64,000 bases of DNA from Myxococcota bacterium (lineage in GTDB: Bacteria > Myxococcota_A > Polyangia > HGW-17). Each line of letters begins with the position of its first letter. Within the stretch, counting starts at the first letter, position 1. The DNA is taken from positions 55,115 to 119,114 of the forward strand of contig JAHJMN010000189.1 in assembly GCA_018821305.1 (NCBI GenBank), in the 5' to 3' direction. Both the position numbers and the translations under genes were made by a program. Positions 1 to 64,000 of the stretch are shown piece after piece. The notes beneath the pieces were generated by a model. The model ran no database searches. It saw nothing but the letters and a program-made list of their open reading frames with translations, and was not told the DNA's origin.

Positions 1-33
1 CGAAAAAGAAAAAGCAGTCCATCTTCCCAAAGT

Positions 34-1809
34 ATGGTTCAAACCCCTTCCTTGCCGCAGACTTTTGAAAAGCAGGATATAATTTTCTCAGAGTTTCCTG
101 AAGAAATGAGAAAAAAAGCATTATCAAAACGTCAGAAAGAGGAAGATATAACAGGGTTTTTTCTGCGTTTCCTGAATTTTGTTCTGACCAAACCTGATTC
201 CGGATCTCTTGGATTAATGTCTCTAGCACATATTAAAGTTGAACCGAGACCTTATCAGATTGAAAGTGCCATAAATATTATTGAAAACATGGGTGGAAGT
301 GGTATTCTCGCGGATGAGGTCGGGCTTGGCAAAACTATTGAAGCGGGAATTGTTATTAAGGAAATGGTTCTTCGACGCACTGCAATGAAGATCCTCATTC
401 TGGTTCCAGCATCATTGCTGAGTCAGTGGAAACTGGAACTGGCAGACAAGTTTGGACTTGAAACATGGACTGATGATGATATGGACAAACTTGAATCAGA
501 CTTCTCCGAAGGAATATTTCTTCTGTCCCTTCATCGGGCAAAAAGCAAAAAAATTCAGGGTCTTTTTAAAGCAATAATATGGGATCTTCTCGTTGTTGAT
601 GAAGCACACAGTTTAAAAAATCATTTAACCCAGGCTCATCGCTTTGTTTATTCTCTTCGTCGTAAATATACTATTTTGCTTACTGCAACTCCTATCCAGA
701 ACGATATGCGGGAACTTTACAACCTTATAAATATTGTAAAACCTGGATATTTCAAAAGTATACGATATTTCAGAAGAAAGTTTATGGCTGACCGATATCT
801 TCCTCGAAATCCCGATGAATTGCGAAGACTCTGTAGTCGCGTAATGGTCAGGCACCGTCGTACAGACACATTGATTAAATTACCTCCTAGAAGAGTTAAT
901 ACAACAGTAATAGATATTTCTCCTCTGGAAATGGAGTTTTACAACCTCACAATGGAACTGGCGCGGAAAGCAGCTTCAGAAGCATCGGAACGCAACGACA
1001 ATCTAATGCTTCTGCTCTCTATTCTTCTCAAAGAGTCTACTTCTTCCCCTCAGGCCCTTTTGTCTACTCTCGAAAGCGCTATTCTGCCCAAAGTCATAAG
1101 AGACCGTGAATTTCATCTTTTAAGACAGCTTATTGATACCGGGAAACATCTTGATTATACAACAAAAATGTTGAAACTTATTGATATTATCAATAAAGAA
1201 GACAGTCCTATTATTATTTATACCGAATATGTTAAAACCATGGAGGTTATTGAAAGATTACTCAAACGCAACGATTTAGTTGTGAGTACCTACTCTGGAA
1301 AGCTCCGACAAAACGAAAAAGATGATGTTCTTGGTTTTTTCAGAACAAAGGGTGGGATCCTCCTTTCAACAGAAGTAGGCGGGCAAGGACTGAATCTTCA
1401 GCATTGTCACCGAATGATCAACTTTGATCTTCCATGGAATCCCATGCGTCTAGAGCAGCGAATTGGTCGAATCCATCGTTTCGGTCAACAGCAGGAAGTT
1501 GAAATCACGACAATGGCTGGTCGTGGAACTTTTGAAGAATACCTTGTGAATATACTGGTTTCAAAAATAAAGCTATTCCAAATGGTTATCGGGGAAATCG
1601 ATTCAATTCTCGCATATCTGAAAGATCCATTACCCATTGAAAGGAAAATTGGCCGTATTATTCTTGAGAGTTCCGACTCCACTTCACTTCAAAAACGACT
1701 TGATAAACTGGCCACTGAAATCCTTGAAGCCAAAGCCATTTTTGAAAAAGATCAGGCTCTTAATACAGAGTTTCTGGATCTTCCTGCAGGAATGAATGAT
1801 GTCTCCTAA
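34..1809 (+). CDS. SNF2-family (Swi2/Snf2, RapA-like) helicase; may extend 5' past the window edge
   Basis: Helicase motif I ILADEVGLGKT, motif II VVDEAHSLKN (DEAH), helicase-C motif QRIGRIHRFGQ. Frame 1 is open from nucleotide 1, so the true start may lie upstream of the window. Confidence 0.8.
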   Translation: MVQTPSLPQTFEKQDIIFSEFPEEMRKKALSKRQKEEDITGFFLRFLNFVLTKPDSGSLGLMSLAHIKVEPRPYQIESAINIIENMGGSGILADEVGLGKTIEAGIVIKEMVLRRTAMKILILVPASLLSQWKLELADKFGLETWTDDDMDKLESDFSEGIFLLSLHRAKSKKIQGLFKAIIWDLLVVDEAHSLKNHLTQAHRFVYSLRRKYTILLTATPIQNDMRELYNLINIVKPGYFKSIRYFRRKFMADRYLPRNPDELRRLCSRVMVRHRRTDTLIKLPPRRVNTTVIDISPLEMEFYNLTMELARKAASEASERNDNLMLLLSILLKESTSSPQALLSTLESAILPKVIRDREFHLLRQLIDTGKHLDYTTKMLKLIDIINKEDSPIIIYTEYVKTMEVIERLLKRNDLVVSTYSGKLRQNEKDDVLGFFRTKGGILLSTEVGGQGLNLQHCHRMINFDLPWNPMRLEQRIGRIHRFGQQQEVEITTMAGRGTFEEYLVNILVSKIKLFQMVIGEIDSILAYLKDPLPIERKIGRIILESSDSTSLQKRLDKLATEILEAKAIFEKDQALNTEFLDLPAGMNDVS

Positions 1810-2533
1810 TTTTTCCGAAGATTCTGACATAAAAATTAAGTTTCAAAATCATGTTTTCAATCGATATGGGATCGCCATTGATGGTGATACTGCAAAAATC
1901 CCAGATAAAGAAAAAGAGTTGTTTATTGACGGCTCTGAGGTAACTGTCAGCCCTGACATGTCCCGAGGTTTCTTCTGGCAACGATTATCAAATCTAATTG
2001 GTGAAAGAGAAAGCTCCTGGTTCAGGATGTCCACCGATGCCCTCACCGCCGGGATTCTGTTTCCAGACCTGAATCCGAATGTACCTATTATATTGCTCTG
2101 TTTGAGGATACAGTATGAGGCTCACCACATCATTGAGGAAACTATTACCGTAGCTGCGGATGACTCACGCTGCATCACAATTGATGAAGCAATGATGATT
2201 CAAAAGCTAGATTTATTTAATACTGCCAAGATCTACATTACAGAAAGTGTTCTAAATCAAAGAGTTAAACTTGTTAACTCCGCTGTAAAAGAGTTTCTGG
2301 CTCCATCTACCGATTCAATACGAAAAACGATGTTTTCCACTTTTAATCAAGAGATTGACCGAATTGAAGAGTATTATTCTCAACTTGGGGTAAAAACTCA
2401 AAGTGATGAAGAGTTCCAAAGACTTTTGCATGAAAAATCAATTTTGATTGAAGAAACAAAACGAAAACTTCATCCTTCTTCGCTCAAGACAATCGTCATT
2501 ACCCAGTTCGGGGCATCAATAATCACTCAATAA
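1796..2533 (+). CDS. hypothetical protein, translationally coupled to the SNF2 helicase (14-nt overlap)
   Basis: 245-aa ORF whose ATG lies inside the 3' end of the helicase gene. No recognisable motifs. Confidence 0.5.
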   Translation: MMSPNFSEDSDIKIKFQNHVFNRYGIAIDGDTAKIPDKEKELFIDGSEVTVSPDMSRGFFWQRLSNLIGERESSWFRMSTDALTAGILFPDLNPNVPIILLCLRIQYEAHHIIEETITVAADDSRCITIDEAMMIQKLDLFNTAKIYITESVLNQRVKLVNSAVKEFLAPSTDSIRKTMFSTFNQEIDRIEEYYSQLGVKTQSDEEFQRLLHEKSILIEETKRKLHPSSLKTIVITQFGASIITQ

Positions 2534-2753
2534 TCAAAAGTATAAAATAGTCTGTTTCTTTTTCTCTTTATTCTGCAATATCCATCAACCTGATGAAGAA
2601 ATCTCTATTGCTCTCACCACTTTTTCTTCCAAAAAAAATCTGCCCGCAGTTGCGCGGTTTTCTCCCCAAAAAGGATATTTTGAAAATTAATAAATCTGGA
2701 GTATAACTGTTTTCAATTGAGTACAAGTTAGTTCTTTTTCGAATGGAGTTTAT

Positions 2754-4937
2754 ATGAAAAATAAATTTTTTTGGGCGACCAGTATTATCTTTATTGCAGC
2801 ATGTTCATTTGATACTTCAGGTCTCGACAATAACAATTCAAGTTGTGGAGACAACGTCATAAATGGTTCAGAAGAATGTGAAGGTAACGACCTTGATGGT
2901 GAAGATTGTATAAGTCTTGGCTTTTATGGAGGATCTCTAAGCTGTTCATCTGATTGCACTTTCAATACTTCTTTATGCACTGGCACTTGCGGTGACAGTA
3001 TAATAAATGGTTCAGAAGAGTGTGACGGGGTGGATATCGCTAATCATACCTGTGCAGACGAAGGGTTCAATGCAGGAATTGTTACCTGTAACACAGACTG
3101 TACTTTTGACATTTCCGATTGCCATGGAGAAGCAGTTTGCGGAGATGGAATTCTTCAATCTGGAGAAGAATGCGATGAAGTTGATTTTGGCGATTCAACC
3201 TGTTTAACTCTTGGTTTTTATGGTGGCGTTTTAGGTTGTAACAATGACTGCACTCTCAACATATCTGATTGTCAGGCCAATGGTTATTGCGGAGATTCAA
3301 CGGTTCAGACACAAAGAGAGGATTGTGACGGCACATCGCTTTCTAACACTACATGCATTTCCCTTGGTTTTTACGGTGGCAACCTACTTTGTTCTGATGA
3401 GTGCAGTTTTAATACTACTGATTGTGAAGCCCAGGGTATGTGCGGAGATGGTATTATTCAAGACGGGCATGGTGAAATCTGTGATCTTGAGAATTTCGGT
3501 TCTCACACATGCGCTGACTACAATTATTACGAAGGAACACCTTTATGTGTAGGTTGCACTGAGGTTAACACATCTCCCTGTATTGGAAGATGCGGTGATA
3601 ATATAGTACAAACGAACTACGGAGAAGTCTGTGATGTTCTTAATTTAAACAATCGCTACTGTCGCAATGAAGGATTCTTTAACGGAACTCTTTCTTGTGA
3701 ATCTAACTGCAGTTCTTATATTTCATCAAGTTGTTTACCTTTAACCGAACTGAATTTATTACAGGAAAACTGGGGCCGCGATATTATTATGGATGATGCT
3801 GGTAATATTTTTATTACCGGGAGAAAAAGAAATCTCGCAAATTCCAACTGGGATGGCTATGTCACAAAATATGATATTTCCGGAAATCCAGTTTTTTCAA
3901 ATCTAATTGCCTCTTCCAGCGATGAAATGGGGTATTCCGTTAAAAAAGATTCCCTGGGGAATATTTATGTTATGGGATATTCGGAAGGTTCGATCCAGAC
4001 CACAGGTACAAAACCCGGGGGAAGTGATATTTTTCTCGCAAAATATGATTCCGCTGGAAACCAGTTGTGGATCCGACTGTATGGAACAGCGGGCTATGAT
4101 ACTGGTCGACACATGGCCCTTGACTCCGCAGGCAATGTAATCCTCATTGGCTATACATCGGTAGCAAACTCCACTGGTACTGATTCTAACAATGATGTTA
4201 TTATTATAAAAACAGATTCTTCAGGGACGGAGTTGTGGAAAGACACTTTTGGTGTAGCAAACGTTGATGACTTGGGCCTTGGTGTAACTGTTGACCATTT
4301 TGATAATATCTATATAGCTGGCATAACCTATGGAAATCTTGAAGGACAAACAAAAACGGGTTCATACGCTGGATTTGTCACTAAATTTCTTTCAACGGGA
4401 GCAAAGCAGTGGACGAGAATTCTCGAGTTTTCATCAATTACAGGAATTGATTATGCCTCTTTCATTTACTCCATAGATTTCAATAGAGTAAGCGGGGAAA
4501 TCGTTGTTGGCGGTTATACTGTTTATGATTACGGCACCACGAATGAACGAAATTATGTAATTCAAACATTGACAACAGCGGGAACTCTGAATAATCCAAT
4601 AATACATGAAATAAACAACTCAAACGAGATATTTGTAGAAGTACATGCAGCAGACGATGGAAACATATATGCCACAGGCTCCATGTCCAATGAGCTTTCC
4701 GGAGCAGATTATGATGGTCTCAAGGATGTGCTGATAGTGAAATTTGATTCGGCCCTGAATCATTTATGGACACGCTCATTCGGTGGTTCCGGAGAAGATG
4801 AAGGATTTGCAGTTTCAACTGCCGGTGGACTCAATGCCGGCTCTGTTTGCGTGACCGGGTATTCCGGAAGCAGCAACGGTGATTTTTCGGGATATACAAC
4901 TAGAAATGCATTCGTTGCATGCATTTCTGAAGACTAA
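2754..4937 (+). CDS. secreted lipoprotein: six Myxococcus-type cysteine-rich repeats followed by SBBP beta-propeller repeats
   Basis: Signal peptide with lipobox (IAAC). Six units of about 48 aa with the pattern CGD...EECD...C..LGFYGG.L.C...C.F...C. C-terminal repeats such as GNIYVMGYSEG...GGSDIFLAKYDSAGNQLW are typical of the SBBP beta-propeller repeat. Confidence 0.75.
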   Translation: MKNKFFWATSIIFIAACSFDTSGLDNNNSSCGDNVINGSEECEGNDLDGEDCISLGFYGGSLSCSSDCTFNTSLCTGTCGDSIINGSEECDGVDIANHTCADEGFNAGIVTCNTDCTFDISDCHGEAVCGDGILQSGEECDEVDFGDSTCLTLGFYGGVLGCNNDCTLNISDCQANGYCGDSTVQTQREDCDGTSLSNTTCISLGFYGGNLLCSDECSFNTTDCEAQGMCGDGIIQDGHGEICDLENFGSHTCADYNYYEGTPLCVGCTEVNTSPCIGRCGDNIVQTNYGEVCDVLNLNNRYCRNEGFFNGTLSCESNCSSYISSSCLPLTELNLLQENWGRDIIMDDAGNIFITGRKRNLANSNWDGYVTKYDISGNPVFSNLIASSSDEMGYSVKKDSLGNIYVMGYSEGSIQTTGTKPGGSDIFLAKYDSAGNQLWIRLYGTAGYDTGRHMALDSAGNVILIGYTSVANSTGTDSNNDVIIIKTDSSGTELWKDTFGVANVDDLGLGVTVDHFDNIYIAGITYGNLEGQTKTGSYAGFVTKFLSTGAKQWTRILEFSSITGIDYASFIYSIDFNRVSGEIVVGGYTVYDYGTTNERNYVIQTLTTAGTLNNPIIHEINNSNEIFVEVHAADDGNIYATGSMSNELSGADYDGLKDVLIVKFDSALNHLWTRSFGGSGEDEGFAVSTAGGLNAGSVCVTGYSGSSNGDFSGYTTRNAFVACISED
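2844..3735 (+). repeat. in-frame tandem array of six cysteine-rich repeat units of about 150 nt inside the lipoprotein gene
   Basis: Periodic recurrence of tgcggagat/tgtggagac ... gaagaatg(t/c)ga ... ggtttttatggtgg at roughly 150-nt spacing. Confidence 0.7.
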
Positions 4938-4968
4938 AGTATATTTTTTTAACAACAACCTATTTCAC

Positions 4969-5778
4969 TCAGCGGGAATGCTCAAGAAACTCATTTATTT
5001 CAATAACTAATTCGTCCGTTACGTAAACTTTGTTTCGATATTTTAAAAACTTTGGAACCGAAACATGACCCTGACTTGGAACGAGGGGAAAACCAAGAAT
5101 TTCTGTCCAGTCTTCGATTAAGGGTAGAAAACCCATTGGCCCTGAAGTAACGTCCCCATGATGATTTTCGATAGATACAGAAATTTCCGGGGGTATATGC
5201 CACTTTTCAAATAATTGGGCCGCAGCTCTGCAGTGGCTTGTCTTAAACATTTTAAGTTCGCTACGGTTCCCGTCTTTCGAATCGCCAAAGCGAGCAAGTA
5301 CATTTGGATACAACCTTTTAAACTTAAGAATTAAAAGGAAAATCCCAATATCATGAAGCAAGCCCATGGTAAATGCTTCATCTGATTCGCAACCACTCTC
5401 TGAAGCCAGTTTTTTACACAACCATGCAGAGACGAGACTGTGTTTCCAGAACATATCAGCATCTAAGGGCGGTTTTAAAATATCGCTTGTCGTTATCACA
5501 TTCATTGTAGCTGACAGTATTAAATGACCTATTAAACGCTGTCCAAGGAGAATTACTGCCTGTTTCAATGAAGTTACGGGTTTACCAATCCCATAAAAAG
5601 GGCTGTTAGCCAATTTCAGTACTCTTGCCGCTAAAATACTATCCTGACTCAGCAACTCACCAAGTTCCGCAGCAGTCGCGTTGCCCCCAGTTATAGCAGC
5701 CCTCAGTTTTGTACATGCGTCGACACTGCCGGGAAGTTGCTTTATTTCTTCTGTAAAATCAATTGTTTCTTCAGTCAT
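4969..5778 (-). CDS. HDOD-domain signalling protein
   Basis: AAELGELLSQDSILAARVLKLANSPFYG...LKQAVILLG matches the HDOD signature. Last gene of a tightly packed minus-strand unit. Confidence 0.75.
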   Translation of the reverse strand: MTEETIDFTEEIKQLPGSVDACTKLRAAITGGNATAAELGELLSQDSILAARVLKLANSPFYGIGKPVTSLKQAVILLGQRLIGHLILSATMNVITTSDILKPPLDADMFWKHSLVSAWLCKKLASESGCESDEAFTMGLLHDIGIFLLILKFKRLYPNVLARFGDSKDGNRSELKMFKTSHCRAAAQLFEKWHIPPEISVSIENHHGDVTSGPMGFLPLIEDWTEILGFPLVPSQGHVSVPKFLKYRNKVYVTDELVIEINEFLEHSR

Positions 5779-6435
5779 TTATTTTCCACTTGTAAAAACA
5801 TCCTGACGAAGAACACGCATTCTTATGGAAGTTCCGGAATCATCAGGTTCTGATGCGGATTCATCCTGCCAGGCAATAAAATAAAGATCTCCTACTTTTA
5901 CTACTGTCGGCATTTTCTGATGATTCAGGTAGGTAGTATTGACAGAAATTTCGTCGCTCATGGGATTAGCGCCATAATCAAAACGACGCCCCCTTATCCC
6001 GGCACCGTTTCCATCCACAGCACGTCCCGTTCCGTAAGGGATACACAAACCTTCATGACACCAGGTATCGCCTGAACATTGTTCATCCCCCGTGCAGTTT
6101 CCCTGAGTATCTATGCATGTATTATCAAGGCAGAGCTGCTGCTCTGTGCAACATTCGTCTCCACACGGAGTAGTATCTGGATCACACTGAACAGAACCGT
6201 CAGCATCCGCCGCATCAAATACATCACCATCGGATGCGTCAGTAATATCAGTAATATCCGCATCAATTATATCGGAGCCAGCATCTGTTATTTCTCGTAC
6301 GCAAATATGGTTTACGCACTTCAGGCCATCAGCACAAGCCAGGCGAATCCCACATTCATCTCCTTCACCTGAGCCATGATATTCCGTTCCAATAGTGCAT
6401 GATGTAAATATTATAAGAATTACCAGATATTTCAT
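5779..6435 (-). CDS. secreted cysteine-rich, acidic lipoprotein (unknown function)
   Basis: Signal peptide MKYLVILIIFTSCTIG (lipobox). Many Cys and D-rich stretches (DADITDITDASDGD). Start overlaps the dapA stop, and its stop abuts the HDOD start. Confidence 0.55.
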   Translation of the reverse strand: MKYLVILIIFTSCTIGTEYHGSGEGDECGIRLACADGLKCVNHICVREITDAGSDIIDADITDITDASDGDVFDAADADGSVQCDPDTTPCGDECCTEQQLCLDNTCIDTQGNCTGDEQCSGDTWCHEGLCIPYGTGRAVDGNGAGIRGRRFDYGANPMSDEISVNTTYLNHQKMPTVVKVGDLYFIAWQDESASEPDDSGTSIRMRVLRQDVFTSGK

Positions 6436-7304
6436 ATAATTCCTACCTTTTCAAGTTCATTTTCCAGTATCCGAGCCGATTCATTGGAGAGCTCTGATAG
6501 TGGAAGTCTCACTTCATGACTTTTTATGAGCCCCATTTTCATAAGCGCATACTTTACAGGCGCAGGACTTGTTTCAATGAAGAGCAGGTCACATAATCTT
6601 AAATATTTATAATAAATATCAAGGCTTTCACTTGAATTCGATGACCAACAATCAAACATTTTATGGAATTCTTTCGGAACCAGGTTAGCAACAACACTGA
6701 TAGCCCCCTGCCCTCCAATTGCAAGGAGAGGAAGATTTATTTTATCATCGCCACTTAAAAGGGGAAAACCCGGGCATAATTTTAAAATATCTGCTGCCTG
6801 ACCAACATTACCTGATGCTTCCTTGATTGCAATTATATTTTTGTGCTCATAAAGCCTTGAAACAACTGAGGGACTCATATTGATACCAGTTCGACCTGGA
6901 ACATTATATAAAATCACTGGAATTGGGGATGAATCGGCAACTTTTGTAAAATGACGAGCAAGCCCTTCAGGGCCTGGTTTGTTATAATATGGGGTAACAA
7001 CGAGAGCAGTCTGGGCCCCATACTCAGCGGCAAGTCGGGTTCTTACAATGGTTTTTTCCGTATCATTCATTCCAGTTCCGACAATAAGTGGAATCCTGCC
7101 CCCAATTTTATCAGCAGCATTCTTTACAACCGTACAAAACTCATCATCAGAAAGAGTTGCTGCTTCCCCGGTGGTTCCGCAGACAACAATTCCATCTGTT
7201 TCGTTTTCCAGATGATAATTAATTAATTTCAAAAAAGAATCATTATCAAGTTTTCCTTGCAAAAACGGGGTTACAACAGCGACAATAGAGCCTTTTATAA
7301 GCAT
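6432..7304 (-). CDS. dapA: 4-hydroxy-tetrahydrodipicolinate synthase
   Basis: N-terminus MLIKGSIVAVVTPF, GTTGE motif and overall DapA/NAL-family conservation; 290 aa. Confidence 0.9.
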   Translation of the reverse strand: MLIKGSIVAVVTPFLQGKLDNDSFLKLINYHLENETDGIVVCGTTGEAATLSDDEFCTVVKNAADKIGGRIPLIVGTGMNDTEKTIVRTRLAAEYGAQTALVVTPYYNKPGPEGLARHFTKVADSSPIPVILYNVPGRTGINMSPSVVSRLYEHKNIIAIKEASGNVGQAADILKLCPGFPLLSGDDKINLPLLAIGGQGAISVVANLVPKEFHKMFDCWSSNSSESLDIYYKYLRLCDLLFIETSPAPVKYALMKMGLIKSHEVRLPLSELSNESARILENELEKVGII

Positions 7305-7377
7305 TCAAACACCTCGGAAGTAATCGGTTATTTCTTTTCAAATATAACTCCGCAAAGGACATCGGAGAATATCTGCA

Positions 7378-7470
7378 TAGTTCGTGTCCGGAAATCGTCA
7401 AAGACGACAACTGTTTTCACCGAAAACAGTGAAAGTCCTGAGAGAAAAACTGTATTCAGGACAGTAACTG
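7378..7470 (+). mobile_element. MITE-like intergenic repeat, short copy with terminal inverted repeats plus internal module cgtcaaagacgacaa.tgttttca.cgaaaacagtga.agtcctgag
   Basis: tagttcgtgtccggaaat ... caggacagtaactg; the internal module recurs at 41.1 kb and 44.4 kb. Confidence 0.65.
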
Positions 7471-7650
7471 CATAATAATGAATATGTTCCATTTTGCTTT
7501 TTTTTTCAACAAACTCTTGTACCAATTTCGAAAATGATTCTTTACAGGTGAGGTTAATTTGGCGACTTAAAGATTTCAGCTTGAATTTATATCTGAAATA
7601 CTTTTTACTTTAAAACTAATAGGAGACACAAAGCGCCTCCTGAGGAATAC

Positions 7651-8406
7651 ATGAATCTGAACTCATTCAAATGGCTCGGTTATTTTTTCCTTCTCTCCGG
7701 AATGGGGATTGTAACCCTCTCCATGGGCTGGATTGCTGGATTTCACGGTCTCGGTACCCTCATGACTGTCTCATTAATTCCTCTTCTTCTGGCTGTTCTT
7801 ATTTCGTTTTTTGTCATCAATATTCAGGAGAACGATCTTAAAAAAAGAGACCTGGAACGGAATCTGAACATGAGAACAATACAATTACAGGAAGCAAATC
7901 AGATAATCCGAAGGATTTCTACTAAAGATAGACTGACAGGGCTGTACAATCGCCGGGGACTGAGAGAATTATTGAAACGTGAAATACTTCGATGTGAACG
8001 TCTCAAGACATCCCTTGTTGTTCTGGCAATTACATTTGATGAAGGACGCGATAAAGATAATATAAAAAGATACTCAATGATGAGCGTTCTTGGTAAAAAA
8101 TTGTCAAACTACATTCGCTCTACTGATGTTTTTGCGAGGGTAAGCGAAGATACACTGGCAATTCTTCTTCTGGATACTGGAGTAGATGGTACAAAAATCT
8201 TTCTCGACAGACTTTATGAACAGTTGAACCAGAGCAGTTTCCGATTTCCCGTTTTCAGAGCAGGGTTGGCAATTTTTCCAACACACAGCCCTAATCCTGA
8301 TGATTTAATTAACATGGCTATGCATACGGCGAAACAAACGAACCCAGGCGATATGGGAATTTCTGACGGATTTATACCCGACAATGTACACTCCGGGATT
8401 GACTGA
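7651..8406 (+). CDS. membrane-anchored degenerate GGDEF-domain protein (GGDEF replaced by SEDT; I-site RxxD retained)
   Basis: Two N-terminal TM helices. DRLTGLYNRRGL matches the GGDEF-domain start. The position of RYGGEEF reads RVSEDTLAILL. RSTD sits five residues upstream, matching the I-site RxxD. Confidence 0.65.
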   Translation: MNLNSFKWLGYFFLLSGMGIVTLSMGWIAGFHGLGTLMTVSLIPLLLAVLISFFVINIQENDLKKRDLERNLNMRTIQLQEANQIIRRISTKDRLTGLYNRRGLRELLKREILRCERLKTSLVVLAITFDEGRDKDNIKRYSMMSVLGKKLSNYIRSTDVFARVSEDTLAILLLDTGVDGTKIFLDRLYEQLNQSSFRFPVFRAGLAIFPTHSPNPDDLINMAMHTAKQTNPGDMGISDGFIPDNVHSGID

Positions 8407-8407
8407 T

Positions 8408-8549
8408 TAGTTCGTGTCCTGTAATTCGCTTCGCGAAGGATTTTATTAAAAATCCTAACAGGCCACTATTAATATTTTCAACATCTTGTGGTTACTATCC
8501 AGGAAAAAAAATCGACGAAAAATCTTTGTATTACAGGACATTAACTAAT
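8408..8549 (+). mobile_element. MITE-like intergenic repeat (module A copy)
   Basis: tagttcgtgtcctgtaattcgcttcgcgaaggattttattaaaaatcctaacaggccacta ... gtattacaggacattaactaat. The terminal inverted repeat is GTCCTGTAAT / ATTACAGGAC. Confidence 0.7.
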
Positions 8550-8659
8550 TATTCCTCTGTTTTTTATCAGTTTTTTCTTTTCTTTTTAATATTTTGCTTT
8601 ATGAAGTAACTGTTTTGTTTGTTTGTTTTAAATTTATTTATTTTACCATAGGAGGCCAT

Positions 8660-10435
8660 ATGAGGATTTTCATTTTATCAACCACTTTTCTACTACTCTG
8701 GTCTACAAACGCCAGCGCTGCTCAGGAACTGCCTAATTACAGATCTTTTTATAATACTCTTCAGAAAAAAGTTGCGGATATAAAGAGAGAGTCTGTTTAC
8801 AACACAACAAAAAAACCAGAGAAAAAAGCCAAACGAAATTTGTTTCGTATGAAAGTAGGATCGAAAAGCATCGATTATTCAAAACTTGATGCAGTAGTCC
8901 TGCCAATAGATCCTCTGAAATTTGACTGCTCACACACAAATATATCCCGGGGTATGCCAACAGATCCGAGATTTCGCAAGGGTTCAATCAAATCTGCCCT
9001 CAGTTGGGCAAAGGATTATCTTTTCTCATCTAAACCATCAAGATCCGGCCCCGTCGAAGCTTGCAACAAAGGCATGTGGAACCTCATGAAAGCCAGATGC
9101 ATGGACAGCCGCGATCCTGAAATCGCACAACTCTATGTTAAAGGACGAACACACTGTCGTCGTGTTTTCAGGCGATGGTGGGTTGAAGAAACCTATAAAG
9201 CTGAAGGAAAAGAAATCCCACTGTGGGCCGTAGACCCCTCATCTTTGACGGAGCAAATTGCATCGAAAATCAGGTGGGGCGAGAATTACCTTAAAACTCC
9301 ATCAAAGTGGTACAGTTACATGATTGAATATTTGGATATTCTCTCAATCGATCCCAAAAATCGTTTTGCAAAAAAAGGTTTCGATATCATGTACTCCAGC
9401 TACTTTGGAGTGTCCCAGGACGAAGCTCGTAAGGCCAGAAAATCAGGAATCCTTGGTGGACCTCTTTCTACCCTCCCAAAGTCTGATTTGTATAAAAAAG
9501 CAATTAATGAACTCCTCGGAAAGCATCATACAGTTTCTGGTAATATCCCAACACTTGGGCTGACTTACAGAGATGTTAATTATCTTCTCACGATGGTTTA
9601 TCTACCTGCTATTCGGCGTAATCAATCTCAGTTCGCTTCACTCAAATGCTCAATTAATCTCAGAAAAGGCATGAAGGATTTTCGTGAAAAAGCTGTTACC
9701 GAAGAAATGAAACTGGAAAAATCCAGATATTGTTACCCATCAAGTCTCACGGTAGCAGGATCTGATGTAATGCGATACCCGACCATAAGACTGAAACTTA
9801 TTGAGATTCTTTCAAAACAAACAGATACACCTGCCGATGTCTATGCCGAAGCAGCTAAAACTGTGGCCAGACAAATCGGAGCTAAAAAATCCAGAGTCTG
9901 CTGGCTCCATGAAAATCCATATCCGGAGTCAATTAATCCATCTGCTGGAAATAAAGCAAATTGCTCAAGTTTTGGTCATTCTGGATACCACAATGTTCGA
10001 CCCGGTTTTTATAACTATGTATATGAACCAGTCAAACTGAACACTTTAACCTTCCTTCAGGTTAAGCTTGCAAGAAAACTTATTAAAGATATTCCTGCTG
10101 CATCAGGCCTTGACGGCAAACTTGCAAGAGTTGAAAAGAGAGCAAAAAAAGAAAAATGTCTCGCATGGGATATCACCATAGCATGGGATTACTTTGGGCG
10201 TGGAAAATGGGGAAAACCATACCGCTATTCAAACGGTGGACCTAAAGAAGTAAGCTGTGGTTCATTCGCAAGAAGTGGATTATTTTCTACAATTTTCAAG
10301 ACATGGAACAACTTTTTTGACACTGTTTTTGGCGGCCGTTTTACTGGAGGCGAACGAATTATTCGTCGTCGCTACAGTGGAGTTATACTCCGGAAAACTC
10401 GGGAAGGCCGACTTTTTGTAAAGCGTAAAATCTGA
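8660..10435 (+). CDS. secreted hypothetical protein, K/R-rich
   Basis: ATG at 8660 has AGGAGG six nt upstream. Signal peptide MRIFILSTTFLLLWSTNASAAQE. The ORF-track start at 8594 is a TTG and probably spurious. Confidence 0.55.
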   Translation: MRIFILSTTFLLLWSTNASAAQELPNYRSFYNTLQKKVADIKRESVYNTTKKPEKKAKRNLFRMKVGSKSIDYSKLDAVVLPIDPLKFDCSHTNISRGMPTDPRFRKGSIKSALSWAKDYLFSSKPSRSGPVEACNKGMWNLMKARCMDSRDPEIAQLYVKGRTHCRRVFRRWWVEETYKAEGKEIPLWAVDPSSLTEQIASKIRWGENYLKTPSKWYSYMIEYLDILSIDPKNRFAKKGFDIMYSSYFGVSQDEARKARKSGILGGPLSTLPKSDLYKKAINELLGKHHTVSGNIPTLGLTYRDVNYLLTMVYLPAIRRNQSQFASLKCSINLRKGMKDFREKAVTEEMKLEKSRYCYPSSLTVAGSDVMRYPTIRLKLIEILSKQTDTPADVYAEAAKTVARQIGAKKSRVCWLHENPYPESINPSAGNKANCSSFGHSGYHNVRPGFYNYVYEPVKLNTLTFLQVKLARKLIKDIPAASGLDGKLARVEKRAKKEKCLAWDITIAWDYFGRGKWGKPYRYSNGGPKEVSCGSFARSGLFSTIFKTWNNFFDTVFGGRFTGGERIIRRRYSGVILRKTREGRLFVKRKI

Positions 10436-10563
10436 TTTCCCCACCTATCCTTTGATTCCTGCTTCTTTTTACAAACTATTAATAAAATTATTAGTGAATA
10501 AAAAATTACCGGTGTTATATTGGCACCAATTCACTTCTTGCAGCTTTCTGGAGTTCTCAAGCG

Positions 10564-13500
10564 ATGATTTCCGATAATTTTCAGTCTTCGCCACTTTTCA
10601 ATCAAATAGTTGATAATATTCTTGAAAATGTTGACATTAAACTTAGCTCCGGGGATCTGGCTGATCTTCGCACTGTTCTCGTGGGAGCAAGGAATCAACT
10701 TATTTCCATTGAAAGAGAACTCGCTAATCTGAGTATAAAAACTGAAGAGATAAAGCGAGCAAATAAAAATTTTCTCAAATTGTATAATAGTGCTCCAGTT
10801 GGTTACCTGAGCATAGATATTGAAGGAAAAATTATTTCAATTAATATAACTGGAGCATCTCTTCTGGGCAAGCTTCAGATAAATCTTATTGGAGATAACT
10901 TTTTCACTTTCTTATCTAAAGACGAACATGAGCTTCTTTCGGAAAAGATCAGAAATACCGCTATCACCGGGGAATCATTTAAGCATGATCTGACAATTAA
11001 CCGACCTAACGGTTCAATGATGCATGCAGCTCTCGAAGGCGAAGTTGCCTCTTCTCATGACGGTTTTTTCAATATTGTTATCAGTGATATTACCATCCGT
11101 AAAATTTCCGAAATGGCCCTCAGGCGTTCGGAAGGATGGTTTCGAGCAACAATTGACGCCGTAAGTGAAATACTTGTAGTTGTCGATCCTTCTCTTAGAA
11201 TTCTGCTTTGTAATGAAGCATTTAGAAGGCAAATGGCCAGGATTAAAAAGTTTTCTGAACCTGTGGGTGAAAACATTATTGATTTTTGTCCATTTTTGGG
11301 TGAACGAGAGCGCAATGAATTCCAATGGATTTTCGAAACGGGCAAAGCAGTCAACTCGCGTATTGATTTCAAATCGGACTCCTTTGATTTGTTTCTTGAA
11401 ACTCGGCTTATTCCTATTTTCGATAATCAGGGAAAAGTAGTTCAGACCCTTGGCGTAATGACAAACATCACTGATAAAGTGATTGCCACAAATGCCAGTG
11501 AAGAAAAAGAAGTCTACCTTAAGGGCATTATTGAAAATGCTAACGACATAATCTTTTCTTTCAATCTCGACGGTTCAATTACATATATTTCCCCGGCGTT
11601 TTCTCGAATTCTAGGTAGAAATACCAGAGATATTCTAGGGAAAAATCTTTCTTCAAACCTTCATGCAGACGACATTGCCGAGTGGGAAAAAGCTACCAGA
11701 GTACTTCTTACGGACCATGAACCAATACGGAACCTTAAAATCCGTTTTAAAAACAAAAGCAATGAATGGTGGTGGTTTCTTGTAAGTATGTCTATTGTTG
11801 AAAACAAAGATGGCAACATCATCTATGGAGTCGGTGTTGCGACGGATATTAACGCACTCATTAAATATCAGGAAGCACTGGAAGAATCACGTCTTAGTTA
11901 TAAAGAATTATGGGAAAGTCAGGGAGAAGGTGCCGCTTTTCTGGATCCCAATGAAGTATTTATTCATGTTAACCCCTTTGGAGAAAAGATTTTCGGTCTT
12001 GACAGAGGTGTTCTCAAAGGTCGTAGTCTTCTTGAATTTGTTGATAATCAGGACCTGATTACGCTCCGTAATGAAACAAAGAAAAGGAAAAAGGGAGAGT
12101 CCAGTAACTACGAGCTCAAAATTAAACTGCCGGATGAAACAAATCGCATTATTTCAATTACTGCAGCGCCTAAATTTGATGACGTGGATGGAACGTACCT
12201 CGGAACTTTTGCTATTTTCCGTGATATCACTTCCAAAAAGGAACTCGAAAACAACCTCAGGAACAGTGAAGAAAGACATCGACAATTATTTGAAAATAAT
12301 GCTGCGGTGCAACTGATTATAAGCGCAATGGATGGAAGCATTATTGATGCAAATCCCGCAGCAAGTAAGTTTTATGGACATTCCAGAGAAAAATTGCGAT
12401 GCATGAACATGACTGATTTGAATGGTCTGACAACGGATCATGTCAAAGAATTTATTCGTCAGAGATTAGAAGAAGAAAAGTATATATTTCATCTTAAACA
12501 TAAACTGGCAAGCGGCGAACTACGAGATGTTGAGGTTAAAACCAGCCCCGTAAAGATAAACGACGACCTTTTAATTCACTCTTTTATTACTGACATAACC
12601 CAGCAGCGTTTGAGCGGGGAAAAATCAGCACATCTCGAAAGAATGCTCATCCATTCTCAGCGAATGGAAGTTTTCGGTAATATAGCCAAAAGCTTAACCA
12701 CAGAATTTTCTACAATTTTATCCGAGATTGGAGAAAAAACTACATTTCTGCGGAAAGGTGGCCAACTTCCGCCGGAATCTGCGGAAATAGATTCTCTTAT
12801 TGAAAAGGGACAAAAGCTTATAAACCATATTCTTATGTTTGGCTCTAATCTCCCCTTTGAGCTACAAAAGTGGGATCTTATCCCATTTATCGAAAGAATG
12901 CAGCCCATCATCGGTATGATTCTTGGTGCAAACTATGAGCTTTCCTTTCAACTCAAGGGTGGTGGAAGTGTCTTTCTTGACCCAATTCTTATGGAGCAGG
13001 TCATTGTCAACATAATTACAAACAGTCGTGATTCAATGCCGAGAGGTGGCTCTGTTACCGTATCAACTGATACTGCAACTTTTGCTGAACCCAGCCACGC
13101 TCTGGGTCTCTCTTCCGGTCGGTACTCAGTTATAACAATTCATGATCAGGGAGTGGGCGTAGAAAAAGAAATGGAAAAACACATTTTTGAACCATTTCTT
13201 ACCACCAGGCGTATCAAGTCCTCTACCACAGGCTTGTCCCTGATTACCGTGCATGGAATTATGAAACAACATTTGGGTGCCATTGAATTAGTTAATGAAT
13301 TTGGCGTTGGGACCATGGTCAGACTATATATGCCACTGATTGATGGTGTTGAAGTAACAACCTGTGATGATAGAATCCTGAATAAAACTGTACTTATTGT
13401 AGACGATGAAGAGGGGATAAGAGCCGTAACCCGGAAAATTCTTGAAATGGAAGGATTAAGAGTAATCGAATCACCGTCAGGAGAAGACGCACTTAAGTTT

Positions 13501-13746
13501 ATTGAAATACATCATCCAGAGATTGATCTTGCAATAATTGATATGATATTACCTGGAATGACTGGCAATATATTCAGCCAGTCACTTGCAGAATTATACC
13601 CTTCAACTCTAATGTTATTTATTTCCGGTTACCCGGAAAGCCTTGTTGCAAGGCTTGGAATTGATGAAAGCAAAGTAAACTTTCTATCCAAACCATTCAG
13701 TGTAAAACAATTCCGGGATAAAGTTCGCAGCATTCTCTGCATGTAA
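10564..13746 (+). CDS. multi-PAS hybrid histidine-kinase-like protein with C-terminal receiver; canonical phospho-acceptor His absent
   Basis: At least four PAS-like blocks. The dimerisation/H-box region reads SQRMEVFGNIAKSLTTEFSTIL where related kinases have KMEAvGrLAGGvAHDFNNLL. HATPase N box NIITNSRDSMPRGG and G1 DQGVGV are present; the G2 box is degenerate (TTGLSL). The REC domain has DDEEG, the acceptor Asp in IIDMILPGMTG, and S and K in the expected places. Confidence 0.75.
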   Translation: MISDNFQSSPLFNQIVDNILENVDIKLSSGDLADLRTVLVGARNQLISIERELANLSIKTEEIKRANKNFLKLYNSAPVGYLSIDIEGKIISINITGASLLGKLQINLIGDNFFTFLSKDEHELLSEKIRNTAITGESFKHDLTINRPNGSMMHAALEGEVASSHDGFFNIVISDITIRKISEMALRRSEGWFRATIDAVSEILVVVDPSLRILLCNEAFRRQMARIKKFSEPVGENIIDFCPFLGERERNEFQWIFETGKAVNSRIDFKSDSFDLFLETRLIPIFDNQGKVVQTLGVMTNITDKVIATNASEEKEVYLKGIIENANDIIFSFNLDGSITYISPAFSRILGRNTRDILGKNLSSNLHADDIAEWEKATRVLLTDHEPIRNLKIRFKNKSNEWWWFLVSMSIVENKDGNIIYGVGVATDINALIKYQEALEESRLSYKELWESQGEGAAFLDPNEVFIHVNPFGEKIFGLDRGVLKGRSLLEFVDNQDLITLRNETKKRKKGESSNYELKIKLPDETNRIISITAAPKFDDVDGTYLGTFAIFRDITSKKELENNLRNSEERHRQLFENNAAVQLIISAMDGSIIDANPAASKFYGHSREKLRCMNMTDLNGLTTDHVKEFIRQRLEEEKYIFHLKHKLASGELRDVEVKTSPVKINDDLLIHSFITDITQQRLSGEKSAHLERMLIHSQRMEVFGNIAKSLTTEFSTILSEIGEKTTFLRKGGQLPPESAEIDSLIEKGQKLINHILMFGSNLPFELQKWDLIPFIERMQPIIGMILGANYELSFQLKGGGSVFLDPILMEQVIVNIITNSRDSMPRGGSVTVSTDTATFAEPSHALGLSSGRYSVITIHDQGVGVEKEMEKHIFEPFLTTRRIKSSTTGLSLITVHGIMKQHLGAIELVNEFGVGTMVRLYMPLIDGVEVTTCDDRILNKTVLIVDDEEGIRAVTRKILEMEGLRVIESPSGEDALKFIEIHHPEIDLAIIDMILPGMTGNIFSQSLAELYPSTLMLFISGYPESLVARLGIDESKVNFLSKPFSVKQFRDKVRSILCM

Positions 13747-13759
13747 AATAGCTTTTTAT

Positions 13760-14908
13760 TCAGGTGCCCCTGAGGGAAATAACTTCATCATATATAGATT
13801 CCAGTTTTTCATTAACTTTAATTATATCATAATGTTCAAGCATTCGCTCTCGAGCGTTTTTCCCCAATTCTTCTCGTAATACTCTGTTAGAAAGAATGCG
13901 AAAAAGACCATCGGCCATCCCTGCTACATCTCTCTCAGGATAAAGAAAACCAGTCTTTCCATCTGCAACAATATCCGGTAGACCCCCATGCCAGTGTGCC
14001 AGGACCGGAACACCACATGCCTGCGCTTCTTTTGCGACTATCAAACCAGATTCCCTGTCCATATTTGGAGCGACCAGAGAAGGTGTTATAACTACCGTAG
14101 CCTGTTTCATTGCCTTCATTACTTCGTCATGAGGAAGAGCTCCCGGCATTTCAACTAAATTTGAAACTCCATATTTTTCTGCAATTTCTATTAGTTCCCC
14201 CCGAAGAGGGCCATCTCCAATAATAAGCATTTTCGCTGCAACACCGCGGTGAACAGCATGTGCAAATGCTCTTATTCCAAAAGCAAATCCCTTTTTTGCT
14301 ACAAATCGGCCAACCATGACAACCAGATTATCCCCTGGACTGACTGCTGGTGGTGAAAAACGAGAAATATCTATACCCAGTTTGTGTACTTTAATTTTAT
14401 TTTCAGGACAACCGGCTTCAATTGCCAGCTCTTTAAGTTCCGAAGACGCCGCCAGAAATAGTGTGGCATGGTTGAAAATTTCATTTTTCCGCATTGTATA
14501 ATAAAAAAATTCAGGATTCTTCTGATCAGGTCCAACTAAAATCGTCACATCTCTACCATGAAGTGAGACAACAAGAGGAATTTTAAACTTTTTAGCATAA
14601 GGTAAAGCATACAGTGTATTATGACCGAAGTGAGCATGAATAAGTTTAAAATCTCTTTGGGCAAAAACATTGTAAAAAGGTTTATATAAACCAGTAAGAC
14701 CATAAATTAAACTTGCAGGACTTAAAGAACCCATTAAATTCTGATCCGTTGAAAACACTTCATGCCCAGGATAAACATCTCGATTCAGATACTTCCTGGC
14801 AAATACAGTGCCGCGATATTTTTTATGAAAACGAAGTTCATCGTGAATGAACGTCTCGGATAAATGTAGAAAATTATTTCTAAAAAGAGCAAATTCAAGT
14901 ACTGACAT
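13760..14908 (-). CDS. glycosyltransferase family 4 (GT-B fold)
   Basis: EAQACGVPVLAHWHGGLPDIV matches the E-A-x-A-x-G-x-P-V motif of the GT1/GT4 C-terminal domain; about 380 aa. Confidence 0.8.
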   Translation of the reverse strand: MSVLEFALFRNNFLHLSETFIHDELRFHKKYRGTVFARKYLNRDVYPGHEVFSTDQNLMGSLSPASLIYGLTGLYKPFYNVFAQRDFKLIHAHFGHNTLYALPYAKKFKIPLVVSLHGRDVTILVGPDQKNPEFFYYTMRKNEIFNHATLFLAASSELKELAIEAGCPENKIKVHKLGIDISRFSPPAVSPGDNLVVMVGRFVAKKGFAFGIRAFAHAVHRGVAAKMLIIGDGPLRGELIEIAEKYGVSNLVEMPGALPHDEVMKAMKQATVVITPSLVAPNMDRESGLIVAKEAQACGVPVLAHWHGGLPDIVADGKTGFLYPERDVAGMADGLFRILSNRVLREELGKNARERMLEHYDIIKVNEKLESIYDEVISLRGT

Positions 14909-16385
14909 TGGTGGTTCCTTTCTTGAATTTTAAATCTTTATTAAGTGAGAAGTAAAAAATTGCATAAATTGCCATGAGGCCACCCCCGGTAATTAATCTT
15001 GCAACAAGAGTTGAACGGGTAAATAACGGGAAAAATGGCCATAAGAAAATCAATAATCCAAGTATAATCCAGAAAGATAGTATTTTCAGAGATAAAACCA
15101 TTCCTATGAGCTTTCTCGCCTCAATAATCTGCATTATGGAGACTATAGTCCCGGAAATTGCCGTTGCAACTGCAGCCCCCATGAGGCCCCAATGAGGTAT
15201 TAAAATTAAATTAAATATGAAATTAAGCACCCCTACGGTAATGGAATTGAATAGATTCCAGCGGGAAAACCCAGCCATAATTATCGCATTTCCCGTAAGA
15301 CCTGTTGCTATAGAAAGGAAGGGATTTATCAGGAGGATAATCATGAAGTCTGGATTCTGATTAAAAGAAGAATCAAAAAGCATTACAAGATCCTGTCGGT
15401 AGAATGCGACCACAAACAGGGCTGGAATTCCAAGGGATATTGCCCATCCTGTAATTTTTTCAAATATATTATTAAGCTCAGATATTCTACCTTCATGATA
15501 GTGCCTGGCAATGACCGGACTGTAGATTCCTGAAAAAATAAGCTTTACTTGACGTACATTCCGTACGATTTGAGCACCAATGCTATAGAACGCTATCATG
15601 CCTGGTTTAACTCCAAAACCAGCAAGCATAAGTACATCCATGGAAGAAATCAGGCGATTAAGTGCCATGTTCAAGTTCTGAGCAATGGCGAAAGTAAAAA
15701 GATCCGGGGTAGGTTTGTACACGAATTTAAAAGACATAAACTTACGGATATCTACCAGCCTGTTAAGCATAAAAATAGAGACAACCCCGGTGATGACCCA
15801 GCCGAGTAAAAAAGATAGCCCGGTGCCCACAGTACCCAAATCACACAAACGAAAAAGAACTGCCAGTACCAAAGTCGCGATGGGAAATACTCCACCTATT
15901 GTGATGACTTCTACACCCATTTTCAGGTGTGCTTTTGGAATAGCTACCGCAAGACGTGAAACGGCTTCCAGAGGTAAGATAAATGCCATTATCTGCAGCA
16001 TAGGGACTAGCTCGGGATAATCTTTGTAATAAAATTTATTTAGAACAGGGGCTCCGAATACCAGAAGAAGGGCAAGGACAGTGCTTAGTAGCAGTGTTGA
16101 AAGAATAATCTTTCTCATGTACGAATTGAATACATCCGAGTTATTCTCATCGTGAATATGCCTTGATGCGAACATCACTGTAGCATCAATAAAACCGCTT
16201 ATAGCAAGACCTCCCAGTATTTCCACAAGATTGTATGCAATAAAGAAAATTCCTATCGAAACTTTACCATACATTCTTGTGAGAACCAGAAAAAGAACAG
16301 GTCCCCCAATTATTTTTGTAAGCATTCCAATGAAATTTACAAAAGCTCCTTTTTTTATCTTTCTGGTAATATCAGCTTCAGTCAT
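14895..16385 (-). CDS. polysaccharide/oligosaccharide flippase (Wzx-like, MOP superfamily)
   Basis: 496 aa, about 12 to 14 predicted TM helices, N-terminus KKGAFVNFIGMLTKIIGG typical of Wzx. Overlaps the GT4 gene by 14 nt. Confidence 0.75.
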   Translation of the reverse strand: MTEADITRKIKKGAFVNFIGMLTKIIGGPVLFLVLTRMYGKVSIGIFFIAYNLVEILGGLAISGFIDATVMFASRHIHDENNSDVFNSYMRKIILSTLLLSTVLALLLVFGAPVLNKFYYKDYPELVPMLQIMAFILPLEAVSRLAVAIPKAHLKMGVEVITIGGVFPIATLVLAVLFRLCDLGTVGTGLSFLLGWVITGVVSIFMLNRLVDIRKFMSFKFVYKPTPDLFTFAIAQNLNMALNRLISSMDVLMLAGFGVKPGMIAFYSIGAQIVRNVRQVKLIFSGIYSPVIARHYHEGRISELNNIFEKITGWAISLGIPALFVVAFYRQDLVMLFDSSFNQNPDFMIILLINPFLSIATGLTGNAIIMAGFSRWNLFNSITVGVLNFIFNLILIPHWGLMGAAVATAISGTIVSIMQIIEARKLIGMVLSLKILSFWIILGLLIFLWPFFPLFTRSTLVARLITGGGLMAIYAIFYFSLNKDLKFKKGTTNVST

Positions 16386-16428
16386 ATTGGCTTTTTATCA
16401 CATGTGAGAAACAGCAGAAACAGAATTT

Positions 16429-18708
16429 TCAGGGGACAGCGTAAATGCGAACGGACCAGGGCGGGAGAGAAACATTTACCTGTCCTGATGAAACAGATAA
16501 AGTGTCCGTCTCGTAAAGAACATCTGCAAGTGTAGTTCCATCAGAAATGCCCCAGGATGACTTCATTTCTATCTGGGTATTACAGCCATCATTTCCACCT
16601 AAAACAACAAGCAAACGTTCGTTTCCAAGTTTTTTAAGGTATGCCAGACAAGACGCAGATCCATGACCTGCATCATAACTTCCAGTCCTGAGAGCTTTGT
16701 AAGTATTTCTTGCATGATTAAGTCTTGAAACGAGATCCTTGAGATTTCTCTGAGCATCACTCAAATTAGTATCCGAAAAATCCATCATCCTGCGATTATC
16801 CGGATCCTTAACACCAGCAAGTCCGAATTCATCACCGTAATAAATAACAGGAAGTCCACGCACTGTCAGAAGAAAACCGAAAGCAACACCCATACGTTGA
16901 TATACAGTAGCATCACCAGTTTGAGGTACAAGTGCCTCATTAAATGCCTGACATCCGTCTCCATTTGCCTGTCCTGCGGCTACCGAGGAAAATCTCTCGA
17001 CATCATGGTTGCCGAGGAAAGTCCCCATAAGTGTACCAGTGGAAATTGAACCTTCCAACGCCCAATCAAGATCAGTAATGTTCTGACGATTAATATGATT
17101 CTCATATATAAATGTATTCAGATCAAGCAGATTGCTTACAGCACCTATTAAAGCAGTACGTATAGCTCCATACATTGGAAAATCAAACTGTCCCTGTAAT
17201 TCTGAAGAGCTTATTTTCTCATTTATTATACCGTAATCGTACAGGAAGTTTTCACCAACCATATAAAATGGCGCAGTAATGGAGGATGCTTTTTGGTCTA
17301 GTTCTCGCCTGAGAAGTCTCAAATAGTTTGAATTTATATGCTTTGTTGCATCTACCCGAAATCCGTCCAGATCGAATGTATCCACCCACCACATGGCATC
17401 ATCAATTAACTGACGAAGCAGAAGATGGTTTTTGTGATTGTAGTCAGGAAGATATTCTGTGAACCAGCAAGTGAGCGCATATTCATTCCACCCGAGGTGA
17501 CCGCACTTGTTTTTCCAGAACTCATCAGTATTAATGCTTCCTGGATAATTAAACCAGAATTGATTTCCGTAATATTGTTCATGCAGCGGATGATCTATAA
17601 ATATGTGATTGGCTGCCCAGTCAACCAGCACCCGGATTCCTCTGGCATGAGCCTCATAGACAAGTTCCTGAAGATCCTCAATAGTACCGAAATGATTCTC
17701 AACATCACGTGCTGCCTGAGGCCAGTAAGCATGATATCCAGAGAACGACTGACCACAATCACCCGGTAATGCGTAATCGGGATTGTCCATTGGCGTTGAA
17801 AGCCACAAAGCAGTAATGCCTAAATCTTCAAAGAAGCCATCTTTGAGTTTTTGAGTTATGCCCTTCCAGTCACCTCCACGCCAGTTAACCTGTTCCGGAA
17901 GTCCGGAGATAGGAGCATCATTTGAAACATCGCCATTATAAAATCTATCGACAAAAATGGAGTACATTATCATGTCTTCCCAGACTTTTCCTTCAGGCTC
18001 CATCCAGAAAGATAAATTTCTTGAATATGTTGTTCCATTTTCTGAATTTACGTTTATTTCAACTTTATATTTTCCAAGTACCAGATTTGATGCGGTTACT
18101 GTCCCAATTCCTGTTTGTGGGTTAAAATTAAGTGAAGAATTGACTTCAACCCCATCTTTTCTTAGTATTGCCTCGACGTTTTCAATATTTGAACCATCTC
18201 CTCCGCGATAGATCTGAAATGTCATGGATGCAGATTTTTCATCCCAGTTCACAGTTGTGTTTAACTCCCTGGTTGTAGCAGAACTACAATCAGGAAGAGT
18301 CATCAGTGAGTTTTCATTGATTTGAGTCTTATCCCAGATAGTATACGGATTTGATGAATCCAAATGCCAATTTGTAGAATCCGAAACTAATTTATATTCG
18401 TATTCTCCAGCGGGGAGGATTATTAAGCCAGGCCTGGATTCATGGGGATTACTCGTAACTGAAATAGTCCAGGTATAACCATCCCTAAGTAAAAGCCAGT
18501 CATCATCAATTTGCCACTCATTAAAGTTTCCTGCAAGATGGACACTGCCTTCACTTCCGGCATTATAAACAATATTAAAAGTACAATCAGTTCTAACAGG
18601 AATGCTGCTTGAATTATTTGTATTATTACTATTGTTTCCGGTATTAGTTGATGACTCATCACAACCGAGTGAAAATAGTGACACACATAAAATAAGTAAA
18701 AATTTCAT
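16429..18708 (-). CDS. GH13 alpha-amylase-family glycoside hydrolase, lipoprotein with N-terminal accessory domains
   Basis: Lipobox LFSLGCDE. GH13 region II GFRVDATKHI, region IV FLGNHD, region I-like VLVDWAANH. Confidence 0.85.
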   Translation of the reverse strand: MKFLLILCVSLFSLGCDESSTNTGNNSNNTNNSSSIPVRTDCTFNIVYNAGSEGSVHLAGNFNEWQIDDDWLLLRDGYTWTISVTSNPHESRPGLIILPAGEYEYKLVSDSTNWHLDSSNPYTIWDKTQINENSLMTLPDCSSATTRELNTTVNWDEKSASMTFQIYRGGDGSNIENVEAILRKDGVEVNSSLNFNPQTGIGTVTASNLVLGKYKVEINVNSENGTTYSRNLSFWMEPEGKVWEDMIMYSIFVDRFYNGDVSNDAPISGLPEQVNWRGGDWKGITQKLKDGFFEDLGITALWLSTPMDNPDYALPGDCGQSFSGYHAYWPQAARDVENHFGTIEDLQELVYEAHARGIRVLVDWAANHIFIDHPLHEQYYGNQFWFNYPGSINTDEFWKNKCGHLGWNEYALTCWFTEYLPDYNHKNHLLLRQLIDDAMWWVDTFDLDGFRVDATKHINSNYLRLLRRELDQKASSITAPFYMVGENFLYDYGIINEKISSSELQGQFDFPMYGAIRTALIGAVSNLLDLNTFIYENHINRQNITDLDWALEGSISTGTLMGTFLGNHDVERFSSVAAGQANGDGCQAFNEALVPQTGDATVYQRMGVAFGFLLTVRGLPVIYYGDEFGLAGVKDPDNRRMMDFSDTNLSDAQRNLKDLVSRLNHARNTYKALRTGSYDAGHGSASCLAYLKKLGNERLLVVLGGNDGCNTQIEMKSSWGISDGTTLADVLYETDTLSVSSGQVNVSLPPWSVRIYAVP

Positions 18709-18770
18709 AATTTACCACCTGCCTGTCCTGCGGGACATTGGTAAAATATATAGCATATATCAGCCTTTTT

Positions 18771-19517
18771 CTATTCTTTTTGATTACTTTTTTCTTTTTT
18801 AATTGATTTTATTAAGGATGGGTCATCAAGATCCTCAAAGTTTTCTGGTATTTCTATTTTTTTTCCAGGCTCTTTAGATTCTTGAACAACTTCATCGGAC
18901 TCGATTGGATTTTCTTCTATTATATCTATGTCTTCAGAAGCATCTTCTGAGTCCGTCTCTGATATTAAATTATTAAAAAGACAAGGAACATTTATTTCTT
19001 CAAGAATTTCTATAGATTCAAAATCATCATTCTGAACAGGAGTTTCATTCTCCAGATCAACTACTAGTTCGCGGAACTCAGGGATTGGTTTTATCCAATT
19101 AGCCCACAAGGTACGGACAACATCGTTGGCGCCTGCAATAAAAATTTTTGTTTTGGGTGGAAATATATCGACTATTGCATCCCGAGTCTGTTTTTCATTA
19201 TATGAACTGGTAGCAATAAAAAGTGCTCCGGATTCAGGATCGCTACAAAATGGTACAAAATGGTAATTTAAACAGACATTCAAACCATATTGATTCACAA
19301 GGATTCTGGGAATCGGTTTTTCTTCAAGGAGTACACAGGGCATATCCCATTGATATGCGAGACACTCTACGAGTTGAAACTCTGTAATCAACCCTTCAGA
19401 AATTAGAATCCGACCCAATTTTCCACCGAAATATTCCTGTTTCCACAAACAGAAAGCTAATTGCTCGTGGGTTATCAACTCTTTTATGATAAGTATCTGT
19501 CCTAATTTCATACGCAT
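18771..19517 (-). CDS. standalone MshEN (T2SS-E N-terminal-like) domain protein, putative c-di-GMP receptor, with an acidic C-terminal tail
   Basis: Two tandem copies of the MshEN motif RLGxxLLxxGLLxxxxLxxxLxxQ: KLGQILIIKELITHEQLAFCLWKQ and KLGRILISEGLITEFQLVECLAYQ. The second matches perfectly. Confidence 0.65.
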   Translation of the reverse strand: MRMKLGQILIIKELITHEQLAFCLWKQEYFGGKLGRILISEGLITEFQLVECLAYQWDMPCVLLEEKPIPRILVNQYGLNVCLNYHFVPFCSDPESGALFIATSSYNEKQTRDAIVDIFPPKTKIFIAGANDVVRTLWANWIKPIPEFRELVVDLENETPVQNDDFESIEILEEINVPCLFNNLISETDSEDASEDIDIIEENPIESDEVVQESKEPGKKIEIPENFEDLDDPSLIKSIKKEKSNQKE

Positions 19518-19815
19518 CCTTATCAGATATTTTTATTAATATCAGGACCAAAAACAGTTATTGCTAACAAGTTTCCCTTATAAAAGCACCGAATGATCAA
19601 ATATTCAATTACTGATATACCACTCTATTAAGAATTAATCAATATTCACAATTGAATAGTTAGTTCTAGTATTTCACATATTGGAAGGATAATTCGAATA
19701 ACCCTGAGCAGGAATGGTTTGAGGATATTCTATATATTTTCAGGAAAGGATTATTTTTGTTATAATGTAATATTCGAAGTAAGTCTATGAATGGTTCTCA
19801 AAAAGAATTGCTGTG

Positions 19816-20706
19816 TTATTCACTTCGGGGAGCATACTGCTTGAAGAAGAATGAAGCACCAAAGTGGAAGAACATGGTGTTTTCCCACATTTGATCTTTG
19901 CCATCTACTTTAATATATTCAAATGTCGCATCTCCACTTAAATCGGTGAATGTCCTGTAGTTGCGGTCACCATTTGCATCAAAACCAGCCTGATTTCTCT
20001 TAATATACATCCAGCGGAATTCGACATTAACTGCAATCCAACGATTCAGGTATACACGCAGACCAAACCCTGCCTGAGGACCAATTCTCCATCCACCATT
20101 TTCTTCTTCGATATCCATATGAAGTTTGTGCTGGTTTGAAGGATCATCAGGTCTTGTATTATCCGTAGATGGATTTGTGTATTTTTTCAGACTTCCAGCT
20201 TCGAGATTCACAAAAGCAACCCCTGCATAGAAGTAAAGATCGAAGTTGAAAAACAACGTCGAGAAAAGACCCATTTTTCCAAAGGCCGGTGTATATGCTA
20301 TATGCGGCCCAATAACCATTCGAAGGGTATCAAGAGCGTCTTCCATAGCTTTTTTAGATGGAGTCGGGTTGATATAGGTATTTGCTTCGAGTTGATCCGG
20401 AAGTGTACTTTTAATTTCGTCCGTAAGACCAGTACTCATTGCAAATGGGGAATAATGGGCACTGAATCCAAATGAAAAATACTCATTTAAATGATATTCA
20501 ACTTTAGCACCAATAAGAAAACTGTGTTTGTAGTCCTGAAGGAAACTTACGCCCAGAGAAGGTGTTACTTCAAGCCTCTCATTGAGATAAAGAATGCGTT
20601 TTCTTACGGCGGGTTCATCCTTGAGTGGATCAGTTCTATCAGCAGCATTGGCTGTAGTTACCGTTAGAATATTGAAAAGGAGGAGAAAACCGATAATGCG
20701 CTTCAT
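19816..20706 (-). CDS. outer-membrane beta-barrel protein (Myxococcales-type OMP family), paralog 1
   Basis: Signal peptide, alternating hydrophobic beta-strand pattern, Gly/aromatic-rich; homologous along its length to the adjacent gene. Confidence 0.55.
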   Translation of the reverse strand: MKRIIGFLLLFNILTVTTANAADRTDPLKDEPAVRKRILYLNERLEVTPSLGVSFLQDYKHSFLIGAKVEYHLNEYFSFGFSAHYSPFAMSTGLTDEIKSTLPDQLEANTYINPTPSKKAMEDALDTLRMVIGPHIAYTPAFGKMGLFSTLFFNFDLYFYAGVAFVNLEAGSLKKYTNPSTDNTRPDDPSNQHKLHMDIEEENGGWRIGPQAGFGLRVYLNRWIAVNVEFRWMYIKRNQAGFDANGDRNYRTFTDLSGDATFEYIKVDGKDQMWENTMFFHFGASFFFKQYAPRSE

Positions 20707-20723
20707 ACTTGTGCTCCTTCCTA

Positions 20724-21767
20724 TTATTTAAACGTGGTGTATTCAAAGTCAGTCGGGAAGAATACAGACAGACCAACCTGAAAGACTATGTTGTTAATAA
20801 AACGACCGGAAGCAGCTTTTTCTGCCTCTGATGCACTGGCTTCAATACGATCAGAACTTTCAAATCTGTCCTGCATCATGTAGTTACGCATGGACAACCA
20901 TACTGTAAGCCATTTACTTATAAATACCCGGAAACCAACACCTACCTGAATGGTAATGTTAGTATTGGTCCATGATTCATGACCCGCGTTACGAGGGATA
21001 ATCTCCGTCTGAGTTGCCCCCAAACCACCACTCAGGAATATACCCCATTGGAGTATCTTCTTGTTATGAATGGCCATTTTACCGTATGCCGCTTCATAGT
21101 TAGCATTCAAGGTTGCAGTCCACAGGTAAGCATTCAGCGTAGGAAGTGTACGCTGCTGAAGACCTGTGAGATATGCGCGATCAGTCTGCTGTTTAAGGTA
21201 AGCATGGCCACCCAAACTGAAACTGAGTGCATCGGAAATATAGTAGGCTGCCTCACCACCCAAAAGGATGTGCCTAATGAGGTTATCGTTGATGGTAACA
21301 CCCACATAGGGAATGAGCTCAACACGGTTCTGTTTGAGAATCAACTTTCGTGGAACAACTTTGATATCGTTCCAGTATGATCTCTCATCAGAATCTCCAC
21401 TTGATGATTTCATTGGGCCAGATTTAACTGATTTGGGATCAACAGGACCTGTTTTCGGTGCTGTTTTGGGCTTTTCGTCGAGCCCACTGAGATCGTCATC
21501 AAGCCCGTCCCCACCCTTTGCCGGAGTATCCACCTTTCCGGTGGTCGGTGGTGCATCATCTTCAATCTTGATGTCATCACCTTCCTTCTTTTTCGAGGTA
21601 CCTTTTGAGTCATCCTCGATTTGGATGTCATCTTCCGCTACTTTTTTAGTATCTTTTTTTGTTTCCTTTTTATCTACCTTCTTTTTGGCCTGAGAACTAA
21701 CGTTCTGCGGAAGTAAAGCCAGTACAAAGATAGTCAGGAATGTAGTCAGCCAAGTCTTCATATGCAA
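20724..21767 (-). CDS. outer-membrane beta-barrel protein, paralog 2, with a K/D/E-rich low-complexity N-terminal extension
   Basis: Signal peptide. Extension contains DDIQIEDD and DDIKIEDD. The barrel portion aligns with paralog 1 (WTNTNITIQVGVGFRVF against WRIGPQAGFGLRVY). Confidence 0.55.
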   Translation of the reverse strand: MHMKTWLTTFLTIFVLALLPQNVSSQAKKKVDKKETKKDTKKVAEDDIQIEDDSKGTSKKKEGDDIKIEDDAPPTTGKVDTPAKGGDGLDDDLSGLDEKPKTAPKTGPVDPKSVKSGPMKSSSGDSDERSYWNDIKVVPRKLILKQNRVELIPYVGVTINDNLIRHILLGGEAAYYISDALSFSLGGHAYLKQQTDRAYLTGLQQRTLPTLNAYLWTATLNANYEAAYGKMAIHNKKILQWGIFLSGGLGATQTEIIPRNAGHESWTNTNITIQVGVGFRVFISKWLTVWLSMRNYMMQDRFESSDRIEASASEAEKAASGRFINNIVFQVGLSVFFPTDFEYTTFK

Positions 21768-21963
21768 ACCTCACTTAAGATTCTGCGCCGTCCGGTCGCT
21801 AACATGGCTAGAAAAATTAAATAGAACTCAGAATTTTTCAGCTGGCACAATATCACGCCATTGTCTGGTTATCAACTTAATTTTCCGCCATAGACAATAA
21901 AAACTAACAAAACCATTATTAAACTTAGTTGTAAATATTAAAAAATACAATCAATACATGATG

Positions 21964-23619
21964 TTATGATTTTAAGTATTTTTCTGCAGACTCAATTATC
22001 TTCATAGGTAGCCCAAGTATACCTGCAATTAAAATCGCATCATTTTTCTTTACTTCATCACCACTAAAAATTGTATAGTCCATCAAATTATTTAATATAT
22101 TCAATGTCAATTCAGCGTTTTTTATCTTATGCAAATTATTTTTAAGGCTTCCTGCACTAAGAGACAAAACGCCTGGATGTTTTCCTGCTTCATGAATATG
22201 CCCTGCGAAAATTGCAAAGTTGTGATCTCCTACTTTTATATAGTCAAATAAAGCTTTAGTAAGGGCTAGAGCTGATTCAACATCTGTACTTCTAGCAAAT
22301 TCATCAAAAAGTAGAAAATAGTCACTCCCATCAAGAGATGTAATGAGATCTCTTATTTCCCGCCCAAATGACGAAAGGCCCTTTTCGGGAGAGTCGGAAA
22401 CGGATCCTAACCAACGGATAGATTTAAAGAGTCTTGAACTGAAACTTGTGCATGGCAATCCAGCTCCCATTTGAAATAATGCTTGAAAAAAGCCGGCTGT
22501 CCTTAAAAATGAACTTTTTCCACCCATATTGGGCCCTGTAAGGTTAACCAACTGCGATGTAATTAAAACTGTCACTGGAGTATAGGTGCCACCACAGTGT
22601 TCCACCTGTTTTTTTATCCAGGGATGAACTCCACCCTTCAAGACAAATGAATTTTTGTCTTCAATAATCGGAATGCAGCAATTGTATTCTTTATTAAAAA
22701 TTGCCAGTGCATTACACATATCCAATTTTCCTAAAAGCTCTAAATCTGACTTATAAATATCTCTAAGAACCAACCAGATTTCCCTGGATATCTTTCCAAA
22801 TAGTTTCTTTTCCAAAAGAAAAGTTTGTTTTTTGATTTTATTAAGTTTTTCTAATACCTGGTCAATTTTCGGTGTTGACCCAAGCCTGTATTTCCAGCTG
22901 TCCTGGCTGTTCTCAAGCAGATTAAAATAACCACTTTTCAAAATAATTTCATTGAATCCAGGGTTATCTTTTCCAACCACCAGGTCCATTCTGAGAGATG
23001 ATTGCTTAATCCCGAGGAATTGGGCGGCTTCTTTTCGGTGTTCCTGTTCTAAAAAAGAAAGCTGATTACTCAAATCATATCGATTTTTGCGTAAATCCTG
23101 TGGCAAACCAATCCCACAATTAAAGCAATCATCAGATATATATGGACCAATTATATCCAGAGCCCGGTCCCAGTTATCTGAAAAACCCCAATATGGATCA
23201 CCATTGCTTTCCAGTAATATATTTTTAATAAGACCAATAGCGTGAGCTATCTTAAATATTACTGTCAACTCAATGTCAGTCCAACTCTCATAACTTTCTT
23301 CAAAAACTGAAATATCACGCACAGATTTTAAGGCTCTGAGAATTATGTTCCCATTTAGCTCTTTGTGAATAATTTCTGACCAGGATTTTAATCGGAAAAA
23401 GTGCTCCTCAAGCTCTTTTTCCATTCCTGTAATGAAAAACGAAGGTTTTTGAAGCCAGATACGTCCAGGTTCCGAATTAACACAAAGGGAATCAAGGAAC
23501 TGCTTGAAAAAAATTGTTTTACTGGTTACAGAATCCAGAAATTCGTTTTTCTTGTTAAAATCAGTCAAAACCTGAAAACTCCACAGTCCAAACCATCCAG
23601 TTACTGTCCTGAAATACAA
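21964..23619 (-). CDS. MutS2-family ATPase (MutS domain V, no mismatch-binding domain); 5' end lies inside a MITE copy and the start codon is uncertain
   Basis: Walker A LTGPNMGGKSSFLRTAG, Walker B-like FLLFDEFARSTD. The track's N-terminus MYFRTVTGW translates a MITE terminal inverted repeat. The true start may be the TTG/ATG downstream (VLTDFNKK... or M at about 23424). Confidence 0.65.
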   Translation of the reverse strand: MYFRTVTGWFGLWSFQVLTDFNKKNEFLDSVTSKTIFFKQFLDSLCVNSEPGRIWLQKPSFFITGMEKELEEHFFRLKSWSEIIHKELNGNIILRALKSVRDISVFEESYESWTDIELTVIFKIAHAIGLIKNILLESNGDPYWGFSDNWDRALDIIGPYISDDCFNCGIGLPQDLRKNRYDLSNQLSFLEQEHRKEAAQFLGIKQSSLRMDLVVGKDNPGFNEIILKSGYFNLLENSQDSWKYRLGSTPKIDQVLEKLNKIKKQTFLLEKKLFGKISREIWLVLRDIYKSDLELLGKLDMCNALAIFNKEYNCCIPIIEDKNSFVLKGGVHPWIKKQVEHCGGTYTPVTVLITSQLVNLTGPNMGGKSSFLRTAGFFQALFQMGAGLPCTSFSSRLFKSIRWLGSVSDSPEKGLSSFGREIRDLITSLDGSDYFLLFDEFARSTDVESALALTKALFDYIKVGDHNFAIFAGHIHEAGKHPGVLSLSAGSLKNNLHKIKNAELTLNILNNLMDYTIFSGDEVKKNDAILIAGILGLPMKIIESAEKYLKS

Positions 23620-23665
23620 AAAATCAAATTTTTAACCGATTTTTTTCTCAGGACACGAACTATCC
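23599..23665. mobile_element. MITE-like intergenic repeat, minimal copy (terminal inverted repeats plus about 30-nt core)
   Basis: agttactgtcctgaaatac aaaaaatcaaatttttaaccgatttttttc tcaggacacgaactat. Confidence 0.65.
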
Positions 23666-23826
23666 AGTTTTATCCAAAATTGATTTAATTTCACACTATT
23701 TTAAAAATTTAAAATCAATCACATGAAAATAAAAGCATTACAATTGTAGGACATGACTGAAATATTCAAAAGATTTTTTTTCTTAAGAAATAATGTTATA
23801 ACCGTTCAGCGAAAGGCAGGATTCGA

Positions 23827-24540
23827 ATGGAAAAAGCACTAATTCTTGCAGCGGGAATGGGCTCAAGGCTTGCTAAAGCTCACGATAGACCTAAACCTCT
23901 TGTAGATATCAATGGACAAGCTTCGATTATAAGACTATTGAAACAGTTCGAAAAATATGGGATACGGGAAACTGCAGTAACTCTTGGTTTCCGAGGCAAT
24001 GAAGTCCGATCATTTATAGAATCTAACTATAACGGTTCAATAAAGATTTATTGGTTTGAAAACCATCGATATCAGGAACCAAACGGTGTAAGTGTTCTCA
24101 GTGCTTCAGAATTTGTAACTGAGCGAGTCATGCTTTCCATGGCGGATCATGTTTTCAGCGACTCAGCGGTAAACGTAATTTCCTCTATCGATAGCAAGGG
24201 GAGTACTTCATACCTGATGGTTGACTATGATCTTGACTCAATATTTGATATGGATGACGCTACAAAAGTATTGACGGATCCTGAAGGTCGAATAGTTGAT
24301 ATCGGCAAGGAAATTCCTGATTTCAATTGCATTGACACAGGTCTTTTTTGCATTTCTCCAGAACTGGTTGAAGCGCTGGCTCGTTTAGCATCTCCAACTC
24401 TGAGCCAGGGAGTAAGGGAATTAACAATTTCTGGTCAAATGCTCACGACACCAATCGGAAATGGCTGGTGGCAGGATGTTGATACCCCTGAAACTCTGAA
24501 GCACGCACTTGAAATAATATCCAAAAGAGGTAATGAATGA
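23827..24540 (+). CDS. sugar-phosphate nucleotidyltransferase (NTP_transferase fold, LicC/GlmU-N-like)
   Basis: N-terminal MEKALILAAGMGSRL is the G-x-G-t-R-L nucleotide-binding signature; 237 aa. Confidence 0.7.
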   Translation: MEKALILAAGMGSRLAKAHDRPKPLVDINGQASIIRLLKQFEKYGIRETAVTLGFRGNEVRSFIESNYNGSIKIYWFENHRYQEPNGVSVLSASEFVTERVMLSMADHVFSDSAVNVISSIDSKGSTSYLMVDYDLDSIFDMDDATKVLTDPEGRIVDIGKEIPDFNCIDTGLFCISPELVEALARLASPTLSQGVRELTISGQMLTTPIGNGWWQDVDTPETLKHALEIISKRGNE

Positions 24541-25115
24541 TAAAAGCGGCCATCTGGTTGTGTCTGATGTTCGGAAGCAACCGTTCCATTGAGGTTACTT
24601 CAGGATTTGGAGGAATTGTTTGGGAAAACGTTCAGGATCATCCAATTAAATCCGATATTATGACTAACATTACTGTAAAAAGGATTTTTTCTGACGGATG
24701 GTTTTACGGCACTGGAATTACTTTTAACTCCTATTCCGGAGATGGTTATTATTTTTATGGCGCCGGAGCAATTATTCTGGATTTTATGATTTATCGTAAA
24801 ATCAATATGGAGGATTTGAAGATAGTAATGGGTTTCGGAGGTGCCGCAACAATGCTTTATTCCAGGCGTCTTATTCCTGGAGGAGAAAGTATTCCTGAAG
24901 GAGTATATTCCTATTGGAATGCCGGATTAAGTGGTGCTGTCAGTCTTGGCATTTTCAAACCTGTTACCAGTGCTCTTGAGTTTGGTATAAAAATGAATTT
25001 TTATGCCGGTGGATACCTGAATCGGTGTTGGGAAAACGGGGAAGAAGACTGCCGGAAAAGAGATCAAACTCTTCAACAATGGTTTGTAGGAGTTGTTTTA
25101 CGATTCAGTTATTAA
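24537..25115 (+). CDS. hypothetical protein, possibly a small outer-membrane beta-barrel
   Basis: 4-nt overlap with the upstream gene. Gly/Tyr/Phe-rich, amphipathic strands, C-terminus ...VVLRFSY with an aromatic last residue. Confidence 0.35.
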   Translation: MIKAAIWLCLMFGSNRSIEVTSGFGGIVWENVQDHPIKSDIMTNITVKRIFSDGWFYGTGITFNSYSGDGYYFYGAGAIILDFMIYRKINMEDLKIVMGFGGAATMLYSRRLIPGGESIPEGVYSYWNAGLSGAVSLGIFKPVTSALEFGIKMNFYAGGYLNRCWENGEEDCRKRDQTLQQWFVGVVLRFSY

Positions 25116-25126
25116 ATAGTTACTGT

Positions 25127-25172
25127 CCTGAAATACCGAAAATCAAATTTTTCGCCGATTTTTAGCTCAGGA
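25127..25172. repeat. MITE-like repeat fragment (module C) immediately upstream of the 25181 gene
   Basis: tagttactgtcctgaaataccgaaaatcaaatttttcgccgatttttagctcaggag. The final AGGAG acts as the ribosome-binding site for the ATG at 25181. Confidence 0.55.
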
Positions 25173-25180
25173 GAACAAAA

Positions 25181-25945
25181 ATGCTTTCTCTTTTCATGAT
25201 TGTTTTGTTTTTGCAATCCCAGGAAGCCAGAATACTCTTTCCTTCAAGGGTTGTAGATTTTGAAAAATTAGTAAACGATGGGAATTTTAAACCAATTGAG
25301 GACTGTCCCAAAGCTGGGGGATTTGTTGCTGGATGGGAAATGTCTCTGAAATGTTCCAATGTTTCAGGAATCAAAGAAGTTTTTGTTTCCGGAGAACCCG
25401 TATCTGATAAACACACACTGATTCCGTGGGAAGTCGAACCGGAGCATTTTGCCACAATTATAAGATCCGTGTTCTCACCGGAAACTTGTAAACAGGGAAT
25501 CCATATTATGACCAGTCGAAGACTTCATAAATATTCAATTTTATTAAGCAAAGCCATCAATCAATCCGGACTGAAAGCGACGTCTGAAACTATGGAAACT
25601 GAAGTAGTTGCACTTAAATCAATAGCACTGCTTTATCGTAAAAGAAAACAAGCATACTCCGCAATCTTACCATTGAACGACCCCGGGGTCATAACGCCAC
25701 TTGTGCTCAGAGAGCTTCTTCAACTGCAGTTCCGGCGAGGAATACCACTAATCGTAAGATCGAGGCATGAAGTATTTACCGGGGGATTATTTGCTGTGGA
25801 ACCCATAATGACGCTTGACTTTATAAAAAATCCTAATCCACAAACTCTATCTTATAAAAAGTATTTCAACCCAAAAACTGCTTTTTCTCTGGGATTGGGT
25901 GGCAAAGTTTTTGAAAAAAATAATTTTATGGCAATGACGAGGTAA
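25181..25945 (+). CDS. secreted hypothetical protein, likely co-transcribed with the downstream sensor kinase
   Basis: Signal peptide MLSLFMIVLFLQSQEA. 2-nt gap to the next gene. Confidence 0.4.
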   Translation: MLSLFMIVLFLQSQEARILFPSRVVDFEKLVNDGNFKPIEDCPKAGGFVAGWEMSLKCSNVSGIKEVFVSGEPVSDKHTLIPWEVEPEHFATIIRSVFSPETCKQGIHIMTSRRLHKYSILLSKAINQSGLKATSETMETEVVALKSIALLYRKRKQAYSAILPLNDPGVITPLVLRELLQLQFRRGIPLIVRSRHEVFTGGLFAVEPIMTLDFIKNPNPQTLSYKKYFNPKTAFSLGLGGKVFEKNNFMAMTR

Positions 25946-25947
25946 CA

Positions 25948-27978
25948 ATGAACAATATCAACCAGGATGTTACCAGATTCAAACCCCACTTTTCGAGAAG
26001 AGTGTTCCTTATGATGGCTCTTACAAGTTTTGCAAGTGCACTTCTTACGGGGGGAATCGGCTCTTTCTTAAGCTTCAGAACAATAAAAAAAGCACGGATT
26101 AACCGTGGACAGGAAATGGTTTCCTATCTTGCAAATTCCAGTGAAACTGCGGCAATCAGCCAGGATGATACTTTCCTTGAAGGTGTCTTTGATAGAATCA
26201 GCAATTCAAAAATCTATGCTGGCGCAGGAGTTTATGACAATAGTGGAAAATTACTTTTCTCCAGAGTACCGTCAGGAGAATCAGCAATGCCTTCAGAATT
26301 AACTCTTCAGGCAAAACATAAAAATAACACGGTTCATACTTATTCTGAGTCAGGCAACACCCTCACTTTACTGGCGCCAGTGTTTGTTACTCGTTATAAT
26401 AATTCTCAAATTACTCATGGCTCTGTTGATAAAATTGATCGAAAAGCGATACTTTCGGGATATGCCGTTTTTAAAATAACACATTCCCTCGAGCAGAATG
26501 AGAGAACAGAAGTTGTTGTTACTGGCGGAATTTTATTTATTTCTGTTTTTGTTATTGGACTTTTTTTCAGTTGGGGAAGTGCCGCTGCTCTTTCAAATCC
26601 AATCCGAAGGATCATAAAAGGTGTAAATCTCCTTAATCAAGGAGATCTTCACAACCGTATTGCAGTAGTTTCCCGGGATGAAATGGGGCAGATAAGCGAT
26701 CTTATAAATATTTTGGCTGCAAATCTCGCCCAGCGCATGGAAGAACTTGAAAAATGGGGTCGACTTCTTGAAGAAAAAGTTCAACAGCGAACGAAAGAAG
26801 TTAAACTTACAAAAGAATTTTTGCATGACCTTATCGCACCAATTTCCGGTAGTTCAAATTCATGGGACAGTCTAATGGAAATCCTGAGGATTGGAACTGG
26901 CGCTGATGGAGTTTCACTATATTTTCTGAGAGATAAACGTTTTGATTTAATTGCAAAATCTGGGCAAACATCTCCTCCTGACCTAGATATTAAAGAGAGA
27001 AAAACTGTAAGTAAAGACAACTTGACAATCACTTTCCTTCCAATGATGTCACCAACTGGAATCACAGGACAGATTGTACTTACAAAATCCGAAGGAAGTA
27101 TAAGTGTTGATTTTGCGGATCAAGTTCTTCCTGCATTAACAATAACTTCTTCAAATATAATGACGTTTGAACAACTCACCTCTGTGAGAGCTGCCCTTGA
27201 AGAAAGAACCAGAATTCTGGAAGTTCAGAGAGAAGAACTTATCCGGCAAAAAGAGCAGATTGAAGCAGCGGCAAAACTCAAAAGTGAATTTCTGGCAAAT
27301 GTTTCACATGAACTTAGAATCCCTCTGAACGCAATAATTGGCTACAGTGAAATGCTTGTAGCCGGATACTATGGTAATATTTCCAATGAACAAAAAGATA
27401 CTCTATCTGCAATTGAAGAAAGTGGACGGAATCTTCTCAACCTTATCAACACTATTCTTGATCACTCAAGAATGGAAGCAGGAAAATTACCTTTATATGT
27501 TGAAATGATTGATGATTTGCGAAAGCTCTTAAAGGACGTAGTTGGCAGAAATCAAAGTCTGACTAGAGAAAAGGATTATCGAGTCGAACTTGAAATACCT
27601 GATACTCCAGTCCCATGTATGACAGATGGAGGAAAAATCCAGCAGATCGTCACAAATCTTGTTTCTAACGCTGTAAAGTTCACTCAGGAGGGAAGTGTAA
27701 AAGTTGCTCTTGTTACAAGTCATAACAATATTGTTATTTCAGTAACAGACACCGGTATCGGTATTCCGGAAGAATTTCATGATCATATTTTTGAAGAATT
27801 CCGTCAGATTGACGGGTCTTCCACCAGATCTGCTGGCGGTACAGGGCTGGGACTTTCTGTCAGTCGCAAAATGGCACATCTTATTAAAGGTGAAATCACC
27901 GTAAAATCAACGCCCGGAAAGGGCTCCGTTTTTTCAATAACATTCCCTAGAAAAATTGAAAAATCTGAAGACCAGTAA
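25948..27978 (+). CDS. sensor histidine kinase (periplasmic sensor, HAMP, GAF-like, HisKA, HATPase_c)
   Basis: Two TM helices flanking a periplasmic domain of about 150 aa. HAMP domain. Canonical H-box SHELRIPLNAIIGYSEML. N box NLVSNAVKFT, G1 DTGIGI, G2 GGTGLGLSV. Confidence 0.85.
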   Translation: MNNINQDVTRFKPHFSRRVFLMMALTSFASALLTGGIGSFLSFRTIKKARINRGQEMVSYLANSSETAAISQDDTFLEGVFDRISNSKIYAGAGVYDNSGKLLFSRVPSGESAMPSELTLQAKHKNNTVHTYSESGNTLTLLAPVFVTRYNNSQITHGSVDKIDRKAILSGYAVFKITHSLEQNERTEVVVTGGILFISVFVIGLFFSWGSAAALSNPIRRIIKGVNLLNQGDLHNRIAVVSRDEMGQISDLINILAANLAQRMEELEKWGRLLEEKVQQRTKEVKLTKEFLHDLIAPISGSSNSWDSLMEILRIGTGADGVSLYFLRDKRFDLIAKSGQTSPPDLDIKERKTVSKDNLTITFLPMMSPTGITGQIVLTKSEGSISVDFADQVLPALTITSSNIMTFEQLTSVRAALEERTRILEVQREELIRQKEQIEAAAKLKSEFLANVSHELRIPLNAIIGYSEMLVAGYYGNISNEQKDTLSAIEESGRNLLNLINTILDHSRMEAGKLPLYVEMIDDLRKLLKDVVGRNQSLTREKDYRVELEIPDTPVPCMTDGGKIQQIVTNLVSNAVKFTQEGSVKVALVTSHNNIVISVTDTGIGIPEEFHDHIFEEFRQIDGSSTRSAGGTGLGLSVSRKMAHLIKGEITVKSTPGKGSVFSITFPRKIEKSEDQ

Positions 27979-28110
27979 TTTTTGCTTAAAACTCTCAAAT
28001 TAGTGTTGTAGTATCACAGTTCAATACTATGTGAATGCAGCAGTGGCCTTGCTTTTTTAATAGATGACCGCTGCCGCGTGAACCGGTCCCGGGAAAGGCA
28101 ACTTAAATTT

Positions 28111-31100
28111 ATGGTAAGTGCAAAAAACTCAGATACCGTACTTGAACTTCTAAATCTGTGCGAAATTATGTACATGGATTGGGAAAATCTCAATCTTCAG
28201 GAAAAAACTATTCTGGCCTTCCTTTTCTGGCATATTACCGGGGATCTTTCTCTTCTAGTCAGAATTTCAGGAGAAACAGATTCAAGGGAATTTCAAGTAC
28301 TTAGCTTAGTAAGAAATGACGAGATTGAGAAACTGAAAACGCTTTATAACGAGCTTTCCTTCCGGTTTGATAAGTTGACTCTTCACGAAACTCGTTTATG
28401 GTCGGAAATATGGCTTTATATTATGAACCAGCCGGAAAAAGCTGAAACTCTAATTGATGCTACCAGTTTTGTCTCAGATCTTAATCGCGAGCTTTGTCTT
28501 TCAAAATTTCTTTCGGGAAAACATGCAGAAGCCCTTCCACTGTTTGAGTCCGGCGGCCTTCCGGAATCAAGATTTTATTCCGCCCTCATACATGGAGACA
28601 TTCATGAGGACTGGCTTGAAGCAAGAAAGCAACTATCAAAAACTGATGCTCTCGAAACTCTCATGAAAAGTGAGTATTCAGCCCGTGCAAACCAGCATAT
28701 TGAGCTTTTTTACGCTGCTGAAATGACTGTATTCGGCAATATAGGAGAAGCGGATTTCAAAGACGCTGTCCTGTTTCAGTATGCCTCAACGGGTGTGGAC
28801 GATCTCTCAATAGAACAATTAGTATCCCTCACGGAACGCACCGGATGGGCTATGCCTCTGGCTCTCCTCACAGCTATTAACGTAGCCGCAAATAAAAACG
28901 AAGATGTGGTACTTGTAAGGCTGTACCATCGAGTATTTCAAGCAGCACAAACTACAGAACTGCGCGGAGCTGCCGCACTAAGAGCTGCTCTTATCTCCGA
29001 ATTCAGATTGAAAAGGTATCGTGAAGCGGAAGAGTTTTACAGATTAGCCATTGATAATAACTCCCGACCGTCCATTTCTCGTCATGGCCTCATGAGAATG
29101 CTTCTACACCGGAAAGCTTACAGTGAACTTGTTGATTTGGCTTTCAGTTGTGACGATGAAATGATTCGAAACGCCGGTATGCTGTCGGCGGAATTAAGAC
29201 TTCACGATTTTGATAAAGCCTGGCAATTACTTCAGGTTCAGGATATTTTCTCCCGTATTCGCTTATCGGTCTACCTGAAGAAATGGGACGAACTACATAC
29301 AATTTATAAAACTACGAACCCATACATACCACAATCTGTCACAAAGTTGATAATTGCCCTTTATCATGCCCACAAGGAAAACTGGAGAGAAGCTGAAGGG
29401 AGCCTGTTTCCCCTGGAATCCGTCAGCGAATTAGTGACTAATCTTGTTATGATGTACTGGAATCGCTCCCGTGACCTCATTGAAAAAGCTATCAATTGTG
29501 GGGAAAACGCCTGCGCAAAACTTCAGAGTCAAGTTGCTAAACGAGCTGTATATTTAATTATGGCTAAATGGACCGAAACTTCACTTCCTTCAATTTCTTC
29601 GCAACTTATGGGAAAATATCTGGAAAATGGTGGGGTGATTTCCGCCAAGACAGACAGAGAACTTCTTGATCTTCTTTTAAACCATCCGGATCCGGATCCA
29701 GCCTGGTTTGCCGATATTGAGCACAGTATTGATGATTTCATTCTCGAATTTGATGCGGCGAAAGAATGGGATAAACTTGCTTCCCTTATAGAGCTTAAAG
29801 TTCGAATGGTCACAAGCCCACAAAAAAAGGTTGAACTCTACCTCAGACTAGCCCATCTTTTCGAAGAAGCAATTGAAAACATTGATAAAGCTTCAAAGTA
29901 TTATACCGAAGTACTTAATCTGAGCTCAAATAACAAGGTAGCACTTGAAGCTTTAAGTCGAATTAATGAAACTAATGAAAGCTGGGACGAATACCTTCAA
30001 GTTCTCAGACTTTCCATGGAAGCAAACGATGACCCACTGATAAAAGCAGGTCTATATTTCAAATACGGCTCAGTATTGGAAACTCAATTTGGAAAAGATG
30101 AGGAAGCCCTCAGGTACTACAAACTGGCCATTGATTCCTGCCCTACTTCGTTACCCGCCCTTCATGGGATGAGAGATATCTATGTTCAGAGAGAAAACTG
30201 GAAGGGCGTGCTGAATACTTTAAAAATGGAAGCCAGTATATGGGATGATCCAAAAGAGAAAGCCGGTATTTACACGCAGATGGGCGAAATACTGCATGAA
30301 AAACTCGATCGTCGCGATCAGGCTGAAAGATATTTTGAAGCTGCCCTGGCTCTTCGTCCCGACAGCCCCGGTGCTCTGAGAGCATTATTCTCTATATATT
30401 TCAAGGATGAAAATTGGGAAAAAGCCGGCGAGATTGCAGCAGGGCTTGGACCAAAAGCCCTTACGGAGGGTACCTCTGAAGAAAGAGCTGTCCTTAATTT
30501 CCAGCGTGGTCTTGCTTTTCTTAAAGTTGGAGAGCAGCATGAAGCTGCAAATAGTTTCATAATGGCAATTCAACTTGATAAATCTAATCTGGCCCCTCTC
30601 CATGCAATTCTTGGGTTAACTACTGATTACGGAAATGAAGTTGAAATTTCAGTTTTTCTCGACGAAATGGAAGCCGTTTATAAAGATAGTGACAATCCCA
30701 TTGCTATAAGTATGATATCTGTTGCAAAAGCCAAATTTGCACGACAGGAAGGGAATAACCTTGATGCCCTTGAGTTTTTCAGAACGGCTACATCAAAATC
30801 ACCAGACATGATTGAAGCTGTTGAGGGCGAAACCGAGTTACTCCTTTACATGGGAGAAGAGGACAAAGCCTTTGAGAGATGGAAATCTTTTTCCGACTCA
30901 TTCATGTCAAAAACAAAACCATCGGACATGCTTCGTATGGTTGATTTCTATTCTGAAAATCTTGACAGAGGCCGGGATGCAATGGCAGCCCTCCGAAAAC
31001 TCCTCCAGAGCCACCCCAATGATTCAGAATGCCTGTACGAACTTGCTTCAGAGCTTTATGCTTCCGGTCAATTGAAAGAAGCTCTCGTAACAATGGATCG

Positions 31101-32451
31101 ACTCCTTACTTTGAGCCAGCGTGAAAAAACAAGCATCCGAATGAAATATACGTCCATGGCCATTTTACTTAAACACAGTGCTGGAGAAACAAAGAAAGTT
31201 GATGAACTTCTAAGTCAAATCAATTTTGATGAACTAAAGCCTGAAGATTGCTTTAATATTCTTTATGTTTACGCAATGAGGGGAGAAATTGCTCGAGCTG
31301 TCACAATCGTTAAGAAAGTTAAAACATCCTCCGAAAAAGAGTCAATCCTGATGAATCTTCATATGGCAATTCTCGCTATTCTTGCAGGAAACACCAATGG
31401 AGCGATTGAGGAACTCGAAGGTATTGTAAATAAAAGCACCACCTCGCGAATGATTCTTGCCGATTTGGGGATGCTAGCAAATGACCGCAATCTTGTGATG
31501 AAATATCTCGAACTATTGGTTGATGACTGTTGGGATAACCCGCAATATCTTGAAAATCTGGCACAGATGATTCCAGGACGTTCCAATCGTGGCCGCCGAC
31601 TGGCTCAGGTCAGATCAATTTTCGATCCCGGCTCTGTCTCGGATGTAACATCAATTCCCTGGCTCAAAGCAGGACTAATGTCTTCCGATGAATTTAAAAG
31701 AAAAATTGGAATCAAAGATCCAACAGGGCATGAAACACAGATGTGGTTCGCCATCCGAACGGGAATTGAAACTGTATTCCGACCAGTGGATCCTGCCTTA
31801 ACTGAAGCCCGACCAGCAAAAGGCGTGGAACTTCACGGTTGGGAAGAAGTTGAAGCCACTTTAGGTACAAAGGGAAAACTGTGGGTTGCAGATCTTACAA
31901 CAAGATCATGCCTCATCCTGAATGACAATCAGGAAATATCCATTGTAGTCAAACCAGAAATCTTTAATTTTCCCCTGTCAACTATCCGATATATATTTGC
32001 AAGGGCCCTGGAAGCTGCTCGAAGCGGGTTCTCAATGTTTTTCCAGACAACTGCAGCACAGAGAACGGATATCAGGATTCTTATGTATGGCCTTGGCCTG
32101 CCTCCGGAGGAGAGAGATGAGACGGTCAAACGCTTCCTCGAAACCCTGCCAAGGCAGGAACAAAGGGCGGTTGAGCGTGTTTCATCAAGCAGTGTTGATA
32201 TTTTCCAGACCCTTGACCTGGAAAAATGGATGAATCATGTTGAAACAGCTCTCGACCGAACTGGTTTGCTTGTTTGCGGGGATATCACCGCAGCATTTCA
32301 GGGCAATGCATGGCTTGCATCTAGACATAGTGTAGTTTCTGACAATAATTTAGCTAATTTTGCCGTGGCACCCAGAGCCGGGTCTCTGGTTAAAGAATTT
32401 ATTTCCCCAAAGTGGGACACTTATCTTGAACTTGAGCCTTCATCAAACTGA
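28111..32451 (+). CDS. very large TPR-repeat protein (about 1450 aa), function unknown
   Basis: Many TPR-like helical repeats (for example ...YYKLAIDSCPTSLPALHGMRDIYVQRENWKGV...). The track start at 28078 is a GTG; the first in-frame ATG is at 28111. Confidence 0.65.
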   Translation: MVSAKNSDTVLELLNLCEIMYMDWENLNLQEKTILAFLFWHITGDLSLLVRISGETDSREFQVLSLVRNDEIEKLKTLYNELSFRFDKLTLHETRLWSEIWLYIMNQPEKAETLIDATSFVSDLNRELCLSKFLSGKHAEALPLFESGGLPESRFYSALIHGDIHEDWLEARKQLSKTDALETLMKSEYSARANQHIELFYAAEMTVFGNIGEADFKDAVLFQYASTGVDDLSIEQLVSLTERTGWAMPLALLTAINVAANKNEDVVLVRLYHRVFQAAQTTELRGAAALRAALISEFRLKRYREAEEFYRLAIDNNSRPSISRHGLMRMLLHRKAYSELVDLAFSCDDEMIRNAGMLSAELRLHDFDKAWQLLQVQDIFSRIRLSVYLKKWDELHTIYKTTNPYIPQSVTKLIIALYHAHKENWREAEGSLFPLESVSELVTNLVMMYWNRSRDLIEKAINCGENACAKLQSQVAKRAVYLIMAKWTETSLPSISSQLMGKYLENGGVISAKTDRELLDLLLNHPDPDPAWFADIEHSIDDFILEFDAAKEWDKLASLIELKVRMVTSPQKKVELYLRLAHLFEEAIENIDKASKYYTEVLNLSSNNKVALEALSRINETNESWDEYLQVLRLSMEANDDPLIKAGLYFKYGSVLETQFGKDEEALRYYKLAIDSCPTSLPALHGMRDIYVQRENWKGVLNTLKMEASIWDDPKEKAGIYTQMGEILHEKLDRRDQAERYFEAALALRPDSPGALRALFSIYFKDENWEKAGEIAAGLGPKALTEGTSEERAVLNFQRGLAFLKVGEQHEAANSFIMAIQLDKSNLAPLHAILGLTTDYGNEVEISVFLDEMEAVYKDSDNPIAISMISVAKAKFARQEGNNLDALEFFRTATSKSPDMIEAVEGETELLLYMGEEDKAFERWKSFSDSFMSKTKPSDMLRMVDFYSENLDRGRDAMAALRKLLQSHPNDSECLYELASELYASGQLKEALVTMDRLLTLSQREKTSIRMKYTSMAILLKHSAGETKKVDELLSQINFDELKPEDCFNILYVYAMRGEIARAVTIVKKVKTSSEKESILMNLHMAILAILAGNTNGAIEELEGIVNKSTTSRMILADLGMLANDRNLVMKYLELLVDDCWDNPQYLENLAQMIPGRSNRGRRLAQVRSIFDPGSVSDVTSIPWLKAGLMSSDEFKRKIGIKDPTGHETQMWFAIRTGIETVFRPVDPALTEARPAKGVELHGWEEVEATLGTKGKLWVADLTTRSCLILNDNQEISIVVKPEIFNFPLSTIRYIFARALEAARSGFSMFFQTTAAQRTDIRILMYGLGLPPEERDETVKRFLETLPRQEQRAVERVSSSSVDIFQTLDLEKWMNHVETALDRTGLLVCGDITAAFQGNAWLASRHSVVSDNNLANFAVAPRAGSLVKEFISPKWDTYLELEPSSN

Positions 32452-32764
32452 TGTAGCAAATTACAGGACACAAATCAGGTAGTACTTATATTTTTTCAAC
32501 ATGCGGATATTGCAGATATCTAAAATATTTAAGTTTTTATTTTATCAGGCTTATTTTTTTTTAGCATAGTGATCTGAATTTTTTAACAATTGAGTATTTG
32601 ACACATTGGGTGAAACCAGTGTATATATTTGATGTGATTTCTAAAATGCGCATATTTTATAATTGCGTCTCCCCAATAGGGGTTATATTAATAAAATCAA
32701 CAGAATCACAGTTCCAGAGAATTCTCGGACAGGGTTCTGGAGTGAATCTTTTTTAAAGGATATC

Positions 32765-33658
32765 ATGGACCAGAAATTCAACTATACGCTCAAAATCAAA
32801 GACAAAATCACGTATGTCACCATTATCGGTATTATTGATGAAGACAATAATCTCGAAGAAATTGCTGACAGAACTGGAAGCGGCACTGTTTTGCTTAATC
32901 TTTCCCATGTGGAAAGAATCAATTCCTGCGGCGTAAGAGACTGGGTAAACTGGCTTGGGAAGATTGAGTCAAAAGGAGCTCGAGTTGTGTTGCTCGAATG
33001 CTCACCTGCTATTGTTGCACAAATCAATCTGGTAAGTAATTTTACGTCCAAGAGTGTAATTCAGAGCTTTTTCGCTCCGTATTATTGCCAGAGTTGCGAC
33101 AAAGAGAAAGTTCTCCTCATTGAATCAAGCACCATGAAGAACATCAGAGAGCCAAAAGCTCCAATTTCCCGCTGCGATGAATGTGATGCAGTTATGGAAT
33201 TCGATGATATGGAGGAAAGTTATTTTGCTTTCCTTCAGACTGCAAATCTGGGCCCTCTTCCAGATGGTCTTCCTGAAGGATGGGAAGAGCTTATTAACGT
33301 TGAAAGTACTCTGACCAGTGATAAAAAAGTTAAAACCAGAGAACGAACTTTGAAAAGCAAGGCAAGCCAGCCTTCCCTTATGTCTTCACTTCCTGGTTCA
33401 CTCCCAGGTTCATCCTTACCATCCCTGCCCAGCTCTTCTCTTCCATCACTTCCCGGAACGAGAGACTCGAAAAGTGGTACATTCAGTTCCCTTCCGTCTT
33501 TTCCATCCGGAGAAAACGCTCCGGGTAAATCCGGTTCATCTGGCGATTCTAAAATTCAAGGAAGTAATAAGCAGCAGACAATGATGCTTGCGGTTGTAAC
33601 CGGTCTGTTTATTATAGTTATTTTAATTTTAATAATAGTCCTTATCAAAATCATGTAA
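32765..33658 (+). CDS. STAS-like domain protein with a Cys4 zinc ribbon, P/S-rich linker and C-terminal TM anchor
   Basis: LNLSHVERINSCGVRDWVNWLGKIESKGARVVLLECSPAIVAQINLV resembles anti-sigma-antagonist/STAS. CQSCDKE...CDECDA. SLPGSLPGSSLPSLPSSSLPSLPG. C-terminal LAVVTGLFIIVILILIIVLIKIM. ATG at 32765 has AAAGGA upstream; the track start at 32663 is a TTG. Confidence 0.5.
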   Translation: MDQKFNYTLKIKDKITYVTIIGIIDEDNNLEEIADRTGSGTVLLNLSHVERINSCGVRDWVNWLGKIESKGARVVLLECSPAIVAQINLVSNFTSKSVIQSFFAPYYCQSCDKEKVLLIESSTMKNIREPKAPISRCDECDAVMEFDDMEESYFAFLQTANLGPLPDGLPEGWEELINVESTLTSDKKVKTRERTLKSKASQPSLMSSLPGSLPGSSLPSLPSSSLPSLPGTRDSKSGTFSSLPSFPSGENAPGKSGSSGDSKIQGSNKQQTMMLAVVTGLFIIVILILIIVLIKIM

Positions 33659-33782
33659 TTTAATATAAGCCCTCAGCTTGAATTTCGATCAAAAATCCAT
33701 ACACTGATCAGAGAGTTTGAAACTCCGGAATACCCAAGTGCTTTTCCGGAAGAACGTGCACATCTAACCCCGCCGGTGCCAT

Positions 33783-35189
33783 ATGTTAAAAAACATTGTT
33801 TTCTTTTTATTCCTAGCAGGACTCTCTTTCGAAGCAATGGCTACATCCTGTCGCATTCCTGAAGGCTCTGATCCATCCAACCATCCTGAATGTCATCAGA
33901 TTTTTATACATCCTCTTGATACAGGAAGTTGTATTCCATATAATTTGATGACCAATACAGAAAGCCCCGTTATTTTCCTTAATTTTGAGGGTGCAGTGAT
34001 CAAAAGAGCATCCTTCGATAATCCTGAAACTGACGAATCATGGATTCCAGACTATGAAACTGTTGATATACCGCCGTTTGATCATACACCCTTTATTCGT
34101 GATAATATTGACACCAGGGAAGCAGTAATTGAAGCTGTTGTTAATATGGTAAGGCATTATTTTGCTCCGTTTGACATAATAATTACAAGAAAAAGACCCC
34201 CATCTGGTTCAAAATATACGATGATGATGATTGGTGGAAGTGGCTCACTGATTACGGCTAACCCTGGAGCAATGGTAGGAGTCAGCCCCTTTGACTGTGG
34301 AAACCGCTCCAAGTCTGATATTGCATATACTTTCAGCGACGATTTGTCCAATATACATGATATTGTTACCACAATTACACATGAATCCGGTCATAATCTG
34401 GGGCTGGCTCATGTTGATAATGTTTCCGCTGTAATGAATCCATATGTCACAAGTGATCCCTATTGGGGAAATGGTGTGGTACCCGACGGAAGTGCCTGCG
34501 ATGGTGGTTCTACACAGGATAGTTTTGAAGTGCTCGGAGAGAATCTTGGCCTGACACCAGATAGAGAAGCTCCCTGGGTAGATTTTGTCATGCCATCGGG
34601 TGGTTCAAAAGTTCCTTCAACGGTTGGAGTCCTGGCCATCACCGGAGATGAGCATGGTCTCGGTCGTTATGTCGAACTTTTTGTTGACGGAGAATCAAAA
34701 GGTGAGAAAACCTATCCTTATTTTTCCTGGAGAATTAATAATTTAACTGAAGGTTCGCATACACTTCAGGCTGTTGTTAAAGATGAAGGTGGAAATTCCA
34801 GTTCTACCACCATTAAAGTTACTGTTGATGGGGCATGTACGGATCAGGACTTTTGTGACGATGGGAAAAGAGGCATCGGAGAAAACTGCTCAAGTGAGAA
34901 ATCATGCAATCTTTCCACCTGTGTTGAAAACGGCGATGGAAGTTGGTGTTCAATCCATTGTACACCTGAAACAGCAGGCTGTGCACCTGGCATGGTCTGT
35001 CTTCCTGAAGAGGGCGGTAATGATTACTACTGTGGCTATGGGTCAGGAGAGCTTTCAATAAAGAGCACATCAAAAGATCATCTTATCGGATGCTCATCAT
35101 ACCCTGGAAAACAAAGCAGTAGCATTCTTTTTCTCGTAACTCTCCTGAGCACATTTATGTTCGGTTTTCGACGACGATACACAAAATAG
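33783..35189 (+). CDS. secreted metzincin-type zinc metalloprotease with a C-terminal MYXO-CTERM-like sorting signal
   Basis: Signal peptide. HESGHNLGLAH is HExxHxxGxxH, followed by a Met-turn SAVMNPY. Cys-rich C-terminal region. The tail reads GCSSYPG...SSILFLVTLLSTFMFGFRRRYTK: a Cys motif, a TM helix and an Arg-rich end. Confidence 0.7.
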   Translation: MLKNIVFFLFLAGLSFEAMATSCRIPEGSDPSNHPECHQIFIHPLDTGSCIPYNLMTNTESPVIFLNFEGAVIKRASFDNPETDESWIPDYETVDIPPFDHTPFIRDNIDTREAVIEAVVNMVRHYFAPFDIIITRKRPPSGSKYTMMMIGGSGSLITANPGAMVGVSPFDCGNRSKSDIAYTFSDDLSNIHDIVTTITHESGHNLGLAHVDNVSAVMNPYVTSDPYWGNGVVPDGSACDGGSTQDSFEVLGENLGLTPDREAPWVDFVMPSGGSKVPSTVGVLAITGDEHGLGRYVELFVDGESKGEKTYPYFSWRINNLTEGSHTLQAVVKDEGGNSSSTTIKVTVDGACTDQDFCDDGKRGIGENCSSEKSCNLSTCVENGDGSWCSIHCTPETAGCAPGMVCLPEEGGNDYYCGYGSGELSIKSTSKDHLIGCSSYPGKQSSSILFLVTLLSTFMFGFRRRYTK

Positions 35190-35243
35190 ATTTTTTTCAA
35201 ATATATTCAGGCAACTATAAAAGTCCCAGATTCTGAGGTCAAA

Positions 35244-37364
35244 ATGAAGATAATCTCAATAAGTATTCTTTTGTTAATTATGGTGGCTGGATGTTCTAAA
35301 AAGTGCCCATCTTTAGAAAAAAACGAGGAAAAACAGGGACCTCAAATTAAGAAAGACACTAAATTTCATGGCGAAAAAATAAAGCCAAGGCAGGACACAA
35401 AAAAGTTGCCACATGCGCTTTCTGAAAAAATCATTAAAACACTTATATCAAAACATGGAAGCCGGGAGACTTTGAGAATTAGAAAAGGTGTAATTCAGGC
35501 ATCCAGCCTCTGGAATCCGGCTGTTGACGGTGACTCAAAAATCTTTGAAGAATTCTGCGATAAAAACTTTATTCCTGACGGTCCTGTCCGTGAAGAACTG
35601 TTCACTCGCATGAGTCGTAACCTTGAGATTGTTTACGGAAATTCCAATAGAATACGGATTGATCTTAAAGCTCCGGTGGATGTTGAAATTGGTAAGATTC
35701 TCCCTGTTGACCGGCTTTTTGCAGCATGGAATATGGCATCCCATTTTATTGAAGATATGTATTCAAGTAAAATTGCATTTATCACAGTCCTTAATTTTCC
35801 AAACTATACCCTTGAGGAAAAAAAGTCCTCCGGAACTAACTGGACACGCCTTGAATGGGCATATGCCAGACTTGGTGATGTTTTTACTTCCCGAGTCCCC
35901 TCCAGCGTTAAACAGGGAATTGAAACCGCATTTACCCAGGCAGATACATATATTTCCTCTTATAATATTTTTATGAACAATGTAATTGATGAGAAATTTG
36001 AAAGCCTATTTCCGGTGGGAATGAAACTCATTACACACTGGAACCTCAGAGATGAACTAAAGTCAAGATATGCTGACAAAACAAACGGTTTTAAAGCTCA
36101 AAAGCAGATTTTTGCCGTTATGAAGCGAATTATAGATCAGACTATTCCCGTGGATGTTATCAATAAAAATAACGCCAAATGGGACCCTGTAAATAATAAG
36201 CTTTTCCATGACAAGAAAGAAGTAAAATTCACAACTGAACCTGATACAAGATATGAATATCTTTTAAAAAATTTTATAGCCGTTAAAACTGAAGATCAAT
36301 ACTCCCCCGGGTATCCTACTTATATAAAAAGAGTTTTCGACAGGGATCTTGAGTATACGGAAACTGAAATTGAAGGACTTTTCGTAAAACTGGTTTCATC
36401 TCCTCTTGCAAAAGAGGTAGGAAAACTCATTGAAAAACGCCTCGGAAGAAAACTTGAGCCCTTCGATATCTGGTATGATGGATTTAAAACAAGATCCTCA
36501 ATTCCTGATAAAGAATTAACAGCAGAAACCAGGAAAAAGTATCTATCTGCAGCGGCATTTCATGCAGATATGCCCAGAATCCTTACTCATCTTGGCTTTA
36601 CTCCGGAAAAAGCAACTTTTATTCAATCACGCATTACAGTTGACCCAAGTCGCGGAGCAGGACATGCCTGGGGTTCGGAAATGAGAACAGATAAAAGCCA
36701 TCTCCGGACTAGAATTGGCCCCGAAGGAATGGATTATAAGGGTTACAATATTGCGATCCACGAACTTGGGCACAATGTTGAACAGACAATTACTCTGCAC
36801 GATGTTGATTATTATTTGATGAAAGGTGTTCCAAATACTGCTTTTACAGAGGCGTGGGCATTTATCTTCCAGCGTCGAGATCTTGAACTTCTTGGTAAAA
36901 AAGAAACAGATCCTCTTCGCCAACATCTTGCTGTGCTGGATAATTTCTGGTCTTCTTATGAAATAATGGGAGTAAGTCTTGTGGATATGAAAGTGTGGCG
37001 ATGGCTGTACGCTAATCCCAACGCTGACAAGACAAAGTTAAAAAATGCGGTGATTTCTATTGCAAAAGAAGTATGGAATCTTTACTTTGCACCGGTATTT
37101 GGTGTAAAGGATCAAACAATTTTAGCAATTTATAGTCATATGATTGATTATCCACTTTATTTACCGGCCTACCCAATTGGGCATCTGGCCGAATTTCAAA
37201 TTGAACAGCATATTCACGGAAAAAATATCGGGACAGAAATGACCAGAATCTGCTCTCAGGGACGCCTGGTGCCGGACCTCTGGATGAAAGGGGCAGTAAA
37301 CAATGCTCTGAGTGTTGATCCAACTCTGAAAGCCACAACTGAAGCTCTTAAAAATGTTAAATAG
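35244..37364 (+). CDS. putative gluzincin zinc metallopeptidase, lipoprotein
   Basis: Lipobox LIMVAGCSKK. HELGH (HExxH) with a downstream Glu in TEAWAF; 706 aa. Confidence 0.5.
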   Translation: MKIISISILLLIMVAGCSKKCPSLEKNEEKQGPQIKKDTKFHGEKIKPRQDTKKLPHALSEKIIKTLISKHGSRETLRIRKGVIQASSLWNPAVDGDSKIFEEFCDKNFIPDGPVREELFTRMSRNLEIVYGNSNRIRIDLKAPVDVEIGKILPVDRLFAAWNMASHFIEDMYSSKIAFITVLNFPNYTLEEKKSSGTNWTRLEWAYARLGDVFTSRVPSSVKQGIETAFTQADTYISSYNIFMNNVIDEKFESLFPVGMKLITHWNLRDELKSRYADKTNGFKAQKQIFAVMKRIIDQTIPVDVINKNNAKWDPVNNKLFHDKKEVKFTTEPDTRYEYLLKNFIAVKTEDQYSPGYPTYIKRVFDRDLEYTETEIEGLFVKLVSSPLAKEVGKLIEKRLGRKLEPFDIWYDGFKTRSSIPDKELTAETRKKYLSAAAFHADMPRILTHLGFTPEKATFIQSRITVDPSRGAGHAWGSEMRTDKSHLRTRIGPEGMDYKGYNIAIHELGHNVEQTITLHDVDYYLMKGVPNTAFTEAWAFIFQRRDLELLGKKETDPLRQHLAVLDNFWSSYEIMGVSLVDMKVWRWLYANPNADKTKLKNAVISIAKEVWNLYFAPVFGVKDQTILAIYSHMIDYPLYLPAYPIGHLAEFQIEQHIHGKNIGTEMTRICSQGRLVPDLWMKGAVNNALSVDPTLKATTEALKNVK

Positions 37365-37433
37365 TTAATGTCCTGTAATTCGACATTTTCAAGTTAATGA
37401 CGAATTTGTACACAGGACATTAAGAATGAAGGC
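37362..37433. mobile_element. MITE-like intergenic repeat, minimal copy
   Basis: tagttaatgtcctgtaattcgacattttcaagttaatgacgaatttgtacacaggacattaagaatgaagg. A further terminal-repeat-like fragment (ctattaatgtcctggaaat) spans the start codon of the next gene. Confidence 0.6.
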
Positions 37434-37593
37434 CTTGAAATTATTGTAGTGTGTCCTGTTCCCTGATTCCCTTCAAAAAAACAACAGGAGCTTGCAAGAA
37501 GGAGCTGGCGATCAATGTTGTCCGAAAGGACAAACGGTATTTTTGAGTTATCTCTATTTTAATGTAACAGTTGAGGTCCGAAAGGAACTATTA

Positions 37594-38547
37594 ATGTCCT
37601 GGAAATTTTCACTTATCCTTCTGTTTGCAGTTTTTATCGTTGCCTGTGATCGTGGAGAAAATAAAACCGGGGAAAGTGTTTTCCCTGCAACAAATTCTGC
37701 TTCATCAACACCTACTGTTAACCATAATATTTCAACTTCGCAAACCGAAAAATCCAAACCAGCATCAATTCCTTATTCTCCTTTAAAGCCAATAAGGGAA
37801 GTTATTCAAGAAGATCAGCCAGAACCACGGAATTTCGGATGGTGGAAAAAACGCCATCGAAAGATTTCCGACGTCGTGAAAAATTGTAAAACAAATGCCA
37901 TTTTATTTGCCGGAGACAGTATAACAGAAGACTGGGAAATCAATGGGGCAAAAGCAATCGAAAAACATTTGAGTCAGTGGAATATTATAAACACCGGTAT
38001 AGGTGGGGATCGAACAAGGCATCTTTATTACAGACTTAATTCTTATGATTTTTCCAAATGTAGAGTACAGGCTACAATCCTGATGATTGGAACCAATGAC
38101 ACCCACGATCTTAAATCACCAACTCTAATCGCTCAGGGAATTCGAAATATCATATCATTGCTCCTTAAGAAATTCCCGGATGCCCCTATACTTTTATATG
38201 GGATTTTTCCAAGAGGATACGCGGAAAATCGCTACAGGGAAAATAACAATAAAGTAAATGAAATCATATCGAAGTACCATGATAAAAAAATCATTTTTTA
38301 TTACAACATCAACAGAAACTTCCTGAATTCCAGAAATCAAATCACACGCAAAGTAATGTATGATTATCTACATTTGACCCCTGGAAGTTATGCAATCTGG
38401 GCTGCTCATATTTCCCGCAATCTTAAAATCATTCTTGGAAAAAAATCAGCGGACTATATAAAAATTACCCCCTGGTCACACCGTTTTATGCTTTTAGCCC
38501 AACCAACTGCGGCAAGTCAGCGCATTGATTTTATTTCAGGGATCTGA
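37594..38547 (+). CDS. SGNH/GDSL-family hydrolase (esterase/lipase), lipoprotein
   Basis: Signal peptide MSWKFSLILLFAVFIVACD. Block I GDSITEDW, block III GTNDT, block V DYLHLT. ATG at 37594 is preceded by AAAGGAA. Confidence 0.7.
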   Translation: MSWKFSLILLFAVFIVACDRGENKTGESVFPATNSASSTPTVNHNISTSQTEKSKPASIPYSPLKPIREVIQEDQPEPRNFGWWKKRHRKISDVVKNCKTNAILFAGDSITEDWEINGAKAIEKHLSQWNIINTGIGGDRTRHLYYRLNSYDFSKCRVQATILMIGTNDTHDLKSPTLIAQGIRNIISLLLKKFPDAPILLYGIFPRGYAENRYRENNNKVNEIISKYHDKKIIFYYNINRNFLNSRNQITRKVMYDYLHLTPGSYAIWAAHISRNLKIILGKKSADYIKITPWSHRFMLLAQPTAASQRIDFISGI

Positions 38548-39444
38548 TTCTCCATCCGCCGGTTCAATATGAACCAGTATATCCCAGTATCCTTCTCCCA
38601 TTTTTTCTTTCACAGCTATCTCAACATTTTCAGAAACATCATGACCTGATCGAACAGTCATCTGCCCATCAACAAGTATGTGAAGGTCAAGGTAGTTTAA
38701 ACTTCCTGATTTTCTACTTCGAACAGCATGATAGCCTTTGATTTCAGGTATACTCTGTAAAATTTCATCCAGTTTTAACTTCTGTTCTGAAGAAATCCCG
38801 GTGTCCGTAAGTTCATTACATGATTGAAAAATAATTTTCCAGGCTGCCGTTAGAATGAAAACGCAGACTAGTATTGCTCCAATGAGGTCAAGGTATCCAA
38901 AGCCTGGAAAAACAATGGCAGCACTAATTGCAATAGCTGCAGGAATAGAAGAGAACCCATCACTGCGATGATGCCAGGCATTAGCAATAACAGCAGATGA
39001 TTTTATTCGAGTTCCTTCATGAAGAGTCCATCTATAAAGTAATTCTTTAGTAATTATAGAAATTACAGCAGCAAAGAGAGGGAAAAATCCCGGTGTAGTA
39101 TTTTTCCCTGAGTGGATTTTCTGGATTGAGTCAAAAAAAATGCCGATCCCTGCTGCACCCAGGGCAAGTCCGATAAATATTGATATTATATGCTCAATTT
39201 TCTGATGACCATAAGGATGTGAATCATCTGGTGGCTGAGTCCACCAGCGCACTCCAATAAGCAATGCTATATCAGTAATACAATCAGACAAGGAATGAGT
39301 TGCGTCGGCTATCATGGTATGAGAATGACCCAGAATTCCTGCTGTATACTTAAGCGTACTCAAGATAATATTTACAAACAGAGCAATAATGGCTGTTTTC
39401 TTAACAGTTTTTTTTATTTCATCATGTTCAGATTCGGGAACCAA
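38536..39444 (-). CDS. cation diffusion facilitator (CDF) family metal efflux transporter
   Basis: Six TM helices plus a C-terminal cytoplasmic domain. HSHTMIADATHSLSDCITDIALLIG matches the CDF signature around TM2. Confidence 0.85.
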   Translation of the reverse strand: MVPESEHDEIKKTVKKTAIIALFVNIILSTLKYTAGILGHSHTMIADATHSLSDCITDIALLIGVRWWTQPPDDSHPYGHQKIEHIISIFIGLALGAAGIGIFFDSIQKIHSGKNTTPGFFPLFAAVISIITKELLYRWTLHEGTRIKSSAVIANAWHHRSDGFSSIPAAIAISAAIVFPGFGYLDLIGAILVCVFILTAAWKIIFQSCNELTDTGISSEQKLKLDEILQSIPEIKGYHAVRSRKSGSLNYLDLHILVDGQMTVRSGHDVSENVEIAVKEKMGEGYWDILVHIEPADGESDP

Positions 39445-39535
39445 ATTACGCCATCACTTTCAGAATGCCAGAACCACAGATGCAAAATTTGCAGCTTTTT
39501 TATAATTATATTAGATTCCGGGTGGTTGCAATGCA

Positions 39536-40549
39536 ATGAAATATTCCATTTTTTTTCTACTATTTCCACTGTTAACGTCCTGTATGAATCTGCCGGAAAC
39601 CAGTTTCCTTGAATTCTGCTATTTTCATCCAGCTTCTACTGGAACTGATCCTTACTATATTCCCGATGATCTTGATATTCCATATATTAAAATCATTGCT
39701 CCTTTTGATAATGATTTCATTGATGAAAATTACCCTTTTCTTGTTGGAGCATGGAATATTCATCGACTCGAATTTTATGACAATGACTCTCTTGTAAAAT
39801 CAATAATAGTATCCGATACATATAATGAGTATACCCTTATTCTCGATTCCAGGATAGAGACACACTATCTAGAATTTCGTGGGTTTGACGAACATAACGA
39901 TCTGATTGCGTCTTCCTCTATTAAGATAAATGTCATGCCAGGAATAGACCTCAGTCGAGGAATGATAGTTGGCGACATGTGGATCTCCTACTACTACATT
40001 GGTGAGGAAGCAAGGTTCCGTGGTGAAAAAGATATTTTCATTACGGATATGCAATGTATACCACTGGCAGAAGTGAATTGGGATTTCCTCGCAGAACTAT
40101 GCATGGAGGGTAGTGGGCGATTAAACGATGGGAGCATCCTGAACTATGGTTCCCGTTGCAAGTGTGGTTTTCCTTGTCCCTGGGGAGGAAATATCTGCTA
40201 CGTGGAACTTGATAAGGTAAAGTATCCGTGGGGTGCTGGAAGCCGCAAGAAAAGCCTTGTGCCCCTGCGAACGCTGGCTGTTGACAACAATGTCATTCCT
40301 CATGGAACAATTGTCTATATTGAAGAATGGGACGGTGTAGCCATTCCCGATATCGGCGGAATCGGGAATTTTATCCACGATGGCTGTTTCCGGGCTGATG
40401 ACATCGGAGGATGGATAAAAAATGATCATTTTGATTTTTTCAGTGGTACAAAAGAAATGTGGCTTTATTTTGAAAAAATAATCCCTACAAAGAAAAGAAT
40501 GACTGTGAGGATTGATGCGGGACGCTGTTCCTATTTGAAAAACGATTAG
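39536..40549 (+). CDS. lipoprotein with C-terminal 3D (MltA-like) domain
   Basis: Lipobox LLTSCMNL. C-terminus LPLRTLAVDNNVIPHGTIVYIEEWDG...FRADDIGGWIKNDHFDFFSG matches the three-Asp 3D-domain pattern. Confidence 0.6.
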   Translation: MKYSIFFLLFPLLTSCMNLPETSFLEFCYFHPASTGTDPYYIPDDLDIPYIKIIAPFDNDFIDENYPFLVGAWNIHRLEFYDNDSLVKSIIVSDTYNEYTLILDSRIETHYLEFRGFDEHNDLIASSSIKINVMPGIDLSRGMIVGDMWISYYYIGEEARFRGEKDIFITDMQCIPLAEVNWDFLAELCMEGSGRLNDGSILNYGSRCKCGFPCPWGGNICYVELDKVKYPWGAGSRKKSLVPLRTLAVDNNVIPHGTIVYIEEWDGVAIPDIGGIGNFIHDGCFRADDIGGWIKNDHFDFFSGTKEMWLYFEKIIPTKKRMTVRIDAGRCSYLKND

Positions 40550-40587
40550 ATTTAATGTAAAACGGATCGTATATCTGTGGAGTTATC

Positions 40588-41019
40588 ATGATAAAAATAT
40601 TAACTGGTTTTATTTTCACTATAATTTTTGCAGTAGGATGTAACCCTGAACCTCCTGTACGTTATAAACGTTATGTCGCTGCAAGAGCGGTTGAGGATTT
40701 GAGTTGCACTAAAGAAGGCACCACCTATGTCCAACTGGAAAAAACTAAATATGCAGCGCGAGGGTGCGGTGCCTACGCTATATATCGCGTAAAATGCAAT
40801 GAAATCGGAGTATGTAAGGCACTTATGATACAGGTGCCCAGGGCTGACAACGGTGAAATTGTGGATTCTACAGTTAAGAAGCCTGTATCAAAACCAAAGC
40901 GCAAGGCTGTTGTCACGCCGGATCCGGAACCGGATCCGGAACCCTCTAAACCCAAACCTTCACCAATGAAGGAAGAGAAAATTATCGATGAACCAGATCT
41001 GACTCCTGAAAAAGATTGA
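40588..41019 (+). CDS. small lipoprotein with PDPEP/KPKP-rich C-terminus
   Basis: Lipobox IIFAVGCNPE. Tandem ccggatccggaacc DNA repeat encodes PDPEPDPEP. Confidence 0.45.
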   Translation: MIKILTGFIFTIIFAVGCNPEPPVRYKRYVAARAVEDLSCTKEGTTYVQLEKTKYAARGCGAYAIYRVKCNEIGVCKALMIQVPRADNGEIVDSTVKKPVSKPKRKAVVTPDPEPDPEPSKPKPSPMKEEKIIDEPDLTPEKD

Positions 41020-41071
41020 TCTGCTGATTTTTTTAAACTGAAGTTAATCATTCGGGCTGCACAATAAATTT

Positions 41072-41356
41072 CTTCGTGAAGCGAATTAGTTACTGTCCTG
41101 AAATACCGTTTTTCAAATTTTTTGCCGATTTTTTGCTCAGGACTCTCACTGTTTTCGATGAAAACAATTGTCGTCTTTGACGATTTCCTTCGGAAATCCG
41201 TTTTAGACAGTAACCGCAAGGTGCTTACGCTTCCGCGCTTCGCTGCGCGAGAGCGCTATAGTTGAATTTATTACTAGTGGCCTGTTAGGATTTTTAATAA
41301 AATCCTTCGCGAAGCGAATTACAGGACACGAACGAATTACAGGATACAAACTATTT
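41072..41356 (-). mobile_element. MITE-like intergenic repeat, longest copy (modules A, B, D, C); reverse complement of the 44.3 kb copy with an extra insert of about 50 nt
   Basis: The reverse complement reads ttcgtgtcctgtaattcgcttcgcgaaggattttattaaaaatcctaacaggccact ... ccttgcggttactgtctaaaacggatttccgaaggaaatcgtcaaagacgacaattgttttcatcgaaaacagtgagagtcctgagcaaaaaatcggcaaaaaatttgaaaaacggtatttcaggacagtaactaat. Confidence 0.75.
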
Positions 41357-41377
41357 GCCCAGTCTTAAAGAGGATTT

Positions 41378-42142
41378 ATGATAGCACCAAATATTCCCGC
41401 TCTGGAAACGTTCTACTGTAAGTATCTTCTGCGCCCATGGATCCGTCACAATAAAGGCGAAGTATCATTAACTGGCGTTGACGATATTCCCAGGGGCACA
41501 CCTTGTCTATTCGTACTCAAGAAATATGATCGCAGGATTCTACTGAATTTTCTACACATTCTTTACCGTAATGAAAATATACGTTATTCAATTCCAGTAT
41601 CCAGTTCCGATGATGAAAAACCACTCTTTCCATTCAACTTTTTTCACAGTTTATCAATGCCATCGCCGGGCCGGTTTATTTCCGATTATTTTCTGACTCT
41701 TAACGGTCGTCTTCCAACACAGTTTGAAATTGACTCACTGAGATCCGTCATTTCCCATGAAAACAAACTACTTAATCAGTTTGAAGAGGGACTTAAAGCC
41801 TCATGGAAAGCAGATTTCCTTCCCACCGTAAAAACCTTTTATAATCAAGTCAGAAACTACACTCTGGAAAAAAACTTCAATCTGGTGTTATTTTTAAACG
41901 ACGACCGGTTCTATACATCAGATATTCAGGATACGTCCATCTGTGCCGGGGCTATCATTAGTTCCGGTTATCCGGCATGTTCAATAAATGTTAATGAAAT
42001 TAAAAACATTTCCGGCAGTTTCAATACTGTTTTTTCCGTTTCATCAGTGTGGGATACTTTTGACCCACCCCTTTCTCTTATTCCTTCACAGGAACAAACA
42101 CAGGAACTAATTTTGAGTCTCTTTCCGGATTATTATCAATGA
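41378..42142 (+). CDS. hypothetical protein
   Basis: 254-aa ORF with consistent coding frame, overlapping the next gene by 4 nt. No motifs recognised. Confidence 0.4.
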   Translation: MIAPNIPALETFYCKYLLRPWIRHNKGEVSLTGVDDIPRGTPCLFVLKKYDRRILLNFLHILYRNENIRYSIPVSSSDDEKPLFPFNFFHSLSMPSPGRFISDYFLTLNGRLPTQFEIDSLRSVISHENKLLNQFEEGLKASWKADFLPTVKTFYNQVRNYTLEKNFNLVLFLNDDRFYTSDIQDTSICAGAIISSGYPACSINVNEIKNISGSFNTVFSVSSVWDTFDPPLSLIPSQEQTQELILSLFPDYYQ

Positions 42143-43134
42143 AACTATATATCTTACTTTTTCTTGCTTTTTTTTTGTCCTGCAGCAATCCACAAAATGC
42201 AAAAGCGCCCGGGGAAACAAAGATATCAGAGCATCAATCCCAGACTGAAAATAAATTAACACCTGACAATACTTCCTCCCGCATCATAACTGTTGTTGAA
42301 AAGTCAGGTTCTACTGTTTCATCCGTATCAAACCAACCCGACAGCCAGACTGCGAAAAAAATGTATCCATGGAAGAGATCTGCGTCGGGCTACGTTTCTG
42401 TCAATAGTAGAATTCCAGATCCCGCTGGTTTTAAACGAATCAAAGCCATGAAAAACTCTTACGCATACTGGCTCAGATATCTTCCTGTAAGAAAAGCTGG
42501 CACAAAAGTCTATGATTACTCCGGAGATGAATTGTCTGATTCCACTGCAGCCGCATGGGCTGTTATAGATTTGGACATCGGCAACAGGGATCTTCAGCAA
42601 TGTATGGACACAATAATCCGGCTCCGGGCTGAGTATCTTTGGCAAAGAAATTTAAAAGGCTCCATTTCTTTCCCATATCATGGAAGTACCTATTTTAAAT
42701 GGACTCAATGGGCAGCGGGTCTCAGGCCATCTCTCAACCGGGGAAAAGTAACCATGATCCCAAAAGCAAAAGAGCTTCATTCCCGGCAGAATTTTCGGAA
42801 ATATCTGACCTTCATGTTTGCAATGACTGGAACTGTTTCTAATACAAGAGAGCCAAGTGTAAAATATTCAGACGCAAAACCTGGAGATTTTTTCCTTCAT
42901 CCAGCTCCTTCCGCTAGAGTTCTTGGACATGCTGTAATTATTCTTGATATTGCACAAAATACAGCCGGTGAAAAGCGTTTCTTACTTGGACAGGGCTTTA
43001 CGCCAGCTCAGGACATGCACGTACTGAAGTACAATTCAAAAACTGCGTGGTATCCTCTGAAGTCCTCAGACGATATTAAAACACCTCTATGGAAACCTTT
43101 TTCCTGGGCTGATCTGAAACGATTCAGATACTGA
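42139..43134 (+). CDS. hypothetical lipoprotein
   Basis: Lipobox LAFFLSCSNP; 331 aa; no recognisable motifs. Confidence 0.45.
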   Translation: MKLYILLFLAFFLSCSNPQNAKAPGETKISEHQSQTENKLTPDNTSSRIITVVEKSGSTVSSVSNQPDSQTAKKMYPWKRSASGYVSVNSRIPDPAGFKRIKAMKNSYAYWLRYLPVRKAGTKVYDYSGDELSDSTAAAWAVIDLDIGNRDLQQCMDTIIRLRAEYLWQRNLKGSISFPYHGSTYFKWTQWAAGLRPSLNRGKVTMIPKAKELHSRQNFRKYLTFMFAMTGTVSNTREPSVKYSDAKPGDFFLHPAPSARVLGHAVIILDIAQNTAGEKRFLLGQGFTPAQDMHVLKYNSKTAWYPLKSSDDIKTPLWKPFSWADLKRFRY

Positions 43135-43147
43135 AAGGAACAAAACC

Positions 43148-44035
43148 ATGCCCTCATCAATTCCAACGTCTCTTTATCCCGCAATGGTTGCCGGTATTAT
43201 TGGTTGTATCCTGCTTCTACCCCAGTTTTTCAGATTATTTTTTGTTCAGCCTATCAACATCCCCATATTTTCGAGTGTTATTCAGAAACTGATTATTGCG
43301 GGTAATATTGAGCGGGCTATTAAACTCTGCAGTGCCGCCCCCACGGCTTTAATTGCTCGTGGTACAAAAGGAGTCCTTCAGGGCGTTATGCGTGGAGAAA
43401 AAGATCCCGAATCAATCAGAAGGAATTTTGTTGATCAATTTTCCCCCTTAACTCTTGATGGCGAATTAAACAGGTATCGCACTTTAAGCGCATTGGGCTT
43501 TGCTATCGCCATCGGAGGCGGCGCTTATACAACGCTGGCATTGAATGTCCCTCCTGGAAAACATCTTATCCCTGTTGGTGTTGCCGTTTTCCTTGATTTT
43601 ATAATTATTTTTCGGACTATGAAAATGAAAACACAAATTCAAGGATATCTAATTTTTATGTCCCATGTTTTTGCGGGAGAAAACCAGAGTTCTATCGCTA
43701 AAGTAAATGAAAAAATTAAAAACCACGCTTGTCCTGCTTGTGGAAAAGAAAACCCCGAGCATTACCGATTCTGCCTTGGCTGCGGTGGAGATCTTAATCA
43801 AGGTAGGCTAACAGAAGGTGCAACCACTGACGAACAATCTGAGGAGATTGGAAATTTTGTTACCGAAAAATCAAATACTGCTTCCTCAAAAAAAGTTGTC
43901 TGCAAGAATTGCGGTTCTGAATTGAAAGTAGCAGCTTCAGTTCTTGAAGAAATAAATTCAGAGTTTGACATTTTCTCCCGTATTGACTCCTCCTGCCCCA
44001 AGTGTGGCTCCTCATTCTTTGAACTCCATGGGTAA
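43148..44035 (+). CDS. membrane protein with C-terminal double zinc-ribbon
   Basis: N-terminal TM helices. CPACGKENPEHYRFCLGCGGDL and CKNCGSELK...CPKCGSSFF. Confidence 0.5.
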   Translation: MPSSIPTSLYPAMVAGIIGCILLLPQFFRLFFVQPINIPIFSSVIQKLIIAGNIERAIKLCSAAPTALIARGTKGVLQGVMRGEKDPESIRRNFVDQFSPLTLDGELNRYRTLSALGFAIAIGGGAYTTLALNVPPGKHLIPVGVAVFLDFIIIFRTMKMKTQIQGYLIFMSHVFAGENQSSIAKVNEKIKNHACPACGKENPEHYRFCLGCGGDLNQGRLTEGATTDEQSEEIGNFVTEKSNTASSKKVVCKNCGSELKVAASVLEEINSEFDIFSRIDSSCPKCGSSFFELHG

Positions 44036-44074
44036 ATTTGGTTCATGTGCTTAGTAATAAGATTGTGAGTTATT

Positions 44075-44282
44075 TTAAAGAAATGCTTCAGGAATGAGCC
44101 CCCTGTTTTCCTGTTCCTGCTACTGATTTCCTGTTTATCTGAAATTTTTTAACAGGTACTCAGGCAGTCAGATAAACAGGGGCAGGGTCAGATCATAAAC
44201 ATCTAATATCAATGTAAAATTACAAAAACTAGAAGTAAATATTCACTTTTTAGATTTTGATCCTTTTACTCATGAAGCGGTT
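44075..44282 (+). repeat. Repeat B, copy 1: direct repeat of about 230 nt with internal 13-bp inverted repeat
   Basis: ttattttaaagaaatgcttcaggaatgagccc...cctgttttcctgttcctgctactgatttcctgtttatctga-N30-tcagataaacagg...; about 75-80% identical to the 45.2 kb copy. Confidence 0.6.
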
Positions 44283-44497
44283 TAGATCGTGTCCTGTAAT
44301 TCGCTTCGCTAAGGATTTTATCAAAAATCCTAACAGGCCACTACTAGTAAATTCAACACCTTGCGGTTACTGTCTAAAACGGATTTCCGAAGGAAATCGT
44401 CAAAGACGACAATTGTTTTCATCGAAAACAGTGAGAGTCATGAGCAAAAAATCGGTAAAAAATTTGATTTCTTTTATTTCAGTACAGTAACTATTTG
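44283..44497 (+). mobile_element. MITE-like intergenic repeat (modules A, B, D, C), plus-orientation counterpart of the 41.1 kb copy
   Basis: tcgtgtcctgtaattcgcttcgctaaggattttatcaaaaatcctaacaggccactactagtaaattcaacaccttgcggttactgtctaaaacggatttccgaaggaaatcgtcaaagacgacaattgttttcatcgaaaacagtgagagtcatgagcaaaaaatcggtaaaaaatttgatttcttttatttcagtacagtaactatttg. Confidence 0.75.
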
Positions 44498-44571
44498 AAA
44501 GCAGTAAATGACTTGCCAGTTTATGGTAAATATTCTAATCTTTTTCCAGCGAAAAGAACCGGGAGACACAA

Positions 44572-45192
44572 ATGAAAACTTATACAATGGATACGGCTTC
44601 TCAGGACCTTATTGAAGTAGGCTCATATCACCTTGCCATGCTTAAGTCCGAAGAAGCGACTTTAGTTCTTGCAGAAGACTTTCAATATATTCAGGATAAT
44701 CTACGAAAAACCAGAGATGCCCTTTCGGAAAAACATGAAAAAACACTCACATGTTTAGCCCTGAAAAACCGAAATGATCACATACTGGACAAAGAAGTGA
44801 TGACTTTCGAAAAAGCCCTTCTGGAATCTCTTGGAAAAGATCGGAAAAATCCCATTTATAAAAAGATATTTCCTTCCGGTCGTTTTAAAGTCACTAAGCT
44901 TCCGATAAACAAAGTAATGGAAGCCGTTATTATTCTTGAGAAATCTATTGAGAGTGCTGAAATAGATGACAGCCTTAAATCTTTTGGTGAATCACTGAAA
45001 ATTCGTCGTCAATCTCTTCATGAAAGCCTGAATTCATACCGTGCTGCTCTCCGAAGTGAAGGCGAAAGCCGAGTTGAACTCCAACTTGCTAAAGAAGAAT
45101 GGTTGAGACTTTATGCAATATGTCAAAACCTCGTAAGAAATGTCTATTCTAATGATCCCGACATGTACGCATGTTTCTTTCCGGATTTTTAA
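44572..45192 (+). CDS. hypothetical protein, flanked by Repeat B direct repeats
   Basis: 206-aa ORF; predicted helical, charged; no motifs recognised. Confidence 0.4.
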   Translation: MKTYTMDTASQDLIEVGSYHLAMLKSEEATLVLAEDFQYIQDNLRKTRDALSEKHEKTLTCLALKNRNDHILDKEVMTFEKALLESLGKDRKNPIYKKIFPSGRFKVTKLPINKVMEAVIILEKSIESAEIDDSLKSFGESLKIRRQSLHESLNSYRAALRSEGESRVELQLAKEEWLRLYAICQNLVRNVYSNDPDMYACFFPDF

Positions 45193-45239
45193 AATTTTAA
45201 ATTGAGCAATCAGGGGGACCGACACGATAGTAACTTAAT

Positions 45240-45480
45240 TTAAAGAAAAGCTTCAAGAGAAAGCCCATCGCATTCCGCTGCGCGAAATTGCCTACCTGAT
45301 TTTCCTGTTGTTGCTACTGATTTCCTGAATACCTGATTTTTTTAACAGGGAATCAGGAAGTCAGGTAAACAGGGTCAGGAACAGCGGATAACCATTCAAT
45401 ATCAAATAATAATTAAAAAGAACGTAATTTTTAATTCAATTTCCCAATTTCGATCCTCGTACTCAGGAAGCGGTCTGGAT
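45240..45480 (+). repeat. Repeat B, copy 2
   Basis: ttaatttaaagaaaagcttcaagagaaagccc...ctgattttcctgttgttgctactgatttcctgaatacctga...tcaggtaaacagggtcagg... Confidence 0.6.
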
Positions 45481-45492
45481 GGGAAAACTGGT

Positions 45493-45687
45493 CTATTTGT
45501 CTTTGATCATTGTCGGATTGGTACTTGATTTAATAAGGTCTTCAATTTCAGTCCGTCGCTCACCATATCTTTGCTTAACCATTTCATCAATTACATCCTG
45601 CATAGTTCTTTTTTCTACTATACTTATAAGCTTCAATCTTTTGTGTGTTGAAAGAGATATCTTAAGAGTTGTGGTTTCTTCAGACAT
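45493..45687 (-). CDS. small ribbon-helix-helix (CopG/Arc/MetJ-like) DNA-binding protein; no toxin partner evident
   Basis: 64 aa. TTTLKISLSTHKRLKLISIVEKRTMQDVIDEMVKQ shows a beta-strand then helix-helix pattern typical of RHH regulators and antitoxins. Confidence 0.4.
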   Translation of the reverse strand: MSEETTTLKISLSTHKRLKLISIVEKRTMQDVIDEMVKQRYGERRTEIEDLIKSSTNPTMIKDK

Positions 45688-45865
45688 AATAAAATCCTTT
45701 TTTCCAAACCGGCTTAAAACAATATAAAAAGCACGTTTATCTATACCGGTACTGGGTCATATTGCAATCCGCTATTCGGATTTGCTTTCATGGCCTGTAT
45801 GAAGAAAGATTACCCAGCCTCTTCGTGAAAATCAACAATAATGAATCGAAGAAAATCAAAACGGC

Positions 45866-46795
45866 TCAGCGGCCGCGTAAAATTGCACTGAAAAACTCAC
45901 GAAAATTGTAAAGGTGGAAATCTTTTGCCCTGATTGGAATAAAAACAAGGAGAAAAAGATGCATTGCTGTTATGAGAATTGCCTGCCAGCCGTTATCCGA
46001 AAATGGCCTCCCGGGCAATACTGCCGCGACAATTATCTGTGCGATAGTGAACGCTTCTGTAGCAAGAATGAAAATGTAACCGATTCGAATATATCTTATT
46101 AAAAATAAACCACCCAAAACAAGTAAAAACACCGCCGCTGCAGAATTGGGAAGTCCTGAACTCTGAGTCCGGCCAAAATGATAAACGGTAGCTGAGGAAA
46201 AAAACAGCATCAGTGCCTCAAAAAAGAAAACACCGGCGCTGACTCCAGGGCCAATCCAGGTGGGAGCTAATCTTTGGGTTTCCTGACGAAAACTTTCGAC
46301 ACTCACGTTTGCAGTAATTGATTCTATAAGATTTTTAATTGTTTTGCGTATACTTTCGAGGCCTGGATATTTGGAAAAAAAGTAAAATCTCGCCCCTTCA
46401 ACAACTACGGAATCTGAGATGCCAAAATGGATGTGCGTCTCTGACTCGGGAGACAGGATCTTCCACGGAGCCGCTGGTTTTTCCTCTTTTTCATATTTCC
46501 CCAGTTTAAAATAATCAGTTAGAAAAACCCTGAATGCTTCGGGATCCATATCGTCACCGGTCACAAACATAGTTATAAGTTTCTCAGGTTCCATCTCACT
46601 GTTCCCTGAGGACTTTCCATTTATAATGTCAACCCGACGGACTTTCCCAGAGGCTTTACGAATAGAAGCGACTTCCCATTCCACCGGTAAAATAATATTA
46701 CACAATGCCTGGAGATGGCTAGGGGCCATGGGATCAACTCTGAGTTTTTCCATTATCTCCGTTTTATCGAATTTTTCGTCCATCTTAACCTCCAA
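45866..46795 (-). CDS. hypothetical membrane protein
   Basis: 309 aa, soluble N-terminal half and three or four C-terminal TM helices. Overlaps the upstream TPR gene by 11 nt. Confidence 0.45.
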   Translation of the reverse strand: MEVKMDEKFDKTEIMEKLRVDPMAPSHLQALCNIILPVEWEVASIRKASGKVRRVDIINGKSSGNSEMEPEKLITMFVTGDDMDPEAFRVFLTDYFKLGKYEKEEKPAAPWKILSPESETHIHFGISDSVVVEGARFYFFSKYPGLESIRKTIKNLIESITANVSVESFRQETQRLAPTWIGPGVSAGVFFFEALMLFFSSATVYHFGRTQSSGLPNSAAAVFLLVLGGLFLIRYIRIGYIFILATEAFTIAQIIVAAVLPGRPFSDNGWQAILITAMHLFLLVFIPIRAKDFHLYNFREFFSAILRGR

Positions 46796-47909
46796 GGGCT
46801 TTTTTCAGAGCTTTTTCATACCGTGGATCTTTGCCTTTGTATTTCAGTTTTTTAGCTTTATTAAGATCGTCCATGGCTTTCTTATACTGCTTTAGATAAA
46901 AATGTGTCATGCTTCTGGAAAACCAGGCCTTGGCATAATTTTCATTTAATTCTATTGCCTTACTTAGATCAATGAGGGCTTCATTATATTTTTTTAATAA
47001 GTTGCGAGTAATACCCCGCATATAATAACTTGTGGCGGAATTATATTTATTTTTGATACATACGGAAAAGTCCTGCTCAGCTTTTTCAAATTCTTTCTTA
47101 TCAAAAAATATGATACCTCTATTAAAATATGCTTTTATATATTCAGGACTTCGCTTTATTGCATCATCTAAAAGTTCGAGAGCTTCATCAACCTTTCGGG
47201 TTTTCGCGAGCAGTCTTGCAAGATTTGTTTTTGCCTTTACCATTCCAGGATCAATTTTTACAGCAGCCTGATAATCACTGATTGCTTTTTTAAACTTTTT
47301 CATCTTTTCATATAAAAAGCCACGATTATTCAAAGCCTCCTCATAGTTAGGCTTTATTTTTAATGCTTTAGTGTATGAAGCTTCTGCATCTTTTAATTTG
47401 TTCATTTTTTCAAATATAAAACCTTGATAATTCAAAACTTTAATGTTTTTTGAATCTTTTTCCAGCAGCAATCTGGAATCATCAAGAGCCTTGGCGTATT
47501 CCCCAGATTTTTCATAACACAGCATTCGGTTGTACAAAGCCCGCTCGTAATTTGGTTTAAGTTCTAGAGCTTTTGAATAATCGGTAGCGGCTTTCGAATA
47601 ATTCTTACTTTTCTGAAAAACAAGCCCACGATTATAATAATGGGAAGCGTTTTTCGGGTCCTTTTCAATCTTTTTATCAAGCTCCTCCCGGGCTCCTTCA
47701 AGATTGCCGGTATTTATCATCATTCGGACATTACCGGTATTTACTACTTTTTTATCGGTCCCGGTTTGGGGACCATCACTGTCTCTCACTTCTTTCTTTT
47801 CTGCGGGATCGCTTCCATTTTTAGTTGTAGATCCAGGAACAGTCTCAGGTTTTCCCTTACTGCACCCTATAGTGATAATTACGGTGATAATTAAAACTCC
47901 AAATCTCAT
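46785..47909 (-). CDS. TPR-repeat lipoprotein
   Basis: Lipobox IITIGCSKG. About eight canonical TPR units (W/Y-x-x-G...A...Y..AL...P periodicity, for example YYNRGLVFQKSKNYSKAATDYSKALELKPNY). Confidence 0.7.
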   Translation of the reverse strand: MRFGVLIITVIITIGCSKGKPETVPGSTTKNGSDPAEKKEVRDSDGPQTGTDKKVVNTGNVRMMINTGNLEGAREELDKKIEKDPKNASHYYNRGLVFQKSKNYSKAATDYSKALELKPNYERALYNRMLCYEKSGEYAKALDDSRLLLEKDSKNIKVLNYQGFIFEKMNKLKDAEASYTKALKIKPNYEEALNNRGFLYEKMKKFKKAISDYQAAVKIDPGMVKAKTNLARLLAKTRKVDEALELLDDAIKRSPEYIKAYFNRGIIFFDKKEFEKAEQDFSVCIKNKYNSATSYYMRGITRNLLKKYNEALIDLSKAIELNENYAKAWFSRSMTHFYLKQYKKAMDDLNKAKKLKYKGKDPRYEKALKKALGG

Positions 47910-47916
47910 AGTAACC

Positions 47917-48936
47917 TCATGAAAATATCCACCTCAAGTCGACTTCGTCACTGATTGAAATAAGTGCGTTTGCCTTAATTAAGTGGGTAATTATTTTTTT
48001 CCCATCAACAAAAGTACCGTTAGTACTTGCAAGATCAATACACCATAACCCCATTTCATCATGGAGTAAGAGAGCATGAACCCGACTGACATTATTTGTA
48101 AAAGGGAGCTTATGAAGACCAAGTTCACAACGTTCATATCTCCCTATCAGTATTCCACTTGAAAGAACTTTAACACTTAGAGGAATTGAAACATCCACAA
48201 CTCCGGATCGCACTACTAAAAAACCTAAGGCTCTGGGATCCGAAAGATCTATCCTCGTCACATAGGAGGGACCCGTAATCCTTGTTACTCTTGAAACTTC
48301 ACTATGGCTTTCAGTTACCAACTTAAGTCTTTGATTTACTTTTATTTCCGTAGGTTTTCCTTTTTCGTCCATTTCCGTAAAATCTAGGATCCGGTTTTCC
48401 GGCATGGAGTTCCATACTTTTCCGGCATTTTCACCCCATGAAGATCCAGGCTCGATGTAAAACATCATAAACGTATAACGCCCCGCCTGGAAAAAAAGAA
48501 TATTATCGCTCGTCAAACCTCGAACAGTCTTTCCTGTTTCATCATCAAATGCCGTGGGAGTGTTAAGATCAAGTACTTTTACAAAGGGAGAACCCTCTTT
48601 TGTAATACAAACTCGGACAAGAAGGTGGCGCAAACTTAAAAATGGATCTTCTAAAAGACACATCGGACAATTTTCATGTCTTCCAATCACTGCATCATTG
48701 ATTGACTTTGAAATTGTGGGGATGACGAGATATTCCGGTTTAAAACTGATGTTTGTTCCAGCAAATATCAAAAAGGATGGTTTTTCAACAGAGTTTACTT
48801 TTTCCCTCATAAATTCAAAGTGTTTTGTAAAGAAATCAGAGTAGGAAATGCGAGTTCGATTGTAATTGCCCGCAACAACAAACATGGTGCGTTCGTTTAC
48901 TTTTTCACTACTATCATGGGTGTTGTCTCCAGACAA
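47917..48936 (-). CDS. FHA-domain protein
   Basis: C-terminal GRYERCELGLHKLPFTNNVSRVHALLLHDEMGLWCIDLASTNGTFVDGKKI carries the FHA signature G-R...SR.HA...L.D..StNGTfvnG. Confidence 0.7.
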   Translation of the reverse strand: MSGDNTHDSSEKVNERTMFVVAGNYNRTRISYSDFFTKHFEFMREKVNSVEKPSFLIFAGTNISFKPEYLVIPTISKSINDAVIGRHENCPMCLLEDPFLSLRHLLVRVCITKEGSPFVKVLDLNTPTAFDDETGKTVRGLTSDNILFFQAGRYTFMMFYIEPGSSWGENAGKVWNSMPENRILDFTEMDEKGKPTEIKVNQRLKLVTESHSEVSRVTRITGPSYVTRIDLSDPRALGFLVVRSGVVDVSIPLSVKVLSSGILIGRYERCELGLHKLPFTNNVSRVHALLLHDEMGLWCIDLASTNGTFVDGKKIITHLIKANALISISDEVDLRWIFS

Positions 48937-49008
48937 AAAGTACCTCCATTTTGTAAACGAATACTACACCCTCTGGATATGTGTTTGCAATAGAAAGCAG
49001 CGATAAAA

Positions 49009-50409
49009 TTATTTTTTATACTCTGGATTATTGAGGACTCCGGCGAAAATTATATGACCAGTGAGTGTGTCGCGAATGAAGAATACAAATGGCCTATCGG
49101 CGGTAAAGTGAAAAATTTCTTCCTTGATCGGCATTCCGCCCGCTTTCATCATAATAACTGCTGTTGCGGCGGCGGCTTCTGTGCCCTTTTCATCAACATC
49201 AACCCTGGCCTTGTGAATCACGTCCTGGATCTTCAGATCTTCAAAGGCCATTTTTTTGAACTTTGCCATATCAGAAAATGAAACAGGCATCCCGAGTTTT
49301 ATGAGAACTTTTTTAAGAGAAAATCCTTTTTCAAAACTGAATTTAGGAATAGTCACCGAAGTCTTTCTCGATTTCAATCCTGAAATTGCTTTGTTTAATT
49401 TCTCTCCGTCCATTTTTTGAATAAATTTCAATGGTTCAGACCCCTTTTCCGGGAGAGCAATAACCATGGATAATCTTCTACCGGAATATTCCATCTCAAG
49501 AAAATCACCATCTTTTAAAGAGCCTGATTTGAAATAAGCCGTCTGAGTCATGTACCTGACTTTTGTTTTACCGTCAGGCCCATTAAATTTGCCATCCCAG
49601 GAATTAGTCTTTTTGAATTGACTGAGCCAGTCAGCTTTCATATAAATTGCGTTTACAAGTAAAAGTCTTGTATCTTCGGTAATGTGTTCTTTTTTAACTA
49701 AGTCTTTAATGAGTCTGGATGTTTTATCCTCAACCCATTTATTTATGACTCCAACGGCTTTGCCAGGATCTTTGAAATCAAGTCTCTGTATACTGCTTGA
49801 GAAATAAGTGGCATTGAGTTTCAGAAACGGTTCTCTTAACTTGAAAGAATCACTAACAAAAATACGATTTGCTGCCGTAAGTTTGAACTTTCCTTTTACA
49901 TCAGAATAATCATACATATGATTTACAGCAGCAGAATTCTTTTCGTAATCAGCATCAAAACCCAAAACCTTTTCGAATTCCTTTTTCTCACTACCGCTGG
50001 ACCCATTGTAAGTCATGGCCATGGCCGAGAGAATTGAAGCGGGTGAAAAAAACAAGTTAGTTTTCTTATCTTCAAGCAATTTCAAAACATTAAAGGTGAA
50101 ATTTCTGTTTCCTTTTATCGTAGTGTTCAGAGCATCTTTATCTACTTTGACCTTCACACCTGGCGCTACAACCTCTAAAGGCTTTTCTGTAACAGGTTTC
50201 TCAGGCTTTACAGTCTTTTTCTCAACCACAGTTTTTTTGATTTCTTTTTTCTCCACAGAAGTTTTTTCATTTCCATCTTTTTTCAATGTTTTCTCTTCTC
50301 CCGCCGGTGATTTTGATGGTTTTGAACACGCGAAAACCCCAAATATTATCGCAATTGACAAAAATGTTCTTCCCTTCGACATAGCAACCTCCTTTTTTTC
50401 AAAATTCAA
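49009..50409 (-). CDS. serpin (serine protease inhibitor), secreted lipoprotein with K/E-rich N-terminal extension
   Basis: LVNAIYMKADWLSQF. Inhibitory-type hinge GTEAAAATAVIMM. C-terminal FHFTADRPFVFFIRDTLTGHIIFAGVLNNP. Possible alternative start at MSKGRT (50382) giving signal FLSIAIIFGVFAC. Confidence 0.85.
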   Translation of the reverse strand: MNFEKKEVAMSKGRTFLSIAIIFGVFACSKPSKSPAGEEKTLKKDGNEKTSVEKKEIKKTVVEKKTVKPEKPVTEKPLEVVAPGVKVKVDKDALNTTIKGNRNFTFNVLKLLEDKKTNLFFSPASILSAMAMTYNGSSGSEKKEFEKVLGFDADYEKNSAAVNHMYDYSDVKGKFKLTAANRIFVSDSFKLREPFLKLNATYFSSSIQRLDFKDPGKAVGVINKWVEDKTSRLIKDLVKKEHITEDTRLLLVNAIYMKADWLSQFKKTNSWDGKFNGPDGKTKVRYMTQTAYFKSGSLKDGDFLEMEYSGRRLSMVIALPEKGSEPLKFIQKMDGEKLNKAISGLKSRKTSVTIPKFSFEKGFSLKKVLIKLGMPVSFSDMAKFKKMAFEDLKIQDVIHKARVDVDEKGTEAAAATAVIMMKAGGMPIKEEIFHFTADRPFVFFIRDTLTGHIIFAGVLNNPEYKK

Positions 50410-50521
50410 CAGGCATTATTACGCATTGCAATCAGGAAAACTACCCCTCTTTTTTTATTTTTTTATCTTCGTTTCAAATTTGTAGAGAGCTTGAAAAATC
50501 GTAATTCAGGACTGAGACTTT

Positions 50522-51220
50522 TTATTTTTTCAGATAAGATTTATAAACTTTTTGAATTTCCAAAGAAAATCGATTTTCCAACACTTTTCGATTATTCCTT
50601 TTCAGTTTTTCTTCTGTACTATCAATCGAATACAGTGTGTGGGTATCAGAACTTGCCTTTTCAGAAAAATCCATTGATGCATACATGAACCCATTTCTCA
50701 CATCAAACATCCACACGCGGAGTCTACTTTTAACCGTAACATCAAACATGGGTAAAAATAGAGGTGTAACAGGAATAATCGAAGCGGCAACCCAACCATT
50801 TGGCGAAGTTGACCACTCGTGAGTAAGCATTGTTATAAAAACTATATCCGAATGGGCCCGTGCAGCAATAAGACGCAACCTTTTTATATCGATAGGTTTA
50901 GACTCCTCATATCTGTGGGGATGCCTTCGATTATCAACCATTCCAGTGGCCAGCAGTGCAGGAATTTTATATATCTTTCCAGCAAAGGGGTAGGAGGAAA
51001 TAAGTTTTGAAATATCTCCACGCTCCGGACCTGCATTAAATACGGAAATATTTGAAACCGCATTCAGTTGAGGAGAAGCTTCATAAGCTTTTCGGATGTC
51101 ATCATCTGTAATCTGCCTTGAATCATGAGGATCAATTCTAGCGGGAGTATAAACGTCCATTCCTGAGCATGAAGTAACTAAAAATAAAAATAAAATAAGA
51201 ACTTTCATGGCAACCTCCAA
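50522..51220 (-). CDS. hypothetical lipoprotein
   Basis: Lipobox LFLVTSCSGMD; 232 aa; no motifs recognised. Confidence 0.45.
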   Translation of the reverse strand: MEVAMKVLILFLFLVTSCSGMDVYTPARIDPHDSRQITDDDIRKAYEASPQLNAVSNISVFNAGPERGDISKLISSYPFAGKIYKIPALLATGMVDNRRHPHRYEESKPIDIKRLRLIAARAHSDIVFITMLTHEWSTSPNGWVAASIIPVTPLFLPMFDVTVKSRLRVWMFDVRNGFMYASMDFSEKASSDTHTLYSIDSTEEKLKRNNRKVLENRFSLEIQKVYKSYLKK

Positions 51221-51245
51221 TAATTCGTTATCCTGACAAAGTTAA

Positions 51246-51396
51246 TAGTTCGTGTCCGGAAATTCGCTTCGCGAAGAATTTTATTAAAAATTCTATCCGG
51301 CCACTACCAGTAAATTCAACACCTTGCGGTTACTGTCCTGAGCAAAAAATCGGCGAAAAATTTGATTTTGGTTATTTCAGGACAGTAACTAAATAG
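51246..51396 (+). mobile_element. MITE-like intergenic repeat (modules A, B, C), first of three abutting copies
   Basis: tagttcgtgtccggaaattcgcttcgcgaagaattttattaaaaattctatccggccactaccagtaaattcaacaccttgcggttactgtcctgagcaaaaaatcggcgaaaaatttgattttggttatttcaggacagtaactaaat. Confidence 0.75.
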
Positions 51397-51575
51397 TTCG
51401 TGTCCTGAAATTCAATTTTGGTCAAAATTGAGCATGTTTACGAAAACATGCTATTCAGAACACTATAATAATTTCAAGGTCTTCATTCTTAATGTCCTGT
51501 GCCTTAATTCGGCATAAACTTGAAAAGATCGTATTTCAGGACATTAACTAAATAGTTCGTGTCCTGCAAAGAACC
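51397..51575 (+). mobile_element. MITE-like repeats, second copy (module E: ttcattcttaatgtcctgtg...atcgtatttcaggacattaacta) plus a third truncated terminal repeat
   Basis: agttcgtgtcctgaaattcaa...cttcattcttaatgtcctgtgccttaattcggcataaacttgaaaagatcgtatttcaggacattaactaaatagttcgtgtcctgcaaag. Confidence 0.65.
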
Positions 51576-51628
51576 AAAACGGTCAACAAAGAATAATGTT
51601 CAAAACTAATTTACTTGATTGAAGAAAT

Positions 51629-52036
51629 TTATAAGTCTTGCGGAAAATGCGGATTTACCGAACCGCAACTGAGACACCTTTTTTTATGCATACACAGTAA
51701 CTCATTACACTCCGAACAAGTCCAATGTTGTGCTTCCTTGTCCAAAAAGGCAGCAATTCCGTTTAATTTAATAAAATTCATATTTTCAAAATTGTTCACA
51801 CCATACCGATTAGTATACCGTTTATTAAGATCTTTCAGGCGCCGGCATGGAAAGTCCCTGCAATCATTACAGAAGTAAATATCTCTTCGTTTATCGCAAC
51901 GCACTATTTTGCAAGTTCTGCAATAAAGGAGTGAGCTTTCGTCAAGTCTGTCAATAAAACTGCATCCGGGGCATGTGTTTTTTTTGCGCTGATGACCGCT
52001 ACACAAACTGCAGTTAATACCACATGGAGATATCAT
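51629..52036 (-). CDS. Cys-rich DUF3795-like protein (putative metal-binding)
   Basis: CGINCSLCSGHQRKKNTCPGCSF...CRTCKIVRCDKRRDIYFCNDCRDFPC...CSECNELLCMHKKRCLSCG. The track ORF extends to 52129, overlapping the upstream gene; the internal Met at 52036 avoids the overlap. Confidence 0.5.
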   Translation of the reverse strand: MISPCGINCSLCSGHQRKKNTCPGCSFIDRLDESSLLYCRTCKIVRCDKRRDIYFCNDCRDFPCRRLKDLNKRYTNRYGVNNFENMNFIKLNGIAAFLDKEAQHWTCSECNELLCMHKKRCLSCGSVNPHFPQDL

Positions 52037-52070
52037 TTCTTTAACAATCACAAAATTTGACCTATTTTCT

Positions 52071-52730
52071 TTATGACGCCTTGGCTTTTGGCCATGGGCC
52101 TCTTTCTGTAGCTGGAGATCCATAAACAATTACCCGGGAAGAAACATTTTTTAATACCAGTGATCCGGCTCCGATCATTGATTCCTCCCCAATCTCTTTT
52201 TCCTGAATGATAATTGATCCTGCTCCAAAAAATGAAAGTTGACCTATTTTTACCCCACCACAAACGGTTGCACCAGGGGCTATGTGCACGAAATTACCGA
52301 TGCTACAGTCATGATCTACCGATGCATTAGTATTGATTATAACTCCGTCGCCCACAGAACTTCCGGGACCAATTACTGCTCCAGCACAGATGCAGCAACC
52401 GTTTCCAAGTCGCGCAGAGGGTGAAACCACCGCAGATGGGTGAATCACCGTCATTATAGGAATATTATTAGCCCGGAAAAGCTCGAAAAGTATTTTCCTT
52501 ACCTGCCCATTTCCCACGGCAATTACAGCAGCATCAAAGGGGTAAGGCTTTTTTACTAAAAGTGCTTCAGACCCGAAAAGTGGGCGTCCAAGTACCATCT
52601 TTGATTCATGATTTTCCTCCCGATCCATAAAACCTGCAACGGGTATATTCCTGATCGCAAGAATTTCATGAACTACACGGGCATGCCCGCCTGTGCCATA
52701 TATTACAACACTTGGATTATCCTTAGACAT
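52071..52730 (-). CDS. sugar N-acetyltransferase, NeuD/PglD family (left-handed beta-helix)
   Basis: N-terminal VVIYGTGGHARVVHEIL Rossmann-like start, then hexapeptide repeats (IGNGCCICAGAVIGPGSSVGDGVIINTNASV). Confidence 0.75.
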   Translation of the reverse strand: MSKDNPSVVIYGTGGHARVVHEILAIRNIPVAGFMDREENHESKMVLGRPLFGSEALLVKKPYPFDAAVIAVGNGQVRKILFELFRANNIPIMTVIHPSAVVSPSARLGNGCCICAGAVIGPGSSVGDGVIINTNASVDHDCSIGNFVHIAPGATVCGGVKIGQLSFFGAGSIIIQEKEIGEESMIGAGSLVLKNVSSRVIVYGSPATERGPWPKAKAS

Positions 52731-52750
52731 TATTGACTCCGCGGATTCAG

Positions 52751-52812
52751 TAGTTTGTGTCCTGTGTTAAGATTTGACTTAAACTTCAAAGAGGGTTTAC
52801 AGGACATCAAAA
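52751..52812. repeat. MITE-like minimal repeat
   Basis: tagtttgtgtcctgtgttaagatttgacttaaacttcaaagagggtttacaggacatcaaaaac. Confidence 0.55.
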
Positions 52813-52849
52813 ACTTAGACTACATGAAATTTGAAAACTCACAAGAGCG

Positions 52850-54346
52850 TCATTTGCGTGGGGCAGGCTTCATAATTTTGGGTTTAATTGTGGACTTCAT
52901 TGGAGGCGGCATCTGCTCGATGATCTTTTTTCTAAAAGTGAGTTCAATATCAACATTAGAATCCACTTCAAAATTCTGTGATTGGTTATCATACCCTTCC
53001 CTGTACGCACGAATCAGAACTGCAGTACCCTTGGGAGCACGAATTATAAAGGGAGCTTTCTTTCTTGTTTCAACCTGTTTTCCATTAAAAAATACATCAA
53101 CTTCCACATCGGGACTTCTGGATATAATTGATATTTCTCTCTTTCCATCATCAACTTTCTTTTTGACTTTTTCAACCTCGTACTTAACATCAGTTTCCTG
53201 TGGAATTTCCTGTGGTTGAGAATTGGATTTTGATGCATTGAGATGAGAAACAACTTTTTTCCAGATAAACCAGCCGGCGGTAGCCCCAGCCCCTAAAATT
53301 AGCAGTAGACCCAAAATAAGCCATACTCCGCTGTGATCCGAAGGTTTAGTATAAACTCCACTCTCCTGATTGACATTATAACCCTGCCGGATTTTACGGA
53401 GATCATCATCAAGGTTTTCTTCTTTTCCTATATTGACAATTTCTGCAATCAGATCAGGGCTTACTAAAGCGGCTGCTTCTTTAAGTTCTTCAAAAAAATC
53501 CGTGACCGAATTCTGACGTTTCAGCGGATCTTTCTCAAGGGTGCGATTAATTACTTCACACACTTTTTTCGGTAAGCCTCGTGTAACCTTTTCCAGTTTG
53601 AGGGGAGGCTCGCTCACCTGCTTGAATAAAAGCTCTCGAGGATTTTTTGCATTTATAGGAAATTTGTCGCTTAGCATCTTGAAAATCATGACACCAAGCG
53701 CGTAGATATCGCTGGCGGGGCCAATTTCCTCGACACTACCCGAAGCCTGTTCAGGACTCATATAAAGCGGAGTTCCCATAACCATTCCTCGGGAGGTCGT
53801 ATATTTACTTTTGACATTCCCGCCTAACAGTTTTGCAATACCAAAATCAAGTATCTTGACGTCCAGTTTTCCGTCCTGCTCATCTACAAATATATTGTCC
53901 GGCTTCAAATCCCGATGGATTATGCTGTGATCATGCGCTGACTGCAGTCCGCTTGTGATTCCCTTCATGATTTTGAGAGTCTCTCTCAAACTCATGGGAG
54001 CACGTTTTTTTATCAGTTCTGCGAGTTCAACGCCTTTTAAAAGTTCCATCGTGAAGTAAGCACGACCATCCTCAAGTTCCCCAAAATCATATATCTGTAT
54101 AATATTAGGATGATTAATCAGATTGACCGCACGAGCTTCAGCATTGAAACGCTTGACCATTTCCTCGTCCTGAGAAAGGGAAGGATCAAGAACTTTAATC
54201 GCCACTTCTCGTTCAATACTTGGATGTTTTCCAAGATAAACATCACCGAAAGCGCCGGATCCTATGAGCGAATGGACCCGGTAATTGCCAATAAATTGAC
54301 CAATAAGTTCATCCTGTTCGTCTGAATGTTTTGAATCAGTAGTCAT
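52850..54346 (-). CDS. Hanks-type Ser/Thr protein kinase with TM helix and extracytoplasmic C-terminal domain
   Basis: GSGAFGDVYLGKH (G-loop), AIK (catalytic Lys), HRDLKPDNIF, DFGIAK, SPEQ. TM helix VWLILGLLLILGAGATAGWFIW. Start overlaps the stop of the upstream radical SAM gene. Confidence 0.85.
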   Translation of the reverse strand: MTTDSKHSDEQDELIGQFIGNYRVHSLIGSGAFGDVYLGKHPSIEREVAIKVLDPSLSQDEEMVKRFNAEARAVNLINHPNIIQIYDFGELEDGRAYFTMELLKGVELAELIKKRAPMSLRETLKIMKGITSGLQSAHDHSIIHRDLKPDNIFVDEQDGKLDVKILDFGIAKLLGGNVKSKYTTSRGMVMGTPLYMSPEQASGSVEEIGPASDIYALGVMIFKMLSDKFPINAKNPRELLFKQVSEPPLKLEKVTRGLPKKVCEVINRTLEKDPLKRQNSVTDFFEELKEAAALVSPDLIAEIVNIGKEENLDDDLRKIRQGYNVNQESGVYTKPSDHSGVWLILGLLLILGAGATAGWFIWKKVVSHLNASKSNSQPQEIPQETDVKYEVEKVKKKVDDGKREISIISRSPDVEVDVFFNGKQVETRKKAPFIIRAPKGTAVLIRAYREGYDNQSQNFEVDSNVDIELTFRKKIIEQMPPPMKSTIKPKIMKPAPRK

Positions 54347-56103
54347 CGGGTCCTGTGCCTCCCTGAAGGCCTGACCTTTTTACCATGATTTTTCTCAGGA
54401 ACAAGAAGATATCTCTGCTGGAGTTTTCCTTTTGGAGTTTTCTCCACGAAAACGCTCTCTCCAGTTAAAGGATTTATCCCCGTATGGAACATCACCGATG
54501 AAACCGTAAGGGGAAGAGGAATAAAATCCTGAGCCTGTTCGGAAGTCAGCCCTTCGCCCCGAAGAAAATCCACCGTTTTTTGCATCGCTGCATAATCACT
54601 TCCAGGGTGGGAAGACATTATGTAGGGAACTAGAAACTGTTCCTTCTTTTTATATTTCTTGAATAATTTTAGAAATTTTCTGAACTTCGAATTGGAGGGT
54701 TTATTCATGAGGCGAAGAACATTGTCATCCACGTGTTCCGGAGCAATTTTAAGAATACCGCTCACATGGTTTTGACATAGAATTTCCATATATTTTTCAT
54801 CTTCCATGGCCAGATCATATCTGAGGCCGCTACCTATAAAAACATGCTTTACCTTCGGAATATTCTGGACTGACTGATACAATTTCACCATGTGTGAATG
54901 ATCACAATATAGATGGGAACAGATTTCGGGGGTAAGACAACTCACTTTCCTGCATCCATTCTTTTTACCGTCTATTTTACAGTATAATCCATACATATTT
55001 GCGCTGGGACCACCAAGATCCGTCACAGTACCATGAAAATCGGCGGAATTCGCCAAATCCTTAACTTCCGAAATTATCGATGCGGAAGATCTGGATTGGA
55101 TTGTGCCACCCTGGGTAATATATATACTGCAGAAATTACATCCCCCAAAGCACCCGCGGTGCGTTTGCACACTCCATTTAACCGTTTCCAGAGCTGGAAT
55201 TTTTTCTTTGTAGGAAGGATGGGCTTTTCGAGTAAAAGGCAGACTGTAGATTTTATCAAGAGTTTCTTCAGACTGGGGCAAAGCAGGTTTGTTATGCTTC
55301 AAAAAGCGTTTGTCATGCAATTGCCAGAGGGTTTTTCCCATCCAGGGGTTCTGATTAGCATAAAATAAATTAAAAGCCTTGATAAAATCAGTTTTTGAAT
55401 TGCGGCATTCTTCAAGGGAAGGAAGTACATCCCCAGGACCAGCCTCACTTTCCATAATACAGATTCCGGCCAAATCAGAGCATTCTTTAATTATCAACCG
55501 TTTATCACCACCAAATCTGCGAGCAGCGGCGGCAATTCCGGATAACTGACTTTCGGCATTTCCATACACAAGAATATCAGCTTTAGAATCCGGAAGAACA
55601 CTTCCCCTCACTGAATCGGACCAGTAATCATAGTGCGCTATCCTGCGGCAGGTACTTTCGGTTCCCCCAATTACAACACAGATATCTTTCCACGCACTTT
55701 TAACCAGAGATGTATATGCAATTACTGCCCGATTTGGACGAAGTCCATGTTTTCCTCCGGGAGTATAAGGATCATCGTGACGTAATTTTCCTGCGGCGGT
55801 ATAGTGGTGCAGCATGCTGTCCAAATTTCCGCTGGATACAGCTGCAAAAAGTCCCGGTCTACCCAGGCTTTTTACCGATGAAGTGTTTTTCCAATCTGGT
55901 TGAGCTATTATTCCCACAGTGTAACCCAGACTTTCCAGCCATCGTCCGATCAGTGCGGCACCAAATGATGGGTGGTCAACATAAGCATCACCAGAAATAA
56001 TAATTATATCAAGATATTGCGATTCAGGATTAAAATCGGAAAGATTTCGGATATATCCTGAATGAATCAGATCTTCGGTTGTCATGGGGAGATGTTGCGG
56101 CAT
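54343..56103 (-). CDS. YgiQ-family (UPF0313) radical SAM protein
   Basis: CxxxCxxC radical-SAM cluster motif HRGCFGGCNFCSI. N-terminal B12-binding-like region. Length and architecture typical of YgiQ. Confidence 0.7.
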   Translation of the reverse strand: MPQHLPMTTEDLIHSGYIRNLSDFNPESQYLDIIIISGDAYVDHPSFGAALIGRWLESLGYTVGIIAQPDWKNTSSVKSLGRPGLFAAVSSGNLDSMLHHYTAAGKLRHDDPYTPGGKHGLRPNRAVIAYTSLVKSAWKDICVVIGGTESTCRRIAHYDYWSDSVRGSVLPDSKADILVYGNAESQLSGIAAAARRFGGDKRLIIKECSDLAGICIMESEAGPGDVLPSLEECRNSKTDFIKAFNLFYANQNPWMGKTLWQLHDKRFLKHNKPALPQSEETLDKIYSLPFTRKAHPSYKEKIPALETVKWSVQTHRGCFGGCNFCSIYITQGGTIQSRSSASIISEVKDLANSADFHGTVTDLGGPSANMYGLYCKIDGKKNGCRKVSCLTPEICSHLYCDHSHMVKLYQSVQNIPKVKHVFIGSGLRYDLAMEDEKYMEILCQNHVSGILKIAPEHVDDNVLRLMNKPSNSKFRKFLKLFKKYKKKEQFLVPYIMSSHPGSDYAAMQKTVDFLRGEGLTSEQAQDFIPLPLTVSSVMFHTGINPLTGESVFVEKTPKGKLQQRYLLVPEKNHGKKVRPSGRHRTR

Positions 56104-56111
56104 TTAAAATT

Positions 56112-57242
56112 TTAGAGCTCGCTGGTTTTAACCATACTGAGAAGAATTCCAGGACTGTGAGATCCAAGAAAAATGCTTTCCGTCAGAAAACTTCCGGAAA
56201 CAGTTTTGACTTCAAAGCCACAGGACGTGACAAGAGACTTCAGTTCCCCGAGGGACCAAGCCCTTACAAGGATCTTATGATTTCGCTGTCTTCCGTTCAT
56301 AAAAGCAGTATTTCTTTTAATCTGAACTCTGGATTCGTCATGAATAAAATAACTTTCATCCATAACCATACAGCCGTTTCCTTCCCACCATATTCTTGAC
56401 GGGAGTATGCTCACTGCAAAATCCCGATTTACAGCGTGAATAATAGCACGTCCGCCAAGTTTGAGATTGCGGTTAAGAAGTCGGATTATTTCGTTGTTTT
56501 CTGCATCGGTGAAGTATCCGAATGATCCTCCAATGCAATACAGGGCATCAAATTGAGTCTGAGAGATAAAATCTCTCATGTCTTTTTTAATAAAATTTAC
56601 TGCCGTGTTAAGTTCTTTAGCTACCTGAGATGCCTGCAGAAGGAAAGGAACCGAAGTATCAATCCCGGTAACATCACAACCTTTTGATGCCAGAGCAATA
56701 GCATGACGACCGTCTCCACAGCCAATGTCCAGCACTTTTTTCCCAGTTTCGAGAGCCAACTCTTTCATCAGAAAATCGACTTCCAGCTCCGTTATAACCC
56801 GGGAAGGGGATTTCATCGTCAGAAGATACTCGTCATCAAAAAAATTATCACTCCAACCGGATTCTTTCTTCACGGGCATCGGAGGAGGTTTTTTCTCTCC
56901 CGTTGGAATTGCCGGCGGTTTTGGAGGTGGAGGAGTTGGAGGAGGCTTTGTCTGTTTTTCATCCCCCGACTCTTCTTCAATTTCTTCAATTTCTACTTCT
57001 TCCTCATGGGTAGAAGGTTCATCTTCCTCCACATCTTCCGCATCAATTGCAATCTCTTCTGAAATCTCCCGGGGGGATGATAGCAGATCATCCATAGTTA
57101 CGGGTCTAAGCGAATAGCCCATAAACCCCGTCAGAGAATTGAAAATATGGACATCCCGGCTGTCATCGAGATCCACACCCAGTTTTGACAATTCTTCCTT
57201 ACTATAAAGGTTTTTCTCCATATGCCCGCCCTTTTGCTGCAT
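56112..57242 (-). CDS. class I SAM-dependent methyltransferase with acidic and Pro-rich N-terminal linker
   Basis: Motif I VLDIGCGDGRHAIALASKGCDVTGID. Linker EDVEEDEPSTHEEEVEIEEIEEESGDEKQTKPPPTPPPPKPPAIPTGEKKPPPMP. Confidence 0.7.
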   Translation of the reverse strand: MQQKGGHMEKNLYSKEELSKLGVDLDDSRDVHIFNSLTGFMGYSLRPVTMDDLLSSPREISEEIAIDAEDVEEDEPSTHEEEVEIEEIEEESGDEKQTKPPPTPPPPKPPAIPTGEKKPPPMPVKKESGWSDNFFDDEYLLTMKSPSRVITELEVDFLMKELALETGKKVLDIGCGDGRHAIALASKGCDVTGIDTSVPFLLQASQVAKELNTAVNFIKKDMRDFISQTQFDALYCIGGSFGYFTDAENNEIIRLLNRNLKLGGRAIIHAVNRDFAVSILPSRIWWEGNGCMVMDESYFIHDESRVQIKRNTAFMNGRQRNHKILVRAWSLGELKSLVTSCGFEVKTVSGSFLTESIFLGSHSPGILLSMVKTSEL

Positions 57243-57391
57243 AATAACAAATTAGGTTTTTAAAAACAAAATAAAAAACAGCCGGACACAAACTCTTTGT
57301 AACCTGTGAGAAAAATCAGTTCAATTTATATAGGATGACACAGCTTGTTTCCACCTTACTGCTTCCGGGAATAAAAGGATCGAAACAAGGC

Positions 57392-57455
57392 ATTCATTCT
57401 TAATGTCCTGTGTCCAAATTTGGTGTAAATTTGAAAAGATCGTATTTCATGACTG
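57392..57455. repeat. MITE-like repeat (module E copy)
   Basis: ttcattcttaatgtcctgtgtccaaatttggtgtaaatttgaaaagatcgtatttcatgactg. Confidence 0.55.
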
Positions 57456-57464
57456 AAAAATATA

Positions 57465-58340
57465 CTATCGTTCGATCTGGATCAAGTTACCTAGAGTCTG
57501 GCCCATGGAAAGAGGCATTCCCTCTTCTAGATTTTCAACTAAGTTAATCATATTCTTCTGGAAAACTACTACGACAGTGGAGCCGAGATGAAAAATTCCG
57601 AGTTCATCTCCACGGTTTCGGGCTACGGTCTCGAAATTGTCTGGATTAAAAATCTTCCAGTCCGGTCTTAAGCCATCTCTCAAGGGCAGATAACTCAAGG
57701 ACATGTTCCCGACACCCATCGCCGCTACCATCACCACCGCCATTTTTTGCCCGCTAGCTGTTTCAAGGCATGTAACTATTCGTTCGTTTATACAATAAAG
57801 ATTCGGTACATTAGCAGATGAAAACTTCCCCACGGGATAGTGCTGACCTTCAATGTGACGATAAGATTTTACTACTCCTGAAACAGGAAAATGAACTCGA
57901 TGATAATCATGAGGACTCAAGTAAACCGTAAACCAACCACCTTGAGCAAATTCCCGTGCATATAGCCTGTCGCTTAGAAGTGCCGTTAGAGAATACTCAA
58001 TTCCTTTTGCCTGAATAAGGGTCCCTTCACGTATGGCGCCGAAATTTGCGAGTCTTCCATCCGCCGGTGAAACCACCGCCGCTGGCGATTCATCTATAAT
58101 TCTGGCACCTTCCTTCAGTCGTCTTGTAAAAAGAGCGTCCAAAGTAGGATACTGGTCAATGGTCATTTCAGCTTCCGTTTTTTGCAGGGAAACTACATCA
58201 GAAAAAATCCGGTTCTGCAGTTTTGAGACAAGGGATGGAAGTCGCAACGATGACCATGTTCCAACGGCTCTGGAAAAGGTTTTCTTGGGAAATATATCAA
58301 GTGCTTTCAACTTAAGATCATCTATAAATCTTGTTTTCAT
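57465..58340 (-). CDS. psd: phosphatidylserine decarboxylase proenzyme
   Basis: GGWFTVYLSPHDYHRVHFPVSG and C-terminal self-cleavage motif FHLGSTVVV (LGST). Confidence 0.85.
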   Translation of the reverse strand: MKTRFIDDLKLKALDIFPKKTFSRAVGTWSSLRLPSLVSKLQNRIFSDVVSLQKTEAEMTIDQYPTLDALFTRRLKEGARIIDESPAAVVSPADGRLANFGAIREGTLIQAKGIEYSLTALLSDRLYAREFAQGGWFTVYLSPHDYHRVHFPVSGVVKSYRHIEGQHYPVGKFSSANVPNLYCINERIVTCLETASGQKMAVVMVAAMGVGNMSLSYLPLRDGLRPDWKIFNPDNFETVARNRGDELGIFHLGSTVVVVFQKNMINLVENLEEGMPLSMGQTLGNLIQIER

Positions 58341-58543
58341 GAGACCAGCCTTTCAGAACACGGACAAGTTACCACCGCAAAAACTCAAGTCAAGTCCTCT
58401 TGTATTTTACCCAGCGGAGGTGCGCATTTTAGTAGAATCGTTATTCTGGCCTTTTTTTGAATTTCCCTGTCGATCTTAAGATTCAGCTTGAATTGATGGA
58501 GTGATTAAACGTAAAACTGTACCTGGAGGCTAAGATTTTTTCC

Positions 58544-61069
58544 ATGAAATTGAAATTATTTTCATTTATTTTCTTCATGTCTTTGGGGATTTCCAGTGCT
58601 TTTGGAGTCTGGGAGTTTTCTGAAATGAAACCTTCTTCCGGTTCCTGGGGCAGCAAAGTCATCCTCACAGGCACTGATTTTTCTTCTGAACTTGTAAAAG
58701 TCTATTATAACTCGAAAATTATTACCCCACTTCGAATCACGAAAACATCAATAACTGTAGAAATCCCTGAAAATGCAGTTACAGGCTGGTTTGAAATTGA
58801 ACAGGAAGGTAGAAGACTAAGAGCTCCAAGGCTTTTTACAATTAAAAATGAAACCGTCCTGCGTCAAGTAAACCCACTTTCAGGACCTGCAAACGTCCAC
58901 CTGAAAGCAAATGGTTATTTTTTCACTTCTCAGACCCGGTTTTATCTTGATTACCTGCTTTTAGAATCACGTATCGCCGATGCAAAGACAGCGGTACTGC
59001 ATATTCCAGCAAATGCGAGATCAGGTCAGATTTATTACACAAGCCTCGGGAAAAAAATTCGAAGTCCATTCCGCTACACTGTTTTGCCCCTTCCTGCAGT
59101 ATCTGCAGTTAGGCCGACTCTGGGATGGATAGGTGATACTATTACTATTACCGGCAGGAATTTCTGCAAAGATGTTCGGGTAAAGTCCGGCTCAGTTTTC
59201 TGGGAAATTCTTTCCAAAACTCCGACATTACTCCGACTCAGGCTTACGGAAGGTTCAACAAACGGCCCTGTAGAAATCCACTGCTACGGAAAGATTATCA
59301 GAACCCCGACATTTACCCTTAAACCGCCTGCCGGGTCTCTTGTGAGTGCCACCCCTTCTTTCGGGCCTCCGGGAACATGGGTTACAATCAAGGGAGTTTC
59401 ATTCACACCCAAGGATCGTTTCTGGCTTGGAAGCAGTAAAATAACATCTCAAAAATATGTTGATAAAACGACTTTTAAACTGCTCATACCTGCCGGTGCA
59501 GTTACGGATATATTCCATCATGAATCCTGGGGCACTGTTAATCCAACATCCGTTATGTTTACTGTTGCCTTCGCTCCACAGTTAATGCGAATTTCTCCAC
59601 TTCGCGGCTGGTACGGTGATCGAATTACCATAAAAGGTGATCATTTCTGCAACCATCCTGAGGTCACAATTGGTACTAAATCCGCCGATGGAATTAGAAG
59701 AAGAAGCTCGACGGAAATATCATTCAGAATCCCCAATAGAGCATCATCAGGCAAAATTTCAGTTTCATGCCGCGGGATCAAGGCAATTTCTGCTTCAAAT
59801 CTGCACATTGTTCCGCCCCTTCCTCAGATTGTCGATATTGACCCGCCCAAGGGTCCTCCTGGGACAAAAATCCTCATTCGCGGTCGCCACTTCACACCGG
59901 GAATGATTTTGCTTTACGGTAGAGTTGTACTGAAGCCGGTTTTCATCAACTCAACTTTGATGGAAACTACTATCAATTCAAATAAATCAGCTTCTTTCAC
60001 CATCCTTACTCAGACAAAACAGTTTAAAACAGGAAAATCCTTCAATGTAGAATATGTTAAACCTGATATTTTTGGTTTCTATCCTCATATGGCCTGGCAC
60101 GGAAATACCGTTCATATTTCAGGTAAATCCTTTTGTGCAAAACCAACAGTCACATTAATTGGATCCTCGGGTAGTGAAAAACTCTCTGTACTTAAAGCCA
60201 CTTCCGAATCTATTTCCGTTAGACTTCCTCCTAAAGCTTTTTCCGGAAAATTTGAAGTTTCCTGTCACAACATGAAAGCTGTTTCCGCCAAATCCATTGA
60301 TATTAAAATAGCTCTTCCAGCGGTTTCCGGCATTTCTCCATCGAGCGGCCCCGCCCGAACCTGGATAACTTTAAGTGGAAGCGGATTCAAACGAAATATT
60401 CAGTGGTATCTTGGTAAGACTCTCGTGAGAGCCCGCTTTGTAAGTGATTCTGAAGTTATGCTTAACGCTCCTAATCTTCAGGAAAAATCCCCTGTTTCTT
60501 TCCGGTATGCAGGGCTCACAATCAATACCGGATTCATCTTTACCCCCAGTTATGCCATGCCTGTAATTTCGACTTTCTCCAGAGACATGGGTTGGCATGG
60601 TGATAAACTGACCTTGACAGGTTCCAATTTCTGTAGCGAAGCAAAAGTGATATTTGAAGGTGGAAAGGAAGGCCGCATTTTCAGACGTATCGGCCATTCT
60701 ACCATCGAGACTGCAGTTCCCGTCGGGGCAAAATCCGGAAATATTAAAGTAAAGTGTGGCCGCAGCATCGCAGTTTCCGGTGAATATTTTACCGTTGCAC
60801 CGCCGTATTCCAGAGTTATAAGTGTCAGTAAAAACATCGCTTGCCCCGGCGATATCATTGAAGTAACTGGCATCAATCTCACTCGACAGACCCGGATTTT
60901 CATTGGAGATACACAGGTAATATTCACACTGAAATCCGGTGTAAAAGCAACCATCCGGATTCCTGCAGGAGTGCGGAGTGGGGATCTTAAAGTCCGTTCC
61001 TTTGACCGGACTCTTAACACAGACACTTCAATTATTATCAAAAGCCGATTGTGCAAAAAAGGCCGCTGA
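58544..61069 (+). CDS. secreted protein with about nine tandem IPT/TIG (Ig-like) domains
   Basis: Signal peptide. Recurrent (I/V)T(I/L)xGxxF motifs with about 85-aa periodicity: ILTGTDF, ITITGRNFCKDVRV, VTIKGVSFTPKD, ITIKGDHFCNHPEV, ILIRGRHFTPGM, VHISGKSFCAKPTV, ITLSGSGFKRNI, LTLTGSNFCSEAKV, IEVTGINLTRQT. Confidence 0.7.
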   Translation: MKLKLFSFIFFMSLGISSAFGVWEFSEMKPSSGSWGSKVILTGTDFSSELVKVYYNSKIITPLRITKTSITVEIPENAVTGWFEIEQEGRRLRAPRLFTIKNETVLRQVNPLSGPANVHLKANGYFFTSQTRFYLDYLLLESRIADAKTAVLHIPANARSGQIYYTSLGKKIRSPFRYTVLPLPAVSAVRPTLGWIGDTITITGRNFCKDVRVKSGSVFWEILSKTPTLLRLRLTEGSTNGPVEIHCYGKIIRTPTFTLKPPAGSLVSATPSFGPPGTWVTIKGVSFTPKDRFWLGSSKITSQKYVDKTTFKLLIPAGAVTDIFHHESWGTVNPTSVMFTVAFAPQLMRISPLRGWYGDRITIKGDHFCNHPEVTIGTKSADGIRRRSSTEISFRIPNRASSGKISVSCRGIKAISASNLHIVPPLPQIVDIDPPKGPPGTKILIRGRHFTPGMILLYGRVVLKPVFINSTLMETTINSNKSASFTILTQTKQFKTGKSFNVEYVKPDIFGFYPHMAWHGNTVHISGKSFCAKPTVTLIGSSGSEKLSVLKATSESISVRLPPKAFSGKFEVSCHNMKAVSAKSIDIKIALPAVSGISPSSGPARTWITLSGSGFKRNIQWYLGKTLVRARFVSDSEVMLNAPNLQEKSPVSFRYAGLTINTGFIFTPSYAMPVISTFSRDMGWHGDKLTLTGSNFCSEAKVIFEGGKEGRIFRRIGHSTIETAVPVGAKSGNIKVKCGRSIAVSGEYFTVAPPYSRVISVSKNIACPGDIIEVTGINLTRQTRIFIGDTQVIFTLKSGVKATIRIPAGVRSGDLKVRSFDRTLNTDTSIIIKSRLCKKGR

Positions 61070-61081
61070 AAGGAGACTCAT

Positions 61082-62257
61082 ATGATTTCCATAGTTTTAG
61101 CTTCACTCATTTTCACCGCTCCCGCAAGACTGGTCTGTCCCGAAAGTCCAGCGAAATCCGTTAAAATTGATGGAATCCTTGATGAATGGGACGAAATAAA
61201 TCCCCTGACCCTGGCAAAAATAGATGCGGTAAAGGGTGGGGATCGCATTTCCAGTTCATCGGACCTCAGCGTTTCCATAAAATGCACTACTTCAAAAAAA
61301 GAAGGTATCTATTTTTATATAGAAATAACGGATTCTCGAATCATCCGCAGTAAAAATCCGGGTAAAAATGATGATCACGTAGAACTTGCCCTGGGCAGTA
61401 AAAATGGAAAAATTCTTTTTTATCCTCCCACAGATTCTTACAAAGGGGCCTTTAAAGGCTTACCTTCAAAAGGAAAAGCCAAAATTGTAAAGAAAGAAGG
61501 CGGCTGGGCCGTGGAATTCGGTGTTCCCTTCGGTTACCTTGGAGTCATTGATGGTCTTCCGGAAATGCCATTTGCTTTTGCAGCTTATGACACGGATTCA
61601 TCAGTTGCTGGAAAACCGGAAACTGTCGTTGCCCTTGATGCAAAAGAGCTTCCCAAAATGACCCGCCTGGAATTCGGAGCTGCCCGGGCCATGTACTCTG
61701 CTCTCCTTGAACGCCTCAGTTTATCCGATGCTGATGTTGTCCAGAATCATATCGGGAATTTTTCCGACGGAAAGGGTGTTGAACGAGCAATATGGATTGA
61801 TCGCTGGCTTGTGGTCATGGGCGGAGACATAGGATCCAACTTCGTCTCAACGGGCCTTGGTGTAGCAAAATCCAATGTTAAGCGTTTTCAACTGATCGAT
61901 ATTGACGGCGATGGAGTTACGGAATTTCTCACGGAACTTACATACGGGGATTCTGCAACAGAAAGGAAAGTACTGATAGTATGGAAAGCCTGGCCCAGTG
62001 GACTCAAGAAAATCTTTTCGCACCTGATCGAGTTCAAATCCGGTTCGCATTTCATAAAAAATTCCTACAAAACCGTGAAATCCGGCAAAAGGTATAAAAT
62101 TGTCGTTAAGTTTGACAGTGCTTCGAAATCAATTACAAAAGACAGCTGGAAAGGTGATGTTCCGGATTCCGATACTCTGGACTATATTTTTCCCTGGGCA
62201 AAATCCAAAACTGCAACATTCAGTTTCGCCAATGGTCGCTATTCTGTGGGAAGATAA
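61082..62257 (+). CDS. secreted hypothetical protein with CBM9/DOMON-like N-terminal domain
   Basis: Signal peptide. IDGILDEWDEINPL...DHVELALGS... resembles the I-D-G-x-L-D-E-x-x-W start of CBM9-like or DOMON folds. Weak call. Confidence 0.35.
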   Translation: MISIVLASLIFTAPARLVCPESPAKSVKIDGILDEWDEINPLTLAKIDAVKGGDRISSSSDLSVSIKCTTSKKEGIYFYIEITDSRIIRSKNPGKNDDHVELALGSKNGKILFYPPTDSYKGAFKGLPSKGKAKIVKKEGGWAVEFGVPFGYLGVIDGLPEMPFAFAAYDTDSSVAGKPETVVALDAKELPKMTRLEFGAARAMYSALLERLSLSDADVVQNHIGNFSDGKGVERAIWIDRWLVVMGGDIGSNFVSTGLGVAKSNVKRFQLIDIDGDGVTEFLTELTYGDSATERKVLIVWKAWPSGLKKIFSHLIEFKSGSHFIKNSYKTVKSGKRYKIVVKFDSASKSITKDSWKGDVPDSDTLDYIFPWAKSKTATFSFANGRYSVGR

Positions 62258-62410
62258 AAAATCCACTACGTCTATCTTAGAATTTAATATTCGTCTCAAA
62301 TTTGAATTGTGTAAGAAATGAGGGTAAAACAAGAGTCTGAAAGTGGTATACTGTTTCAAACCGGTTTAAAATCGAACTTTTAATAGTACCGGATAACGAC
62401 TGCGATATAT

Positions 62411-64000
62411 AATGATAATCTGGCTAATTACTTTTCTTCTTATTCAGGCACCGGAAAAAGCGGACCTTAAAATCGTCCGTCAGCACTCTCACTATTCTCA
62501 AGCTCTTATTTTAAAACAGATTTATGCAAAGGGTATAACTCAGAAAAAACTGAACAATCTTTACTCGAAACTTGTTCTATCACCCTACCGAGAATTCGCT
62601 CTTGCTCACATGGCGTCAAATACACCGGATGCAAAAATCAGACTTGAGCTTTTAAAAAAAGAACTTCCCATCTGTCGAAAAATTCATGATGGAAAGTACA
62701 CGGCAAAAGAAATTGCCCAATGGATTTCTGCAGATCGCTGCAGCATTGATATACGAGCAAATCTTGTGGAAATCTGCGGAAATTCCGGTTCAAAGATTAC
62801 CACTATGTACATAAACGAAATTCTGTGGAAAACCCTGCCATCCCACGTAAACAGCCTTTCATGGCTACTTCGGGCTACAGAATATGCAAAACAACTTGAT
62901 AACAATAGAAAACATCAACTTGAACGATTTCTTCTGGTTTTCCACCCGGATTCTATAAACGATAATGACTTCATACGCATGACGAAATCCATGCCATGCA
63001 ATCATCGAACGGATCTCATTGAAAACATGCTCAAACGCGGGTCCTATGCCCGACTTCCACTTCTTTTCAAAGATTGCTCATTCCCCCTTGCTCAAGCGCG
63101 CCTTGAATATCTCACTGGAAACTATGGAAAAGCCTGGGAATTCATCAAGGATCAGGGCCAATCCAGATGGAAAAATCGGATCAAAAACTTCTTTCTCCCT
63201 CCGGAAAACAGTCTTGAGAACTATTTGAAACAATACAGTATTAATAAAAAGCCTTCATCTCTTAAAAGACTTGTAAAATCAGGTCTCCTGAGCCATGAAT
63301 ATACCAGTGTAATGGGCGTGCTGGAAGCATGGAAAGGGGACGATTGCTGGCTGAACTTCATGAAGGGCTACCTTCGCTTCGCCTCGGGAAACAAAAAACA
63401 GGCTTCTAAATTCTGGAACGAATTGAAATGCAACCATCCCGCGGAAGTTGCCCGTTCAGATTACTGGAAACACAAACTAACAGGGAAAATTCCAGCATTC
63501 AGATGGACCCGTAAAGTGCCCGAAGAAGCCTATTACAGGCAACTCATTGATAATTCACGACGTAAACTGGCCCCGGCTCCCATAGAACTGTTTGTTTTAA
63601 AACCAAGGATTTCAAAGTTTTCACTTAAACGTATTTCTGAAAACACTGACCTTCCCGAGGAACTGCGCTTAGGACTTTCTCTCATGAGTACAGGACTTGA
63701 AGACCTTTCCACTCCTTGCCTTTACCGTGGAATGGTTAGTATTTCCAAACGAAACCGTCGCACTCCGGATCAACTTTTAACATGCTGGGATCTCGCGGAA
63801 GGCAATGGAGCAAAATGTAAAAAAGAAAAGTTCCTGACGGATAAAGATCACGGTATTTCTCCGGAAATTCATCGCTCAATAGCTATGAAAATGGATTGGC
63901 CTCATCTGGCTCCATTCTGGGGAGAAATGCTACCGAGACCTTACGAGAAAACCATGCGTCAAATATCAACTACCGTTGGAATTCCCGCTGGGCTGCTTTA
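62411..64000 (+). CDS. 3'-truncated ORF running off the window end; hypothetical, possibly the N-terminal superhelical part of a soluble lytic transglycosylase
   Basis: Open frame from ATG at 62411 to the window end (over 525 codons). Absent from the ORF track because it has no stop. The terminal residues PRPYEKTMRQISTTVGIPAGLL resemble the Y-x-x-x-v-x-x-x-a-x-x-x-g-v-d-p-x-L linker preceding an SLT catalytic domain. Confidence 0.4.

Follow-up and report, generated by a model that had tools for sequence, protein, structure and literature searches.

The window (the whole 64,000-nt stretch of DNA analysed here, present also as record positions 55121-119120 of contig JAHJQC010000090.1 in MAG GCA_018819425.1, which NCBI lists as Myxococcota bacterium) has a GC content of 40%. 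The surroundings of the locus are ordinary chromosomal DNA, with genes for a GDSL lipase, a cation efflux protein, a DUF4846 protein, a serpin, an FHA protein, a Ser/Thr kinase, a radical SAM protein, a MutS-like protein and a histidine kinase. The window was found to contain no genes for tRNA or tmRNA, and the ORFs scanned in it and 8-10 kb beyond revealed no domain of an integrase, transposase or recombinase. The subject of this work is a pair of non-coding direct repeats (repeat B, copies B1 and B2), which lie on either side of a gene encoding an uncharacterised 206-aa protein (Table 1). No Pfam, NCBIfam, PHROG or PDB relative of this protein was found. Its family comprises 84 representative clusters, and close homologues occur in a few assemblies only. 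The locus was compared with the relatives L009 (Logan SRR32001354), L028 (Logan SRR32167788) and L007/L008. Homologues of the 206-aa protein were found at 97%, at 71% and, at the nucleotide level, at about 80% identity; in L009 and L028 the gene has the same neighbours as in the window. The original prediction had placed a ribbon-helix-helix (RHH) regulator gene just beyond the second repeat copy. There is a gene at this position, but its RHH assignment derives from a weak match to an Arc-like repressor PHROG (E 0.008), with nothing above Pfam thresholds. An AF2 monomer model of this 64-aa protein consisted of two helices and was uninformative about the fold; L028 has an 89% homologue of the gene.

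Table 1. Features of the repeat B locus (window positions).
Feature	Position	Strand	Remarks
Gene for a 295-aa membrane protein with double zinc-ribbon motifs (DZR)	43148..44035	+	3' end precedes B1
Repeat B copy 1 (B1)	44053..44282 (about)	+	Non-coding; 17 nt past the stop codon of the zinc-ribbon gene
B1 left terminal inverted-repeat candidate, GCTTCAGGAATGAG	44085..44098	.	Pairs with 44269-44278 (CTCATGAAGC); closing stem in folds
B1 long imperfect hairpin/palindrome	44100..44182	.	Outer stem CCCCTGTTT/AAACAGGGG; six CTG and six CAG motifs in the arms
B1 perfect 13-bp inverted repeat, CCTGTTTATCTGA/TCAGATAAACAGG	44130-44142 / 44168-44180		25-nt spacer
MITE	44285..44491	+	Ends GATCGTGTCCTG...CAGTACAGTAAC; inserted at the 3' edge of B1
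206-aa gene, uncharacterised, probably helical protein family	44572..45192	+	Conserved at the locus in relatives
Repeat B copy 2 (B2)	45218..45476 (about)	+	Flanked by the stop codons of the 206-aa gene (+) and of the 64-aa RHH-like gene (-)
B2 terminal inverted-repeat equivalents, candidate	45250-45259 and 45462-45471
29-nt GC-rich extra segment, B2 only	45266..45294	+	MAFFT alignment
B2 long imperfect hairpin	45295..45380	.	Folding z -2.5 to -4.8
B2 own 12-bp stem, one G-U pair included	45317-45328 / 45353-45364		Shifted register
B2 counterpart of the B1 13-bp inverted repeat	45324-45336 / 45361-45373		11/13 positions kept
64-aa gene, putative ribbon-helix-helix protein	45493..45687	-	Converges on B2

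B1 and B2 form a genuine direct repeat, far beyond chance. Compared on the same strand by blastn, they were 74.9% identical across 191 nt (E 1e-29 to 2.5e-27), a repeat-finding search of the window returned the pair as a 143-nt family at 73% plus a 44-nt block at 84%, and in a MAFFT alignment 170 of the 229 ungapped columns (74%) were identical. Two copies in the same orientation with about 75-80% identity had been predicted, and with 74% overall and an E value of about 1e-29 this was borne out. The bracketing of a MITE and the 206-aa ORF by the copies was likewise confirmed, as was the location of the copies 3' of plus-strand genes: each starts 17-34 nt past a stop codon. As to the extent of the repeat, the homology reaches further to the left than the limits 44075-44282 and 45240-45480 proposed earlier, to about 44053 and 45218, respectively. 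The right end of the repeat, ...GAAGCGGT(T/C)T, is at 44282 in B1 and at 45476 in B2. Neither copy contains an ORF of 20 aa or longer. The MAFFT alignment showed that identity varies along the repeat: the hairpin has 82%, the AT-rich part 61%, and the ends have 76-78%.

The most prominent part of repeat B is an imperfect hairpin of about 85-90 nt. The arms are made up of CTG or CAG motifs, six in each, hence several pairing registers are possible; no tandem array was detected in the arms by Tandem Repeats Finder. The perfect inverted repeat foreseen for B1 does exist and is 13 bp long, but its spacer is 25 nt and not 30 nt, whereas the expectation of a degenerate version in B2 proved to be right, with 11 of the 13 positions retained. 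The hairpins fold better than shuffled sequences, with z values between -3.6 and -4.8 when folded as RNA and between -2.5 and -4.4 when folded as DNA (B1 hairpin: -3.6 to -4.3). The folding energy of the repeat is alike on the two strands, without strand preference, and the hairpin folds equally well on both, which is what one would expect if it is a palindrome at the DNA level. Close to the ends of the repeat there are short sequences of the form GCTTCA(n)GAG / CTCA(n)GAAGC, which could serve as terminal inverted repeats. They are about 10-14 nt long, imperfect, and located 30-35 nt inward from where the homology starts on the left. Because it is short and imperfect, we regard the terminal inverted repeat of B1 as a candidate.

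The MITE next to B1 has the terminal sequences GTTCGTGTCCTG...CAGGACAGTAAC and is flanked by a TA duplication (44283-44284 and 44492-44493), which, together with the ends, we take as a sign of IS630/Tc1-mariner-type mobilisation. The window contains at least eight copies or fragments of this family, and also a second, shorter MITE family with GTTAATGTCCTG ends. Logan contigs of the same strain stop about 27-30 nt inside MITE copies, thus repeats do break these assemblies. The left edge of B2 (45223-45234) matches the 3' end of the MITE at 10 of 12 positions; apart from this match, repeat B had no sequence similarity to the IS630-like MITE families found here. The idea of a composite MITE-B-MITE origin, which came from this 12-mer, was considered and dropped; there are two copies of B only. 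The 29-nt extra segment of B2 has TCGCGCAGCG(G/A)A in common with the extra segment of the MITE copy at 41238-41250.

Comparison with the relatives was informative about the history of the locus. L009, which is 83-89% identical to the window at the nucleotide level, has the same order of the 254-aa gene, the DUF4846 gene, the zinc-ribbon gene and the 206-aa gene, but the distance between the stop codon of the zinc-ribbon gene and the start codon of the 206-aa gene is 86 bp, as opposed to 536 bp in the window. The 469 bp between 44036 and 44504, comprising B1 and the MITE, correspond to about 19-26 bp in L009, which is without B1 and without the MITE at 44285-44491. Homology picks up again at TAAATGACTTGCC, just upstream of a promoter-like sequence (TTGCCA-17-TAATCT) that is conserved and precedes the 206-aa gene. 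In L028 (75-80% identity to the window) the stop codons of the convergent 206-aa homologue and RHH gene are separated by a spacer of 81 bp, whereas the corresponding spacer in the window, which contains B2, is 300 bp. No B was detectable in the 81-bp spacer. It must be noted that this spacer does not align to the flanks in the window above chance and is too diverged to be used as an 'empty site'; one AT-rich 19-mer of it matches B2, with marginal significance (p ~0.02). L007/L008 have a more distant 206-aa homologue (71% aa identity) in a different context, without B.

Presence and absence at orthologous sites, a criterion used for MITEs, was thus observed for both copies, L009 being without B1 and L028 without detectable B2. 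Since these two relatives keep the 206-aa gene without B1 and without B2, respectively, the gene is the ancestral component of this locus, and the repeats are later additions on either side. The original prediction envisaged that the bracketed gene might be missing from relatives, with precise excision between the repeats; what we found in L009 and L028 was the opposite, a gene that is kept and a repeat that is missing.

The L009 contig stops 34 nt past the stop codon of the 206-aa gene, 16 nt into B, and over the final 23 nt it can be aligned, in register, with the left end of B2 as well as with that of B1. This alignment is the basis for extending B to the left to about 44053 and 45218. The heptamer AGTAATA is common to the end of the L009 contig and B1, while the B2 copy of the window has diverged there. 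From these alignments B2 is probably present in L009, and the in-register match suggests that B2 probably predates B1. The identity between B1 and B2 (74%, in the hairpin 82%) is higher than that between the window and L009 at four-fold degenerate sites (46-67%), thus, if they are unconstrained, the copies would be no older than the L009 split. It is possible that B1 was lost in L009 rather than gained in the lineage of the window.

In about 80 kb (the window and 8-10 kb of contig on each side) blastn with a word size of 7 and nhmmer found only B1 and B2, and a covariance model of the hairpin found only these two when run on the same contig, the contigs of four relatives and L028. Sensitive blastn and nhmmer searches of the contigs of the four relatives yielded no further copy, either. 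Additional copies, which BLASTN of the two copies might have revealed, were thus found neither in the window nor in the ~80 kb of contig searched nor in the relatives' contigs. A weak match inside the zinc-ribbon gene (43557-43654, E ~0.05) was treated as chance. The matches listed for the core pattern GTTNNTGCTACTGATTTCCTG in a genome collection, at least four, were chance matches without any likeness beyond the pattern. Metagenome contigs contained no match for two core patterns of B, the ten matches to a 16-mer in viral contigs were all due to chance, and no match to B2 was found by blastn in plasmid and phage collections. With so few public sequences from this lineage, the absence of B elsewhere means little. 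GCA_018820545.1, another assembly of this strain, has two contigs whose ends lie inside B2, with a 54-nt overlap (45404-45457). The breaks at B2 in this assembly and in L009 hint at additional copies or at an insertion polymorphism; low coverage is also a possible cause.

The interpretation that we tentatively favour is that two gains, first of B2 and later of B1, brought a small non-autonomous interspersed repeat (MITE-like if the term is taken broadly) to this locus, and that the MITE followed. Such an element would be a non-coding, low-copy sequence of about 225-255 bp, with short imperfect terminal inverted repeats (GCTTCAnGAG ... CTCAnGAAGC) a central imperfect CTG/CAG palindrome of about 85-90 nt and an AT-rich segment, and the copies would have arisen by insertion after mobilisation in trans. 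The order B2, B1, MITE seems to be the most parsimonious one. B2 would have entered the spacer of the convergent 206-aa and RHH-like genes after the L028 lineage had split off. B1, copied either from B2 or from an unseen sibling, would have been inserted between the zinc-ribbon gene and the 206-aa promoter around or after the split of the L009 lineage, and finally a TA at the 3' edge of B1 would have become the insertion site of an IS630/Tc1-mariner-like MITE. Adjacent genes would be affected only incidentally, if at all: the palindrome may, for instance, give read-through transcripts a stem-loop at their 3' end, or the zinc-ribbon gene may have become set apart from the promoter of the 206-aa gene.

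We favour an interspersed repeat because B1 and B2 are homologous with an E value of ~1e-29, have no ORF and are missing at the orthologous sites of relatives, because this genome has demonstrably been colonised by small non-autonomous elements, and because assemblies break at B2, as they do at repeats or insertion polymorphisms. This interpretation is weakened by the small number and the proximity of the copies (two within 1.4 kb, in ~80 kb of the contig), by the shortness (~10-14 nt) and imperfection of the terminal inverted repeats, and by the fact that a target-site duplication has not been demonstrated: there is none at B2, and an apparent GTTATTTTAAAG/GTTTATTTGAAAG duplication at B1, as well as its likeness to the L009 site, was not above chance (p ~0.5). 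It is conceivable, but in our view improbable, that B represents something newer, either a small element of a new kind that makes no target-site duplication and settles 3' of genes, in a low-GC, Myxococcota-like lineage of which hardly anything has been sampled, or a structured RNA, peculiar to this lineage, about 150-200 nt in length and spreading as a module. The former might depend on a hairpin-recognising enzyme (HUH or IS110-like) for mobilisation in trans, and in both cases recognition or function would centre on the conserved multi-register CTG/CAG palindrome.

Among the alternatives, a one-off local duplication is the most probable, even if we think it rather unlikely. According to this explanation template switching or illegitimate recombination, for which the palindrome may have been the trigger, placed a single copy of the ~230-bp B2 segment 1.2 kb upstream, without any transposition machinery, and the sequence has been drifting neutrally since. 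The presence of only two copies, close together and in the same orientation, and the lack of a detected target-site duplication are what such an event would produce, B2 is apparently older than B1, and the divergence is greatest in the AT-rich part (61% identity), as predicted by drift. However, B2 itself is undetectable in L028, which requires that the same sequence had been gained at least once before, and a tandem mechanism would not yield a B-gene-B arrangement in which B alone is duplicated. The breaks at B2 in two independent assemblies, which hint at further copies or polymorphism, also speak against it. Neutral local duplication, the outcome that the original prediction had set against its own proposals, is nevertheless close to one surviving explanation. 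The same conservation pattern can be viewed from the side of function: B might act at the RNA level, as a 3'-UTR stabiliser or terminator stem-loop or as a small RNA gene, with selection keeping the hairpin. One possibility is an RNA transcribed from the minus strand, starting in the AT-rich part, where B2 has a sigma-70-like site on that strand, running through the hairpin and ending at the left end of B, where a small hairpin followed by UUUCUUUAAA was noticed by eye as a weak minus-strand terminator candidate. The hairpin is the best conserved part (82% vs 61%), folding is strong in both copies despite the different registers of the best stems, one double change from A-T to G-C leaves the 13-bp stem intact, and both copies follow 3' ends of genes, B2 even on both strands. 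On the other hand, the repeated CTG/CAG motifs alone make pairing in multiple registers likely, two sequences have no real power to reveal covariation, folding energy has no strand preference, and the relatives do without B at both sites. The window had no Rfam 15 match at gathering thresholds, and at E values up to 10 only generic microRNA-precursor hairpins appeared (15-25 bits, vs thresholds of 50-100); a terminator scan detected no terminator-like site inside B1 or B2, and B has no canonical intrinsic terminator. For these reasons we consider an RNA-level function distinctly unlikely. The suggestion that the copies are paralogous regulatory regions received no support, both being located 3' of genes and missing in relatives.

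The arrangement of the locus also called for considering B1 and B2 as recombination sites (integron attC-like or attL/attR) around a cassette consisting of the MITE and the 206-aa gene. The fit is superficial and geometric: the repeats are direct, have internal imperfect palindromes, and each is 3' of an ORF of the same orientation. This reading, which was part of the original prediction, is contradicted by the relatives and must be regarded as largely refuted and extremely improbable, because the gene is ancestral, L009 having it beside the zinc-ribbon gene without B1 and L028 beside the RHH gene without B2. In addition, there is no integrase or recombinase in the window or 8-10 kb beyond, and the ~230-bp homology runs well past the palindrome. 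In attC sites the R'' box (RYYYAAC) is at the 5' end and the R' box (GTTRRRY) at the 3' end of the palindrome. Both copies of B have GTT on the left and AAC on the right, whichever strand is read, so that the arrangement of the boxes is reversed: the palindrome reads 5'-CTGTT...AACAG-3' on both strands and never 5'-RYYYAAC...GTTRRRY-3'.

A gene between direct repeats resembles a mobile cassette, and the value of this analysis is mainly in ruling out that possibility: the relatives show an old gene with newcomer repeats. The locus also illustrates how small repeats (here B, two MITE families and a GC-rich mini-insert) accumulate in the intergenic regions of this compact, poorly sampled genome and thereby enlarge them. 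Repeat B is an ordinary-looking addition to the broad class of small intergenic repeats, coming from an under-sampled lineage; it will not surprise the specialist, nor does any open biological question depend on it. Should there be further copies, B would be a new small-repeat family, usable as a strain marker and recognised as a cause of assembly breaks in these MAGs.

It is useful to compare repeat B with known systems. Like intrinsic (bidirectional) terminators and 3'-UTR stem-loops, B is located directly 3' of genes, B2 between convergent ones, and has a stable stem-loop, but its stem is long, interrupted and AT-rich, and no U-tract follows the main hairpin, whose length is less than half that of the conserved unit. 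Integron attC sites and CALIN arrays are similar in that imperfect palindromes follow ORFs of the same strand and the sites of one array are about 75-80% alike. They differ from B in the orientation of the R''/R' boxes, which is wrong in B, in the integrase, which is missing here, and in the number of sites, which is only two; moreover, the homology of B is much longer than the palindrome, and it is the sites that are missing from relatives, in which the bracketed gene is fixed. IS200/IS605-derived PATEs and REP/BIME elements share with B the hairpin, the intergenic location and the lack of a target-site duplication. However, B has one large central palindrome instead of subterminal hairpins, and compared with REP/BIME it is without a GTAG-type signature or high copy number (two copies in ~80 kb), its palindrome being about 85-90 nt as opposed to about 35 nt. 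No gene for TnpA (Y1 transposase), RAYT or TnpB was in view in the window and 8-10 kb beyond. The remaining group, MITEs, ERIC, Correia (NEMIS) and RUP elements, differs from B in that only two copies of B were seen, no target-site duplication was found and the terminal repeats are very short. In other respects repeat B resembles them: these elements are also non-coding, intergenic sequences of about 100-300 bp with an inverted repeat, internal or terminal, able to form a long hairpin, they are present or absent at orthologous sites, often at the 3' ends of genes, and bona fide MITEs occur in the same genome.

The 206-aa protein (44572-45192) is no orphan: a full HMMER scan found 84 representative clusters of proteins of approximately 210-240 aa (E up to 1e-3). 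Residues Y19, F100, G103, W177, Y181 and F203 are nearly invariant in the family. Pfam, NCBIfam, PHROG and PDB contained no relative of it; the family is uncharacterised and probably helical. The gene has probably retained its own promoter despite the insertion of B1 (the upstream copy of the hairpin repeat B) and the adjacent MITE, because a promoter-like stretch located immediately 3' of this insertion (44505-44571; TTGCCA-17 nt-TAATCT followed by GGGAGA, then the ATG) is conserved in L009, a relative's contig lacking B1 and the MITE.

The covariance model of the hairpin also gave a weak match (E ~0.05) within the upstream zinc-ribbon gene, at orthologous places in the window strain (43557-43654) and in L009 (2445-2521). 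The matched stretch is T-rich coding sequence with 61% likeness to the left arm of B, and the match is probably due to chance.

The GC content of the whole window is 40%, which is unusually low for a genome labelled Myxococcota by NCBI. Close relatives are limited to a few MAGs and some Logan assemblies, thus this lineage has been sampled very thinly.

The left edge (45223-45234; CACGATAGTAAC, then TT) of B2, the downstream copy of repeat B, shares 10 of its 12 positions with CAGGACAGTAAC, the terminal repeat of the MITE 3' end. In L009, whose contig stops 2 nt further on, the CACGATAGTAAC motif is kept. A MITE 5' end directly adjoins the right edge of B1, and it is possible that B was formerly flanked by a MITE on each side. 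Two unrelated repeats each have one copy with ~29-38 nt of additional GC-rich sequence, located at 45266-45294 in B2 and at 41238-41250 in a MITE copy, and these segments have in common the 12-mer TCGCGCAGCG(G/A)A. The additional sequence could be a third, tiny insertion sequence, or it may mark a hotspot for the same type of fill-in.

Location of the MITE and MITE-like copies
Family	Window positions	Other contigs
Abundant MITE family	44285-44491; 41089-41333 (-); 8410-8500; 51248-51389; 7380-7468; 23600-23660 (-); 25119-25172 (-)	L024, L026
Second MITE-like family	37364-37424; 51488-51548 (-); 57386-57453 (-); 8534-8545	

Members of the second, shorter family (~60-90 bp) fold into a near-perfect hairpin, and their ends, GTTAATGTCCTG...CAGGACATTAA(C/G), are related to those of the abundant family. 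The latter occurs in a full-length (~210-250 bp) and an internally deleted (~60-90 bp) form; two of its copies, at 41k and 44k, are missing from the orthologous sites of L009. The window contains no transposase. The termini of the abundant family, GTTCGTGTCCTG...CAGGACAGTAAC, are flanked by TA, which is an IS630/Tc1-mariner-like signature.

Follow-up and report, generated by a model that had tools for sequence, protein, structure and literature searches.

The locus described here occupies the minus strand of a 64,000-nucleotide stretch of DNA (hereafter the window) from what appears to be an uncultured Myxococcota-affiliated (formerly 'Deltaproteobacteria') bacterium. A reading made from the sequence alone had placed five genes of note in a row, those for a methyltransferase, a radical SAM protein, a Ser/Thr kinase, an acetyltransferase and a Cys-rich protein. 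Open reading frame calls and a direct reading of the sequence confirm all five, and every family assignment passes its curated HMM cut-off. These genes, together with neighboring features, are as follows.

57465..58340, minus strand: phosphatidylserine decarboxylase (PSD), first gene of the proposed module A; Pfam PS_Dcarbxylase, 194 bits
57386..57453, no strand assigned: REP/MITE-like repeat copy in the PSD-MTase gap, 85% identical to 51475-51542
56112..57242, minus strand: class I SAM methyltransferase (MTase), proposed module A; Methyltransf_25/31/11
54343..56103, minus strand: YgiQ-family radical SAM protein, 586 aa, first gene of the proposed module B
54343..54346, minus strand: ATGA overlap of the YgiQ stop and kinase start, from the sequence read
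52850..54346, minus strand: single-pass membrane Hanks-type Ser/Thr kinase; Pkinase, 177 bits
52758..52790, no strand assigned: diverged partial repeat copy in the kinase-AcT gap
52071..52730, minus strand: NeuD/PglB/VioB-family (PglD-like) sugar N-acetyltransferase (AcT); TIGR03570, 224 bits (cut-off 161)
51629..52036, minus strand: DUF3795 Cys-rich protein, 135 aa; DUF3795, 33.4 bits (cut-off 22.6)
51475-51542, no strand assigned: REP/MITE-like repeat copy downstream of DUF3795
51225..51578, no strand assigned: palindromic repeat unit cluster downstream of DUF3795, at the end of the gene string

The tight spacing first reported for these genes is correct. Specifically, the stop codon of ygiQ (TGA, 54343-54345) overlaps the start codon of the kinase gene (ATG, 54344-54346) at a junction that reads 'cccgATGAct', and only 8 nt separate the MTase gene from ygiQ. 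The other gaps measure 222 nt (PSD-MTase), 119 nt (kinase-AcT) and 34 nt (AcT-DUF3795). No minus-strand terminator-like site falls within any intergenic gap of the gene string, and the gene block shows no compositional anomaly in the window. The sequences initially called MITE copies stand as a REP/MITE-like repeat that is ~85 nt long and contains a 9-bp inverted repeat, although their status as strict MITEs is putative. A 20-mer of this element has 12 matches in the window versus 0.02 expected, and an exact 20-mer is common to the 57386-57453 copy, a further copy at ~37411, and 51482. The RNA fold of the kinase-AcT gap is no better than those of shuffled sequences (z = -1.6). The DUF3795 reading frame, which ends at 51629, realistically starts at the ATG at 52036 rather than at the TTG at 52129. 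Its product carries no signal peptide. No homologue was found at any related locus, and the gene was seen in the window alone.

The MTase belongs to a family of ~15 orthologues that all share one architecture, in which a conserved N-terminal motif precedes an acidic stretch and a PPPxP linker, and in which the motifs NWSDxFFDD and RIWWEGNGCMVMDE are invariant. Thus, the acidic and poly-Pro linker that had been singled out as unusual is real, and is a trait of the entire methyltransferase family. A PSD gene adjoins the MTase orthologue in five of five lineages (window, L002, L095/96, L097/98 and L099/100), and the constant partner of the MTase is PSD, not YgiQ. Indeed, PSD-MTase (L095) and YgiQ-kinase-AcT (L091) reside on different contigs of the metagenome-assembled genome GCA_018821745.1. 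Synteny between the window and L095, which spans SLT, a 391-aa protein, TIG, PSD and MTase, ends exactly at the MTase/YgiQ junction.

The radical SAM protein is readily assigned to its family (Radical_SAM_N, 354 bits; TIGR03904, 711 bits against a cut-off of 462), and the cysteines of its CFGGCNFC motif (C318/C322/C325) are invariant among 55 homologues. As the sequence-only reading stated, YgiQ proteins are functionally uncharacterized: our literature search found no functional paper, and there is no solved structure. E. coli ygiQ is annotated by superfamily membership alone and shows co-expression with translation genes (PMC6412132), and UPF0313 is entered as uncharacterized at RadicalSAM.org (PMC9477430). 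Judged by their sequences, the YgiQs linked to kinases are ordinary family members and form no distinct subfamily, and by best hits the L091 protein is nearer to unrelated YgiQs than to that of the window. Nevertheless, three derived residues near the C-terminus (A524, F539 and P569) are common to all four kinase-linked lineages and are present in fewer than 5% of 118 other YgiQs.

The kinase comprises, in order, a kinase domain, a linker, a transmembrane helix, a Pro-rich spacer, a small beta-sandwich ectodomain and a basic/Pro tail. The intact motifs, single helix and ectodomain of about 130 residues first described for it are all upheld. Its catalytic motifs (GxGxxG, K51, HRDLKPDN, DFG and GTPxYMSPE) are invariant across 21 orthologues, and its one hydrophobic helix (residues 343-361) is followed by 135 extracytoplasmic residues. 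Just ~70 of these fold in the predicted model, as a seven-strand beta-sandwich with core pLDDT values above 90. A fold search with the ectodomain returned only generic transthyretin/Ig-like modules (E >0.008), with none at E <=0.001. This single sandwich has no Pfam match, and PEGA is undetected even at E values up to 10. The C-terminal basic/Pro tail occurs only in YgiQ-linked lineages.

The acetyltransferase combines PglD_N and Hexapep domains, and its closest sequence relatives in the PDB are PerB (1.8e-37, full length), PglB-ATD, VioB and PglD. The kinase orthologue is followed by an AcT gene in each of the six types of loci in which the kinase is at least 50% identical, and the most stable partner of the kinase is this NeuD/PglB-type acetyltransferase, not YgiQ. 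At the position of DUF3795, the relatives instead encode X and Y, both Cys-rich lipoproteins with ~40 cysteines each.

The relationship between ygiQ and the kinase gene was judged from the neighborhoods of their relatives, a sample of only about six lineages for the kinase and five for the methyltransferase, in which several contigs are cut inside or beside ygiQ. The order YgiQ-kinase-AcT is found in four diverged lineages (window/L001, L002, L089 and L091/L092), and the adjacency is therefore not unique to this genome. Across these lineages kinase identity is 51-68%, GC content is 39-57%, and the flanking genes differ. For example, the window and L002 have only PSD-MTase-YgiQ-kinase-AcT in common, and the other ~12 genes of L002 are absent from the 64-kb window. 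The two genes overlap by 4 nt in the window and L001 and by 35 nt in L002, whereas gaps of 176 nt (L089) and 148 nt (L091) separate them elsewhere; a gap of ~150-175 nt would allow an independent kinase promoter. Rearrangement breakpoints in the four lineages lie at the edges of the YgiQ-kinase-AcT block and not inside it.

Beyond these four lineages the arrangement dissolves. In L084, L085 and L090 the kinase and AcT genes, with or without X and Y, are preceded by a C25 peptidase gene instead of ygiQ, and an FMN reductase gene lies upstream of the kinase orthologues of L086-L088. The next kinase clade has neither YgiQ nor the acetyltransferase and lipoproteins. Among 80 unrelated YgiQ loci, none has an overlapping or abutting kinase gene, and no dominant neighbor of YgiQ was found at other loci. 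Co-occurrence of the two genes, which the sequence-only reading had put forward for comparison across genomes, recurs in related lineages but not among the 80 unrelated YgiQ loci. That reading also took the coupling to be undescribed, and we found no account of it in the literature searched. Monophyly of the kinase ingroup has 100% bootstrap support, and the C25-peptidase lineage is nested within it in 83% of bootstraps. Together, the kinase tree and the shared A524, F539 and P569 make a single origin of the YgiQ-kinase arrangement likely.

We hypothesize, with about even confidence, that the locus is an operon confined to one clade and of single origin, through which a generic YgiQ is co-expressed with a kinase/acetyltransferase module that faces the envelope; control of YgiQ by the kinase itself is a less likely alternative. 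This composite operon would have arisen by the joining of two independently conserved modules. Module A would consist of psd and the family-specific class I methyltransferase gene, whereas module B would consist of ygiQ, the single-pass Hanks kinase with its small PEGA-like beta-sandwich ectodomain and the PglD/PerB-type nucleotide-sugar N-acetyltransferase, and in relatives would extend to the two Cys-rich lipoproteins. The spacing suggests that MTase, ygiQ and kinase share one transcript, and that ribosomes ending ygiQ at its UGA could re-initiate at the overlapping kinase AUG, which would keep kinase output in a constant and probably low proportion to that of YgiQ. Transcription would then run on into the acetyltransferase and DUF3795 genes. 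The kinase would have a cytoplasmic catalytic domain and an external beta-sandwich, with the acetyltransferase/envelope module as its core functional partner. YgiQ may simply perform the generic job of its family, probably macromolecule modification, as its fold relatives MgmA, RimO and MiaB suggest. The link between YgiQ and the kinase would therefore be primarily one of co-expression, inherited from a single ancestral arrangement. Regardless, ygiQ remains directly upstream of the kinase gene in four deeply diverged lineages, and overlaps it in two, which is more than most neighbor pairs keep at such divergence and could reflect a real functional link.

In a stronger form of such a link, the receptor-type kinase would respond to a signal from the envelope or from outside and act on YgiQ directly, either by phosphorylating it or by forming a complex with it. 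This would make the locus a signal-regulated radical SAM modification pathway in which translational coupling would secure matched stoichiometry. The stop/start overlaps in the window, L001 and L002, the same-strand order in four lineages, the three shared residues and the YgiQ-correlated kinase tail all fit this proposal. However, common descent alone can account for the shared residues, the tail would be extracytoplasmic while YgiQ is a cytoplasmic Fe-S enzyme, and the overlap is not kept in L089 or L091. Moreover, one kinase sub-lineage has lost YgiQ while retaining the acetyltransferase and lipoproteins, and YgiQ is a generic protein with no kinase association at the 80 other loci. We therefore consider direct control unlikely.

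It is also doubtful that the two genes are neighbors by descent only, with no shared transcription or function and an overlap that is an accident of genome compaction. The window and L095 do retain SLT, the 391-aa protein, TIG, PSD and MTase with no obvious functional link, and blocks of three to five genes can therefore persist at that divergence; the generic nature of YgiQ fits residual synteny as well. Such an explanation does not anticipate the common strand, gene spacing that in two lineages is tight or overlapping with no terminator-like site between, or breakpoints that in four lineages fall at the edges of the YgiQ-kinase-AcT block and not inside it.

Very improbable is a single biosynthetic cluster acting on one product, for example a modified glycan or lipid, or a RiPP for which DUF3795 would serve as the precursor or carrier, even though a radical SAM enzyme, a methyltransferase, an acetyltransferase and a small Cys-rich protein superficially resemble a tailoring set. 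The neighborhood comparison largely refutes this, and the initial grouping of the five genes as one cluster falls with it, since this is a composite set in which the methyltransferase accompanies PSD and not YgiQ, and from which DUF3795 is missing at every related locus. Furthermore, YgiQ is of the widespread TIGR03904 type and no SPASM/RiPP maturase, the membrane kinase scores far under the LanL/LanKC cut-offs, and no aminotransferase or dehydratase in the neighborhood could feed a PglD-type enzyme. Finally, an anti-phage defense system combining kinase, methyltransferase and radical SAM enzyme is not supported and hardly credible, because the PADLOC matches (kinase models PD-T4-6 and mad6, methyltransferase model mad2) are generic hits to catalytic domains (NCBIfam MAD6, 163 against a cut-off of 460), YgiQ, the acetyltransferase and DUF3795 match no defense model, and the block is compositionally unremarkable and vertically inherited within one clade.

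The components of this locus resemble known systems to differing degrees. The window YgiQ has the layout of the YgiQ/UPF0313 family, with Radical_SAM_N, a radical SAM core (CxxxCxxC) and the start of DUF3362, and carries all ~70 invariant residues of the family alignment. It is nevertheless a short form that covers just the first 48 of 151 DUF3362 positions, E. coli YgiQ being longer, and its gene overlap has no counterpart at the 80 other loci. Its structural neighbors are MgmA, RimO, MiaB and the B12-dependent radical SAM methylases CysS and TsrM, but sequence identity to these is just 10-18%, scores on the NCBIfam MtaB, RimO and MgmA models fall far under their cut-offs, and within the core region YgiQ carries a second invariant Cys triad of its own.

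The PASTA kinases PknB and Stk1 are receptor-type Hanks Ser/Thr kinases found in operons with envelope enzymes. The kinase of the window is similarly built from a cytoplasmic Hanks domain, one transmembrane helix and an extracytoplasmic sensor module, and lies near envelope-related genes. Its best NCBIfam match is the PknB_PASTA kinase model (276 against a cut-off of 450), through the kinase domain only, and it lacks a PASTA domain. Its neighbors in the proposed operon are YgiQ and a sugar N-acetyltransferase, in contrast to the PBPs or phosphatase of PknB/Stk1, and no PP2C phosphatase occurs in the flanks examined. In motif pattern and seven-strand sandwich, its ectodomain resembles the transthyretin-like fold class, as in PEGA-domain Myxococcota kinases, and PEGA (PF08308) is present in more distant, longer homologues (P0141, P0142 and P0149). 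Likewise, the acetyltransferase shares the Rossmann-like PglD_N domain and left-handed beta-helix of PglD, PerB, PglB-ATD and VioB, but differs from these enzymes in its lack of a neighboring aminotransferase or dehydratase and in its consistent pairing with a kinase, to which the relatives add the two Cys-rich lipoproteins.

A sequence-only reading of this region had proposed that a YgiQ-type radical SAM protein is coupled to a receptor kinase within a cluster of five genes. These genes, preceded by that for phosphatidylserine decarboxylase (PSD, gene psd), form the following string.

Gene string from PSD to DUF3795 (51629-58340, minus strand, tightly packed ORFs)
57465-58340, minus: PSD
56112-57242, minus: class I SAM methyltransferase (MTase)
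54343-56103, minus: YgiQ-type radical SAM protein
52850-54346, minus: Hanks Ser/Thr kinase
52071-52730, minus: NeuD/PglD-type hexapeptide acetyltransferase (AcT)
51629-52036, minus: DUF3795 Cys-rich protein, 135 aa, with its realistic start at the ATG at 52036

Both of the claimed junctions are evident when the sequence is read directly: the ygiQ stop codon and the kinase start codon overlap in an ATGA, and the MTase and ygiQ genes are separated by 8 nt. The remaining gaps measure 222 (PSD-MTase), 119 (kinase-AcT) and 34 nt (AcT-DUF3795). Terminator-like sites on the coding strand all fall within genes, with none in the intergenic gaps, and a same-strand overlap of stop and start with no terminator between is, at the level of sequence, the signature of translational coupling. 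A promoter scan was uninformative (16 sites versus 15.8 expected), the two gaps that bear repeats folded no better as RNA than shuffled sequences did, and at 42-43% the GC content of the string is unremarkable beside the window mean of 40%. A single transcript could carry MTase (or psd), ygiQ, the kinase, the acetyltransferase and DUF3795 in that order, and termination-reinitiation at the ATGA would make kinase synthesis depend on ygiQ translation.

Curated HMM thresholds uphold each of the proposed family assignments. Specifically, YgiQ scores 711.1 bits on TIGR03904, above the equivalog cut-off of 462.35, in a match that spans residues 29-567 and profile positions 15-557 of 558, and its Radical_SAM_N domain, at 354 bits, and its Radical_SAM domain, at 34.9 bits, both pass their cut-offs. 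At 25.3 bits, DUF3362 falls short of its own threshold of 27.6 and is matched at positions 1-48 of 151 only, a short form that also occurs in most close YgiQ homologues. C318, C322 and C325, which make up the CxxxCxxC motif for the predicted SAM-binding [4Fe-4S] cluster, are invariant in 55 sequences. A second cysteine triad, C384-x4-C389-x5-C395, lies 3' of this motif (window site 54955-55095, residues about 337-383 onward) and is invariant in 55/55 aligned sequences, an alignment pattern that suggests an auxiliary Fe-S cluster as a family-level feature. The acetyltransferase scores 223.9 bits on TIGR03570 (cut-off 160.8), combines PglD_N (45.5 bits) with Hexapep (62.1 bits), and has PerB (1.8e-37), PglB-ATD, VioB and PglD as its closest solved relatives. 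The DUF3795 protein scores 33.4 bits against a Pfam gathering score of 22.6, matches no NCBIfam family, and has no counterpart across the related loci.

Similarly, the kinase (Pkinase domain, 176.8 bits) has the intact catalytic motifs claimed for it. The Gly-rich loop, VAIK Lys, HRDLKPxN, DFG and APE-like motifs are all present, and G29-V36, K51, H144-N151, D167-G169 and T192-E199 are invariant among 21 orthologues. The transmembrane (TM) helix and extracytoplasmic domain of the same claim are also borne out: the sole hydrophobic 19-mer occupies residues 343-361 (KD 2.17), and C-terminal to it the structural model contains one small 7-strand beta-sandwich with a core pLDDT above 90. The kinase is accordingly modeled as receptor-type, with a catalytic domain predicted to lie in the cytoplasm and a beta-sandwich predicted to lie outside. 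Foldseek found no match to this ectodomain in the PDB at an E of 0.001 or better, and its structural matches are generic transthyretin/Ig-like ones only. A basic Pro/Met-rich tail of 22-40 residues follows the beta-sandwich (window 52853-52930; columns 501-558 of alignment A2). It is present only in the four YgiQ-linked lineages (window/P0121, P0122, P0123, P0124) and absent from outgroup kinases and from those linked to a C25-family peptidase; because it would be extracytoplasmic, this tail is unlikely to contact YgiQ. Elsewhere in the window, three neighboring genes at 46785-50409 encode a TPR protein (46785-47909), an FHA-domain protein (47917-48936) that is a candidate target of the kinase, and a bacterial serpin (49009-50409). 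The serpin scores 324 bits on the Serpin model and has a hydrophobic, lipoprotein-like leader at its N-terminus and a spacer rich in Lys and Glu.

The YgiQ-kinase adjacency is more than a one-genome oddity. The locus of the nearest YgiQ relative (L001, 92% identity) carries MTase-YgiQ-kinase-AcT with an identical 4-nt overlap, and that of the second (L002, 59%; a 'Deltaproteobacteria' MAG, GCA_016937155.1) carries PSD-MTase-YgiQ-kinase-AcT with a 35-nt overlap. The third (L003, 53%) is without the kinase. There (JGI 3300038466, 10001-15355), the YgiQ stop overlaps the start of another class I methyltransferase (316 aa), after which come a GNAT acetyltransferase and a B12-binding radical SAM protein, forming a second, unrelated radical SAM/methyltransferase/acetyltransferase grouping around YgiQ. 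A further survey, anchored on the kinase, yielded a series of full-length orthologues. At 53% (L089) and 52% (L091/L092, from two Myxococcota MAGs) kinase identity, a same-strand YgiQ gene lies directly 5' across gaps of 176 and 148 nt, respectively, with the acetyltransferase 3'. At 51% (L084/L085 and L090), a C25 peptidase replaces YgiQ and the acetyltransferase is retained, and at 46% (L086-L088) the gene context is wholly different. A scan of metagenome contigs with the kinase returned two unrelated kinases and nothing else.

These comparisons reveal three nested levels of conservation: the kinase-AcT pair is found in all lineages whose kinase identity is 50% or more, YgiQ-kinase in 4 of these 6, and MTase-YgiQ in two only. 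Because the YgiQ-kinase pair recurs, the refuting condition that the sequence-only reading had set for itself, an adjacency unique to this genome, does not apply. Beyond the acetyltransferase, relatives encode two paralogous Cys-rich lipoproteins (X and Y), which are about 403-428 aa long and each carry a lipobox plus 39-40 cysteines.

X and Y, 3' of AcT: L002 13957-16444; L084 10555-13045; L089 3447-5952; L090 3849-6378

Apart from a weak MopE-type metal-binding motif, X and Y match no Pfam or NCBIfam family, and a 232-aa lipoprotein likewise has no meaningful Pfam family at E up to 10. Neither X nor Y is present in the 64-kb window, where the unrelated DUF3795 protein occupies their place. 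The conserved functional partners of the kinase would therefore be the acetyltransferase and, in relatives, both lipoproteins, a set of partners that points to an envelope-facing module.

A scan of genome contigs with YgiQ served as a background control, since the matches listed were all distant and included neither the source genome nor its relatives. It comprised 80 YgiQ loci from other phyla among the matches listed, all at 47% identity or less. Among these listed matches, a kinase overlaps or abuts YgiQ in 0/80 loci and some kinase lies within 10 kb in 8/80, all of them from Planctomycetota, Myxococcota or a 'Deltaproteobacteria' MAG. In two of the eight, one from a Pirellulaceae MAG and one from a Polyangiales MAG, the next gene on the same strand as YgiQ encodes the kinase.

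L033, 1510-9833: giant multidomain kinase, 2016 aa
L051, 760-7270: giant multidomain kinase, 1284 aa

These unrelated giant kinases are 27-32% identical to the kinase domain of the window, and we judge their positions to be compatible with chance in kinase-rich phyla. The commonest YgiQ neighbor family occurs at only 6/80 control loci among the matches listed. YgiQ is thus almost without informative gene context across phyla, which makes the kinase/AcT link one of few contextual leads. Recurrent YgiQ neighbors outside the clade are few; in Bacillota loci (within L012-L083) they include pseudouridine synthases of the RluA (6 loci) and RsuA (4 loci) types and a RimO/MiaB-type methylthiotransferase (5 loci), in loose agreement with E. 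coli, where ygiQ is co-expressed with genes for translation (PMC6412132).

The recurrence of the pair probably reflects a single origin, with the link restricted to one uncultured Myxococcota-affiliated clade. Bootstrap support for monophyly of the kinase ingroup is 100%, and C25-linked kinases are nested among the YgiQ-linked lineages in 83% of replicates and basal in 17%; the replicates divide their exact branch point among three options (47%, 36% and 17%). In addition, the YgiQ C-terminal residues A524, F539 and P569 are common to all four kinase-linked lineages, each being found in <5% of 118 other YgiQs, and trios drawn at random from other YgiQs have on average about one such column in common. 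Together, kinase monophyly and the shared YgiQ residues are best explained by inheritance of the adjacency from one ancestor, with either a single loss or a single gain that followed the divergence of the C25 lineage. Ranked simply by best hits, the kinase-linked YgiQs form no distinct subfamily: the L091 protein is 64% identical to P0013, 52% to that of the kinase-less L003 and 47% to that of the window, identities that fit an ordinary YgiQ orthologue near the family identity plateau.

Neighborhood comparison does not sustain the grouping of five genes as one cluster, which instead splits into two modules (psd with MTase; ygiQ with the kinase and AcT) and a bystander. In MAG GCA_018821745.1, PSD-MTase is on contig JAHJLU010000523.1 (L095), followed by unrelated opposite-strand genes, and YgiQ-kinase-AcT is on another contig, JAHJLU010000494.1 (L091). 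Gene order is shared by the window and L095 across the genes for SLT, a 391-aa protein, TIG, PSD and MTase but breaks off exactly at the MTase/YgiQ junction. With respect to the YgiQ-kinase link, both MTase and DUF3795 are bystanders. The SLT transglycosylase, 391-aa and 841-aa (five IPT/TIG repeats) genes, at window 58544-63998 and L095 2134-7918, are collinear with PSD-MTase and divergent from it in orientation at both loci. PSD adjoins MTase in 5/5 lineages examined (window, L002, L095/96, L097/98, L099/100).

PSD-MTase pair: window 56112-58340; L002 7727-9754; L095 8225-10328; L097 9076-11188; L099 9069-11209

The Rossmann-fold domain of the MTase scores 63.8, 48.4 and 43.9 bits on Methyltransf_25, Methyltransf_31 and Methyltransf_11, with generic matches in PDB and NCBIfam. 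The protein is one of about 15 orthologues, a small family in which the SAM-binding motif LDxGCxDGRH is invariant. Its acidic and poly-Pro linker, earlier called unusual, is indeed present but is kept by all of these orthologues. The family also displays an N-terminal LFxxxELxxIG motif, the acidic stretch, PPPxP repeats, and invariant NWSDxFFDD and RIWWEGNGCMVMDE; no meaningful Pfam family was found for the N-terminus at E up to 10. From gene context, the pair may constitute an undescribed phospholipid head-group methylation system, and it is a second, cleaner by-product of the comparison.

The repeats noted in the gaps are real and are dispersed across the window.

Repeat copies: 7375, 8405, 23646, 25114, 37359-37430, 41084, 41319-41356, 44477
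Repeat copies near the gene string: 51225-51578, 52758-52790, 57386-57453

The unit is about 85 nt, four aligned copies carry a 9-bp inverted repeat (AATGTCCTG/CAGGACATT), and a 20-mer of the element has 12 window matches versus 0.02 expected. Multiple dispersed copies with terminal inverted repeats agree with the MITE label given previously, but the element is REP/MITE-like and could equally be REP-type. The dispersed family consists of short palindromic intergenic repeats built around GTCCTG/CAGGAC.

Overall, the observation made by the sequence-only reading is confirmed and its interpretation partly supported. There is about an even chance that the string is a clade-restricted operon whose genes are co-expressed but not shown to be co-functional. 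Direct control of YgiQ by the kinase would agree with their overlapping genes, but is unlikely given that the kinase keeps other partners where YgiQ is absent. We are similarly doubtful that YgiQ, the PEGA-like kinase and the PglD-type acetyltransferase act together as a functional unit, in which either the kinase would tie YgiQ activity to a signal from the envelope, or the kinase or its substrate would be modified by YgiQ. It is equally improbable that the YgiQ-kinase adjacency is pure residual synteny. The SLT-TIG block shared with L095 indicates that multi-gene synteny without obvious functional logic can persist at such divergence. Window and L002 have just five genes in common, PSD to AcT, and none of the remaining L002 genes was found in the 64-kb window. 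A RiPP or other biosynthetic cluster that includes all of the genes is very improbable and was rejected because the gene set is composite. An anti-phage defense system is at least as remote: PADLOC matches were to generic kinase and methyltransferase domains only, with none for YgiQ, the acetyltransferase or DUF3795, and NCBIfam MAD6 scored 163 against a cut-off of 460.

Among radical SAM families with no assigned reaction, YgiQ/UPF0313 is, to our knowledge, one of the largest, and an E. coli y-ome gene is one of its members. Our literature search turned up neither a functional study of YgiQ nor any account of the YgiQ-kinase arrangement; the 'YgiQ' of PMC8950095 is uninformative on this family because its citation is to a Shewanella P-methylase paper. 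A conserved same-strand link that joins YgiQ with a membrane kinase and with a sugar N-acetyltransferase, the genes overlapping in two lineages, is therefore a lead, although one limited to a single clade, probably of one origin, whose kinase retains partners without YgiQ. If the functional unit were real, it would be the first clue from gene context to what this widespread family does.

We would thus describe the window string as a Hanks-kinase operon whose upstream partner, YgiQ, is unusual. NeuD/PglB/VioB-type enzymes are normally accompanied by an aminotransferase and a dehydratase that make a 4-amino sugar, whereas the window acetyltransferase has neither nearby, none being present among the annotated flanking genes or in the related loci. 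Pfam assigns the kinase ectodomain to no family at E up to 10, PEGA (PF08308) included, yet the domain looks PEGA-like and its fold is compatible with that of PEGA.
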